This document shows positions 1-64,000 of a stretch of 64,000 nucleotides of DNA, piece after piece; within the stretch, counting starts at the first letter, position 1, and every line of letters begins with the position of its first letter. Position numbers and translations under genes: made by a program. The stretch comes from Psilocybe cubensis (taxonomy: Eukaryota). A model generated the notes under the pieces. It worked only from the letters and a program-made list of their open reading frames with translations, made no database searches and had not been told where the DNA came from. The DNA lies in NCBI GenBank assembly GCA_017499595.2, contig CM039005.1:930001-994000 (forward strand), in the 5' to 3' direction.

Positions 1-524
1 ATTATCACCCTTGTTAACGACGCTCGTATCTCGGCTGGCAAAAAGCCTGTCGGTACGTGTCCACCATGATCCCACCACGATGTTTTACCAAAATGCTGAA
101 CCAAAAATCAATAGGCTTCATCAATCCTACAGTAAGTTGTCTTGAAGGCTGAAGGCACGTAGTGCCGGTGACAAAATTATTCTGCAGATATATTCGACTG
201 CTTTTCAGAGTGCGTTCAATGATATAGTGGACGGTACCAATCAGGGATGCAAAGGCTGTAAGAATTTTTGATATGCGTGAAGAGCATGGATTGATTTGTC
301 TATTTTGAAGTGCAAGGAGATCGCGGTGGTGGATTCAATGCGTGAGTTGTTCCTTCTTAGTTAGATGTCCATGTTATTGATCAGTTCCACAGAACGAAAG
401 GATGGGATCCAGCGTCAGGTATGTCACATCGATACCATCCCGTAAGGTGGCTTTTGATTTGAACGTAGGTGTGGGCACTCCAAACCTCGGCAAGCTGATC
501 GAAAGGTGGTTGGCATTGCCGTGA
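1..524 (+). CDS. Tripeptidyl-peptidase / sedolisin (peptidase S53), 3' part only, several small exons
   Basis: Spliced reading gives IITLVNDARISAGKKPVG/FINPT/IYSTAFQSAFNDIVDGTNQGC...GGGFNA/TKGWDPASG/VGTPNLGKLIERWLALP*. This matches the typical S53 C-terminus (LND.R..GK..GF.NP, F.DI..G.N.GC, GWDP.TG.GTPN). GT-AG introns separate the pieces. Confidence 0.87.
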
Positions 525-664
525 ATGTCAACGTTTGAATGGAGGTGTAAATAGACTTTTTACTTGATTTATACATTGAAGTAATTAGTTGGTTGGCGTA
601 TGTGTCACTTTTGAGAACTGCATGTAATTCGTCTGAAGATATGATATTCATCTCGATGAACTGC

Positions 665-1196
665 TTATAGTGCTGGCATCACGCGAACGACCTTTCCTTC
701 ATTTCGAGCGTGGATTTTGAGTTTTTCTAGGAGAGGAGATTTTTCCCAACGCTCAGGAGGCGCTCGCTCGCTCGTGGCCCAATAGTAGATATCCCAATCT
801 GGTTCGTCGAGAAGCTTTTCAATGTATCAGAACAAAACAATTCGTTGTATCTTTGGATATCGAACATACCTTGTCATACTCCATCAACTCGGCTTCAGAC
901 ATTGTGCTCAGATGATCCCTGGCAAATGTACTAAGCAAGAGGTCACTCTCTAGGGTTCCACGTTTTCTGGACTGATAAACAAGACGCGCTCTGAGAGTAT
1001 CCACAGATTCATTAGGTCTCGGTAAAGGTGCTGGAGGCGGAATGTCTGAGGGTGTGGTCGTTGAAGCCAGATGCTGCGGCGTGTGCGGAAGAGGCCATGG
1101 ATCCGCAAATAGACGCGACGTGGAAGATATACACCTTTCCTTGGTGGTTCGCCTTGTGGCGAGAGTGAACCCTGTTCGAGCAAGCTGTCGGAACAT
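665..1196 (-). CDS. SDH5: Succinate dehydrogenase assembly factor 2 (flavinylation factor), mitochondrial
   Basis: MFRQLARTG... is an Arg-rich presequence, followed by [24 protein letters not shown]. After one intron (869-815) the frame continues [14 protein letters not shown]...PAL*. Both are Sdh5/SDHAF2 signatures. Confidence 0.93.
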
Positions 1197-1582
1197 CGTA
1201 ATTGAAAACCTTGGTGGTTGTAGTTCAGAGAGTCTGGGAGAATAGATCAATTCTATTCAAATGACCCAGTTTGTCTGTTATTGTGGTCAAATTTTCTTTC
1301 ATTGGAGCAGAATCCTATCTATATTTGGCAATTGTGGGAATTTGACCCTCTAATTACGCAACGGTGCTTGGCTGCCACTCAATGCTTTCGACTTCATACT
1401 TAGGTCTTTAAAGTCCAACTCATCCATCCTGCTTGATGTTACACAACTCTTCTTAACTGGAGGGAATATACCATCTCACTAACATTATAGAACGCAAAAC
1501 ATCACACAACTTGCTACTGTACATTGCCTCACCTATTTAAACACACTCGGACCCTTTGGACTGCTGAGACCCTGGCATTGTT
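1197..1582. promoter_or_regulatory. Short divergent intergenic region, a likely bidirectional promoter for SDH5 and ATG11
   Basis: 386 bp separate two head-to-head start codons. Confidence 0.5.
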
Positions 1583-4500
1583 ATGATTACGATTTGTCGG
1601 GCGGAGGACGGCCAAGTATTCCAAGTGAGTGAACACCTCTTTATGCGCGATTCAGTTCTCATTAATTGACCAGGTTAACGCGTCTGTTCGTGATATTGAA
1701 GGGTAAGTCTGCATAACTCGTGGCTGCGCGTGTGTTTACTGATCTAAGCCATTCAGAACCGGAAGTCTTGAACAATTCTTGCAACAGGAAACTGGAATCG
1801 AAGCAGATGCAGCGTTAGCTTTTCTGTCTGATGGAAGACGGTTGACTACTGGCAATATTCGTGATTTGAGTAGCGCCCAGGACCAGGTGTGCATCGTGTT
1901 TGATATGACTCTCAATGCGTGTGCTAATCTGATTTGTGCAGTATATTTTTGTGTTCAACCAAGACCTCATTGAATCCAATCTTGAGGATTCACTCAATCG
2001 ACTGATAATCGAACCACCTTTTCAAGCTGCAATTGAAGGTGTGTATCTGCACTTCACACTGTTCGGATTACGGCTCACGAAATGTCAGACTCGACAGCTA
2101 CCCCTCCCATTCGACATGCTGCACTTGCCACGTCTTACGCACGTACTGCACAAATTCATCATGAACACATACAACACATCCTACGTTCGCTCTCGTTGCA
2201 GCATCAAGCACTTCAGATAGCTTCTACAAGTCTTGACTATCACATCCTGCAAATATATGAGACGTTTGATGCTTTCGCGTCCAATGGCAGGAAAGAACTG
2301 GAGAAGCAGGCATCATTGTTGGAAGGGTTAGATGCAGACCTTGATATTTTATCGAAGGTTGGAGTGCACGTAGAGTTCTGTTCAACGGCTGTGAGAATGG
2401 CAATAGAGGCCGGAGAGAAGCCACGGGTACTGACTGATTATGTCTCCAAACTGAAGATGAGACAAGTTGCTGACGGTTGTGCCAAAACTCATGGTGAGTG
2501 CGATCTCTTTCTTTTTATTATGCTTGCTAACTTTGCGCAGAGGACCTCAAGTCTCGTTTTCAGCAGGTAGAAGACGCGGTTAACAAACTTAAACATGGAG
2601 CAGATTCAGTGAGAAACAATTTGGCCAATGCACTGTATGTCTTCGTTTACACTCTGAATTCAAGTTCCTGAATCGATAATGCAATTCAGCCTCTTCGATG
2701 AGGCTAGTACTTGTGCAAGGCGATCAGAAGATCTATTGAATCGGATAACAGACGCCTCTGCTGCCCTGGAAAGTAGGCCCATCACTTCCTCGAAGGATAC
2801 GAGATATTAACCAACTCCAGGCCCTGCTTCTGACACGGACTCTTTGCTCCAAGGTACCCACTTTCTCTTTCAAATACATTTATGATACCCAATATACTAT
2901 CTAGATCTCCGGCATCTTGACAGCTCCCATCGACTCGAACTGCAAGAAATCACTCACAAGAAGGTACTCTTCTCCGTTGCCCAAATCATACGCTCACTGA
3001 TCGGATTCAGAATTTGTATACCCGACAATGTTTGACAGTACTCCGACATATTGCTGCACTGAACAACGACATTGTAAATGTTCCTCCAGCTCTGGCCGCG
3101 CTGGTTGTCAGCTTTCGCGGAAAAACAAGCTTCTCTCATATTCAGAGGCTTCATAACATGCTATATGCTTATGGCGCTACAGTCATAGAAATTGTTCGTA
3201 GAAAAGAATTTTGTGAGAAACGTTTCATCATACCTAAGGATGCCCATGCTAAGCCTTCGAATAGCAAGGTTTTTCTTTCAACGAGCTCAAAGCATACTGG
3301 AAGTTATGGCAAAGGTTTCGTGAGTGTTTATATACGCGCGGTTTGACTTGTGTCTTACCCCCTTTCCAGAGCAAACGAACGAAAACGCCGGCAAGTTTAC
3401 CGAGGGGAAGTCCACGGTCAACTCCCATTTGAGACCAAAGGCCTAGATGATCCAGTACCGACGATCGATTTTACGCCGTCAGGAGGAACCGATTTTGTCT
3501 ACTCATTTGAAAGAGCTGACGTAGATAGTGAGTGTCCCGCAGTGTTTTCTTTTTTTTTCGATTTCTTTCCCCAAAGTTCATGCCCTTTCATGCCCCGTTC
3601 CCGGATGACCGGGATTAATTGACCTTTGGAGTCATTTCAAATCTACCCCTATCGGCTTATTTTTCTCCCATATTATCTTCTTTTATCGAAGTTACTCATT
3701 GCGTAATTTGTATACAGATTTGATTCGAGTCTTGGATGACCTGGAGCAATACTCTCGCGCAAGTCAGAACTCGGTCGCTCTCAAAGCCGTTCGAGAGTGT
3801 CGATTCGCGTTGGAGAAACTTATTGGAAAGATGGATAATTTAGAACTGGGTTTCGATAAGATTGCTGAACGCTCACGTGAGTTTTCGTTGATACATCAGT
3901 ACTGAAGCCATCTAATTTGAAAATTAAACTTCATAGTACTTTCGCGTTCTCATATTTCACAATCCCGTAGACGGTGTACGTTCATACATGCAACACCTAT
4001 ATTCATAATCTAGACGACTTATTGTGTTATAGCGACAGAAATTGAGGAGCAAGCGATTCAAGAGCTTGCAGATGAACTCCGTACCACCCAGGAAGCGAAA
4101 GCGTTGCAGGAGCAAACCTTCAATGAAGACAAATTGGCGCTGCAAGCCGAGATCCGTCGTCTCAGCGCTAAATGCTTGGAGAGTGATGCATCCCTTTCTC
4201 TGGAGCAAGAGCGATCGGCGAGATTAGAGCGCGAGTTGCAACAGGTACGCGGCCAGATGGAAAGTGAAGCCGTGGCCCGACGGATTCTGGAACAACGGAA
4301 TGCTGAACTTGACGCCGACATTTCCAAGCAGCGAACTGAGATTGCGGATGCGTTGGCCGATGCTACGGAGCAAACCCGACAGGCTGAGATGCTGCGACAG
4401 GAGCTGGCGCAGGTCCAAGAAGAAGTAGAAGAGGTCAAGCAGTTGGAGAAGCGGAATGCCGACACCGTTGCAAGGCTGATGGAAGAGCAGACGAAGAACT

Positions 4501-6726
4501 TGCGCAACTTAGAGGAAGCAAGGGCTCGTGGGGAGGATTTGGAACTTCAGATTCAGACCGTACGCTCTGAGAGTGATCAGTTACACCAAGCACTGAGGAA
4601 GGCCAGCCAGGAGAAAGATAAACTTCTGAGGGACCAGGCTTCCGAACACGAAATGCGCCTGCGCGATCACAAAGCTGAAGCAGACGGCGACCGGGCTGTT
4701 TTAGACCGCCAGTTTTCTGAGTTGCAAGCTGTTCTGGAACACAAGGAGCGGCAGCTCAAGGACGTTCGCGGAGACCTCGAAGTCGCTAACGCTGATGCTG
4801 TCGGCCTTCGTCAGGAGTTGCAACGCGTGGAGCATGAACTGCGAGATGCCCGTGAACTTATACGCGTACATCGCGAAGACCTCAAGGCTGGTCAAGCTTC
4901 TCAGCATGAGTATGAACAGAGGATTGAGAACAGCAATCGTCTTATTGCTCAGATACTCGACGTCGCTATTACGTTCAGGAACACTCACGTCAAGGCTTTG
5001 CATATAGCTCAGTCTATTTCTTCACATCCTAGCTCGACTCGTCACACGTCTGCCAACCTAGCAGAGTCCGCTTTCTCTATGACTGGCTTCCGCCATAACG
5101 TTATTGGGCAACCTGATGAACCTTCTCCCATCGACCCGTCGGATCCAAACACTGCACTGGAAACGCTGCGTGAATTTGATCATGACCACTTTTTGGAGGC
5201 AGTAACGAAGACGGGCACCATCATCCGCAAGTGGCAAAAACAGTGCAAGGAATACAGAGAGAGAGCGAAGGGTAAGATCTCGTTTAGGAATTTCGCCAAA
5301 GGGGATCTAGCATTGTTTCTGCCAACACGGAACTCGGTCAGTAAACCTTGGGCGGCATTCAATGGTGGGTTTTTTTCTATTCTGGTTGCTTTCCAAGAAG
5401 TCTTCATTATGCCCCGGCGACAAGATCCGAGGATTGTCCTTGCCTGTCATGTTAATTGATCATTGATGAATTTGCCTTTGTTATGCACAGTGTCATTCCC
5501 GCATTACTTTTTGCAGGCAACGGGGCATCTCGCTGAACAACTCAAGACGCGAGAATGGATTGTGGCTAGAATTACATCTATTACAGAACGTATAGTGGAT
5601 CAAAAGGTGCGTTCCTCGACAGAGATGCGACTTTCTTCCGTGTTCCTGAACAAGTGGGTTGTCTGTGTAACATGACCAGGATCCGTCCAGCAACCCATAC
5701 GGATTAGGTGATGGCGTCAAATATTATATGCTTGAAGTTGAAGACTGGACGCAACCAACCAACAACAAACGGCGGCTATCGTCAAGAAAAATATCTGGCG
5801 CCGACAATGAAACGAAAGAAGTCTTTCCAACTGGGGCAGTCAGTAAATTAAGTCCCTCTGCGCTTCCTCCTGGTCCGCCTGAAGCTGAAGTTGAGGAAAC
5901 ATTCTTGGTCACGCATCCCCCTAATTCGCACCTGTTTCCGGTAAGAGGTCGATCCAACAGCTCACCAACGGCGCGTCCGTCATCATTGTCGCGTCTCCTT
6001 GCCCAAGCCTCTCCGGCTCCGGAAACCTCAATTGAAACATCTGCAGGCCCCGATCCCGAAATTAAAAGTCCTTCCCCTCATGCCTCACCACCGCCTGCAT
6101 CGTCTCCTCAGATTGCTGTTTCGGTTCCTCAAAGTGTCAATGTCAATAGTAATCATTCTTCGATGCCATCTCCCCTGCGTCCTGGTTCGCGTGCGTCTCG
6201 GCTTTCTACTACATCACGGTTTTCTGTGGGTCGAGGAGTCCCGGTCCTAAGCACAGGCGGATCGATGCAATCGAAGGCTGCTCCTACCACTGCGCTGAGT
6301 GAGCAGCCGATGGCATCTTCACCCTCCTCCTCTGCGGAGAATCCGTTCATGTCTCCCACGACACCTTCACCCGAGGAATCCATTTCTGATGCCCTCAAGA
6401 ACATCGTCACTCTGCCTAACAAAACCACCAGACCGAGAACGACATCTTATCAAACCTCGCGTCCGTCTCCACTAGCAGCAACCACCTCACAGGCGACTGT
6501 TGTTCCCTCCAGGCCGTCTCTCGCGGCCGCGGTTACAACAAATCCGCTGACATCTCTCGCCAACAGTTGGGGTATGTCATTTGGACGAAAGAAGAAGACA
6601 GATACGGGGAATCTGACCCCTACAGCTGAATCGTCCAACGATGGGGCAGAGCGCGAGAGTGAACCAACTATATCTGATAATCCGAACACATCGCATAGTG
6701 CACGAGAGATGCTCAAACGGTTCTGA
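1583..6726 (+). CDS. ATG11: Autophagy-related protein 11 (Atg11/FIP200 family), multi-exon
   Basis: Starts MITICRAEDGQVFQ followed by a GT donor. It has an Atg17-like N-terminal region, a long coiled coil (4104-5000) and the Atg11 C-terminal domain AKGKISFRNFAKGDLALFLPTRN...WAAFNVSFPHYFL...EWIVARITSITER...NPYGLGDGVKYYMLE, then a Ser/Pro-rich tail to TGA at 6726. Confidence 0.92.
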
Positions 6727-7278
6727 ATATAGCTCTTGTGTCTCTTTTCGACTCTATCTTTTTTCATTGTTCCTTCTCAAGGTACCTGTGCGATCTGTTC
6801 TATTATTGCATGGAATGTAATTATAAGTTATGATAAACACGTAGAAGAAGAAACGCCCGATCTATGCAATTTTGCAATGTACATATTCTCAAATAAGCTT
6901 CTGTCTCTCATCCATGTCTGGGGAAAACCAATGTGGGGAAAGTTTTCGTGGCAGGTGTGAGACAAGGTCACGACAAACTTGTCGCATCCCATCTATGCTC
7001 TCCTCTACTGAGCTCGTACGACACGTCTCCGTCAATTATGATGCGAAAGAGATATCACAGGTCTCTATACTCCGCTATGTCGAAATCATTGAAACACTAC
7101 CTCATTCAAGTGCGTTCAACGCCGGAGATTTGTCGGGTGGGGGTGCTATTTCGGGGTCTAGTCTTTTGAAATTTACAGTCGGGGCAATTACATTTTATGC
7201 AGGGTTGCCCCCAGATGGAGTCTTGGTTGGCTGTTGAATCGGCTATCAGCCACCCACCCAACTGGCCGCCTCCAGAAT

Positions 7279-7716
7279 GCGGAGAAATGTCGTAGAAATT
7301 AGATGGAAAACGGGCGGGGAGAGGTGGGGAGAGGTAGGGGCCGGTTGGGGGATGGGGGACTGCGGGGGCATAGGGGTCGAGGAAAAACGCTGTCCCATAT
7401 TGTGGCTTGGATTGGATTTCAACTGAAAGCTGTGGGGAAGATGGCTCAAGCTGCTTATTTTTATTAGCCAACCAACAAGCCCATCGAGATTCACATCAGA
7501 CGCGTTTTTTCAGACCGTGGGAACCGGCCAATAGCCTAAAATGGAAGTATGATCGGCAATAAGCGCTTCACTGGGCAAACACATGCGGGGTTGACGTCCA
7601 AGCAAACCCAAGAAGGTTGCAAAATCGGCGGTGTACCTCTGGAGAAATTCGGTCATCTGGGGCATAGACCATACCGACCAGTTCCACACTCGAATAGAGC
7701 CATGATGTTATAAATA
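7279..7716 (+). promoter_or_regulatory. Promoter of the sugar transporter, with clustered SYGGRG (Cre1/CreA-type) motifs, a G-run tract and a TATA box
   Basis: About eight GCGGGG/GTGGGG/GCGGAG/CTGGAG/CTGGGG hexamers lie in 7279-7662. TATAAATA is at 7709-7716, followed by a CT-rich leader. Confidence 0.4.
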
Positions 7717-7787
7717 CCGTCGTATCTCTGCTCTAGTTTTCCCATCCACCTTCTCCTCCTCACACTTAGCCAGTACATTCGCTTACC

Positions 7788-9734
7788 ATGGGTGCAGGAG
7801 CTGTTGCGAACTCGGGAACTACGGCTGCTTACAGCCATCTCGTCGATCCTAACAGGACGTGGCGTAATAACAAGCGGTATGTCTCTCAGTTCCTAACGTA
7901 TTTTGTTGTTTTCAACTCATCTCCTGTCTAGGTTGATCTATCTCAACCTTTGGATTCTGCTTCTGTAAGCTTCATTTTGTTGCTCAGCTTGGTCCGATAC
8001 TTACCATGTCTCCTTTAGTCTCATTACATCGTCAACAAACGGTTATGATGGAAGTATGATGAACGGGTTGCAGTCCTTGACCCAATGGGCTGAATACTTT
8101 GGTCACCCTTCTGGCGGAAAGCTTGGTCTGCTCAACGCCATCCAAGTGAGTAACTGATGTGTTTACGGAGGCCTATCGTTCTGATTTATTGTCTGTAGAA
8201 CATCGGTTCTCTTGCCGCTTACCCCTTCTCCCCATACCTCGCCGATGGCCTTGGTCGTCGCAGTGCCATCTTCGTGGGTGCTTTCATTATGTGTGCCGCC
8301 ACTGTCCTTCAGACCGCTTCTCAATCCGTCGGCATGTTCATCGGTGCCCGGTATGTGTCCCTCGATCATACCCTGAAAACTTCAATGGCTTACAATTTAC
8401 CCTTAGCTTCCTGATTGGTTTCGGTCTTACCTTCGCTGCCGGTGCTGCCCCTATGTTGGTTACTGAGGTCTCCTATCCCGTATACCGTGGACAATTGACT
8501 TCCACCTACAACTCCCTCTGGTATTCAGGTGCCATTGTGTACGTCTATTTTTATCCATGGGCGCTTTAGAAAATTAATAATCTTGGCCAATGCAGCGCTG
8601 CCTGGACATGCTTCGGCTCCTTCAAAATTAACAGCACCTGGGCCTGGCGTCTTCCCTCTGCTCTTCAGGGACTGCCTTCTATCCTCCAAGTTGCCCTGAT
8701 CTGGTTCGTGCCCGAGTCGCCTCGTTGGTTGATCAAGAAGGGTCGCAATGAGCAAGCCCTCAAGACTTTGGCTTACTACCACGCCGACGGCAATGAGGAC
8801 GACGCACTTGTTCAGTACGAATTCCAGGAAATCAAGGCCGCCATCGAGCTCGACCGTGAAGTCGAATCCACCATCGGCTGGAAGACTCTCTTCGCGACCC
8901 CCGGAAACAGGAGACGCATGAGGATCATCATCGCCCTTGCCTTCTTCTCTCAATGGTCTGGCAACGGTCTCGTCTCTTACTACTTGAACAAGGTCTTCAT
9001 CACCATCGGCATCACCAACCCCACTATCCAGCTCCTCATCAACGGTATCCTTCAAATCTGGAACTTGGCCTGGGCCCTCCTCGCATCCGCCTTCGTCGAC
9101 AAGGTCGGACGTCGCCTCCTTTTCTTGACCTCCACCGCCGGCATGATCATCTTCTTCGCCATGCAGACCGCCTGCTCTGCCGTCTACGCCAACACCAAGA
9201 ACGAATCCGCCGCGCATGCTGTCATTGCATTCATCTTCCTCTACTATGCTGCATACGACATCGCCTTCAGCCCTCTCATCGTCTCTTACACCGTTGAGAT
9301 TCTCCCATACAACATTCGTGCCAAGGGATTCACCGTGTTCAACTTTGCCATCTCCTTGTCGCTTATCTTCAACCAATACGTCAACCCTGTTGCTCTCGGT
9401 ATGTCTCCCCTTTCTAACGGCACCTAAAACATATCCTAACATATTATAATAGACAAGCTCCAGTGGAAGTACTACCTCTTCTACGTTGCCTGGCTCTGCT
9501 TCGAATTCGTGTTCCTCTGGTTCTGTACGTGCACTTTACTCTTCTCTTCGGGAGCCTTTCCTAATTCTATCCTTTTGTTCTTCAGTCCTCATCGAGACCA
9601 AGAACCGCACTCTCGAGGAAACCGCTGCTCTCTTCGATGGCGAGGAGGCTGCCGAGAAACTTGCTCAAGCCGCTCACCAAAACCAATACAAAGACGAGAA
9701 GTCTTCCATCCAGGAGGACGAGCTCAAAGCCTAA
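7788..9734 (+). CDS. MFS sugar porter, lactose permease / cellodextrin transporter-like
   Basis: Motifs ITSSTNGYDGSMMNGLQSL, DGLGRR, APMLVTEVSYPVYRG, WAWRLP, PESPRWL, FFSQWSGNGLVSYY, VDKVGRR and ETKNRTLEE. Multiple GT-AG introns and strong C-ending codon bias. Confidence 0.93.
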
Positions 9735-12584
9735 TTGTTCTTTGTATTCATTTCATCGACGCATCGATAGACTTATCGCTGACTAGAGCGAAACTCTTAC
9801 TCGAGCTGTATTTTAATGATTTCCGATTTTTATTATTTTGATGTTTGTGATGCTTTATGAAGGATGGGTTCTCAGTTCAATTGCGATTACCTTTCTCTTC
9901 TACGATTTGTTTTTCCTTATCGCATCCATCCTTTTGGATATGGGTTTGTACTTGTACTATTATCTACCCCCCAATCATGTCACGTCGTATACTATCAAGA
10001 CACTGCATTTCCACGACCCATTTCTGTGTGTTACCTCTGAGTTGTTTTTTGGCATTGCTGGGTTTTCATTTCGCTACACATACGGTATCTCGGCTGCCTA
10101 ATTATTGTTGCAGCTTGCTTCGGATCTTCTGACATTCATGACACGGAAATGCGGAGGCAATTTACCACCATCTGAAGAGGTTCTCATTGCATTGGTATGT
10201 TCTATAATATGGCTCCCAATCCACATGCTCACATGCGCGGGAAAGGTTCCGTGAAACGGTCCGTCCTGTACGTTAGAATGTACATTAACATGTCTATGTA
10301 CATATGTCCTTGTACAGTTTGCTCACTGATTTCGGTACTTGTGCGCACTATTTCAATTGCTCGCACATTACATCTGTCACCTGCCTTGTAAAGCAATCTT
10401 CGATATGCGTCTATTTTGATCATGATATACTGAATTCAATTCCAAGACAAAGTGGTTCGAGGGGTGCACATAGTCTGCTGTTCGATGGAGACCCTCGAGA
10501 TCCAATCCCTTTGCCAAGCTGTCAAAATGGACATTCGAGTGCAAAAACGCTGTTTCTTCGGTGTGTTACCCTTGATTTTTTCTGCGTTCTCCAAACCTGT
10601 GGTTTGAACAGATTTGAATGCATTTTAAACTTCCGGGTCCGGCGATCACATCCCACCATGTGCTGCTGCGGCTCTTACACTCTGTTCCCCCTATTAAAAG
10701 CAATAGACGCATTTAGTATGTATATCTCGAATCAGAGAGACAAAATCCACGGTTAAGCGTGTTTATTTTCATCTGTGGTCATCTGTGGTCACCTTCATGA
10801 ATCGTGTATGTATGACGTGCTATGATAGAACTCATGATGCACAGAGAAACGGGCCATTAGTAGAACCCTGCATTCGTTCTCATGCTGGAAATATTGCACA
10901 AGCAGATTCTGGCCACGTAGTATAAAATTGTAAGTAACGAGCCCACATGTTAAAGTCCGGCAGGATAAAGATCATACCCAAAGGAAACGCCCCTCTTGAT
11001 CCTGTAACGGACTTGGACGGCCATCTAAAGGTGCCATATTAGACTCTATTGCCTGTGTACACAACGGATAAATGGATCACGCACCCATGTCTTTCCATTT
11101 GCTCGTGATGTACATAGTATGCGCTCGCCTTTCCCCAAAACCCGAGGATGAATATGGGAAGAAATCTCTGTCAATGGATAAGATAACAGCCTGAGCAATG
11201 CGATGAGAACGGCCACCTCCCTTGGGTTATACAGAGGACTGATAACTCTTCCTCACCTGAGATACCCTCGCACCACCGTGACAGTTCTTCGAGGCAATAT
11301 ATAGTGCTATAATTGAGGAAAGGTCACTCACACTAATCCGTAAAGGAAGCAGAGCTGGTTTGCAATACGTTTAAGATCTAGTGCTTGATGAGCAAAGCGG
11401 GAGCAGTTGTGTAAAATTATCAGCTTCGCGGCAGTCCAACTACGCTTAAATGAAGATAAATGACCGAAGGGGCAGAACCCCGTACCTGGTTATTCTTACA
11501 GTAGCATTTCAATTTCAGACCGATACTGAGGTGCCTGTCTCTGTCGCAAATTAGCTAGAGGAAACCGCTAAGAAAACAAGAGGGGAAACTTTACTGGATG
11601 GTTTGCAGCCATGTTTCATCTATGGAGTCATACTACAGGCGCGAAATAGCGATGGGATTGATATTTCAACTGAGAAGGCAGGAGTGAGAGTACATCATCA
11701 AAAATATCTCGCAAATGACAATGCATATCCAGCCTTCATTGATATAGCAAGCGCAATCGGGGCGGGATTCGGATTCGGTAGCACAGTGAGATGGAATCTG
11801 GGAAGTAACATTGCATTCTATTGTTAATGGCGAGCACATGCAAAAACTTGGTACGTCTGGAGCCAGGTGTCCATCGCATTTGAGTGTTACTGATACGACG
11901 ACTTGAACGGAACCATCAAACAGAGGCTGCCTGCTTTGTATGTCCTTATTGCCAGGAGCAAGACTCGAAAAGGCAAAAAGCATCAATTAACACCTGTATA
12001 AAAGCTCGGGTTGTTGATCTACGCCTTCAAAGGAGTGTCATCCTGAGGATGAACGTTCTGCCACTGCAATCCGGGAGTGGGCAGGGAATGGAATGCCACC
12101 CTGAGTCTGACAGGCTGAAGCATGCTCTAAGACGGCCATCGTGGGACTGAGATCCAGCAGTGTGAGTGTCCATTTTCAAGAGACGGCGTCGATGTTTGTA
12201 TATCGACGGATGGTTAACGTTTTAACGTTGGCAGGATCGAGGAAAAGTTGGTAAGAGGCAGGTTGGTCTTGGCACTTTGTTGGCCGGTTCCAACTTTCCT
12301 GGTTAAATTTCACACGATCCCAAGTTTGAATGACTTCAAGTTCTAAACGAAACGGTGACTCTGCAGCAACTTGACTCTCCCCTCAAGAACTCCCGTACAT
12401 GAACCACGTCGAACTTCCAGATAAAAAAGTGGTAGAACCATGCAAACGACTGACATGAACGAGACTTGACCCGTTTTCAAGACTGTCATCGACTAGACAA
12501 CGACTTGCCCACTCAGTAGTAACCATACTGGCAATGAAAATGTCCGATATTTGACACCGTACTCACTGTCTATTGACCTGTAAC

Positions 12585-13129
12585 AGGACCCGGGAAGCTC
12601 CCGTACAGGCATGTCCGCATTTTCGCGGATTTGAGGCCAAAAAATGGCAATTTCTTTGTCCAGTTCTCGCGGATTTGATGGCGCCGCAGGCAAAATTTTG
12701 GCCAAACAAAGTCCGGTTTGGCGGATTTGAGGCCCATATTTTAAAAAAACTTCTGGAGTAATTGTTCAAAGGCGGCATGTCGCAACCATTTTTTCCTAGA
12801 TGCAGCTAATTGTTGGCCAAATTTGGGGCCGGGATCCCGCTTAGATTGCAATGATTGGCCAGCGTCTATTATCTAAGAGCGGTAGACGATGGAAATCAAC
12901 GGAAACGTACAGTAGTAAATCGAAGCAAGGTTACATTTCCTATGTAATTGGTGAAACTTGAAGACGTCTTTTCTGCTACCCCGACATATTTCTTCACTAT
13001 CCTGATAACTGGAAAGCCCCTATCGGGCATTGTCCGGTTTCGCGGATTTGAGCCCCAAAATCTCGCGGATTTGAGGGCAAAAATTGGGATCCCAGGCGGA
13101 CATGCTTATAGGGGAGCTTCCCGGGTCCT
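12585..13129. mobile_element. Non-autonomous DNA transposon (MITE), 545 bp, 34-bp TIRs, 8-bp TSD
   Basis: Left TIR AGGACCCGGGAAGCTCCCGTACAGGCATGTCCGC versus right TIR (reverse complement) AGGACCCGGGAAGCTCCCCTATAAGCATGTCCGC: 3 mismatches, first 18 nt perfect. CCTGTAAC flanks both ends (12577-12584 and 13130-13137). Five GCGGATTTGA subterminal repeats. No transposase ORF. Confidence 0.88.
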
Positions 13130-13262
13130 CCTGTAACGGAGAATAAAAGGATAGTCTCTTAGAAGATATGATAAAAGTCTATGATGTATTCGGCATCTCA
13201 TTAGGCTAAATTTTTAATTCTATTCTTTGTGAATCCTCTAAAATGCCCAAGGTGCAAAACCA

Positions 13263-15427
13263 TCACAAGGCAAGTGTCGACTCGTGTAAATTAAGCTCGA
13301 ATTTGCGAAGGAAGTCGTCAAAATTTCTTCGGCTATGACCATCGGGTCCCCAAGACTTTGAAAACTTCAATTTCATGTCTTCAGCATTTCTCCGTAAAAC
13401 TGAACCCTTTTCTCCACGACAGGCATCTAGAACCTCACGGATTTCTGCACCAACAGCTTCCAGAGTACCCTGAGGTTTTCGACCATGCCTAAACATGGGC
13501 TTCATCCCACTCTCTCCTGTCCTTACTTCAACTAATTCGAAGGCGGCTTGGAGACATTCGGAGAGGTAAGCAGAAGCTGGGGATTGGTCGAATTTAAATG
13601 GCCAACATATCCTATAGTCTAGGTCAACAGCGATAAAGCAATGGTTTAAATAGAGAAAGCCCACATCGGAACACCACTATCCAAAGACTCTAGAACACCG
13701 CTCTGCCCAGCGTGGGTGATGAACCACCCAGTGGCCTGTAAGATAACACAGATAGTGAGCTTTAAGAACAAATTTCTATTGACGAACATACTTGATGGTC
13801 AAGGATAAACTTCTGTGGGATCCATTTAGAGATAATACCAATCCCACTCGCGTTGACTTTGTTGATCAAGGCATCCGAAAGCTTAGCGTAAGGAGAAGCA
13901 TAGGATACAATCTGAAAGGCTGGATTCAGATACCACCATGAGAATGAACATCAAGAGACTCACAAAAGGAAATTTTTTCTCAATCAAAGCCTCGACAACC
14001 TCCTCAACATACTCAGATTTGCTGGGCCAGAATATAGAGCCAAAGGAGAGCTTTCAGCATTATGACTGAGTGAAAAAGATCATCTATATGTATAACGATG
14101 AAAGAACTTACCAGAACAAGTGACTTCTCCCCATATTGATGCAAGGCTTCGTCCAGAAAGTGTTCTATGTCAGATGAGATGCTATCATTGTTGGAAGATA
14201 TTCCGTATTTGGTTGGCCTAGAGGCTACCAAAGGGCCAACCGCGTAGAGTTCTTTTCCCCACTGCTTGGCATACCACATTTTCAATGCTTCCATCGACTC
14301 GGGCTCGAAGTCGTAAGCAGAGAGAGATAATAGAGCGTCGCAAGCCTCAAAACCGCTACAGAAAAGAGATACGAAGGTCAGTATAAGCAGGTTAAGAAAA
14401 TTTGACACTTACGAATACGCAAGTCTTAAAAAATCAGAAACGGGCATATCATTTTCGATCTAAACCGGTGTCAACGCGCTTTACCTGCGGACAGAGATTA
14501 AGAGAACCTTTTGCGGGAAGTGTTCCCAGTCGTACATCGGAGGGAGTCCTGGAACTCTATTAACTTTTCCTTCTGTGTGGTAGAACAACTGCTCATTTGA
14601 GGCCGACCAAAAATTCACAAAACACAAAAAAATGAATTACCTTGTCGCCAATTTCCTTTGTTGTGACTCCAGATCGAACTGCTTCTGCGTCAATTTTCGC
14701 GCCCAAATCTCCATGTCCGCCCATTTCCTCGGGACCATGAAGATGGAGAATATATGAAGCATGAACTGGTAAGAAGGAAATAATGGGGACTGATTCCCCT
14801 GTGATAGCGCGCGCCATTGGTATCAAAGGACTCGCATAAGCCTGAACATGAACATAATACCACATAATTTAGGCTTTATTTTCGTGGCATTTGGAGCTTG
14901 GAAAAAGGAATACACACATCCACGAAGTAGGCGCTGATGGCATCAACAGCGTCTAAGCTCTTGCCAGTGGTAGCACAAGTGACTGATTTGCCGTTCCAAA
15001 GATCCCTGTAAATCGTGGGGAAAGATTGGAACATGAGCGTAATGTTGTTGAAGAAATCTGCAGTAGCTTCTGTACGGAAACTAGACAAAAACCTGTCAAG
15101 TAATCATATGCATGAGACTTTCAATTATCGAAAGCTTTTGTACCTGACGCGCTGACGAGTTTCAGGGGATGCTTCTCCGGAATCGAGCTCAGCTGCTATT
15201 TCGGCTTCTGCGTTCTTTAGATATGCCGGAGAAACTACGAGAGTAATAATAAGGTTATTGTGTTCTTTGACGATACGTGCCGCAAAAATACAGACGGCTC
15301 TGGTGTGTCCTAACCCCCAGAATGGGATTGATAAGCCTACTTATCCCATACTTGCATCGTAAAACATACCCCAGAACGGCAACGAAGTAAAGAGAAAATG
15401 GTGTGTCCTTTTCACGTCCAGCCCCAT
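13263..15427 (-). CDS. UDP-glycosyltransferase, family GT1, about 11 exons
   Basis: N-terminal HFLFTSLPFWGH (catalytic His region), YAVGPL, LSFGSIFWP, and a PSPG-like box KWIPQKFILDHQATGWFITHAGQSGVLESLDSGVPMICWPFKFDQ. The spliced frame appears intact. Confidence 0.92.
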
Positions 15428-16929
15428 ATCGAGTCCCTATGGATTCGGCGCACTTGAATCAGCAAGAAGAAAAAAAGAGTGTACAATTAGATACCACAGA
15501 TGGCGGCCACTTTATAGCACCTGCTGTAAGCTATCTTGCGGTACTGGTGTTGTAATGGGCATGATGGAAAAATACCGAGATACCCGAAAACTAGACATAC
15601 ATATAATGTCGCGTGTCGCTGCATTCGTGGTTATGTGAAATGACCTAACGGATAATTTGCATCGCAATACGACTACAGAAAAGGTTTTGGGCGAAAACTG
15701 GCTGAAAGTGCGTTAGTGGGCTGAAGAACAAAGTAAGAGAACCTGCCTCAAAGCCTTGGGCCTCAAAACAAGCAAGGACTCGTACTCAGACTTCAATGAT
15801 CTTCGAATATCACTATGGCTCAACAGTCCGGTCCTAAAGTTCGTGTTTCAGCGGAAGTTCGAGTGCTTGCGTTACGATTCAAAGGCTATGCGCTGAGATC
15901 ATAGATGTATGGCGCGTCTGCAGAATACAATTACTAATTGACATTGTCTACATTTGTAATGCCAAAAAAATGCGCACCACTTACGAGACACAAGAATAGG
16001 ATGGAAAGAATATTTTTCTGAAACGTAAATAGTGCTTACATTTATTACCTTGCTGTTGTCATCCACCATTCGAAGTGCATGTACAAGTGCTGCCCTGTAC
16101 TAACTTCATGATCCCATGCACTGATCCCAAACAAGGCCCAGGTTATCAGAATAAGATATCGTGTAAGAAGCTGAAGTGAATATGCGTTCTCCAGATTCAG
16201 CGAGCTGTTACCTACAGACATTGTTCATCGAAGTGGGTGAGCGGACCAAGGAGACAACAAGAGGGTGACAACGGAAGTTGCGGGCGAAAGGCGGGTCACG
16301 TGATGGTGTTGTGAGTAAAGATCGGCTTTCGCCGAGCACCTCTTTCTCCACACCAGCATGATTACCTACTTGAACTTGGAAATTGTCAAGCTTGAACTCA
16401 CTTAGACTTGAGAGTGGAAGTTGCTCAGAAGGTGAATCATTCTCAACGAAAATATCCTCAAAATTCCGCAGCTTTTTTAGTGTCATTCAGTTGGTGGGAA
16501 AAAAATCGTGAGCAATCATTCCTTGATTGAGCTCCTCGGTTTTCACAGTTCTGCCAGGTAGGTCAAGTGCCCTTTTATTTCCAGAAATTCTTATCAATGA
16601 TTTCCAAATTCCCCGTAGATTTTCCACCACAATCTGTTCAAACTATTTTCTTTGATCCTTCAGGGTGAAGGTCAGACTATGACTCTGATTTTCCAGGTAG
16701 TAGCATCTTTTGTCCTCAAAACCAATGCACACTCGGCTGTTATGCGAAAAACTTGTATGGGTTTGAGTAGATTGCGAGGCTAATGAGGTAGCCTCGTTAT
16801 TTCTGGACAAACAGCAGGCTCACTCGGTGCGTATCGCGGATTACATCATCGCTATAAATGCAGACCTGGGATACTGTGAGATCCACTCTCTCAACTCCCT
16901 AGACTCACTTGCAAACATTCTCACAGACA

Positions 16930-18029
16930 ATGGCAACTCTCCAAGGCAAAAGCATCGTGGTTGTTGGAGGCTCATCGGGGATTGGTTTCGCAGTCGCCCT
17001 CGCTTCCCTTCAATCTCAGGCGAAATCTGTCATTATTGCCTCCAGCAATCAGGCAAAGGTGGAGCGCGGCGTGGAACGTTTGAAAGCTTATAATCTGCCA
17101 GGGGAAATCAGCGGGCATGTAGTGGATGCCATGGACTCTGCGAGTGTCAAAAAGTTTGCGCTAGATATTGGCACCGTCGACCATATTGTTTGGTCCAGTG
17201 GGGACAACCCTGGCAAAACTGTCAATGCAAAGGTTGAAACTTACGAGGCCGGACAAGGTACAAAGTTTTGGGTACTAGTTCATCATATCCTCGTATGCCG
17301 TACTGATATACTTTACCTCTCTCACCAGGTGTATTCGCTGTTCGCTTTTGGGGACCTTTTGTCTTAGCACAACATGCGAAGTTCAATCCCGGGGGGTCCT
17401 TGACTCTTACATCTGGTTTGTTGTATCCATTTGTAATTGATACTTGAGCGCTCACATGAGACTAGGTTTGATTGGTGTTAAACCGTGGCCAGGATCTCAT
17501 CTAGCGGCAGGCATGCTTTCCTCTCTGGATGGGCTTGTTAGGGGTCTTGCAGTAGACTTGGCGCCCGTGCGCGTTAACCTTGTTAATCCAGGGCCGGTGA
17601 GTTATCGTCTCTATCCTTACATTTCAATATTTCATCATTGCTTATTTTATTTTCATCAGATTGACACAGAGGTTTGTGCACTGGAAATTCATATTATTCT
17701 AACTTTGTTTTGAGATAAATGGTATTGGCAGATTTTTGACATTATGTTTGGTGATCAGAAGAAAAGCGCTTTGGAAGGATTGGCAGCCAAATCACTTCTT
17801 AAGCGAGTGGGTGAACCGAGCGAGGTGAGCATCTTGCGATTTGTGAATGGCTTTGATTGATATTTGTATCAACCTAGGCTGCAGAGGCGTATCTCTTTTT
17901 GATGAAGTAAGATCTATTGTAGTGTCTTATACCACGACAATGCTATCCATGCTAACTCTTGTTTATTCAAGGTGCGGATTCATCACTGGACAGCGAATTG
18001 ATGTCGAAGGTGGTCAAGTCTTAATGTAA
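16930..18029 (+). CDS. Short-chain dehydrogenase/reductase, atypical (no YxxxK), paralog 1
   Basis: MATLQGKSIVVVGGSSGIG Rossmann motif, LAVDLAPVRVNLVNPG, a 12-nt micro-exon IDTE, and CGFITGQRIDVEGG. Confidence 0.9.
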
Positions 18030-18159
18030 ATCTAATGTTAACCAGTCAGAATCCTCTGGAAGTTTTCTCTTTGAATGTGTACCCCTCTTGTCGATTATAC
18101 GTCTGTGCTGACAAATGATTTGTATTCGAGTGCATGGACTGCGCAGAACTAGCGTAGCT

Positions 18160-19971
18160 CTATTCGTCAATAAAATCCTGTTGTTTCCATGTAACGTCTT
18201 TGGATGAAGGAATGTACGAAGGCGACATGAAATTCTTCTTTTTCTTCACTTCCAATGTCGATGTTGAATATGAAAACTCTGTTACCACATGGACACCCAC
18301 TGCATTTCCGCGAACCCTTATTTCATGGGCCAGGTCGAGGTTCTCTTCCTCCCTCAATCGATCAAAGTGTATGCTCACTTTCTTGAGGACAGCAACATGC
18401 GACGACGGGTTCATGCGGCTGTCTACAAAGCGTAGGAGTAGATCGTCCGATGCAAGCGTCCTGTAGAGCTCGAAGATTTCGAGACGTGGAAGTAACTCTT
18501 TATACGGTAGCTCATCAACGACATTGCCATTGGCTCGAACCACCAGGCATTCCAGGTTGAACGTATCCCCATCCAACCGCTGCATTATACTGTTCCTCGG
18601 CATCAGCCCATGCTTACAAGTAAGTGCAAGATGAATCAATCCGTCCAATGCTTCCAAGACGTCTAGGATGTTGGACGGCATTAAGCAAAACCTGTCGAGT
18701 TCAAGGGTCGTTAAGTTGGAGGATCTACCGAAGAAAGCAGACGGGATCTGGTCCATCATCGCTTCGGGGATATCTTCGCGGTTGAACGAGCTGCTGTTGT
18801 TGTAGTACCTGAGCCATCGCAGCTGGGGCACATGTATGATATCAAGCAGGGTTGGGATGAAGTTGAGCACCGAGTTTCCAATGGTGCTCAGCCCGAGGGA
18901 GAGTAGCTGGGGCAAGTGTATGATACTCGGGATGACAATTTGCTGGAGCATGTCTTGATCGAAGACATTTCCCATCACAAAATTGCATCGCACAAGTTGG
19001 GGGTACATCATCAACAACTTGATGCAGTCGTCCGGATTGCAGTGTGTCAGCGATACGTGCGTAATACTTTTGGTCCATGGCACTGGTTGAGGAGCAGAAG
19101 TAATAGTAGGGGATGACAACAAGTCAGAAATTGTAGGATGGTTGATTGACACATATTTTAGGTTTGGGGCGCGTAGTAGAATAATTGGAGATGGTTTCAC
19201 TTCGACAGTAGATGGATTCCAAGAATTTACAGTATGGTAAATTAAAGCTCGTAGCCGAAGAAGGGACGGAAGGGTGTGTCCAGACAGCATTCTCTCAAGA
19301 CTGTTGTACATGATATATGACACAGTCATTTCCAATTCCATCCACCTGGGTGAGAATTCCTTCAGTATGCTGAGAAGAAGAATACCGGACGCATCTAGCA
19401 TAGACCTTGCTTCAATATTTGAGGGACTCAAGTATCCCTGTTCTTCGTTGACCGAAATCGACAGTGGTAGATTACCAGAGCGAGATAGCCATTCGTTTAC
19501 AGCGCGGCATCGATCGTGAAGAATACTCCTGACTTTTTGCAATGGAGCCATTGGGACATGTTTAAGTCTCCTAAATTGATCCTCTCGGCCCTCCTTCCGG
19601 AACGGGATATGAATCTGTGCCCAAAGTCGTGGGGATGCTAATGCGATGGTCCTCCAGCTGCTGCACACACGAGTGAGGAGCATAGGTGCTTCAGTAGCAG
19701 CCATGGTAGGGTTGCGATGGGTGACTAAGCAATGTTCGAATACGGTGCGGAGGATATCTGGCGGCACTCGGCGAATGGGAGCCAATATGCGTTGGTAACC
19801 CCTGATAGATTTCTCAATCTCCTTGCGTTTCTCGTCCAAGCGCTTTATCTCTAAACTTATAGCTTCAAGTTGCTCCGTGGGTGCTGAAAGCAGTTCCTTG
19901 ACCACCAAAATGGTGTCCTCAGCGGGTTGAAGATTATTTTTTGCAAGATCGTCCAGTTGTTCTGGGTTCAT
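18160..19971 (-). CDS. Agaricomycete F-box-like protein (coiled coil, F-box-like, LRR-like C-terminus), intronless, copy 1
   Basis: LAPIRRVPPDILRTVFEHCL...APMLLTRVCSSWRTIALASPRLW. First ATG at 19971. Confidence 0.85.
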   Translation of the reverse strand: MNPEQLDDLAKNNLQPAEDTILVVKELLSAPTEQLEAISLEIKRLDEKRKEIEKSIRGYQRILAPIRRVPPDILRTVFEHCLVTHRNPTMAATEAPMLLTRVCSSWRTIALASPRLWAQIHIPFRKEGREDQFRRLKHVPMAPLQKVRSILHDRCRAVNEWLSRSGNLPLSISVNEEQGYLSPSNIEARSMLDASGILLLSILKEFSPRWMELEMTVSYIMYNSLERMLSGHTLPSLLRLRALIYHTVNSWNPSTVEVKPSPIILLRAPNLKYVSINHPTISDLLSSPTITSAPQPVPWTKSITHVSLTHCNPDDCIKLLMMYPQLVRCNFVMGNVFDQDMLQQIVIPSIIHLPQLLSLGLSTIGNSVLNFIPTLLDIIHVPQLRWLRYYNNSSSFNREDIPEAMMDQIPSAFFGRSSNLTTLELDRFCLMPSNILDVLEALDGLIHLALTCKHGLMPRNSIMQRLDGDTFNLECLVVRANGNVVDELPYKELLPRLEIFELYRTLASDDLLLRFVDSRMNPSSHVAVLKKVSIHFDRLREEENLDLAHEIRVRGNAVGVHVVTEFSYSTSTLEVKKKKNFMSPSYIPSSKDVTWKQQDFIDE

Positions 19972-20260
19972 TTTCGTTTGAAAAGTTAAGGACACAAACC
20001 ACTTGCTCTGACGAGGGGCTAATAGCTGGGGACCAAGTTTGGAAGGAATCAAAGGCAGATCATCGTGTGAATGCAGTTGCTGTGTCGTAGCTCGGCATTC
20101 ACCGGCGGTTAGTATGTAATGGCCAATTTGAGTTTGTCACGGTTATAAATGTTATAACAATATTCTTGCTTGATGCGCCATGTATCCAACCTAATATATT
20201 ACCGAATATTTTGCGCCGGAGTGTGCTGTACAGTTCATTGTCAAGCCTAAACTACGTCCG

Positions 20261-22081
20261 TTAATCATCGTACTCCGAATCAAAATGTTCTTCATGGGTC
20301 CATGTTCGATTATCAAATTGACGTGTGGGAGCCGTGTGTGCAGGTAGTAGATTATTGCGTTTCTTTTCCGCATCTATTGTCGATCCAACGTAGCAGAAAC
20401 TGGTGTCAATCTGAATATCTTTCCTGTCTGCTCGAGTGCGTATTTCTTTAACAAGGTCAAGGCCATGGTGCTCTTCATATCGGTCGAAAAATATCTTCAC
20501 CTTCTTCAGGACAGCGATGTCTGACTCGGGATCCATTCGACTGGTGACAAAGCGCAAGACTAAGTCGTCGGTTACAGTAGTCCTGTGAAGCTCGAATACC
20601 TCCAGACAGGGAAGAAGCTGATGATGAGTAGAGGCTGAAGTCGATGTAATGGGCCCCCCATCAGTATCACGCCGAATTACCAGTGCATCCAAGTCAAATG
20701 TTTCAATTTCTAACGATGAAGGTTTGCTCGGCTCCATCCGATATTTACTGGTAAGAGAAAGGCGGATCAGCCTGTGTTGTGCTTTTAAAATATCGAGGAT
20801 GTTTGACGGCCGTAAACAAAACCGGTCTAGTTCAAGGCTTGTCAAATTAATTGCTCTATAAAAAAAGGAAGGAGGTATTTCATCTGATGCTGCAGTGGTG
20901 TTCCAGACGTCATTGTAGTACCCGAAATTTCGTAGCCGTGGACAATCAAGAACCTCAAGCAAAGAGGGCACAAAGCTGTTTGGACCAATGTTGCCACTGG
21001 TTTTGATCCACAGTGCGCGGAGGTGAGGCAAATGAATGGCGTTTGGGATGATGATTTCATTTTCAATTTCAAAAGCATCATGCCTAGTAGTTAGATCACA
21101 CTGTATAAGCGTTGGGTAACCCTTGAACAAAACGATACAGGTGTCTAATCCACATCTGGATAGCGATACGTGGGTGATACTGATGTTGCCCCCTGTAAGC
21201 GATTGGGAGGTATGTGTGGGCGATATCAATTGTGTGATATTATGCTTAGGGCCTTCGAGGGAAAGATATTTTAGATTTGGTGCCCGTAATAGATTTTTTG
21301 ATGGTGAAGGTCTGAACGGAGCATTGAGTAGGCGCTGAGAGATGATTGAAAGTCTCAATCGCAGAAGAAGTGGCAAGGTATGTGTTGATAGCATATCCTC
21401 AAAATCGCGATGTATGTTGTCAGGTAAAACAATTTCCAAACTCCTCCACCTGGGTGAGAACAACAGGAGTGTTCTAAGCAGCATTTTTACAAGGTTATCG
21501 ATTGAACTTGAGTTTGTATTTCCCGTGACGAACCGAACGAAGGGTGAGCCCTGTTCATACATTACAGATATCGATAAAGGGAGGTCTCCAGAACGAGATA
21601 GCCATTCTTGAACGGCATAACAGCGGTTTTGAAGAACGGACACCATCTGCTGCTGAGGAATGAGTGGATCGTCAAACCCCTCATTGTTGTCATATCCTTT
21701 GGTAACGTTTCGGAAAGGGACGTATATATGTGCCCATAGCCGGGGTGATTGGTGTGCGATCGATCTCCAAGTGCGACATACATGGGTGAGCAGCATAGGA
21801 GCTTCGTTGCCAGACATAGTTGGGTTCCGGTGAGTAGGTAGACAGTGCTCAAAGATCGTTCGTAAAATATCATATGGAACCCGGCGAATGGGTGCCAGTA
21901 TACGATGGAAACTTCGTACATATTCCTCGATCTCGAGCTGTTTTGCTTCTAGGCGCTTTATTTCAAGTTTGATGTCCTCAAGTTGCTTTGATGGCTCCGA
22001 AAGTAACTTCCGAAGTTCATTGATCGTACTGTCGTTCGGTGGATCGTTATTCTCTGCGAGATGGTCCCAGTACGAGAGCAT
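20261..22081 (-). CDS. Agaricomycete F-box-like protein, intronless, copy 2
   Basis: 606-aa ORF with LAPIRRVPYDILRTIFEHCL...APMLLTHVCRTWRSIA..SPRLW. Paralogous to its neighbours. Confidence 0.85.
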   Translation of the reverse strand: MLSYWDHLAENNDPPNDSTINELRKLLSEPSKQLEDIKLEIKRLEAKQLEIEEYVRSFHRILAPIRRVPYDILRTIFEHCLPTHRNPTMSGNEAPMLLTHVCRTWRSIAHQSPRLWAHIYVPFRNVTKGYDNNEGFDDPLIPQQQMVSVLQNRCYAVQEWLSRSGDLPLSISVMYEQGSPFVRFVTGNTNSSSIDNLVKMLLRTLLLFSPRWRSLEIVLPDNIHRDFEDMLSTHTLPLLLRLRLSIISQRLLNAPFRPSPSKNLLRAPNLKYLSLEGPKHNITQLISPTHTSQSLTGGNISITHVSLSRCGLDTCIVLFKGYPTLIQCDLTTRHDAFEIENEIIIPNAIHLPHLRALWIKTSGNIGPNSFVPSLLEVLDCPRLRNFGYYNDVWNTTAASDEIPPSFFYRAINLTSLELDRFCLRPSNILDILKAQHRLIRLSLTSKYRMEPSKPSSLEIETFDLDALVIRRDTDGGPITSTSASTHHQLLPCLEVFELHRTTVTDDLVLRFVTSRMDPESDIAVLKKVKIFFDRYEEHHGLDLVKEIRTRADRKDIQIDTSFCYVGSTIDAEKKRNNLLPAHTAPTRQFDNRTWTHEEHFDSEYDD

Positions 22082-22639
22082 GATGAGGAATCAGATATCG
22101 GGTTTACTCAAGAGTAATGAGAAGGGTTGGGCTAGAAAAAATACGAGAATGCTGCTTGTTGTAAGTGAGGGACAGTTAGGCCTGTTATCGCCGTGAGAAT
22201 GCGACTTTCCCACATCCCGATAATCATCTTTTTATCCTATCATTAATTTTCTTTTTCCGTGGACTTCACCTTCGCTCCGTCCACCCGATACACGCACTCC
22301 TCCAGCTCATTTTCTTCATTCCATGTTGCTATCCTTCATTTTATTCCCCTTGAAACTGACTTATATACTTCACCTTTATGTGTTTCCCACTGGTTAACCC
22401 TCTTTTATCTCGTTCTTTGTCTACTTCTTTTGGACACCTTATTCTTTACAGTATACTTACAGCTATGTAGGAGCTACAGAAAAGCCTCGAATACAGAGTA
22501 CTTTAACCTGTCATTCGAACTCTCAGTTACACTTTCCGTGTGCGGTGACGATACGCCCGTTACTTTCTAGTCACGGTAGTTACTCGCGTCACAACAATCC
22601 TGCTCTTGCTCTTCCCCAGCTCTTCCCTATGTTTCCTCT

Positions 22640-23250
22640 CTCAAGCAAAATCCCATCCTAACCTTCGTCTGCTCACGCACAAGTACAGGCAGCCTCATTG
22701 CCGTCACAGACTGTATGCTTACGAGAGCAAAACGGTAAGCTGCGCAATGGCAACGATGTGGCCCATGGGACTGTGTCACTGTGAGGAGATGAGGACGGAT
22801 TAACCCCTTGAACTCCACCACGGTTTCAGTTGCGGATGTTGAGTTTCGGAATAGTTGAAGGCTGAGATACCCGCGGATGAGGTGTTCTTGCCGTTACCAA
22901 CAACAGGAGCAAGAGAAGCAGTAAAAGCCAAGTCATTGCAACCCACAGACTCTCAACATCCGCGTTCTCGCGCTCACCAACGCTGCTTTGACACCTTCGA
23001 CAGACGACGTACACGCTGCCGAGGAGGGTGTCCTGACCATCGTGGTCGCTCACCCGCTGACGCAGGCATATGCGCACTCGCCATTGCTCGCGATCCTCAT
23101 GGTCGTTGTGTTATGGGTGTACGTCTCAACGGACGACACACCTGCCGATCTCGCTCCACGATTGGGCCTGGAGGTTTCGTTGCAATGGAATTAGGAAAAT
23201 TGTGGGGAGAGTCTAAGCGGGATATATTCGTATTCGACCTCGTGAGTGCG
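22640..23250 (-). pseudogene. Heavily decayed copy of the 3' tail of the 32731-37297 gene
   Basis: Patches such as CCTTCGTCTGCTCACGCAC, CTTCGACAGACGACGTACACGCTGCCGAGGAGGGTGTCC and ATTCGACCTCGT match ~33042, ~33490 and ~33913 in the same order. Boundaries are approximate. Confidence 0.6.
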
Positions 23251-23564
23251 TCCGTATCTGCTTATTAGTTGTCAAAAGCGCTCTCTCATGGCCTCATCGA
23301 CATCGCTTAGTTAAGCCCTGCACATAACCTCCACAACCTCTTTAATCGCCGCTGCTTCAATGAATTTCTCTTTCTATTGGCATCCCTATACAATCCGTGC
23401 TCGATGAGGTGTCGACCCAGCTAATAAAACACGACTGCATAGTCATTGGAAGGATTACAACTTTTATTCCGGGAAAGTGAGACGACACTAGATCAATATA
23501 TAAGTTGTGCTGACTGGTCAACAGGGTTGTGTATTTACGGATAGTCATGCTAATCAGAGCGTTC

Positions 23565-25367
23565 TTACTTCGCCCATTCCTCATTGTTGTCATACTTCTG
23601 CTCGGAAGCTTTGTATGAAGGCGACAGAAAATTACGGCTCTTTTCGACATCAAAGATCGTTAAAGAGTAGCGAAATTTGGTGTGTATCTGAATGCCTGCC
23701 GTGTCTGCGCGACATCGTGTTTCCTCTACTAGGTCAAGGCTACCATCGTACTCTTTAAGTCGGTCGAAATACACTTTCACCGTCTTGAGGACTGCAATAT
23801 GTGATTTGGGATTCATCCGGCTGGAAATAAAGCGTAAGACTTGTTCGTCCGTTACAATGGCCCGGTGAAGCTCGAAAACCTCTAGACAAGGAAGAAGCTG
23901 AATGGAAGTTGAAGTAGACGGATTCAGCTCCCCATCAACATCACGTCGAATCACCAGAGCTTCCAAGTCGAATGTCTCCATTTCTAATGAGGCAAATTGG
24001 CTGGAAGTTATATCGTGTTTAGCAGTGAACGCAAGCCGGGTCAGCCTGGGCAGTGATTCCAGAATGGCGAGGATATTTGACGGCTTTAAAAAGAACCTGT
24101 CGATTTCGAGGCTTGTCAAGTTAATTGCTCCGTGGAAAAAGGATAAGGGGAGTTCATCGTTTGCTATTTCGCTGAGGGTATCACCATAGGGCCCGCTGGA
24201 ATTATAGTATGCAAAGTGTTGTAAGTTTGGAGCTTGGATAGCATTGAATAAAGCGGGTGCAAAGTTGAGTAGACCAAGGTTACCACCGGTGTTGATCCAG
24301 AGTGAATGAAGGTGAGGTGAATGGATGGTTTTTGGAATAACAGTTTCATTGTCAGGTTGCCAATTATCGGGTTCCAGGAATAGGTTACATTTTACAAGCG
24401 TCGGGTGACTCTTGAACAAAGCTACACAGGATTTTAATCCACATGTTGATAACGATACGTTGGTAATGCCTGTGCTCCACCCTGTAAGTGGACTGGACAC
24501 ATGATTGACAGCCGGCAGCAAGTCTGTAACCTTGCCACAGGTGAGGGAAACGTATTTTAAGTTTGGTGCGCGCAATAGACTTGTCGGTGGAAAACGTCCT
24601 GGTGTCCAGTCCGGCAGAGGGAAGGTTGAAATTCTCAATCTCCGAAGAAACGGCAGGGTATGTGTTGATAACATCTTTTCAAGTTCATAATACATACCGT
24701 CAGGTAAATTGATGTCCAAGCTCTGCCACCTCGGCGATAGTAGGAGGAGTATTTCTAGCAGCATTTGTGTGAGCTTATCAATGGCTACTGCGTCGATATT
24801 AGCTGTATAATTCCGGGGCAAACCACGTTGGTAGCCAATAGATATTGATAGAGGGAGGTCTCCGGAGCGCGAAAGCCATTCTTGGATAGCATAACATCGG
24901 TTTTGCAAAACAGTTGTCATTAAATTCTGCGGGACAACTGGGTCCCCGGCCCACCTTTGATAGCGATAGTCATCCGTTTCCCTGCGGAATGGGATGTATA
25001 TCTGTGCCCAAAGACGCGGGGAGCCCATTGCGATTGATCTCCAAGTGCTACACACTCGAGTGAGCAGCATCGGTGCCTCGTCGGCGGCCATTGTGGGGTT
25101 CCGGTCTGTAGGTAGACAGTGTTCGAAAATTGTACAGAGAATGTCATGTGGCACCCGGCGAACTGGTGCTAGTATACGACGGAAATTTCGGATGGATGCT
25201 TCAATATCGAGTCGTTTAGTCTCCAGACGTTTTGTCTCCATCTCTATTTCTTCGAGTTGCTTTAACGGGTCTGAGAGCAACTTCCTGACTTCAGCCATTG
25301 TGCTGTCGATCGGTACCTCATTATTTTTTGTGAGACGGTCAAAGTAGGAAGAAGTGTCGGGGAGCAT
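23565..25367 (-). CDS. Agaricomycete F-box-like protein, intronless, copy 3
   Basis: 600-aa ORF with LAPVRRVPHDILCTIFEHCL...APMLLTRVCSTWRSIAMGSPRLW. Confidence 0.85.
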   Translation of the reverse strand: MLPDTSSYFDRLTKNNEVPIDSTMAEVRKLLSDPLKQLEEIEMETKRLETKRLDIEASIRNFRRILAPVRRVPHDILCTIFEHCLPTDRNPTMAADEAPMLLTRVCSTWRSIAMGSPRLWAQIYIPFRRETDDYRYQRWAGDPVVPQNLMTTVLQNRCYAIQEWLSRSGDLPLSISIGYQRGLPRNYTANIDAVAIDKLTQMLLEILLLLSPRWQSLDINLPDGMYYELEKMLSTHTLPFLRRLRISTFPLPDWTPGRFPPTSLLRAPNLKYVSLTCGKVTDLLPAVNHVSSPLTGWSTGITNVSLSTCGLKSCVALFKSHPTLVKCNLFLEPDNWQPDNETVIPKTIHSPHLHSLWINTGGNLGLLNFAPALFNAIQAPNLQHFAYYNSSGPYGDTLSEIANDELPLSFFHGAINLTSLEIDRFFLKPSNILAILESLPRLTRLAFTAKHDITSSQFASLEMETFDLEALVIRRDVDGELNPSTSTSIQLLPCLEVFELHRAIVTDEQVLRFISSRMNPKSHIAVLKTVKVYFDRLKEYDGSLDLVEETRCRADTAGIQIHTKFRYSLTIFDVEKSRNFLSPSYKASEQKYDNNEEWAK

Positions 25368-25635
25368 TGTATAACACAGCGTTAGAGGGATAAGAATAAC
25401 GATAATGGTTGAAATTGAAGCATGTGAATGCGCGCAACAGCCAATTTATAAAGCGCCGAATGCCACTGCTTAGCCCAGGGTAGATGATTGATTAAATATC
25501 TTTAGCAGTACGCATTTGGCATCGTTGCCGGGCCAAACCCACGACATGTACTGACAAGTCATGAGTAGTAGTTTATAGCGCACTGAAATATTCAACATCT
25601 CCTAGCTGTTGTTCTCGATATTAGTCATAAACATT

Positions 25636-26690
25636 CCATCCTAACCTTCTTCTTCTCACGTACAAGCATAGGCGGCCTCAGCGCTGTCGCATTGCCGCTC
25701 ACACTGGAGTACTCACACACTGACTACTCGACCCGCATTCAAATTCTGTTTTGCCTTGCTGATCTTTGTACTTATCGGATGCGATCGAAGAGCCGCGTGA
25801 TGGTGACAATATGCAAATGGGTACTTCGAACGAGTTGGAGTTGGGATAGGGACGAAGGTTAACATTCGAGGAGTCTGGGAGGTTTGCGGGTGCAGCAAGC
25901 AGTTGCGGTGGGATCTGAATCAGCGGAGTCAGACGGCCCGGATATGATGGTTTACCCGCCGGCGGGGGCCGGAGTCGCCTGCAATCCTCTTCCTGCCAAC
26001 AACTGCTCTGCTGCGCCACTCTTCTCACCACCACCACCCACACCCACATCGCAGAAGAATCAAAGAGAGGGGAAGGAGTCCCAGTAGCCTTTGCCATTCA
26101 CGCGCTCCCTATATGCGCATCCCGCGCTCAACAGCCTCGCTTCGAGCGCTTCGACTGTGGGCGTGCGCGCGCGTAGGGGCCATCTGGCTAACGCTGTTGC
26201 TGTCGATGCCTTTGCAGTATTGTGTTTCCACCTCGTTCTCCCCCACATACGCACACATGATCGCAGACCCAGAAGCACGCGCACTCGTCATTGATACCAC
26301 CACCCGCTCCAGCTCCAGCTCAACCTGCGACACGCCCGCAGAGCTTGACGCCGATTCCGAGCGCGAGCCGTTGTTGCATTGAGACTGCGTATTCATATGC
26401 ATATTCAGATGCGAATGGGCAACGGAAGAAGAATGGGAATGGGAATGCGAAGAAACAACAGGCGAGTCCAAGCGCGACACACTCGAATTCGACCTCGTCA
26501 GTCCCTCCTTCTCCCCATCCCCTTCTTCATCCCTATCCGCGGCGCCCTCAACACTATGCGCAGTGCTCACATCCGCTTCATGGCTTGACCGAGATCCGGA
26601 CGCGGACCCAGACCCTGAACACGCGCTCGCGCTAGCACTCGTACTCGTGGTGCTGATGGACGGCACTGTGTTCTCCGTAGAAGTCGCTGC
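25636..26690 (-). pseudogene. Frameshifted copy of the 3' tail of the 32731-37297 gene
   Basis: Translation EKEGLTRSNSSVSRL...MNTQSQCNNGSRSES...AGVSQVEL...ERVVVSMTSARAS and, in another frame, ARTPTVEALEARLLSAG are nearly identical to the parent. No 5' part of the gene is present. Confidence 0.8.
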
Positions 26691-27402
26691 GAGCACAGTC
26701 CACTACGAGTTTCCAACCACATTCAGAAGCTTTCCCTTCGCGAAGTACAGCTCCAATGATATTTCGTCGCGATTTACTTGAGTTGTGGCTGGAATGTGGA
26801 CATGTGCGTTGAGCCAAAGTTCAATACTAGTAATCAAGGCAAGAAGGTTCAACTCGGTGGCTTTCGGATCTGGAGAATCCCAATTCTTTTTTTGTTCCAT
26901 CTTAATCATGCCGCAGCACCAGTTCTTGATCATTACTCACGAATTTATGATAACTGCATGGGCGCCTGATATTCAATATTAGATGCAAACTCTCTCATAG
27001 TTAAGGAATCTGTCAACGAGATAAAATCAGAAATTTTCATATCCGTGAACAAATTGGGAAGGCTTTCGAGAGGGTGTGTACGGATCTGTACGGGTAGTAG
27101 TTTCAATCAACCATGCTTTACGAAAATGGGAGTCAGTGGGGTGGTGCAACAAAGTAATGAAAAACGGAAGAAAATTTACTACAAACAGAAGAATATCTGC
27201 GTATGACAGTCTAATCTTACAAGACTACCGCTCATCACGGTCTTGAAATAAAATTAACGACTAAAGTTCGGTGTCCAAGGTCACAAGGTTGTTTTTGATT
27301 GTTCATCAACTTTTTCACAACAAGCACTGCCTCTTCTTTGGACAACTATTTAATGAGTGCTTGGGAAGTCACATAGGACACTCCAACGACACACCTTTAA
27401 CC

Positions 27403-28746
27403 ATGCCAGTAACTTTCAAGGTTGCAAATCATGACGCAATGCCTATCAAGACTGCGACATACGGCCGCTGTAAGAATGCAAGTGACGTCCTGACTTCGTC
27501 CTGGGGGAGAAAATCTAATGCAAACCGCTTCGAAGAGCTACTGCAAAGCTCTTTCTCTTCTGATTTTGGTAACCTCGGACCGCAAGGAAACGGATTTGTA
27601 GACACAATTATACACGCCTACAATCAGCATCACCACCTTGTGCTTAGGTACGCCATAGCGATGCTATTTAGCTTTGCCACTGATCCAACTGGTGCTGGTA
27701 GGCCGGATGATGTGTGGATTGCAATTCTAGGACAGTTCAACTTCTAGTGAGTGTAAAATTTGAGCACACGTTGCGGTGCTGACACCTTGGCTAGCGTCAA
27801 CGCCAATGCGGAGCAATTGCGCTCACACTTCGTCGCACACGAAGGAAAGAAGGAACTCACCGTTAGCGCGGTAGGCGATCGATATACTGTCAATTTTGGT
27901 AGTCTTGCAAATCAGATGACTGAAAAAATCCATGAAAACGTTTGTAACGAGTCACACTTGATAAATGAACGAGATATTCATGATTATCAATTGCAGGTCG
28001 TCGACAAAACTTTAAAAGAATGGATACTTCCAGATTTTTCCACAACATCATTTAACGATGTGGTGGTGTGTGCAGTCCTTATGATGTCTACTTTGAAACA
28101 GTGAGTTTGCAACATTTTATGGATTCTTGATCAGAGAATTGAAGATGTTTGAAGATACTTTTCGTATCGCATGGAACTATTTTGTGGCATACCTTTAGTC
28201 ACTCTCGAAGGAGAGAAAGAAGATTGGGAGAAGCTATTGAATCGTCTGGACAAGTTGGCATCTTTTGGGCGCGAACCAGAAGCGTGGGGCGCGCTTTTGA
28301 GACCAATCTTGCGCCGATTTGTGTCCGCGTTTGATGGCAAACCAGATATTGACTTCTGGGCTAGAATCTGCCACGTTAAAAATTATGCGTCGGGAACTCC
28401 CATTCTTTCAGGGTGGATAACGGCCTTCTGTGTCTGGGGCAGCACTGGAAAATGGCAGGGCCCAAACATCGACAAGGTCTTGAGCCCCTCACCGGGTGAA
28501 GACAACACAAGACGCGGGAGGGACTTTCAACTTGTCCTGGATGGCGTGAGATATGGGAGCATAGGCCAAGACAAAATTCCAGTTGGATTTTGCGATGTCG
28601 ACGTAAAGCTAGACGACAATGGCGAGCTTTTTGACTGTATGATGGTATCGGGGCATGTGGCAGGACGTCTGCAGGGACCGGAACGCGACACATTGAGACC
28701 CGCTCCTGGTTGGTTCATGTTTATCAAACCCACAAATCCGGCATAA
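27403..28746 (+). CDS. DUF4419-family protein, 5 exons
   Basis: MPVTFKVA...NGFVDTIIHAYNQHHHLVLRPDDVWIAILGQFNFYVNANAEQLRSHFVAHEGKKEL...WILPDFSTT...CGIPLVTLEGEKEDWEKL...SGWITAFCVW, recognised as the DUF4419 pattern from memory. Confidence 0.82.
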
Positions 28747-30306
28747 ACGAGGTGCAGGCCGCAATGCATAAGGGAGGGGGCAGTAACATAAGTCAGCCGG
28801 GGGTCAGACGGATTGTCGAGTAACACTACTCGTTGTCAAACATGGAAGCAGAGATACTGTGACAATGCGAATGGATGGGGGGAACTGAGGTTGGCCTGTA
28901 TGTCATAAGTTAGTAGTCCTGCTTTTTAATGGAGCGCAAAACGCAAAATGCATCCCATTCCTTGGTTACTTCCCGTCCGCGTAAGATAATGATAAAAAAG
29001 AGAATTCCGTACTATTCTCATCCAGCAAACGGAGAACTGGGTGGTTTCTGCGCTAAACGAATAAGCGGGGGATGACAGACACAACAATGGCAGGACCGAT
29101 TTAGTTGTTCTTCAGTGCGTGGTGAAGACGTAGGGCGTAACCAGCGCGTCTGTAGCTTAAATAGTATGGCGGCGACGCGTGGGCGGCGGCAGACTGGCGG
29201 AAGAGGAGGTGGGAAGTGGTAGAGCAGTACCAGCACTGCCACCTCCTTACTTCATCATCCTCAGCTACTTTCACTTCTATCGTTACCTCTCCCATTCTCA
29301 CTTCGGACACGGTCACAGGATTCCGGTTCCCCGTGTTTTACTTGCTCAAAATCTGCACAATATCCTCCACCACCTCATCATCGTCATACTACAACGCACA
29401 CACACCGGCACCAAATTGAATGCCCTCAGCACGATCAAAGCCCCCACTGCACAGCCTTATTAGTATTTTACATGCCTTGCCTAATACCACCAACACTCAC
29501 CGACACGGCCCCGTATGTACGGGTAAAAGTGTCCCGGCGCCGCACGCCCATGGTCATCAAGTCCTTAGCCACCGCCTGTATAAGTAAGAGGAATAGGTCG
29601 AGAAAAACAAACATGAACCCCACACCATTGACAAACCTTTCATAATAGCTTGTAATTATATAGAATTTGCACAATTGGAGATCAAAAGCAGTGTTGAGGT
29701 CAAGGGTTGAACTCGAGGAAATGTGGCGGAGTTGGATAGTTGTAAAAATGGGTATTCAAGGAGTTTAACTCTTCCCCAAAATCTCGCGACCTGCGCCGAA
29801 CGTCGAGGAAGTACTCCATACGTGTGAAGTACTTATCGCATAGGACATTAGGTTAGAGCCATATACTAAAGCAAATATTGAAGATAACAAAAGTGTCCCG
29901 ATTTGATGCCTAGGATGCACCACATCGAGACGTTTTTTTTTTTATTTTAAGAAGTAAAGATCACACATTGGGAGGAGTGGAACGATGCCAAGGCATTTTC
30001 ACGACACCTAAGTTCCCATGCAACTTTAAAATTCTGAAATTATAGCATCACTTTAACCCTGAATACGGTGTGTCGACAGCAATGATTGACAGTTGAAGAG
30101 GGAGAAAAAAGTTAAACTGAACTTGGTGGAGTTTTGGTAAACAAAAACAGGACAATCTAGTAAGATTCAGCAAAGCGTTTCTGGAATTACGTCCTAATTA
30201 TAGTAAACTTTGTGGGTAGTATGATATAAAAGGTGTCTGGCTTGACGAACTGTTTTGTCGGTATAAAATCAACCAGTACTACAACCTATTCAATAGTTCA
30301 TTAAAC

Positions 30307-31507
30307 ATGACTACGATCCCGCGCTTGGAATTTCACGAAGACAAATCTTTGGCAGATATCAAAATGGTCTGTGCAGACTTTATCATGAAAATCGGATACT
30401 CGCCACTGTCTTCAATTGGAGAAGATAACGTAACATACAACACAATTTTATCTGAGTTTGCATCGTTCAACATGGAAGAAAAGTTGTTTCGCAAAATATG
30501 CCTTGAAGCATCCACAATAGCAGAGGTGTGAAGCTTTCCATCTTGCAAGCTATCAGTGACTATCTGACCGATCCATCTCTATACAAGCTTTGCTACAGCG
30601 GTACATCAGCGGAGGTTAGAGTATTTATTGCTCGATATTCATGGTAAATGGCACTTTACATCAATCCCATCCAATCTGAATGACTCGAACCTCGCATAAT
30701 CATCCAGGTATTTTCTGTACATTGACGACTATTGTCAAAGACATACGGATCGCCTGGCTACATTTCAGCAGGGAGTCTTTAGCTATATGATTTCCGAGGA
30801 CAAGGTTCTGAACGACCTGCGTCGTTGCTTAGCAGACGCCTATCGTTTATGGGACGATATACCCGCAAACGGAATTACAGTTTCAGGGCTAGAATCTGTG
30901 AATGGGTGCTTGATCGAGAAATTGCTCTGTGGCATGCCCATTTCCCCAGACGCAGGCCGTTGGCCAGACTTTCTTCGCCTCAAAACGGGGGCGGGGCACG
31001 CGTATGCATATATGATATTCCCCAAAGAGCTCGGAGTCGAAGTTGCAACGTATATTCAGGCCGTGGACGACATAGCCCTCTTCATTTGTTTAACCAACAA
31101 TATTCTCTCGTGAGTAGCTACAGTGGCCCTATCTCTCTCATCCCTGCCCCCCGATCCTCATCTTTTATGTGCATATGATGTACTGTTAGGTTTTATAAAG
31201 AAGAACTTGCAGGAGAGACAGGCAATTATATACATCTTCGAGCAACTGTAACCCACAAGTGTCCTCTGGACGCTTTGAAAGACACAGTCAAAGACACTTT
31301 GGACGCTCACGAGAGGATACTCAAAGTACTCGCAAACACACCGGCCTACGAACCGTTCAAAGAATTTGTCAACGGGTCCATGTACGTACAAGGAATTCTC
31401 ATTTCCGAGTCGCAGAATATTGATCATGTTCTTTTTTTTTTTTTTCACGATGAAGGGGACTCCACCATGTGCTGAGCCGCTATCTCTTAGCCGACCTCAG
31501 ACTTTAA
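30307..31507 (+). CDS. Trichodiene-synthase-like (TRI5/Cop6 clade) sesquiterpene cyclase, copy A, 5 exons
   Basis: YFLYIDDYC (Asp-rich motif), WPDFLRLKTG, variant NSE motif TNNILSFYKEELAGE, and C-terminal HHVLSRYLLADLRL*. Confidence 0.88.
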
Positions 31508-34095
31508 ATTCATCAAAATAGATTGAAATAGTGGGGACACAATTATTTGAAGAACACACACCTTCTCATCAATGGAAATGCAAAAAGTAAGAGTTGAAAC
31601 AAAAACAAGTTAGTTGTAACACCAAACAGTTGAATCAGCATTTACAACCCACATCCACAACGTACACACTGTATTAAATTAACGGACGTCTGTAAAAAAA
31701 TTTCACAAGAACCGACCAAATTTCGACGATTCAAATGTAGGCATTATGGCGTCGTTGTGGTGACCCTGCTATCTGTCCGATCATTACTGTGGTAAGGTGG
31801 CACCTTACAGTCGTACAATTGAATGAATCCATTCTGTAAATGTGAAATCACAGTTAGAAAATCAAGGACTTGTACCGCCGTACGAAGTGACGGCCTTCAA
31901 CTCAAGTGGATAGCTGAAGATGCCATGGCATATATAGTATATGCCCATCGACACGAATCGCATTTGTGGCATTCGGCTCACATATGAACATATGTGCCTC
32001 ATTGTGTGGGTTCTCTGCTCATCATACTCATGAACTTCAAACATTCACGGTTGACAAAGTGAATATTCAACTCAGACAGGATCCGTTCCTTGTTCCTTTT
32101 CCGACGACCGTCCATTTTCTTCTTAGCAATTTGAGTCTAAAAACCCGCAGCGCACATGAACAATGATAAAAGTCTAAAACGCCCAACATCAGACTGATAA
32201 ATTATAATCCAACCGTAGATCGATGAATCCTTTTTGCAAGATTTGCAGTGTGCACCAATCGCTTCCCGTTCTCGTCTTTGTATCCAGTGTTGCAAAAGAG
32301 AATCCTTTAAAATTATAATTGTATCAAACACATATGAGATCGTCATTCATCATCATCATTCTTCATTCAAGGTAAATCGTATATATCGCCCGGCATTGGC
32401 ATTGGCATTGGTATTCGTTATTCGTATCCATCGTGATTGTCATAGAACTTGAAATAATAGAATGGCATAAACAGTCTCGTCTAGCAAGTAGTGATAGTAG
32501 TGATAGTAGTGATAGTAGTAGTAGGGAATTGTAAGTTCGAGTTCGAATCTTTCGTCCGTTATCATATCAGAATCGGAGAAGGAGAATAAGAAGACCAAGA
32601 AAGAGAAAAGAATAGAAATCCCAATAAATACCGAACCAAGAAAAATCAAGAAAATCAAGAACCAAAGAAACGAGGGGGAGGGAGGGAGACTCGATCGAAC
32701 GCGGACAGTGTCAGTCAGAGAGAGCAAGGCTCACACCACCGCCGCTGCATCCTTCTTGCCCGTCTCCTTGCCTGTACCCCCGCCAACAGCCTGCACGCGC
32801 CTCAACGCGCTCCCAACCAGCACACCAACTTTCAAACTGTCCCTTCTACCCACCCTCTCCCTCTCCTTCACCTTCACCGTCTCCCGCTTCCCTACACCTG
32901 TACTTGCGCCTTCAGCTTCAACTTCACTCTCGCTCTCACCCACCACATCCCCATCCCCATCCACCTCTTTCCCCTTGCCCTTGCCCTTCCCCTTCCCCTT
33001 ACGCCCAAGCACAACCATCCCCATCCCCATCCCAGTCCCAGCCTTCGTCTGCTCACGCACCAACCCAGCCGGCCTCACCACCGTCGCCGTAACACTACTA
33101 ACCGTATTCAGCCCCGCATTCAGCCCCATCCTCGCCTTCCCAATCTTCACGCTCAACCGCGAGCGCAACGACGAGCTGCGCGAGGGTGTGATCGTGTCGG
33201 TTGGGACTGTGAGTGAGTTTGGGTCTTGGTTTTGGTCTTGGCCTTGCTTTTGGTTATGGGATGGGGAAGGATTAGCGCCCAACAAGTCGACAGCGCGTGC
33301 ACCGGAGTCCGCCGGCCCGGACACGATAGTCACCGGGACCGCGATACCCGACGACGACGCGGTGTTCTTCTCACTCTCATCACCCACACCTACACCAGGA
33401 GAAGGAGGAGGAGGCCCCGTAGCCTTCGCAACCCACGCGCTCCCCACACCCGCATCGTTCCCGGCGCTCAACAACCTCTTTTCGAGTGCTTCGACGGACG
33501 GCGTGCGTGCTGCTGCGGAGGAGGGGGTCCGGACTAGCGATGTCGGTGTTGCTGTCTTCGTGGTCGTTTCTGCCGTCGTTGCGGTTGTTGCTGTCGCAGT
33601 AGTAGACGCCTCCGCAGGCGAAGAAGAAGGAGAAGAAGGAGAAGAAGAAGAAACAACCACCACGCGGGGCGGCACAGCAATCACACTCGCGCGCGCACTC
33701 GTCATCGACACCACCACCCTCTCATCCTGCGCGTGCACCTGCAGTTCAACCTGCGACACGCCCGCCGAGCTCGACGCCAATTCCGATTCCGAGCGAGAGC
33801 CGTTGTTGCATTGAGACTGCGTATTCATATGCACATGGGCATGGGCATGGGAAGACGAATGGGAATGCGAAGAATCAACAGGCGAGCCCATTGACAAGCG
33901 CGACACACTCGAATTCGACCTCGTAAGTCCCTCCTTCTCCCCATCCCTATCCACGCACGGTGCGCCTTCAACGCTATGCGCAGCGCTCACATCCGCTTCA
34001 TGGCTCGAACCCGAATTCGACCCGGACCCTGAACACGCGCTCGTACTCGTACTCGTGCTCGAGCGCTGGCTTCGCGGCGGGGTAAGTAGCCCGAG
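30970..34095. repeat. Left arm of an inverted segmental duplication (partner 59490-64000, which continues past the window end)
   Basis: The reverse complement of 63442-64000 is nearly identical to 30970-31507. 62928-63441 matches 31508-32036, 61290-61516 matches 32037-32230, and 59490-61140 matches ~32430-34095. Confidence 0.9.
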
Positions 34096-37000
34096 ATCCA
34101 AAACGACCGGTTCAGCTTCCACTTCCTTCTCCTTTTCCTGGTCTTTCTCATTCTGCGTTTCATTTTCCTTGGTTGTGGACACGTCGGTGCTCCCATGGAC
34201 GTCAACGGGAGCGCTAACTTTCGCATTCGCATTCGTGCCCGCCGTTGCCTTCGCTTCACCTGCAGTCACAGTAGCGACAGCCCCCTTCCTCCGCACCGTC
34301 GTCCGCCTCCTCACAACCTCCACAACCTCCTCCACCACCTCTTCCTCCTCACCTTCCTCTCCACCAACACCACCCACCACCGACACCGATCCAACAGGCA
34401 CAACCGGCGGCACACCAACAACCTCCACATCCCCCGGCCCAACCCACGCACGCCCACACCCAACCGCATCGCTATTATCCCACTTTCTCCCTTGTTTCAA
34501 CGCACGAGTACCATTTAGATTCCCCAGCGCAGCGCGTACGTGGTCGTCTACCTCCTCCACAGCGCCACTGGTATGGTAGGAAGAATACGAGAAATCAGCG
34601 TCGAGGTCTAACGCGCCTAGCAGCACCGCCTCGCCGAGTGTAGGAAAGCGCGCGCGGTGGATACGGCGTTTGCGCGTGCGCGTGCGGGTTATTGTGCGCG
34701 GGTGCACTTGAGCGTCGGGGTCGTCGATGTTCTCCTCCTCATCCTCCTCGTCGTCGTTGTTGGCATTGATTTGGTCATCGTCGTCGTCATCGAACATACC
34801 CAACCAACTCCTCCTCTGTCTCCCCTCCACATCCACCTCCTTGCCCTTCCCCTTCTCATCGCCACTCCGACTCAACACCCTCCCAAACATACCCGGCGCA
34901 ACAAGATACGGCACCGCTCTCCCCTGCATCCTCCCCATCTCCCCTCCCCCTCCTCCCTCTCCCCATCCTGCTCCTCCCCCCATCCCCTGGCTAAGCAAGC
35001 TGGAGAGATGGCCCTGCCCCTGTCCAGGCATGGGCATGTGCATAGCCATATGCGGCGGCATATGCGGTGCGGGGGGTGCGCCCCATGAGACGGGGCGCGT
35101 GTTGATGCTGTTTATACCCTGTCTGAACGACGAGGGCGGGCCTGAGGCGGGGCCGCGTCGGGTTTGTGGTCTCGAGTTCGAGTGAGAGTGAGAGGGGGAT
35201 GATGCGGATGCGGATAGTGATGACGAGGATCTAGAGTGCGAGGGCGAGGAAGATGGGGAGGAGGAAGAGGAAGAGGAAGAGGATGGAGAGACGGGGTACG
35301 CGAAGCTTAATAGGAACTGCTCGATTCCCTGCACAAGCCTCGGTTTCTTCGCATTCCCATTCACACCCCCATGTCCATGTCCATTCGCATTCCCCCTCCC
35401 ATTCGCACCGTGTCCACTACCCGACGACGGATAAGGATTCGTATAAGCCCTCCCCCTCCCATGCGGCGGCAACGACGTGCAAAGCGACGACGAAGACGAA
35501 GACGTAGATGATGTGGCGAGCGGCGACGTTGCAGGTGCGCATGGCGCAGGACGCCAGTCCGCCGCGAGCACGTGCACGATATGCGCGTTTTGCGGTCGTG
35601 TCCTCGTTCGCGTCCTCGTTCGCGTTCCCTGGTGCTGCTGCTGAGAGTGTCTCCGACGCGTGGCGGTATCCCGTCTCACAACACCCATCTCCATCTCCAC
35701 ATCCAAATCCGCCGTTGCCCCCGTCCCCGTCCCCGTCCCAGCACCAAAGCCCGACAACGACAACGTCCCAGCGACAGACGCCGGGCGCGCAGTAACAGCC
35801 GCAAAAAGCGTCGAAATGCGCTTCGAAAGACTGCGGCGGCGCGTCATTTTAGCAGACGACGGCTGGGCTTTGTAGTCGTCCGCTAGCGCGAGTGTGAGTG
35901 TGAGGTCTTCGGATGAGAGCTCGCGCGCGGGTGTGGTGAGTGCTGTTGATGCGAGACTTGGGAGAGCTGGCGTTGACGCGCGCGAATCGTCGTTTTCTGA
36001 CGGGGGCGTTGATAGCGGGGAGTGCGAGGGGGAGTGGGAAGGCGAGGCAAAGGCGGTGGCGTCCGGAATGGAAATGGACGTAGAATTATGAGAAGAAGAG
36101 GATGAGGACGAGCCTAGTACGAAAGAGGAGAAGCGGCGGTGATGGTGCCGCTGTCGCGCGGTGGTGCTGATCTGCGCTTTGGGGGGAGCTGCGAGAGAAG
36201 CAGAGGTTGAGCCTGATGCTGATGCGGATAGCGAACACGAGGACGAGGTGCGTGTGGGTGGCGCGGAGTCCGCGGGGAGATGGCTGAGGGACAGTCTAGG
36301 TGGCGTTGCGGACGATATGGAGTGGACAGGTGCGGGTACAGACCCGCGGCGCTGGTAGTGGTATGCGGCGCCCGACTCGGGTGCGGCGCCGTGTGGGAGG
36401 GCGAGGTACTGTGCGCTGAGAGTGGTGAGCAAGATGGCGTGCTTGAAGAGCGCCTTTTCAGGCACGTTGCCGCCTGGGAGGAAGTTGACGATGGCGTCGA
36501 ATGCGCGCTGCTGTGCGGCGGACGCCGAGGCGGGGACGCTCGCTGGGGTGGTGGTGTAGTTCGCCAGGGACTGGGTCAGCTGGGAGAGGGTTGCGGCCAT
36601 TATGGAGCGCGGACGGCCGTTTTGGGATGAGGTTGTACTGTTCGATTCGGACGAGGCGATGGACACGACGCTGTTCCTGCGCGAGGACGCGGTGGATCCA
36701 GGCAGCGAGAGGGAGAGAGACTCGGAGAGCAATGAGAGGCGGTTCTTGATCGCCTCGGCCGTGGTGCGCTTCGCAGAGGAGATGGACGGGGCGGGCGAGG
36801 GGTACCTGCCCTCGGCGTCTGGCGGGGCGGTGGGGGTGAACTCGCCCATGGGGTCCTCGGCGAGGTGGAGGATGCGGGGTGGGGAGAGGGTGTTGCGCCA
36901 GGCGGCTGCTACGCGCTGGGCACGCTCGAAGAGCCCGACGAGGCGCAGGGCACCGGTGTCATGCACGTGTAGCGGTGCGGCGAGGCGGAGGATGCGGATC

Positions 37001-37297
37001 GCGGGGCCGCGGTGTTGGGCATCAGGGGGCAGCGGGACAGGGGTGTGTGTGGCGATGAGCACGAGTGAGGTGGCCAGCAGCGGCGAGTTGAGGAGTGGGG
37101 CGAGGTCAGTGGGGGTGGGCTCTGCAAGAACTTGTCAGCGGGCGAGACTGCGAAGAGGGGGACAACGTACCTCCGAGGATGAAGATGACCTGGGGCGGGG
37201 AGGGCTGGAGATCTGCGGGAATCCGCCATGGAGTGTTATGCTGTATATTCGCAAAGGGGTCGATGGGCAGACGGGGGCGAAAGACGTCGGAGGGCAT
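32731..37297 (-). CDS. Large (~1505 aa) hypothetical protein with a small ordered N-terminus and a long Ser/Pro/Gly-rich low-complexity body
   Basis: Exon 1 (37297-37171, MPSDVFRPRLPIDPF...QVIFILG) joins in frame through a 49-bp GT-AG intron (37170-37122) to a 4.4-kb stop-free exon that contains the 1443-aa ORF. Confidence 0.8.
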
Positions 37298-38899
37298 CAG
37301 ATTGAGAAAAGGAGAGCGAGCAGACTCTCTGTCCACCAACCCGCAATTCCTCGTCCCTAATTAAATAAATTCCACTGTTCTTCCCTTGTGTCGTCATACC
37401 GCGCAGATCACACCTCCCCTCTCCCGATATGGAAGCTGGACCCCCCTGTGCGTCTGCCCAGCCAGTGGCGCACTGCCTAATTCGGCCCGTCCGAGCATAC
37501 ACCCGCGTCATCCATCTCCTCATCGCTCTCCTCCTCAATGTGATGTCCTCGTCCTCGTCCTCGTCGTCGCTATCTACACCAATCCTCTGTGCATCGGGAT
37601 ACACTGGGTACCCCGGGCGCACTCGGGTGTACTTCCCCGGGCGTGCACGCGCCTTCTCCCGTCTAGTGCACTTGCCTCCCCCTTAATTAGTTTCATTAAC
37701 AATCCCCCCCTCAGAGAACACTTACGGCCACCCTCCAACACCCCCAATTCCACGCCGCCAGACTCCAGTCCGCCACAGTCAAACATCTCATTTCCCACCC
37801 ACAAAAGAACCTCTGTCGTCTCTTTTTCTTTATTCTTTCGTTTGTTTCCTTGCCCCCCTTCTCCCTTCTCCTTCTAACGTCGTGTTGCTATTTTTGGGAT
37901 GCCTGCCTGCCTGTCGATGACAGCCCCGATTGACATAAACCACTTGCCTTGGGCTTGGCATCGCTGTCTATACCCTTATACTTGATCTTCCCACCCACAC
38001 CACCCTTCCAGTGGGTCTCGACGCTCGGTGCGACGTGCGTACTCGACACGAACAGCCTCCCGGCTACCATCCCCATCCCCTCGCCTACACCCACACCCAC
38101 GCTTACCCGTCCTGACTTAAACTGCATAAAGCAACTCCCACTCGCCTCCTCTGGTAACCTCCATCCGTGCCTTGTCAAAAATTCCAAAACGCTCTCCGTC
38201 TCCCTTGATAGAAAATAAAACAAGATACGGAAAACATAACAAATAACATAACATACCTTCTTCTTCTTCTTCTCCCCCGCTCTATCTGCGCACGCTGCGC
38301 TACCACCATCGACACTCGACACTCGACAATCCAGCATCATTGGCATTGGCGTTGGCATTATCATTATCATTTCGTTCGCGCGAGTCAGTCCAACCTGCAA
38401 TCTCTCAATCTCGCAATGTATCCCTGGGCTCCTGGTACGGTACATACAGATAATCAAGCAAACCAGCAAGCAAGTAACCAAGTAAGTAGGGTACTTCGTT
38501 CCACCATCGACATTACATACCCCCCTCCTCTCCTCTCCCCTCCCAGACCCATCACCTCGTCACCTCGTCACCCCGCCCGCCATCATCACTCATCGACATT
38601 CTCTGTCTAGCTCAGATCAAAATCATCAGACTCAGATATCCGATGTCGTATCCCTTTCCTTTCCTTTCGCGCGTTGGAACTCGCAAACTCGCAAACTCGC
38701 GGCACCGCACCCGCAACCGCGTCCGCCTGTACGAAACTGTACCTGTACGTGCTTGCGGCTCCCTAGTAGGGCCCTTTGCTTCTTGCTTCTTCCTCTCACC
38801 TCGTCAAGTCAACGTCTTGTCTCGTCTCGTCCCCCATCCCGGGTCGAGTCGAGTGACTCGAGTCCCCACCGCCACGTCCGAAGGGGCTGTAAAGTCGCC

Positions 38900-40086
38900 A
38901 ATGGCATCTATTATCTATTATCTATTATCTATTATCTCAGACCTTGCAAATTGCAACTTGTACCTTGAAATTGTGTCTATTGTGTCTATTGTCTAACCTG
39001 CGGCTGTCTTTTTTCGTGGCTTGTGGCTTGTGGCTTGTGGCTTGTGGATTGTGGATTGTGGATTGTGTTCTGTGGTCTATTCTCTATCCTCTGCTCTCGA
39101 CCTATCCTCTGTTCACAACCCACCCACCCCCCCTTCCACCCCCCCTCTCTTCCTCCCCCTCATCCAATGCCGTACGTCGTACGTATAACATCTCCAAGTA
39201 CATCGCCGCTGTCGAGATATCTATTTGTACCACACCGAAACCGAAACCGAAACCGAAACCGAAATCGCGGTGTGGCGTAATCCATCCCACTCTCACCTTC
39301 ATCTCGCGGTTTCCTCGTTCTTGAGATTCCGAGTCGTAATGCTCTCGAGACTACGAGTCGTAGTGCTCTCGTCATCGTCACCGTCACCTGTGTCTTCGAG
39401 TCATCCGAGTCATCTGTTCATCCTATCCATCTATCTAGTATCCTCATCGTCGTCCTCCTCATCCTCCTCCTCATCTTCTTCTTCTTTTTCTTCATTGGCA
39501 TTACTAGCACTGGCAGCATCACCATTAGCTTAGCAGCAGCATTCGCATTGTCATTGTCATTGTTTCATCCCATGCTACATAAACTTATGCTATGCTATAA
39601 TATCGCTATCGCTATCGCTATCTTACCGTAACCGTAACCGTAACCGTCATTACAGTAAACCCTTTGCAACCCTGTGGAACCTTATAGAAACGGAACTATG
39701 AAATCTGCGTGCGATACGTAGGCCAAGTCTGCCCTACCTGAGGAGATCTTGATGACTACAGTACGCAGTTATGCAAAGGAGATTCATTAAGCTTGGGCTT
39801 GGGCTTGGGCTTGGGATGGGATGGGATGGATGGGATGGGACGATGGAGGGAGGGAGGGAGGGGTGGACGTCATATTACATTAGATTACATTTACATTCCA
39901 TTTCGTTATATTACACCTTGTTATATTTGCTTCACGCTACTGTACTACATTACACTACACTTCTCCTTCTTCCTTCTTCCTTCCATCTTCCTTGCTCTTG
40001 CTACATGCCACTTGTTACTTGTTACTTGTTACCTGCTACTTGTCAAAATACCTCACATTATCTTATAATACATTACATTACATTAC
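38900..40086. repeat. Microsatellite-dense intergenic tract
   Basis: (GTGGCTT)n, (GTGGATT)n, (AAACCG)n, (CGCTAT)n, (CCGTAA)n, (CTTGGG)n, (ATGGG)n, (TTACTTG)n and (TTACA)n. The same character continues at 48173-49110. Confidence 0.75.
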
Positions 40087-40372
40087 TGTAGGGAAGGGGG
40101 CGAGTTCGAGAGAGGACAAAGTAGCCTGAGTACGGACAGAGTTTTGTAGATATTTATGTGTTTAGCACGGAAAGAGATGGGAAAAAAATAGGAAATATGA
40201 TTCGATACGTCCTTCGGTGTGTAACGACGTCTCCGGTAAGGTGCTAACTACTGACTACGCGTCTATGCTGTGGCCATATGGCGTCGACGATGCCAAGTGA
40301 GTGTGTCCGCAAGCGTCATGTGACGTGTTTGTTGTGAGTCGCGTCGCGCGCACGCGTATCCAAATCCCTACA
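40087..40372 (-). repeat. 3' LTR
   Basis: Base-for-base identical to 47887-48172, with an 8-bp terminal inverted repeat. Confidence 0.97.
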
Positions 40373-40385
40373 TCTCCCCCCCACT
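40373..40385 (-). other. Polypurine tract
   Basis: Sense-strand AGTGGGGGGGAGA directly precedes the 3' LTR. Confidence 0.85.
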
Positions 40386-40747
40386 TTAAATTTCAGGCTC
40401 CTGGCTGAAATTTCGGTTTCGGTTTCGAGTCTACATCCTGCGGCCCACTCCCTAGTGCTATTCGTGATATGGATCCATCCAGTCACGACCTGATATGTGG
40501 CCTGCTCAAGACCCAGTCTCAAGTGGCCTCTATCACCTCCTTTCCTCTCTATTCGGTCAGTCCTCCTCCCCTCGCCATTCATTCTTCCTTCTAACTCTCT
40601 AACTAGCTCTCTCCATTGTCTATATGCCCTCGCTCGTCGTCTCTCGTCTCCGATCTCACTCAATATCTTTTCTCTTCCAAATTTCTCTTTCCCTCCTCCC
40701 CCCTCTTTCACACCTCCTCCCCCCTCTTTTGCACCATCGCCCGCTCG

Positions 40748-43700
40748 CTATTCCTCGTCGCCGTCGAACTCCTCGCTGTTTAGGACCTCCGTGACCTCGA
40801 TGACCTGTCGATTCCGCGGATAATAGGGAATTAAACGAAATGCTGCGTATTTCAGCTTTGATTCAGCTCCATCGAGTTCTGCCAGACGGTATGAACCTCC
40901 TTCGGAGCGGCGTACGACGACAAGTGGTCCCATGTATCTCGGCTTGCCCTTCCTTCCCACTTCAGCCTCGACCTTCTTGTTCAAGACGAGCACTAGTTCT
41001 CCGGGTTGAAAATTATAATCAATGATCTTATGTTTGTTTTTCTCTTCAAATTCGGCAATGGACTGATATCTTCGCTTTAGAACACGTTCGTGGACCAGGG
41101 CTAGGTCGTCGTCGCGTCGCTCAAGTTGTCTTGCGCGCATACCGAGGAGTTCAGCGGTTGAAAGCGAACGGTCGATGTCCGGGAGTAGGAATGTTGCGTG
41201 AGTGAGGTCAAATGGTAGGAGCGGCTCGATTCCGTGCACAACATAGAATGGTGAGTACCCGATTGATTTCCTGATTGTAATTCGCTCAGCCCAGTACATG
41301 AATGCTACCCTCTCGTCCCACTTTTTCAAGGACCCGTCACCCGACTTGATCAGCGCTGTACGAATTGGGGTGTGCGTTGTTTCGACGACACCGTTCGCTC
41401 TCGAATTATAGCCAGAAATTCGAATATGGCTCACGTTGTATCGCTCGGCCAGCCATTCTAGTGCCGCCACGAATGGAGGTCCGTTATCCGTTATCATCTC
41501 AAATACTACTCCCCACCTCAACATCAACTTCATTAGAATGAAATTGCCTATCACCGCCGCCGTCTCCGTCTTCAACTTATCCCATTCTGGCCATGTCGAC
41601 ATCCCACATCTTGCTTGGACAATATATTTGTACCCGTTTGAGGGTGGCATGTGCATTGTGTCGATATGGCATCTGCAGAACAGCCTTTCGGGTATCATTA
41701 CGGTAGGTGGGATTACAACTTTCTCGAGCGACATCAATTGACATTGGTGACAGGTGTCGATGAACCATCGAATATCCTTATCAATTTTTGGCCACCAGTA
41801 GCGATCGGCAACGTTATGGCGAGTCGCAAAGTACCCTCGATGACCTAACATGTCATGTCCTTCGACTAGAACCTCAAGCCGGTCTTCTCCAAATAGCACG
41901 AGCTTGTGACGTATGCCGCTATCTCGACGCCATAATCTGTTCGCCTGGACAAAGAACCGACTGGCCTTCTTCACAAATCTCTTCAGTGCAACCCTATCGA
42001 GATTTGGTGGTGGTTTCAGTGTCTCCAGGTAAGTCTTGATTTGCATGAGCTCGTCGTCGAGTTGTCTGACTTCCTCTGTGTCTGGTAACCCTCCCTTTTC
42101 TGTCGCTTCCGCCATCTTTCTCTTGAATGCTGCTACCACTGCCTCCTCCACACTCATCACTTCTCCCTCTTTCGCTCCCTCGCTAATTTTAACCCCTGGT
42201 TCCTTCACCTTCACATCCATTCCTACTGCACCCTTCCCCTCGCTTCTCTTGTTCTTCCCTTTTAAACCTCGCTTTCCTATCCTCGGCCATTGATCTCCCT
42301 TCTTCCATCCCATTCCTGCCACTATCCACACCCCACATTGATACAACTCCTCCACCCACTGTTCTGCATCCTCCTCTGTCTCGTCCTCCTCGCCTTCAAC
42401 CTTCCGCCTCCGTGACAACCCATCTGGACCCTTGAAGTTCTTCCCAGGGACGTGGACCAGCTTGAAATCGAACATCAGAATGGCAGCAATCCATCGGTTC
42501 ATAGCTGCGTTTGGATGCGTATCAGGGTTATTGATCATACCCTTGATATATTTTGCGTCCACTTCGATGGTAAGATTTTGCACCCCAACAATCCAAATTT
42601 TGACTGAATGAATTGCTCGAAACAGGCCGTATAATTCCAGCTTTGCCTGCGAGTAGCGAGCTTCTCGTGGGTTCCATGGTATAGAACCGAACCGTGCAAT
42701 TATACGTGCGCCGTTTGCATCCAACTGCATGAGAATGAAACCAACTGCAATGTTTGAGGAGTCAACTTGAAGAATGACCGTAAAGCCACTCTTGTAATCG
42801 ATGGGGCGGATTGCTGGGCATGTCGTGACCGCAGTCTTCAGTGAATTCATTGCGTTTTGATGTTCCTTGTCCCATTTAAACTGAACTTGCTTCTTCGTTA
42901 GGTTGACCAATGGGATTGCAATCGCCGCAAAGTCCTTCACCCACTTCCTCACCACACCCGCCACTCCTAGAAAGCTTCGCACGTCGGTCGCGTTTTCGCA
43001 TGGTGGCCAGTTCTCAATTTTTATCACGCTCGACTTATCCGGTTTACGCCCTTCGTATGTCGATATCTGTCCCACTATCTTTGCTTCCGGCTGACACAAA
43101 ATCAGTTTCTTCGCAGATGCTGTGGCGCCAGCGTGTGCTAGTCTGTGAAGAACTCGATTCACGTCCATCAGGTGCTCCCACACAAACCTCCTCACTCCCG
43201 GATTCTCCTCCATCACCTCATAACCTCCGCCCGCCAACTCATACCTCGTCATTGGACCCAGGACCGCTATGTCATCGGAAAAATTCGGTGCAACTTCTGT
43301 TTCGTGTTGTAGGATGAATGCTACATCACGATGGAAGATTTGCAGCGAGTTTGTCCAACCTTGAGGCAACACAGTAAGCTGGTATGTTCCCGTTGGTGTT
43401 TCAAAGGCTGTTAACTCTCTCGACCGTTTGTCCAGCGTGTGGTGATCGTAACCCACGAAAAGGTCAATTGTTGTATAGATCGAGCGGCCGGCGCATTGCT
43501 CAGCATACAAATCAATCAATGGTGGTTGCGCAGAGTCTTTGATAGTGACTTCATTAAGCGGGACAAGGTTGTGCACAATGCGTAAGTCTTTTGATCCTTT
43601 CTTCTCGAACGTGATTGTTGCATGCCGATATGCACTTGTCGTAGGTTCTATGACACCAGCTTTTAACTTTTCGTCGATGAGCTTGTTGAACCGCTCTCGC

Positions 43701-46700
43701 AATGCTGGTGGAACTGGAAACGAGCGCTTTACCCAAGGTTCATGTTCGACGACCGGTATGACGACATCCGAGAAGTAGTCACTTCGAAATCTTCCTTTCT
43801 CAGCTTCCACCCATGCCAAACCTTTCTCGTTTGCTCGTAACACCGCCGCCACCACTTTCTTCTCTTCCTCCCACAAAAAATCATTCTCCTCCACTCCAAG
43901 CATCTTCCACCTCTCTTCTGTCAACCTTTCTCCTGGCTTAAATGGCCCTGGCGTCATTGGTATTGTCGGTAACGTCAACAGCGGGTCCTCTGGAAAGCGA
44001 CGTTGAACATTCGCATATTCTGGCATTGTTGTTGCAACCGGGTGAGTTTTCTTTGCTGCTGGCTTATACAACAATGTGTGCTGAACTTGATCATAGGTGA
44101 ATGTTGATCCTAGAAGCTCATTTGCGAGTTTTGTACGAGCTTGACTGTGCGCCATCATTACCACCTCCTCCACACTCAATTCCACCACCTCCTCTCTTGG
44201 TTGCTCTGCTCTTGCCTCCCTGTACATCAACACCTTCTTCACAACCTTCCTCGCTCGCTCTCTTGTTGGTATAACCTTTGCTTGACGTTGGTCTTTAGGA
44301 TCGTGCACAATCACATCTACCCGCCCATCGTTATGCTCAACCTTCCCTAGCCTCACGTACTTTTGCCACGGTCGTCCCAACAGCAACTCGAATGGGGCAT
44401 CGAGAGGTGCGATGAAAGCGTGTACCATTGATGCAATGCCTCCGACCTCAATCTCCATAAACTCGGCACATCCTCCCATCTCCTCCTTTTCGCCGGTCGC
44501 TGTTTCCATTGTCATTTGTTGCTCTTTGTTGACGCTGTGCCCTGTTCTCTCCCACAAGTCTTTCCTTATCACCACAATCTCTGACCCTTCATCTAACAAC
44601 CCGACCGATGCAACCGTCCCGCATACAACGACATCAATTTCCCGAAGTGGTGTACAGTATTCGAGTGTTGGCATCTTGAAGGTAGCCGCTCCTGTTGTTG
44701 CTGTCGTTGCTGACTTCTTTTCTGTATCCAATAGTGAGGTTTTGGGGAATGCCTCGTTAGGTACTCGCACAACCTTGAGTTTCTCAACCATTGTTTTTCG
44801 TACGTCCCCGCTGAGTGCGTAAATATCGCCGACCGTAACCTCAGGTATAATAGTTTTGAAGATTTTCTCTGCCATCTTCAAAGCCGCTTTTGGATCAGAT
44901 ATGCTGGACTCGTATGTGTATGCTTTCTCGTGTCCTCCTCGCTGAATGGCATTGGGATCGAAACGGATGTGTTTGATGTCAGTGTGGTGTCCTTCTCCCT
45001 CCTCCGCCCTTGCCTTTCCTTTTCTCTCCTTCATCTCTCTCTCTATCCTCTTTTCCTGCTCCTTCCTCCCGCTCTCCTCATCATCATCACCCGTCTTCTT
45101 CCCGCTTCGTGTCTGCAGCAATGCCTCCGCTGTGGCCACCTCTTGCCATGCCATCCACTCCACTTTGCCCTCGCTTTCGTACCCGTTCTCCCATGGGATC
45201 TCCTTCCACTCGTTTCGCACTTCCTCCACTGTTTTCTTCCGCCCGCTACTTGCTTCCACTTTCACTTGTTCTCCATTGCGCCCTGTGGTGTATGTCTTAG
45301 CGTTTCTGGTAGTCTGCGTATAATAACCGCTTGTTGCAACATTGACATGTGGTGGTTGATCCCTCTGCCACCCTTCTTGACCTGGGGTTGGAACTGCTGA
45401 CCCGAACCGCTTATCAACAGCGTCCTTCAAACTCTGCCCATATTCAAAACGGATAGGCTCTCCGTTTGCATATGTCAATCGAGCTGGAGTTCCAAACCAC
45501 ATGATGCGGCCAACTTTAACGTATTCGGCTGCGGCTACACAGTCACGTATGCGATGTTGTCCTTTTTTGCAGAAATAGCAGCTGTTTGAACTTGGGCCTG
45601 ACATACCCGCCTGGGCGTATTGTATTGGTGGTGGGATTTGCATTTGCGGAGCGGCGAATGTTTGTGCCTGCGTATGATAAGCCTGAGTTTGATACGTTGG
45701 TGCAAATTGTGGCTGATAGGGTGCGTGTACTGCCATGTTTGTTGCTGCCGCCTGCTGAGTTGTTGCCAGTAGTGTTGGTATCCAGATATGCGCGTTTGGG
45801 TCCATAGCACAGAGTTGACCGTAGGTTGCAGCATAATTTGCGTCGCCAACTTTCAATCCTGCTAGCTTGCGTGTCAAGTCACCAATATCCTCTTCTCGAG
45901 TCTTCTTCTTTGGTTCGCCAAATGAGACTCGTCGAGTTCGCACCACATCCTCCTCCTCTTTCACCTTTGCAATCTCCTCTTCCTTCCGCCTCTCTGATCT
46001 TGCCCTCAACTCCGCCAGCTCTCTATCCTTCTCCCTCTCCCTCTCCCTCTCTTTTTCTCTCTTTTTCTTCTTCTTCTCCTTTGCATCCCGTCGCTTCTCC
46101 TTTCTCCTCCTCTTCCTCCTCTCGTCCTCACTATCTGACGATTCAGTGTATGATTCTGATGTGTCCGATGACACAGACTCGGTTTCTGACTCGGTTTCTG
46201 AATCCAATGATGAATCCGATGAGCTGCTCTCATGTTTCTTCTTCCGCCGCTTTTCCTTCTTCTTCAGCTTCTTCTGTGCCCTCCTCAACTTCTCCTCTCG
46301 CTCAGCTCTCTTCCCTTTCCCTACATCCTCGTCTAATAACAGCCTCGCCGTTTTCAACACATCCTCCACCGCTGGAGCTGCCATCCTTCCCGTCAACCCT
46401 ATTTTCTTCCCCCCCATCTGCACTTCCACCCGGTCTTGAAGGCGAGGCGGTAAGCCCATCCAGAAGTACTCGTTCAATTCGTCTTCAGTGATCTCGCCTT
46501 GTTTGACTAGCCAGAGACCAATTGGTTCAAAGTTTTTATTGTACTCGGTGAGCTCGACACTGGTCCTGATGCCACTGCCCTTTGTCGCTTTGGCAATCAC
46601 TCTCGTCAAGTCGTCCACCGTGTAACTCCCACCCTTTGTCATCCACGGATATTCCTCCTTTAACTTCTCCTTCATTGCCTTGAAGCTCCGTGGTCGGTCC

Positions 46701-47704
46701 AATCGGTAACCCTTGAAAGTTTTCCAGAACTTCACATCTGACTCTTTCCTCAAATAGTCCACCACTGCCTCTGCCATCATCTCGTCATTTAACCCCGCCG
46801 TCTTTGCTAACCTTTCGAACTTCCCCAGAAAGTCCTCCAGCTCATCTACATCTCCTGACCAGCTAGGTGCTTTACTCGAGCCCGGCGCTGGCATCTCCTT
46901 CAAAAAGGTTGTCGTCGATCCTCCTGGTTGAACCATGTTGTTATTTGTCTTTGGTGCGTCCTTCTCTTCTTTCGATTCTTCTTTCTTCAATTCTCCTGAT
47001 TGGGATTCGGGTATAGGGACTTGTAACGACTTTGGTTCTTCTTTGTTGGATGTCTGGCTGTCTTGTTTAGCTGGAGCTGGTACGTCGGTTGCTTTGAACT
47101 CGTCTTGCTGTTGCTGATCTTCTTCGTCTTGCTTCGTTTCTTCTCCTACTTGCTGTTCCTTGTTAACGTCTTCTTTGTCTTCTTCTCCTGATTCTGACCT
47201 TGCCTCCGGCGACTCAGATCTGATAGATCTTGGTGGTGGATCTGATTCCTCGTTGAAATCGAGTTCTGGTAAGAAATCGCCGTCCGATGTTTGCCACTCT
47301 TTGGCGCTATCAAATTCGTCTTCACGAGGTTCGTCAACCGGCTCTTCAATCGACGCTAGTCGTGGTACACTTGGTGGTGTTGCAACAGACCACGCTCCTG
47401 GGAATGTACCTTGTGGAAATGAGAACCGATTGAATAACGGTGGTGGTGCGTGTCGAAACGAAAATTGGGTTGGCGTAGGTGTGATAGGGTCAGTATTTGG
47501 TGCGTTGACAGTGAGCTCGTTAGCGTCCTGTGGACTAACAGACGCAGATCGCTCCCTATAACTGACAGGTGCAATGTTGCGGCGATTTCGAGGTGCTTCC
47601 GAGGTGGGTAATAACGAGTTAGAACTGCTGGCTTTCGACGATGGTTTGTACTCAGATTCGTCGTCCTTTTTCTTCCCTTTCCTTGGAGCTAACTTGGGTA
47701 TCAC
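40748..47704 (-). CDS. Gag-Pol polyprotein in a single frame; first in-frame ATG at 46936
   Basis: Capsid-like APSWSGD...FERLA; zinc knuckle CYFCKKGQHRIRDC; protease LLDEGSEIV; RT IDLFVGY...LPQGWTNS...FSDD; RNase H VDSSNIAVG...YSQAKLELYGL; integrase HDMLGH...CHQC, HIDTM, TDNG, NGVVE and a GPY/F-like PRYMGP motif. Confidence 0.95.
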   Translation of the reverse strand: MIPKLAPRKGKKKDDESEYKPSSKASSSNSLLPTSEAPRNRRNIAPVSYRERSASVSPQDANELTVNAPNTDPITPTPTQFSFRHAPPPLFNRFSFPQGTFPGAWSVATPPSVPRLASIEEPVDEPREDEFDSAKEWQTSDGDFLPELDFNEESDPPPRSIRSESPEARSESGEEDKEDVNKEQQVGEETKQDEEDQQQQDEFKATDVPAPAKQDSQTSNKEEPKSLQVPIPESQSGELKKEESKEEKDAPKTNNNMVQPGGSTTTFLKEMPAPGSSKAPSWSGDVDELEDFLGKFERLAKTAGLNDEMMAEAVVDYLRKESDVKFWKTFKGYRLDRPRSFKAMKEKLKEEYPWMTKGGSYTVDDLTRVIAKATKGSGIRTSVELTEYNKNFEPIGLWLVKQGEITEDELNEYFWMGLPPRLQDRVEVQMGGKKIGLTGRMAAPAVEDVLKTARLLLDEDVGKGKRAEREEKLRRAQKKLKKKEKRRKKKHESSSSDSSLDSETESETESVSSDTSESYTESSDSEDERRKRRRKEKRRDAKEKKKKKREKEREREREKDRELAELRARSERRKEEEIAKVKEEEDVVRTRRVSFGEPKKKTREEDIGDLTRKLAGLKVGDANYAATYGQLCAMDPNAHIWIPTLLATTQQAAATNMAVHAPYQPQFAPTYQTQAYHTQAQTFAAPQMQIPPPIQYAQAGMSGPSSNSCYFCKKGQHRIRDCVAAAEYVKVGRIMWFGTPARLTYANGEPIRFEYGQSLKDAVDKRFGSAVPTPGQEGWQRDQPPHVNVATSGYYTQTTRNAKTYTTGRNGEQVKVEASSGRKKTVEEVRNEWKEIPWENGYESEGKVEWMAWQEVATAEALLQTRSGKKTGDDDEESGRKEQEKRIEREMKERKGKARAEEGEGHHTDIKHIRFDPNAIQRGGHEKAYTYESSISDPKAALKMAEKIFKTIIPEVTVGDIYALSGDVRKTMVEKLKVVRVPNEAFPKTSLLDTEKKSATTATTGAATFKMPTLEYCTPLREIDVVVCGTVASVGLLDEGSEIVVIRKDLWERTGHSVNKEQQMTMETATGEKEEMGGCAEFMEIEVGGIASMVHAFIAPLDAPFELLLGRPWQKYVRLGKVEHNDGRVDVIVHDPKDQRQAKVIPTRERARKVVKKVLMYREARAEQPREEVVELSVEEVVMMAHSQARTKLANELLGSTFTYDQVQHTLLYKPAAKKTHPVATTMPEYANVQRRFPEDPLLTLPTIPMTPGPFKPGERLTEERWKMLGVEENDFLWEEEKKVVAAVLRANEKGLAWVEAEKGRFRSDYFSDVVIPVVEHEPWVKRSFPVPPALRERFNKLIDEKLKAGVIEPTTSAYRHATITFEKKGSKDLRIVHNLVPLNEVTIKDSAQPPLIDLYAEQCAGRSIYTTIDLFVGYDHHTLDKRSRELTAFETPTGTYQLTVLPQGWTNSLQIFHRDVAFILQHETEVAPNFSDDIAVLGPMTRYELAGGGYEVMEENPGVRRFVWEHLMDVNRVLHRLAHAGATASAKKLILCQPEAKIVGQISTYEGRKPDKSSVIKIENWPPCENATDVRSFLGVAGVVRKWVKDFAAIAIPLVNLTKKQVQFKWDKEHQNAMNSLKTAVTTCPAIRPIDYKSGFTVILQVDSSNIAVGFILMQLDANGARIIARFGSIPWNPREARYSQAKLELYGLFRAIHSVKIWIVGVQNLTIEVDAKYIKGMINNPDTHPNAAMNRWIAAILMFDFKLVHVPGKNFKGPDGLSRRRKVEGEEDETEEDAEQWVEELYQCGVWIVAGMGWKKGDQWPRIGKRGLKGKNKRSEGKGAVGMDVKVKEPGVKISEGAKEGEVMSVEEAVVAAFKRKMAEATEKGGLPDTEEVRQLDDELMQIKTYLETLKPPPNLDRVALKRFVKKASRFFVQANRLWRRDSGIRHKLVLFGEDRLEVLVEGHDMLGHRGYFATRHNVADRYWWPKIDKDIRWFIDTCHQCQLMSLEKVVIPPTVMIPERLFCRCHIDTMHMPPSNGYKYIVQARCGMSTWPEWDKLKTETAAVIGNFILMKLMLRWGVVFEMITDNGPPFVAALEWLAERYNVSHIRISGYNSRANGVVETTHTPIRTALIKSGDGSLKKWDERVAFMYWAERITIRKSIGYSPFYVVHGIEPLLPFDLTHATFLLPDIDRSLSTAELLGMRARQLERRDDDLALVHERVLKRRYQSIAEFEEKNKHKIIDYNFQPGELVLVLNKKVEAEVGRKGKPRYMGPLVVVRRSEGGSYRLAELDGAESKLKYAAFRLIPYYPRNRQVIEVTEVLNSEEFDGDEE

Positions 47705-47866
47705 TTTCCCAGAAGAAGATCGAATTCCCGAGCCCTTCTTGAGAAAGGAGCCTCGAACCGGTTGGGATGTCGAACTTCCGCTGTTTGAGGCAATATTGAC
47801 AGTTCCTCAGTGACACGGGGTTTAACGGACAAGGGGGCGGGCAAAACCGGTTTTACTGGTTTTGTC

Positions 47867-47884
47867 CCCTCGCGGTGGGCTCCA
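47867..47884 (-). other. Primer-binding site (18 nt)
   Basis: TGGAGCCCACCGCGAGGG starts 2 nt after the 5' LTR. The TGG is complementary to a tRNA CCA end. Confidence 0.8.
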
Positions 47885-47886
47885 GA

Positions 47887-48172
47887 TGTAGGGAAGGGGG
47901 CGAGTTCGAGAGAGGACAAAGTAGCCTGAGTACGGACAGAGTTTTGTAGATATTTATGTGTTTAGCACGGAAAGAGATGGGAAAAAAATAGGAAATATGA
48001 TTCGATACGTCCTTCGGTGTGTAACGACGTCTCCGGTAAGGTGCTAACTACTGACTACGCGTCTATGCTGTGGCCATATGGCGTCGACGATGCCAAGTGA
48101 GTGTGTCCGCAAGCGTCATGTGACGTGTTTGTTGTGAGTCGCGTCGCGCGCACGCGTATCCAAATCCCTACA
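47887..48172 (-). repeat. 5' LTR
   Basis: Identical to 40087-40372. Confidence 0.97.
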
Positions 48173-51100
48173 TTACCTTACATTACATCGCATCATACAA
48201 CAAACTACAAACTACACACAACACACAACACCCATCCCCATCCCCATGCTGATTCTTCACCGTCTGTTCCAGTCGCGCCTGAACCTGAGTATAACTACAA
48301 GCACAAGCACAAGGTACTCAGTAATCTAATCAACTGACATACGGGTCCAGGATAGCGGGTTGGCCGCTATCACGCGTAATCCTTCTTCTGCTCCTACTCC
48401 AGATCCTCCTCCTCCCCGAATCCGAGGAGTCGGAGACTCGGAGACTCGGAGAGTTGGAATGGCTGGAACCTGGGAAGGGGCGAAAGAGTGGGCAAGGGAA
48501 ACGGGAAAGGGAAACGGGAAACGGGAAACGGGAACTGCAAGGGAAAAGGGAACTGCAAGTGAGAAAGGATACATGGACATGCTGGCATCAATATAACTGT
48601 TTACGCATTCAACTTCAACTTCATCGTCATCTTTATGCATGTACTTACGCACCTACGCATGAACGCATGCACGGAAGCGTGTATTCATGTACGCAAGCGT
48701 GTCATTCGCTGTTGAACGTCGAACGGTTGAACGGTTGAACGGTGATCATTTGGAGTCATTTGGAATCATTTCATTTCACTTCATAAGCAAGCAAGTAACT
48801 AATTAACCCGAGAAGGTGGAAGGTGAAAGGTGGATGCGTGGGTGTGTGGGTGCGTGGATGAGTGCGTGCCGCCGCCCGGCCGACCGACGCGCTTCAACTC
48901 CAGAGGTCTTTGTGTTCACCAAGCATCCAATATCGAATGTTTATTATAATACCTATTTCCCACCCACTGAAGTACCTAATTCACCCTCTAGTCTAGTCTA
49001 TCCGGAGAAACTACCCACTGGCGGGCCAAGTATTGCAACGTCCAACATCCAACACGACGACGCAAAAGCGAAAGCGAAAGCGAAACGACGAGGGGGCGGC
49101 GGCGGCGGTTCCAAGTTCCAAATAGTTCCAAGTTACCCAAAGTTGCCTAAAGTTATCACTGGCGCGCTATGCGCTTGATTCTCGAAGCGTGAGATTACTA
49201 CTACATAGTAGCGCCCAACCTGCCAGCAAGATGAAACTTGAAGTTTCAAGCTTCGAGTACAGCCCCCGTGTGAAGAGACAGTCAAATTTCACAGAGCGTA
49301 TACGCATGCGAGCGCGGGCGCGGGATTACAATGCTTAGATTCGGGACTGGAGCAGGAATTCTCTCCTTTTCGTCTTGCTTCCCCCTCTCGTCCCGCTACA
49401 TACCATCAACATCCGAGTCAACAGCACCGCTTTTTAGTGTATATTTTGAAATTTTCTCATTCATAATTCGTGATTACACCCCGAAAAACGCAAAAGCACA
49501 GGCTAGCACAAACAACTTGAAAAATGAAAAATACATCACTCGTTCCTTCCTGCCGGGCGCCAAGTCTCCCAAAATTGCCAAATAAACTACAGCCTGAAAT
49601 AACAAAAAACCATCCAAAATCAAATTTGAACCTCGAAAGGAAATACATAGATGCATAATTAATTATGCCAGCCAACCAGCGTCGAAGCTCGAGCGCGTCG
49701 GGTCGGAGTCGGAGGTTAGATATATCATATGTATAATGTATTGAATTTGGATTTATCATTTGTGAAGGGGGGTCCTACCTGGTCCTACGTGCGGGACCAA
49801 TGGCAGCTGGCGCTGAAGGCCAAGTACACAGTTGGCTGTGCGCCATCCCGCCCTTGCGCCTCCAAGCTCCCGGCGAGGGAACGCGCACAATTTGAATTAC
49901 ATGCGAGTGTAAATATTTTGGCGATTTTGAGGCTCGAGCGCACCGCCATCGTGATGCGCTATGTCAATTCATGCGAATAAGTGGATAAGTATGGCGCCTT
50001 AGCGCCCCCCTTAACTGTGGTGCCTTGGTTCGCTGGCGCCCACAACGCGTTTACGTGTCGGGTTGTCGTGTAATCGAGCAATTAAGTCCTAACGGACATA
50101 GCGACAGACTTTGGTTAACTGAATTCATTTACAATTTATATTGAAGAATCCATGCATTGACGAAACCCCAGGGCCAGGGCACCTCAATACTGAATTGTAT
50201 CGCGTCCTGACGCTCCACAGGCCATGCGCGCGCGATCGTTGTTCAAATTCAATGGATTATTGAATGGCGGGGCTGTACATGTAGTAACCAGCCCCTAGCC
50301 CAACTTCCGAGTCCGCGAGTCCGACCCGCGTCCCGTTGACTGTTCCTCGATCGATCTATATTTAGATTCTGGTGATCGAGACTCGAGAGTGTTATGGTAA
50401 GCTCAAGCTGGACTTGACTGGAAAGATTATGACGCCTACACAGTTCTAGAGTAAGACTTGAAGCATTTTAAAATTCAAGAGACTGAGTATGCGCAAAAAC
50501 ACGTGTTTGGTTGGAATCCGAGTAGAAGCATGCACGCGCACGCAGATTCTCAGCCTGCACCTGCACCTCAACCTTAACTATGAGCGACTAATATCTATGG
50601 TCGCTGATAAGATTTACACTAACGTTTAAAGCCGCCTCGCGCTAGTGGTCGCGGTCGTCCCGCACTCGAGAGAAGCGGTCTGCGGAGGCGACTTGCAAAG
50701 CGATCACTAATATTTTCCGAATCGGGAAGCCGCAGAGGGATTTAAAGTACGAGCGTCTGTGCATCGCGAGCCCGCACAGGATGGTCTAGAAGTGGTAGTG
50801 GATACATTTTATAGGCTAGAAATGTACTCACTTTGCGGTGAAGAACTTAGAAGGCTACCGGTTTATCTTGTTAATTAGCTCTGGCATTGACGTGATGGGC
50901 GATTGCGGGCGATTTTCGGTGGTTCGTGGCTTCGTCGCATCTCATGGAAGTGGTACGTTTGTATCAGAGTGATGCAAAATCAACCTCGACATCTTGTCTC
51001 TGTAATGACTCAGCAACAACAGTGCGACCTACCCGATGAACAAGTGAAAGGAAATGCAAAGGTGCGAATAATCGCAACCACCCTTGTTGTAAGTTGGAAG

Positions 51101-53166
51101 CATTGTCTAATCATTACACAAATTGAAGCCCTGATTCACCCGCTCTCCCTCCCCGCTCTTCAAAACCTTCGGCAATCATCCAATTGCGACATCACGTCAG
51201 GGCTCTTCGTTCCGGATGGCGAACAAACGACCTACGGTGTCTCTCGCGATCGCAATCTTGCAAGAAACCCCCCCACCGGGCCTCCAAACTCCCACGCGTG
51301 ACCCACGTCGCAAAAGATGCCTTTTTTGAACGACCTTCAATTATTGGCACGGAGAAAATCTCTTGGCAAGACGCCACACAGGGTTCTCGTCGTGACACTC
51401 GCTTCGACCTTCACGAATGGGTACGAATCATACTGTATCGAAGAAGACGCGTCCAGGACTTCGGCTTCGGCGTCACGATCGAGTGCTTCTAGCGTCTCTC
51501 TGGACATAAAACCCTACACCGTGGCATGTAAGAACAAAGGGCCATCAGAACATAACATACCGGCGTCGCTATCCGCTGCTTGGAGTGCGCGGAGTCGAGT
51601 CGAAAGGGAGGAGGGGGGATGATATGATAGCTCACACGCACTGTCAGCAAAGGTGTTTCGCTCTCAGACTAAAGCCCAGCGGCGCTGCTACGCGGTGCGC
51701 AGAGTCAATGCGTTGTCCCTGCCTCGTTCCCGCTGTGGGGAGAGGATATGGAGAAATTGTGGGTATTTCTGTGCGCCCTTGTTGGCTGGTTGAATAGACG
51801 ACACTTTTGCGACCGCTCTATCTGCACGGGTAATTTGATATCCTTTCGATGAAGAGGGAGTGTGTGTTGAATTAAATATCGAGAGTTGTACAGTATTCTA
51901 TCTGCTACTTCCAGTCGGGTTGTTTGATATTCTCCACTTTGTCCTTTTACAACTTGGCTTCGCAGACAAGAGGAAAAATAGTCCTAATTTCAACGATTTT
52001 CCGTTCCGGGCATGTGAGGAGCTCAGAGCGGGTTTCTTCCTGAAAATGGGAAACTTTGTTTCAATGTAGTTTATGCAATCATCAGCTCCCCTCACGAAAC
52101 GGATCTTTCGAAGTGGTTTTGTTCATCAAATCTGAAGAACTTGGGCATATATTCAACAGAATGTTTCAATGACCGTGTTTTCTCAATGTTCAAACTGGTG
52201 AATCAAATGTCGCAATTCTTTCTAAAAATTTAACCAGACTGCATCAGAGTATAATCTCAATTAGGTGAGCAATCGGACTTCTCATTCGCCTAGAGGAGGG
52301 GTGATATGTTATGTCAAATGCCATTTGCAGAAAAAAGAAGAATGGTTACAAATGAAACAGCCGGTTGACGAAAAGAAATGAAAGTGAGAATAAATCATCA
52401 AACGCGATGTAACTTCTTCCCCAGAGTTCTACATACGTACCCACAGTGACAACAATTGATCAGGGGCGGCGTGGAGTAGAGCGAGTGCACTTCGTGTCGA
52501 CAATTAAGCCATTGCTGGGATCATAATTATACCAATGCACTGCATTGTGGCGGCCTTCAGCTCACTGTCACTGACTTGCAGCCGAGTCTGCGCAGCAGGC
52601 CTTGTGCTTCGAGCGTCATGTGGATATTCGAGCAGGCCAATGTACCCATGTCAAGGAACATATGACGTTGGGCGTCAACGGGTCCGAGGCACGTAAAGCC
52701 AGTTTGATCACGGGTGCAAGAGACCGCATCGGCGCTTAATTGTATGACTGTCGGCATGTCGTACCGATGTGCATAGCAACTGTCTTGGTATTTGTACTTG
52801 CAGTACTTCACGTCTTGGACATTTTTCTCACGGGTAGGCAAGGATCTATTTGGTAGGATATTGGGGCACACACCGGCCATTTTTTCCGCATTTTTGGCAG
52901 CTTTCATGCAACTCCTCAGTTTAAAAATATAAAGTAAGGATGTTGAACGCATCTATTCAACCTCCCAGCTCTGCATTAAAAAGTATCTCCATGAGTCGGC
53001 AGTCATGATCCCCAGAGTATGATAAAAAGGTAATTGATTTGTGGTTTCCACTTTGAGTTCACGTACATGTGTATCACGATTCGAGTAACAAAGACAGTTT
53101 AACGGTTTGACTGAAGCGAGCTTGAGGAATATACCACTCATTGATACCTAATTTTCAGCCAGTGTG

Positions 53167-54313
53167 CTAAACAAGGATGCCTCCACCCTCCACGTAGATA
53201 ATTTGCCCTGTGATAAACCCGCATCTGGTTTAACAAAAGATCGTCAGCGCAGCTAAGGTTTGTATAGACGCGGTGATCTCTTACTTCATCAAGAAGAGGT
53301 ATGCCTCTGCAATCTAAATTCACGATTTCAAACATGAGTTTCGTTAAAATACGGTTGACTGTAGTATGACTCCACACCTCTTCAGGTTTCCCAATCCGCC
53401 CGAGAAGCGTTTTCTTATCAAAGGTTGCAAATACTTCCTGTTTCTTTTCCCCGAACATGGCATCGAAGAGCTGTTGAACATACCCGCCAAAGCAAAAGAA
53501 ATCGTTAGTTCACGCCTAGAAAATGGCGAACTTATGATTTAGAGCGCACCTCGGTGTCAATCTAGTGACGTCATCAATGCATCGCGATAAGATAACGATT
53601 CCGTCAGATTATAATCCCTGTATTTTGAGGGGCTCTTTGCCGCCACTCACCAGACCTGGATTGACGAGATTGACCCGAACGGGAGCCAAATCGACGGCCA
53701 ACCCCCTAGTAAGTCCATCTAACGATGAAAGCATGCCTGATCCAAGGTGTGCGCCTTTCCACGGTTTCCAAGCCGCCATTCCTGTCGAAGAACGAGGACT
53801 TCAGTAATATGGAAAAGGAGACATTAATAATCTCACCCGACGTGAGCGTCAAAGATCCTCCTGGGTTGAACTTAGCATGCTTCGCAAGTACGAAGGGTCC
53901 CCAGAATCTAATTTCAAATGTAGCTGCCGCGACATCGTTAACCATCAAAATATATGGATAGGTCGGCCAGTAACCAACGCACCTTGACCTTTCTCAACGG
54001 TGTCTATCGTCGAATCAAACAACGACTTCCCAGGGTTGTCTCCACTGGACCATACGATGTGGTCCACAGCACCCAAACCGATGGTGAACTGCTTTACGGA
54101 CTCAGAGTCCCTAGCATTGACAACTTCACCTTTGACCTCCCCCGGTAGGTTATGAGCCTTGAGTCTCTGAATACCCCTGTCCACCTTCTCCTGAGAACTG
54201 GAGGCGATGATGACTGTCTTCGCCTGGGACTGCAAGGACGCGAGGGCAACCGCGAAGCCAATTCCAGATGTACCGCCCACCACCACAACCGTTTTACCTT
54301 GAAGGGTTGCCAT
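53167..54313 (-). CDS. Short-chain dehydrogenase/reductase, atypical, paralog 2
   Basis: MATLQGKTVVVVGGTSGIG. Same exon layout as 16930-18029, including the IDTE micro-exon. Ends CGFITGQIIYVEGGGILV*. Confidence 0.9.
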
Positions 54314-54854
54314 AAACCTTATGTTTAGTCTGAGCTGCTATCCACGCGATGAAGAGACAATGGGAATTTATCCTGGATGAAACTGATTCTCAGCCTTATA
54401 TCTGGACGCAGCTGAGCTATTTCTACCGAATCAAATATAATCACCTGGAATTATCCACGGTCCCCATTTTTGTGGCATTGCTTTGTCAGAATAGTCTGCT
54501 CAATCCCATAACCACTGAAAATAATCACACTCGGAAAAATTAGTAGACAGACAAGCAGATGAACATTGTGCTCACGATTTGCGAATAGAACGGCTCGGGG
54601 AGCTGATCGCCTTTTGCAACGACGCTAAAAATGCTCTCAATTTTGTTCATTGGAACTCTTAGTCATCCCAACAAAGCAGAGCTTTTTGTGGATTCTAAGT
54701 ACGTTCTGGTAGTTTCGAATATTTTCTGAAGGCGATTATTACCACTATTCTCTATAACCAACCTGATACTGTTACGATTACGCTTTATTAGCTGGAATCC
54801 CCTCATAGAATAGGGCACGCCGTCCGATAACGCCAATGCGGAGGCAGTTGCGTC

Positions 54855-56043
54855 GACGAGGTTGAATTCGAGTATGCCCCGCTTGGAGTCCCTCGTTAGT
54901 TCTTCCCATTCTCAATTGGCCCAATTCTGGAACGAGCTCAGTGGGTATGTCGCAGGTCGAGTTGCATACCCAGGATGCTCTGGTGGTAACGATGACGAAT
55001 ACACGTACGAGTGTGATTGCTGTGCTGCCGCCGCGTGTGGTGGTTGCTTCTTCTTCGCCTGTGTCTCCTTCTGCGGAGGCTACTTTGTCTGAGTATACTA
55101 CTGCGACTACTGCGACTGCGACTGCGACGATGTCTACAGCAATATCGACAGCACTAGTCTAAGCCCCCTCCGCAACAGCGCGCACGCCGTCCGTCGAAAT
55201 GCTCGAAGCGAGGCTGTTGAGCGCCGGGAACGACGCGGGCGTGGGGAGCGCGTGGGTCACGAAGGATACGGGGCCTCCTCCCTCTACCGCTGTAGGTCCT
55301 GGTGTGGGTGTGGGTGATGAAAGTGAGAAGAGCACCGCATCGTCATCATCGTCGCCGGCTATCGCGATTCGCGGTCCTTGTAACTATCATATCCGGGCCG
55401 TCGCACTCCGGTGCACGCGCTGTCGACGAGTCATCGGGCGCTAATCCATCCCCTTCTCCATCCCCATCGCAAGACCTGAACTCGCCCTTAGTACCCAATG
55501 ATACGACATCTCCATCGAGCAGCTCGTTATTATTCTCTCGGTTGAGTGTGACAATCAGCAAGGCGATGCAGGGTTTGAATGCGGGGCTGAACGCGGTGAG
55601 CAATGTGACGGCGACGGCGTTGAGGCCGCCTGTGCTGGTGCATGAGCAGACAAAGGTTGGGATGGGGACGATTATTCTTAGTCTCAAGGGGAAAGGTAAG
55701 GAGAAAGATAAAGAGGTGGACGTGAGGGTTGAGAGCGAGAGTGAAGCTGAAGGTGCAGGCGCAGGGAAGCGGGAGAGGGGAATGGAGCCGGATAGGAGAG
55801 GGAGCGGGAGAAGGAGAGGGAGAAGTAGAGGGTGGGTGAGGTGTATATAAATGTGGCGTGTAAGAGCAAGAGCGAAGTCGAAGTCAAAGGTGCAAGGAAG
55901 CGGGAGAGGGAGAGGAAGAGAGAAGGGATAGTTTAAAAGTTGGTATGCTGGTTGGGAGCGCGTTGAGGCGCGTGCAGACTAACTACTACTACTACCAGGG
56001 AGTTGGGACTATTCATGCCATTCTATTACTTCAAGCTCTATGC
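54855..56043 (+). pseudogene. Frameshifted inverted copy of the 3' tail and 3' UTR of the 32731-37297 gene
   Basis: RLLSAGNDAGVGSAWV, SGARAVD, GLNAGLN and RRDSLKVGMLVGSALRRVQ appear in shifting frames. They are followed by CATGCCATTCTATTACTTCAAG, which matches the parent's downstream region (~32443-32470). Confidence 0.8.
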
Positions 56044-56224
56044 ATATGACTTGAATCCAGCCTCAAAGAGAAACTGTGCCACCATGATCCATGACGATGT
56101 GACCAAAATTTATTTGAGTATTGAGGTAAGAAGGCAGAATTGGTCATATAGATAAAGACAGAATAAATCAACAGATAGACATTGAGGCTATGGGAATTGA
56201 GGACTTGCACATGCCATACAAAGT

Positions 56225-57130
56225 GGTGTCCTACCATACAAGCTGAATTCCAGACGTCTACAGAGAATTCGGAAATGGCACCCATTGACAACCTCACAAA
56301 AACGATCCTAGAGATACTCGTATTGCTATCGCCAAGGTGGAGGAGCTTGGATCTCATTTGATCCGATGGCAGGCACTACGAGCTTGAAAAGATGTTATCA
56401 ACACATATACCCTGCCACTTTTTCGAAGATTGAGAACTTCTCTCTTCTATGAGTTGCCAATTGGGGACTTGCCGGTTCGGGACCTTTTCCACCGACAAGT
56501 CTATCGCGCGCGCCTAAATGAAAATACGTTTCCCTTGACTACTGTAAGGCTACAGACCTGCTGGAATTGGTCAATCATATACCCAATCTGCTTACAGTGT
56601 GGAACATGGGAATCACTCACGTATCGTTATTGATGTGTGGATTTAAGTCTGTTATTGCTTTGTTTCAGAAGTCACCCAGGCATATACGATGTAACTTACT
56701 ATTGGGATCTGATGATTCGGAACCTGGCTACAATTTTGAATGCCAGAAAGCATAAATTTTCTTCACCTTTCTTCACTGTGGATCAACGTCGCCAATCGGT
56801 GGTCACCGCAATCCACACAACTTTATACCGGCTGTGTTTGATGCTATCCTTGAAGCTCCAAAGTTACAAAGCTTCGGATGCTATAACACCAGCGGGTCCC
56901 AATCACCTTGACAAATCTCAAAAGCAGCAGAAGCTGTCGAATATACTCGATATTCTGTAAGCACAGCTCAGGCTCACCCGCCTTGCTCTTATATCCAAAT
57001 ATGGTGTACCCTAGTACATGGAACTTGCCTTATCGGAAATAAATATTACATTCGACTTAGAGACCCTGGTGATTCAACGCGGTGTTGATGGAGAGCTGAA
57101 TCCAGTTGATCCGACCTCCGTTTAGCCTCC
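56225..57130 (+). pseudogene. F-box-like pseudogene, closest to the 23565-25367 gene
   Basis: IDNLTKTILEILVLLSPRWRSLDLI*SDGRHYELEKMLSTH (TGA at 56359), WNMGITHVSL and FDLETLVIQRGVDGELNP. Contains frameshifts and lacks the N-terminal F-box part. Confidence 0.82.
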
Positions 57131-57686
57131 AGCACCCACAGGAGTGAAATGGGGAGGCGTCTGCTCGTTTCAACGCTCACAGTGGCTGGAATGGCTCGCA
57201 GACGGGGTGTGAGAGGTGTGTGGCTGCCGGATCATTTTTAACCCAATAAAAATAGGTATGCAGAAGACAGACAGGAGACCAGTACTACATACGGGGAGTC
57301 CCAACGCCAAAAATTTGCGATTGAAAATTCAGATTAGACCTGAGCTTGCCCACCAACCATACACGGTCGACAACGTGGGTATACCGGCGCACCCAGACGT
57401 CTCAAGTAACAATGGCAAACAACGCGTAGAAGGAACTTCCGACGTTCGCGTGCTTCTCAAGACCAAGCATCCTGTCTTACACGACGTATGCAGTGTTACA
57501 GAACGGCGGGAATTAATCTTCCCCAAGTATCTCATCCACGGCGGTCATGTAGGTGACCACTGGCAGACCTTGAACCATATGGTGGCTCAGATGACCATAG
57601 AATTATTCTCATCTGCCACAGAAAAAATATTTATTAGCCCTCAGGAGAGCTACATGTACTACTCAACGACCCCAGCCTATTCAAGA

Positions 57687-58374
57687 ATGCAATACATCCT
57701 TTCTATCGTCGCCGCTCTATTTTTCAGCAATAGCTTCGTGACGGGAGTCCCTATACAAACCGGGTCTATCCAGGTTTGACCATCTCAATCCCTGTTTGAA
57801 ACCACCCACTAATCCATCTCCTTCAACCCAGTCCGATGCTGCCCAAACGTGCGCAGATCCTAGCCTCGCGGGCCTATACGCCTCCTTTTACAGCCCAACA
57901 AGAATTGCGCACGTCGTTCGTCTTGCGACCGACATGATTGCCTTTGACACCTCTGTCGGCACCACCGACAACTACGAGCTTCAAAACCCATTGTTCTTTG
58001 CCTGGCCCACTGCGCAGGAATTTACTGTGCCCGTGCACCAGCTTGAGAGCACGGACGGGCAGGACTTTATGTTTGTGCCCGAGGTCAATGGGACGGTCCC
58101 GAACATCGCTGGGTGGCGCACCCAGGGGAGCACGGTACATGCGTATGCGACGCAGGTCTGTGGAAGTGTTCCTCTGTTTACAGCGTTTAATGCGGCTGGG
58201 AGCGACCATTGGTGGACAACAAATGAGGATGATCATGCGAGGATGATCGCTAACAGTGGATGGGTGGATGCAGGGATACCATTTTACGTTTTACCGTTGG
58301 GTTTGTGCATGTTCTATTTCTTTTAATCTTTTACATTGATCTGACATAGGTGTCTTCTAGATTATGATTCCTGA
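57687..58374 (+). CDS. Small secreted protein, DUF5648-like, copy 1 (3 exons)
   Basis: Signal peptide MQYILSIVAALFFSNSFVTG, then QTCADPS...YATQVCGSVPLF...DHWWTTN...GWVDAGIPFYVLP. Confidence 0.78.
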
Positions 58375-59489
58375 ATGTCGAATCTAGGCACGGTTTGCAT
58401 TGCGTACCTAACGATGGGGTGTCTATTGGCTTAGTATATTTAGTTTCAATGACCAAAAGTTAAAGTTTCAAGCTTCAAGCTTTAAGATCTAGTATCCGTT
58501 GACATGATGCGTAAGGACACTGAACGTGACGGCAGAATTTCGTGATAAATGTCTTCTTCGTTAGAATAAGGCAAAAACTGACCAGAAGCTCAGACTTTCT
58601 TTCACCCGCCCGTTGCTCCAAGTAATAGATAGTGGCCTTGAAGCTTGACGATTTATTTGTCTATTTGGTATTCAATATTCAATATTCAGTGTTCAAAGTG
58701 CACGGTGCACTCCTCTTCCAGCTCAACTTCTTTTAAATACTAAGCACTCCACCCCTGGTGATTTGACGTGAGGATGACGGGGAGTTGGTTCCATCTACCT
58801 CAACCTCTATGCCGCTTCTTCCGTGTCTTGAGGTATTCGAGCTTCACAGGGCCATTGTAACTACAACGGTGCAGAGGTAGCAGACATTCAGATATACGCC
58901 CACTTCCGCTACGTGTTGTTTTGGAGTACACTCTCTGTTTTGGCCTAGAGCCACAGTAGCACACGTCACCGTAACTTGCCACGCTGTGCGTTCATTCGTG
59001 TTGCGCCACTTGTGCGCATCCGCTTTATCTATTCTCTCACCGACGAGCAAAGTAGACTGTGCAAGGCCTTGAAGACAGCTTTTGAAATATGGGTAAGTTG
59101 TAATGATAAGTCGCTGTACCGGCACGAAAGTGGCAGTGGCACAAAGCGGATATAAGCGCCACACCAACCTAAACCAACGTGGATCCGCTGAAGAGGTCGA
59201 CCTCGACTCTACTCTCGAGAGTTCGAGTGAGTATCGCTTGGACTAACCTGCTAATTCTTCCCACTCCCATTCCGACCCGTACTCGCATTTGCAGTCCAAC
59301 AACACCTGAGTCCTCTGAGTTTGTGTCCGGGACCAATTCCGGGCGAGCTCGGCGGGTGCGTCGCAGGTTGAGCTACAGCTGCATAAGGATGCACCATGAC
59401 AAGTGCGCGCCCGAGCGTAAATCCGCCGCGCGTCATGGTTGTTTCTGCGTCTGCGTCTGCGCTTCTGGGTCTGTGATCATGTGTGCGTA

Positions 59490-60833
59490 CTCGGGCTACT
59501 TACCCTGCCGCGAAGCCAGCGCTCGAGCACGAGCACAAGTGCTAGCGCGAGTACGAGCGCGTGTTCAGAGTCCGGGTCGGATTAGGATTCGGGTTCGAGT
59601 TCGAGTCAGGGACATGGAGGTCATGAGCTGTCCCCGGATGTGGGCGGGGAGGGGGAGAAGGAGGGCCTGACGAGGTCGAATTCGAGTGTTTCGCGCTTGG
59701 ACTCGCCCGTTGATTCTTCGCATTCGCATCTGAATACGCAGTCGCAGTCCTATGGGCAGTCCAATAACGCTTCCTCTACGACCGGGACCGGGTCTGGATC
59801 TGGATCTAATTCCGGAGCGAGCTCGGCGGGCGTGTCTCAGGTTGAGCTGGAGCGGGTGATGGTGACGATGACGAGTGCGCGCGCGAGTGTGATTGCTGTG
59901 CCGCCCCGCGTTGTGGTTGTTTTCTCTTCTCCTTCTCCGGATACGTCTACCACTGCGGAGGCGTCTACCACTGTGACAGCGACACCGACATCGCTAGTCC
60001 GAACTCCCTCCGCAGCAGCGCGCACGCCGTCCGTCGAAGCGCTCGAAAAGAGGCTGTTGAGCGCCGGGAACGATGCGGGTGTAGGGAGCGCGTTGGTTGC
60101 GAATGTTACGGGGCCTCCTTCGTCTGCCGGTGTAGGTCCTGGTTCTCGTGTTGGTATTGGTGCTGGTGTGGGTGTGGGTGATGAGAGTGAGAAGAACACC
60201 GCGTCGTCGTCGTTGTCGCCGGGTATCAAGGTCCCGTTGCCGTCGACTATTATATCCGGGCCGTCAGACTCCGGTGCACGCGCTGCCACTGTCGACTCGT
60301 CGGGCGCTAATCCATCCCTATCCCCATCTCAAACCCAAAACCAAAACCAAGACCCGAACTCACTCACAGTCCCAACTGACACGACCACACCCTCGCGCAG
60401 CTCGTCGTTGCGCTCGCGGTTGAGTGTGAAGATTGGGAAGGCGAGGATGGGGTTGAATGCGGGGTTGAATACGGTTACTAGTGTTACGGCGACGGTGGTG
60501 AGGCCGGCTGGGTTGGTGCGTGAGCAGACGAAGGTCGGAATGGGGATGGGGATGGTTGTGCTTGGACGTAAGGGGAACGCTAAGGGGAAGGGGAAGGGGA
60601 AAGAGGTGGATGGGGGTGAGAGTGAAGTTGAAGTCGAAGTCGAAGGTGCAGAGAAGCGGGAGACGGTGAAGGTGAAGGTGAAGGAGACGGAGAGAGTGAA
60701 GGAGATGGAGAGGGAGAGAGTGGGTAGAAGGGACAGTTTGAAAGCTGGTGTGTTGGTTGGGAGCGCGTTGAGGCGCGTGCAGGCTGTCGGTGGAGGAGGC
60801 GGTGTGGGAAAGAAGGAGGCGGCGGTGGTGTGA
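59490..60833 (+). pseudogene. 5'-truncated inverted copy of the last ~450 codons of the 32731-37297 gene; frame open after one TAG
   Basis: LGLLTLPRSQRSSTSTS..., TAG at 59583-59585, then an open frame ending ...KKEAAVV* (parent ends ...KKDAAAVV*). Confidence 0.75.
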
Positions 60834-62016
60834 GCCCTTCCTTCCCTGCCTGGCACCGTCCGCGTTCGATCGAGTCTCCCTCCCTCCCCCTCGTTTCTTT
60901 GGTTCTTGATTATCTTGATTATCTTGATTTTTCTCGGTTCGGTATTTATTGGGATTTCTTTTTTTCTCTTTCTTGGTCTTTTTATTCTCCTTCTCCGATT
61001 CTGATATCACGGACGAAAAACTCGAACTTACATTTCCCTACTACTACTATCACTACTACTACTATCACAACTAGCTAGAGACGAGAGACGAGACTGTTCA
61101 TGCCATTCTATTATTTCAAGTTCTATGACAATCACGATGGATACAAGTGTTGAATACCAATACCAATGCCGGGGTATATACCATCTGCCTTGACTGAAGA
61201 GTGATGAAATGTAAATTATTAGAGGATTTTCTTTTGCAAAGAACAGGAAGCGAATAGTGAATGATAATGCATACTGTAACTCTTGCGAAAAGGAAGTCAT
61301 CGATCTACGGTTGGATTATAATGCTTCCGTCAGATGTTGGGTTTTTTAAAACTTTTATTCGCTCACGTGCGCTGCGGGTTTTTAGACTCAAATTGCTAAG
61401 AAGAAAATGGACGGACGTCGGAAAGGAACAAGGAACGGATCGTGTCTGAGTTGAATATTCACGCTCCGATTCAGATAGTAGTTGGACTTGTCATTTGTCA
61501 ACCGTGAATGTTTGAATGTTTGACAAACATTCAGGTCATGTGTATTACACCCTTCCGAGGATTAAACGGCCAATATGATTCTCCGTTAATGATGAGGATA
61601 AAGTCAGCCTATGCTTTCGCATGCGCCATAGGTCACTACAATCGAGTATGTGAGCGCCGGAAGGTGTGATAGGTCTCAAATAACACTCATAAACAACGCA
61701 CTAGCAGTTACTGATTCTTTTTTTTGCATTGATAGATCTAACATCGGAGAGAACAGCTGCTGAGGTTCCACATGGATGTCCTTTGTTACGCTAGGACTCC
61801 GAAGTCTGTGTACCGGCGCTTTGAAGTTGTTAGAAATAACAGTGTCAGAAATAGTTTATTTCTGTCCAACAACGGAGATAAAGATGTCCCGAGAATAGGA
61901 CGCGCCCTTTGCACTGTACACTGAGTGATTAGAGATACCATAATGCACAAAAATCTATATAATGGACTGTCTAAAGATTAACATTCTTCAGGTTACCAAC
62001 TCCAGCCTACCAAACA

Positions 62017-62711
62017 ATGATGAACATCTTCTCTCTCGCCGTCGCCTTCCTGCTCAGCCATGCCTTTGTAGCGTGCACGCCCATTAAATCCGGAACTCTC
62101 GAGGTATGCCCATTGACATTATCGAAATTGCTTTAGGCATCACTAATTACCCTTACCTATAGTCCCGCAGCGCACAGACCTGTGCAGACCCCAGCCTCGC
62201 CACGCTCTTCGTCTCCTCCTTCAGCCATACCCGCACCGCGCACCTCATCGAGGTTCTGACCATCACCGTAGACTACCAATCCACCATCGGCACCGCGGAC
62301 GTCTACGACATCCAAAACCCGTCCTTCCTCGCCTGGGCCACCCCGCAGCCGTTCACCGTCCCCATACACCAAATCAAGCGCGGTGACGGGGAGGACTTTA
62401 TATTCCTCCCGGAGGTCAACGGCACCGTGCCGAGCGTGAGCGGATGGAGCACGGAGGGTGTCACGGCGTATGCGTATGCGACGCAGGTCTGCGGGAGCGT
62501 CCCACTGCTGAGTGTGTTTAACTCGGCCACGAGCGATCATTGGTGGACGACGAATGCGGCGGACCATGCGAGGCTGGTTGCGACGGGCCGTTGGGTCGAT
62601 GCGGGTGTGCCGTTCTATGTGCTGCCCTTGCGTGCGTCCATTAGACCATCTATATCTTTCACTCGTTTTACTGATTTGAATTGTCGGTTAGCTTATGATA
62701 ATGAACCTTGA
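62017..62711 (+). CDS. Small secreted protein, DUF5648-like, copy 2 (3 exons)
   Basis: Signal peptide MMNIFSLAVAFLLSHAFVAC, then QTCADPSLA...YATQVCGSVPLL...DHWWTTN...WVDAGVPFYVLPL. Same intron positions as copy 1. Confidence 0.78.
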
Positions 62712-63441
62712 GCAATACGCCGATGCTAGCGGTTCATGTCTGGTCATTTGGTATGTTATCCCATTTTTTGTAGTTTGGTCATGGTATATTGGTTACCTCG
62801 CACATTGTAGGGAGCTCAAGGAGTCATACGATCTCCAACGTTACTGTCTCTATTTGGCTCTAGTAGTAATTGCCTATTGGTGTCTTTGAAGCCTCGTACA
62901 TACTAATACAATGATACCAACTTCCAAGTTCATGAGTATGATGAGCAGAGAACCCACACAACGAGGCACATATGTTCATATGTAAGCCGAATGTCACAAA
63001 TGCGATTCGTGTCGATGAGCTTATACTATTTGCGATGACATCTTTAGCTATCCACTTGAGTTGAAGGCCGTCACTTCGTACGGCGGTGCGAGTCCTTGAT
63101 TTTCTAACTGTGATTGCACATTTACAGAATGGAATTCAATTGTGCGACTGTAAGGTGCCACCTTACCACAGTAATAATCGGACAGACAGCAGGGTCACCA
63201 CAACGACGCTATAATGCCTACATTTGAATTGTCCAAATTTGGTTGGTTCTTGTGAATTTTTTTACAGACATGCGTTACAGTGTGTACATTATGGATGTGG
63301 GTTGTAAATGCTGATTCAACTGTTTGGTGTTACAACTAACTTGTTTTTGTTTCAACTCTTACTTTCTGCATTTCCATTGATGAGAAGGCGTGTCTTCTTC
63401 AAATAATTGTGTCCCCACTATTTCAATCTATTTCAATGAAT

Positions 63442-63503
63442 TTAAAGTCTGAGGTCGGCTAAACGATAGCGGCTCAGGACATGGTGGAGTCCCCTTCATC
63501 GTG

Positions 63504-63536
<33 letters not shown>

Positions 63537-64000
63537 AGAACATGATCAATATTCTGCGACTCGGAAATGAGAATTCCTTGTACGTACATGGACCCGTTGA
63601 CAAATTCTTTGAACGGTTCGTAGGCCGGTGTGTTTGCGAGTACTTTGAGTATCCTCTCGTGAGCGTCCAAAGTGTCTTTGACTGTGTCTTTCAAAGCGTC
63701 CAGAGGACATTTGTGGGTGACAGTTGCTCGAAGATGTATATAATTGGCTGTCTCTCCTGCAAGTTCTTCTTTATAAAACCTAATAGTACATCATATGCAC
63801 ATAAAAAGATGAGGACCGGGGGGCAGGGATGAGAGAGATAGGGCCACTGTAGCTACTCACGAGAGAATATCGTTGGTTAAACAAATGAAGAGGGCTATGT
63901 CGTCCACGGCCTGAATATACGTTGCAACTTCGACTCCGAGCTCTTTGGGGAATATCATATATGCATACGCGTGCCCCGCCCCCGTTTTGAGGCGAAGAAA
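63442..64000 (-). CDS. Trichodiene-synthase-like terpene cyclase, copy B (3' part; 5' end lies beyond the window)
   Basis: FLRLKTG...TNDILSFYKEELAGETANY...HHVLSRYRLADLRL*. Near-identical to copy A. Confidence 0.88.

What the first reader, a model, noticed from the sequence alone, without database searches (positions are those of the whole stretch)
46937..48074. ATG-free 1.1-kb retrotransposon leader holding ~290 open codons in frame with gag-pol
Seen: the gag-pol frame is open from just after a TGA at ~47810 to the first ATG at 46936. By manual scan there is no ATG in any frame on the sense strand from ~48074 (inside the 5' LTR) to 46937, where roughly 17 would be expected at uniform base composition. 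The extension reads like protein: basic PRKGKKK, Pro-rich and acidic tracts, with no Met. Established: MLV makes glyco-Gag from an upstream CUG by leaky scanning. Inference: non-AUG initiation (for example GTG at 47704, context AAAGTGA) gives an extended Gag isoform while scanning ribosomes still reach the AUG. This could be a little-described expression strategy in fungal Ty3 elements.
Basis: partly seen in the sequence, partly recalled or inferred. Interest (0 to 1): 0.7.

Follow-up and report, generated by a model that had tools for sequence, protein, structure and literature searches.

The report
ATG-free, coding-like retrotransposon leader
A young fungal retrotransposon has a 1.1-kb leader with no ATG that stays open in the gag reading frame; this may yield a longer Gag from an unusual start codon, but some sister copies carry stop codons there, so any such product looks dispensable.

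Summary
An intact Ty3/gypsy-type element lies on the minus strand, with identical LTRs, a 4-bp target duplication and PR-RT-RNaseH-IN. Its sense strand has no ATG from 48076 to 46937 (1140 nt). Only 1 of 5000 dinucleotide shuffles reaches zero. The gag-pol frame is open for 290 codons upstream of the AUG at 46936, which 0 of 5000 shuffles reach.

For it:
- One diverged relative (P0002) keeps the proximal ~124 codons in frame with Gag. It starts them at an AUG, as FeLV does compared with MLV.
- ATGs occur in the LTR just upstream of 48076 but never downstream.

Against it:
- Raw DNA reads of another isolate show two stop-gain variants in the extension (35/110 and 10/96 reads).
- The SNP spectrum there looks neutral, and SNP density is 3.5 times that of adjacent gag.
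- Identity to the relative drops from 82% to 54% exactly at the AUG.
- The extension is predicted to be unstructured, and no in-frame CUG exists.

New: the only probably RNA-derived contigs over the leader are antisense. They are spliced at five GT..AG introns on the + strand.

Best reading (about 0.45): a scanning leader free of upstream AUGs with an optional, fast-evolving Gag extension started at a near-cognate codon.

The parts
47887..48172 (-). 5' LTR (286 nt, TG..CA ends). The sense strand has ATGs at 48119 and 48077 only; its last 190 nt are ATG-free.
   Evidence: The 287-nt direct repeat is 100% identical. Ends were read.
40087..40372 (-). 3' LTR, identical to the 5' LTR.
48173..48176 (-). 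Target-site duplication GTAA (sense). Its partner is at 40083-40086. The insertion lies in a GTAAT-like repeat.
   Evidence: read directly from the sequence.
47867..47884 (-). PBS-like stretch that starts with TGG, 2 nt after the 5' LTR.
   Evidence: This is an inference from position and the TGG start. There is no tRNA in the window to compare it with.
40373..40382 (-). Polypurine tract GGGGGGGAGA next to the 3' LTR.
   Evidence: In one search, 81 X14 reads run from the LTR into this junction.
46937..48076 (-). ATG-free run on the sense strand (1140 nt).
   Evidence: 1 of 5000 shuffles has zero ATG.
47807..47809 (-). In-frame TGA that bounds the open frame on its 5' side.
46937..47806 (-). 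290-codon in-frame extension with no Met, Cys or stop. It is rich in Ser, Glu, Pro and Lys. The first third is basic and the rest acidic. It is predicted to be unstructured.
   Evidence: 0 of 5000 shuffles; pLDDT 36-50, no secondary structure.
46934..46936 (-). First AUG, in context CAACAUGG; it aligns with a Met in relative P0002. Predicted Gag helices start 7 residues after it.
40748..46936 (-). Gag-pol ORF from the AUG (2062 codons plus stop), with protease, RT, RNase H and integrase zinc-binding domains.
   Evidence: (Pfam PF13650, PF00078, PF17919/PF17917, PF17921).
47792..47794 (-). In-frame AUU at codon 5, with A at -3 and G at +4. Candidate near-cognate start.
   Evidence: Candidate only.
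47702..47704 (-). In-frame GUG at codon 35, with A at -3.
   Evidence: Candidate only.
47573..47575 (-). In-frame AUU at codon 78, in context CAAC AUU G. This matches the AUG's own context and lies just before the part with coding-like codon usage.
   Evidence: Candidate only.
47056..47056 (-). Variant site in sister copies: + strand G>A turns sense CAG into TAG at codon 251.
   Evidence: 35 of 110 X14 reads.
47722..47722 (-). Variant site in sister copies: + strand G>A turns sense CGA into TGA at codon 29.
   Evidence: 10 of 96 X14 reads.
47644..47712 (+). Antisense intron (69 nt, GT..AG on the + strand).
   Evidence: joint in X10 and X11 contigs, 0 X14 DNA reads.
47500..47547 (+). Antisense intron (48 nt).
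   Evidence: X10, X11.
47080..47217 (+). Antisense intron (138 nt).
   Evidence: X10 only.
46706..46757 (+). Antisense intron (52 nt), inside the gag coding region.
   Evidence: X10, X11.
46450..46510 (+). Antisense intron (61 nt), inside the gag coding region.
   Evidence: X10, X11.

Best explanation
The stretch is the 5' leader of a young, apparently intact Ty3/gypsy-type LTR retrotransposon of a probable basidiomycete.

Main product: the AUG at 46936 starts the main Gag-Pol. Ribosomes that load at the cap must scan roughly 0.9-1.1 kb to reach it, and that is why the whole stretch has been kept free of ATG in all three frames.

Minor product: the last 870 nt of the leader also form an in-frame, disordered, fast-evolving N-terminal extension of Gag. 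A small share of scanning ribosomes would start at a near-cognate codon and make a longer Gag(-Pol) isoform. Candidates are AUU at 47575 or 47794 and GUG at 47704. The rest scan on to the AUG.

Comparisons: a related element starts the same extension at an AUG, which mirrors FeLV (AUG) against MLV (CUG). The extension is dispensable for a copy to exist in the genome and is under weak constraint at best.

Shown: the anatomy, both statistical signals, in-frame retention in one relative, and stop-bearing sister copies.
For: 1. The frame is open for 290 codons upstream of the AUG: 0 of 5000 dinucleotide shuffles reach this. The other sense frames have 5 and 15 stops.
2. No ATG occurs in any frame for 1140 nt: 1 of 5000 shuffles has zero, with a mean of 7.07. 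By gag-pol's own rate (55 in-frame and 67 out-of-frame ATGs in 6186 nt), about 17 would be expected in 870 nt.
3. ATGs are tolerated just upstream of the run. The LTR has ATGs at 48119 and 48077. The variant at 48083, carried by 166 of 202 X14 reads and by all contigs of X10-X12, creates a further ATG at 48084. None of the 14 SNPs in the extension, and neither of the two LTR SNPs inside the run (48015, 48026), creates one.
4. Codon-usage log-likelihood, trained on gag-pol, is positive only in the gag frame: 0.136 against -0.05 and -0.41 overall, and 0.31 and 0.18 for codons 97-160 and 161-290.
5. The only hit among 1.84 billion representative proteins, P0002, aligns to codons 162-290 and continues into Gag in one frame. 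All gaps are in frame, and it has no internal Met before the conserved Met.
6. The copy is young and looks functional: LTRs are 100% identical, it has a target duplication, and 2062 codons are intact with PR/RT/RH/IN. So the ATG-less state belongs to a recently active lineage. No variant at 5% or more in X14 restores an ATG.
7. The mechanism has precedents in reverse-transcribing elements. These include MLV CUG-initiated Gag, FeLV weak-AUG Gag and RTBV AUU (passages of PMC3542737), and RTBV leaky scanning over about 900 nt helped by the absence of internal AUGs (passage of PMC5902531).
Against: 1. Two stop-gain variants lie in the extension among family copies of another isolate: 47056 at 35/110 reads and 47722 at 10/96 reads.
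2. The 14 SNPs in the extension split 4 synonymous, 8 nonsynonymous and 2 stop. The neutral expectation is 5.3, 8.1 and 0.65, so there is no sign of purifying selection.
3. SNP density is 14 per 870 nt against 4 per 849 nt in adjacent gag (binomial p = 0.018 by length, 0.048 by CpG count).
4. Identity to P0002 falls from 83/101 downstream of the AUG to 70/129 upstream of it.
5. The first 96 codons have no coding-like codon usage. GC3 and Glu/Lys codon choice differ from gag-pol.
6. There is no in-frame CUG. The candidates are weaker codon types and their conservation could not be tested.
7. The extension is predicted to be unstructured and matches no Pfam family.
8. P0002 was found through the extension, so relatives with a closed frame could not have been seen. 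Its own Gag frame is cut short after about 103 Gag residues.
9. No evidence of sense RNA was obtained. The probably RNA-derived contigs over the leader are antisense-spliced.
Confidence: 0.45

Rival explanations
1. Recent relic. The extension was the N-terminal part of a longer Gag started at an upstream AUG in a recent ancestor, with leaky scanning to the conserved AUG, as in the relative P0002 or FeLV. This lineage lost that AUG. The stretch is now only an untranslated scanning leader whose open frame has not yet decayed.
For: - P0002 starts the extension with an ATG.
- Sister copies already carry two stop-gains, and the SNP spectrum is neutral-like.
- The leader has 3.5 times the SNP density of gag.
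- Conservation drops sharply at the AUG, and predicted structure begins at the AUG.
Against: - About 4-6% of transitions create an in-frame stop, so an unconstrained 290-codon frame survives only some 15 substitutions. The loss would have to be very recent.
- P0002's ATG aligns with codon 161, yet the frame here is open for 160 more codons upstream. The lost AUG would therefore have to lie elsewhere.
- No X14 variant at 5% or more carries such an ATG.
- Some near-cognate initiation on an AUG-free leader with an open frame is hard to avoid; this rests on general knowledge (passage).
Confidence: 0.3
2. The mature sense mRNA does not contain most of this stretch. Either transcription starts far downstream in the leader, or a sense intron removes it. 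The ATG-free run and the open frame then have another cause.
For: No sense 5' end or sense transcript could be observed. Contigs cannot show starts or strand.
Against: - A motif scan for GTNNGY..CTRAY..YAG finds 0 candidates on the sense strand of 48172-46900 and 33 on the antisense strand. The motif is generic and recalled, so this is weak evidence.
- The PBS-like site at 47884 must be in the genomic RNA for replication; this follows from retroelement biology.
- ATGs stop exactly inside the LTR at 48076. That fits a start site inside the LTR.
Confidence: 0.07
3. The sequence features are shaped by the antisense spliced RNA, as an antisense gene or regulatory RNA, and not by translation of the sense strand.
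For: - Five canonical GT..AG introns lie on the + strand across gag and the leader in contigs of two probably RNA-derived runs (X10, X11). They are absent from DNA reads.
- One antisense frame has only 2 stops in 290 codons.
Against: - The spliced antisense RNA has no convincing ORF. The longest open stretches are low-complexity mirror images of the sense coding.
- An antisense function gives no reason for a lack of CAT on the + strand, or for an open sense frame joined to gag.
- Two of the five introns lie in undoubted gag coding sequence, so the introns do not mark a separate captured gene.
Confidence: 0.05
4. The extension is reached by a programmed frameshift from an AUG-started upstream ORF, as described for yeast YFS1/YPL034W.
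For: The precedent is a conserved extension that lacks its own start codon (passages of PMC12719033).
Against: The only upstream ATGs (48119, 48077) share one frame. That frame stops at 48065-48063, 257 nt before the open frame begins at 47806, and no ATG follows. There is no overlapping ORF to shift from.
Confidence: 0.01
5. Chance, or base composition alone.
For: - The leader is poor in G and T.
- A low-complexity host gene in the same window is ATG-free for 752 nt, and other trinucleotides have longer free runs.
Against: - 1 of 5000 shuffles reaches zero ATG and 0 of 5000 reach the open frame; none reaches both.
- The two features coincide and abut the gag AUG.
Confidence: 0.02

Closest known systems
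MLV glycosylated Gag (CUG start) and the homologous FeLV extension (weak-context AUG start)
   Same: - An in-frame N-terminal extension of Gag is encoded in the leader.
- It starts upstream of the Gag AUG, which is still reached by leaky scanning.
- Related elements differ in using a non-AUG or an AUG for the upstream start (passages of PMC3542737). This mirrors this element against P0002.
   Different: - This is a fungal Ty3/gypsy-type element, not a gammaretrovirus.
- The extension has no hydrophobic segment that could act as a signal peptide (best 15-residue hydropathy 0.47).
- It has no in-frame CUG and no family match.
- Translation is not shown.
Rice tungro bacilliform virus leaky scanning (AUU-started ORF I, AUG-free ORFs I-II)
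   Same: - It is a reverse-transcribing element whose RNA has about 900 nt of coding sequence without internal AUGs, so that ribosomes can scan on to a downstream AUG.
- The first ORF starts at AUU (passages of PMC5902531, and PMC3542737).
- Here 870-1140 nt are AUG-free, and the best-context candidates are AUU codons.
   Different: RTBV expresses separate ORFs after a shunt. Here a single frame continues into gag, so the product would be an isoform and not a separate protein. The host kingdom also differs.
[quoted passage not shown]
   Same: The diagnostic pattern is the same: an in-frame open stretch upstream of the annotated AUG with no intervening AUG. For both papers only the search listing and the start of the abstract were seen.
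   Different: Those cases rest on cross-species conservation and experiments. Here there is one relative, and the within-family polymorphism looks neutral.
Yeast YFS1/YPL034W extension reached by +1 frameshifting
   Same: An in-frame extension that lacks its own AUG (passages of PMC12719033).
   Different: There is no overlapping AUG-started upstream ORF here.
Antisense RNAs of retroelements (Ty1 antisense transcripts, HTLV-1 HBZ). These names are recalled and come from no call.
   Same: An antisense transcript covers gag, the leader and the 5' LTR, and it is spliced.
   Different: No antisense ORF is supported. Its start, end and function are unknown.

Membership tests
Ty3/gypsy-type LTR retrotransposon | Two direct LTRs with TG..CA ends, flanked by a short target-site duplication | tested here: met
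   The LTRs are 286 nt and 100% identical. TG..CA ends and a 4-bp GTAA duplication are read.
Ty3/gypsy-type LTR retrotransposon | Pol domain order protease - RT - RNase H - integrase | tested here: met
   Pfam hits along P0001: PF13650 at 1060-1147, PF00078 at 1404-1580, PF17919/PF17917 at 1645-1776, PF17921 at 1975-2025.
Ty3/gypsy-type LTR retrotransposon | PBS after the 5' LTR and a polypurine tract before the 3' LTR | tested here: inconclusive
   A TGG-started stretch lies 2 nt after the LTR, and GGGGGGGAGA lies before the 3' LTR. No tRNA was available to test complementarity.
Ty3/gypsy-type LTR retrotransposon | Recognisable Gag capsid domain | tested here: inconclusive
   No Retrotrans_gag hit, even at E = 1. 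Helices are predicted from residue 298. The Atlas lists gag-domain clusters only at scores of 0.83-0.85, which is no more than a lead.
Non-AUG N-terminal extension with leaky scanning (glyco-Gag-like mechanism) | In-frame open stretch upstream of the main AUG | tested here: met
   290 codons; 0 of 5000 shuffles reach this.
Non-AUG N-terminal extension with leaky scanning (glyco-Gag-like mechanism) | No AUG in any frame between the upstream start and the main AUG | tested here: met
   1140 nt are ATG-free; 1 of 5000 shuffles reaches zero.
Non-AUG N-terminal extension with leaky scanning (glyco-Gag-like mechanism) | A conserved near-cognate codon in strong context | tested here: inconclusive
   Seven in-frame near-cognates have a purine at -3, and two AUU also have G at +4. 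There is no CUG. Conservation cannot be tested, because no relative's DNA was obtainable.
Non-AUG N-terminal extension with leaky scanning (glyco-Gag-like mechanism) | Purifying selection on, or frame conservation of, the extension among relatives | tested here: inconclusive
   For: P0002 keeps 124 codons in frame at 54% identity, with in-frame gaps only. Against: two stop-gains and a neutral-like spectrum among sister copies.
Non-AUG N-terminal extension with leaky scanning (glyco-Gag-like mechanism) | Direct evidence that the extension is translated | not testable with these tools
   No listed run holding the stretch is on record as RNA, and no ribosome-profiling or proteome data were within reach.
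MLV/FeLV glyco-Gag (homology, as opposed to mechanism) | Signal or anchor peptide in the extension, and sequence relatedness | tested here: not met
   There is no hydrophobic segment and no Pfam match. Among 1.84 billion representatives the only hit is a fragment of a related element.
RTBV-type polycistronic leaky scanning | Several separate ORFs expressed in turn from one RNA | tested here: not met
   The AUG-free stretch is a single frame that continues into gag-pol.

The most novel reading that the evidence does not exclude
A basidiomycete Ty3/gypsy-type retrotransposon makes two Gag-Pol isoforms from one genomic RNA. A long form starts at a near-cognate codon, most plausibly an AUU in the same context as the AUG. 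It carries a disordered extension of about 200-290 residues with a basic N-terminal part that includes the PRKGKKK motif. The standard form is reached after about 1 kb of leaky scanning through a stretch kept free of AUG in every frame. This combines the RTBV and glyco-Gag strategies in a fungal LTR element. An abundant, multiply spliced antisense RNA over the same leader may set how much sense RNA is available.
Probability: 0.35. Interest if true: 0.65.

Novelty: new variant of a known kind. Interest (0 to 1): 0.5.

Why it matters
If the extension is translated, this would be a clear case outside retroviruses and plant pararetroviruses of an LTR element that sets the ratio of two Gag isoforms by non-AUG initiation and kilobase-scale leaky scanning. 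My searches of the held library listed no paper whose title or abstract start describes this for a fungal LTR retrotransposon. I judged that from listings only, and most subscription-journal papers are not in the library.

It also has a practical side. Annotation pipelines that start gag at the first ATG would miss such isoforms. An ATG-free run joined to an open frame is a cheap signature for finding more of them.

If the frame is instead a relic, the locus still shows how quickly a dispensable Gag N-terminus decays compared with the capsid core.

The antisense transcript, spliced five times, is a separate lead on how the host or the element controls expression.

Tried and rejected
- Whole-genome search for other copies: no genome is held for this window.
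- Other copies in the window: none by blastn or tblastn.
- Earlier findings of the scan: nothing by place, by sequence (twice) or by words.
- The search for homologous proteins with the 290-residue extension at near lengths, at longer lengths, and with residues 1-420 of P0001: no hit in any of the 3 searches. The near-length search also missed P0002, so these blanks are weak.
- The search for related loci with alignment A1 in metagenome contigs and viral contigs: no relative.
No nucleotide alignment or dN/dS was therefore possible.
- The look-up of sequencing runs: no holder is on record as RNA. X10 and X11 are only guessed to be RNA; the splice joints seen in them are what suggests they derive from RNA.
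- Pfam on the extension at E up to 1: nothing.
- Rfam on 46700-48300 at E up to 1: nothing.
- RNA folding: the leader (z = +1.06) and the adjacent gag (z = +1.76) fold no better than shuffles, so there is no sign of a special structure.
- Synonymous-choice test: NAT codons occur 0 times before G and 11 times before other bases, while NAC codons occur 15 and 11 times (p = 0.0008). I rejected this as independent evidence, because the empty cell is forced by the absence of ATG.
- ATG-creating variants among sister copies: 0 observed against 1.8 expected (p = 0.17). Not informative.
- Frameshift from an upstream ORF: excluded by the sequence.
- An early guess that the host is a Cryptococcus, based on the intron style, was dropped. 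The only taxon lead is Basidiomycota, from the Atlas at a score of 0.90.
- Supplementary files of papers were not requested.


Full report
**Anatomy.** The finding lies inside one complete LTR retrotransposon on the minus strand.
- Two 286-nt LTRs (47887-48172 and 40087-40372) are 100% identical.
- The LTRs begin with TG and end with CA. They are flanked by a 4-bp duplication, GTAA, in a GTAAT-like repeat.
- A TGG-started PBS-like stretch follows the 5' LTR after 2 nt, and a polypurine tract precedes the 3' LTR.
- One frame runs stop to stop from 47806 to 40748, 2352 codons. It carries protease, RT, RNase H and integrase zinc-binding domains in Ty3/gypsy order.
- No second copy is in the window, and no genome is held for it.
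- Host genes nearby are ordinary: F-box-like proteins, ATG11 and a long low-complexity protein.
- The only taxon lead is Basidiomycota, from the Atlas at a score of 0.90.

**The observation.** It is correct.
- The sense strand has no ATG from 48076 to 46937, a run of 1140 nt. The neighbouring ATGs are at 48077 and 46936.
- Dinucleotide-preserving shuffles give a mean of 7.07 ATGs, and 1 of 5000 has none.
- Gag-pol itself has 122 ATGs in 6186 nt.
- The run is the longest ATG-free run on either strand of the window. Three other trinucleotide pairs have longer free runs, and a low-complexity host gene is ATG-free for 752 nt. The location, which abuts the gag AUG and starts inside the LTR, therefore carries the weight.
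- The gag frame is open for 290 codons upstream of the AUG. No shuffle out of 5000 reaches that (median 21, maximum 240). The other sense frames have 5 and 15 stops.
- The two signals together are not chance.

**Does the extension look like protein?** Partly.
- Codon-usage log-likelihood, trained on gag-pol, is positive only in the gag frame (0.136 per codon, against 0.19-0.32 for pol chunks).
- That signal comes from codons 97-290 (0.31 and 0.18). Codons 1-96 show none.
- Third-position composition and Glu/Lys codon choice differ from gag-pol.
- The product would be rich in Ser, Glu, Pro and Lys, with no Met or Cys and no hydrophobic segment. Its first third would be basic and the rest acidic.
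- A single-sequence AlphaFold2 model gives no secondary structure and pLDDT of 36-50 for residues 1-290. Helices begin at residue 298, seven residues after the AUG-encoded Met.
- Pfam and Rfam find nothing.
- The leader RNA folds no better than shuffles.

**Relatives.** A full HMMER scan of 1.84 billion representative proteins with the extension gave one hit, P0002 (E = 2.8e-22).
- P0002 has 242 residues and comes from a single 2639-nt contig with no name.
- It begins with a Met that aligns with codon 161 here. It continues in one frame through the conserved Met into Gag, then diverges after about 103 Gag residues.
- Identity is 70/129 in the extension and 83/101 in Gag, and all gaps are in frame.
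- So at least the proximal 124 codons have stayed open and in frame in a diverged lineage, and there an AUG starts them.
- This resembles FeLV against MLV: the homologous Gag extension starts at a weak-context AUG in FeLV and at a CUG in MLV (passage of PMC3542737).
- Caveats: this is one relative, found through the extension itself, so closed-frame relatives could not have been seen. Its ATG may be only the first ATG of a longer open frame. Its DNA was not obtainable.
- Three word-indexed protein searches and two locus scans found nothing more.

**Sister copies.** Raw DNA reads of another isolate (X14) laid on 46000-48400 give about 100-120 reads of depth over the leader and about 30 over the flank, so several copies are present.
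- In the 870-nt extension there are 14 SNPs at 5% or more, and no indel.
- In the 849 nt of gag that were covered there are 4 SNPs (binomial p = 0.018 by length, 0.048 by CpG count).
- The 14 split 4 synonymous, 8 nonsynonymous and 2 stop-gains: CAG to TAG at 47056 (35/110 reads) and CGA to TGA at 47722 (10/96 reads).
- For 9 CpG and 5 other transitions, the neutral expectation is 5.3, 8.1 and 0.65. The spectrum therefore shows no purifying selection.
- The stops may sit on decaying copies, since each inserted copy drifts. Without phasing they show only that copies with a closed extension exist.
- None of the 14 SNPs creates an ATG (1.8 expected, p = 0.17; not informative).
- In contrast, the variant at 48083 is carried by 166/202 X14 reads and by the contigs of X10-X12. 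It creates an ATG at 48084, eight bases outside the ATG-free run.
- ATGs are thus tolerated in the upstream part of the LTR and absent from 48076 onwards. That fits a transcription start inside the LTR downstream of 48076, which is an inference.

**Unexpected: antisense splicing.** Contigs of two runs guessed to be RNA (X10, X11) cover gag, the leader and the 5' LTR.
- They skip five segments whose ends are GT..AG on the + strand, which is antisense to the element: 46450-46510, 46706-46757, 47080-47217 (X10 only), 47500-47547 and 47644-47712.
- No X14 DNA read shows these joints.
- The introns have GTAAGC-, GTACGT- or GTGCGT-type donors and end in CAG or TAG; CTAAC-like motifs lie near the acceptor in two of the printed tails.
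- A sixth candidate (46954-47016) matches a contig break.
- The spliced antisense RNA has no convincing ORF.
- A generic intron-motif scan finds 0 candidates on the sense strand of the leader plus LTR and 33 on the antisense strand.
- Contigs follow the commoner path. In those samples, antisense spliced RNA therefore probably outweighed unspliced RNA (sense or antisense) at these sites. Contigs show presence, not absence.
- This does not explain the sense-strand signals. It does mean that sense expression was not observed.

**Mechanism.** An ATG-free run in all three frames is what scanning to a distant AUG requires. Ribosomes that had already started upstream would not care about out-of-frame ATGs. 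An open in-frame stretch needs translation, now or very recently, because some 4-6% of transitions create a stop.
- Both features together are the pattern of leaky scanning past a weak upstream start.
- RTBV is the nearest precedent: an AUU-started first ORF and about 900 nt without internal AUGs (passages).
- In-frame candidates here are AUU 47794 (A at -3, G at +4), GUG 47704, and AUU 47575 in the context CAAC AUU G, which copies the AUG's own context and lies just before the coding-like part.
- A frameshift from an upstream ORF, as in yeast YFS1, is excluded. The LTR ORF ends 257 nt before the frame opens.

**How I weigh the readings.**
- Optional near-cognate-started extension plus leaky scanning: 0.45
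- Recent untranslated relic of an AUG-started longer Gag: 0.30
- Leader not in the mature sense mRNA: 0.07
- Features shaped by the antisense RNA: 0.05
- Chance: 0.02

**Verdict.** It would be a new variant of a known kind. Interest is moderate (0.5): the signature is clean and testable, but the only population data available look neutral and nothing shows translation.

Noticed in passing
window 46450-47712 (+ strand): Contigs of two runs guessed to be RNA (X10, X11) show an antisense transcript over gag, the leader and the 5' LTR. It is spliced at five canonical GT..AG introns of 61, 52, 138, 48 and 69 nt, and no DNA read shows these joints. One contig is 4106 nt long and runs well beyond the stretch that was laid.
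   Followed up: partly
window 46954-47016 (+ strand): A sixth candidate antisense intron (63 nt, GTGCGT donor) coincides exactly with the gap between two X10 contigs. It is predicted from motifs only.
   Followed up: partly
window 47080-47712 (+ strand): The three antisense introns seen inside the leader (138, 48 and 69 nt), and the predicted one (63 nt), all have lengths divisible by three. The two in gag (61 and 52 nt) do not. Unexplained; it may be coincidence.
   Followed up: no
window 46900-48172, both strands: A generic intron-motif scan finds no candidate on the sense strand and 33 on the antisense strand. This would fit selection against splicing of the genomic RNA, or simply the sense strand being poor in G and T.
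   Followed up: partly
window 48083: The window's copy has G on the + strand in both LTRs. In X14, 166 of 202 reads have A there, as do the contigs of X10-X12. This adds an ATG at 48084 on the sense strand, just outside the ATG-free run.
   Followed up: yes
window 48187-48400: X14 reads over the upstream flank are about a quarter of the leader depth. They include a diverged second form: clustered SNPs, and a 71-nt segment replaced by 28 other letters at 48276-48348. This suggests a polymorphic or heterozygous insertion site.
   Followed up: no
window 40070-40086 and 48173-48190: The element sits in a short GTAAT-like tandem repeat and has a 4-bp duplication.
   Followed up: partly
window 32731-37134 (- strand): A 1467-codon intron-free open frame encodes a very Ser-, Pro-, Ala- and Gly-rich low-complexity protein with no Pfam match. 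It contains a 752-nt ATG-free run, which served here as a composition control.
   Followed up: partly
window 20261-22090 and 23565-25445 (- strand): Two neighbouring open frames of about 610-630 codons each give weak F-box-like hits (E about 2e-4, below Pfam's cut-off). They may be tandem paralogues.
   Followed up: no
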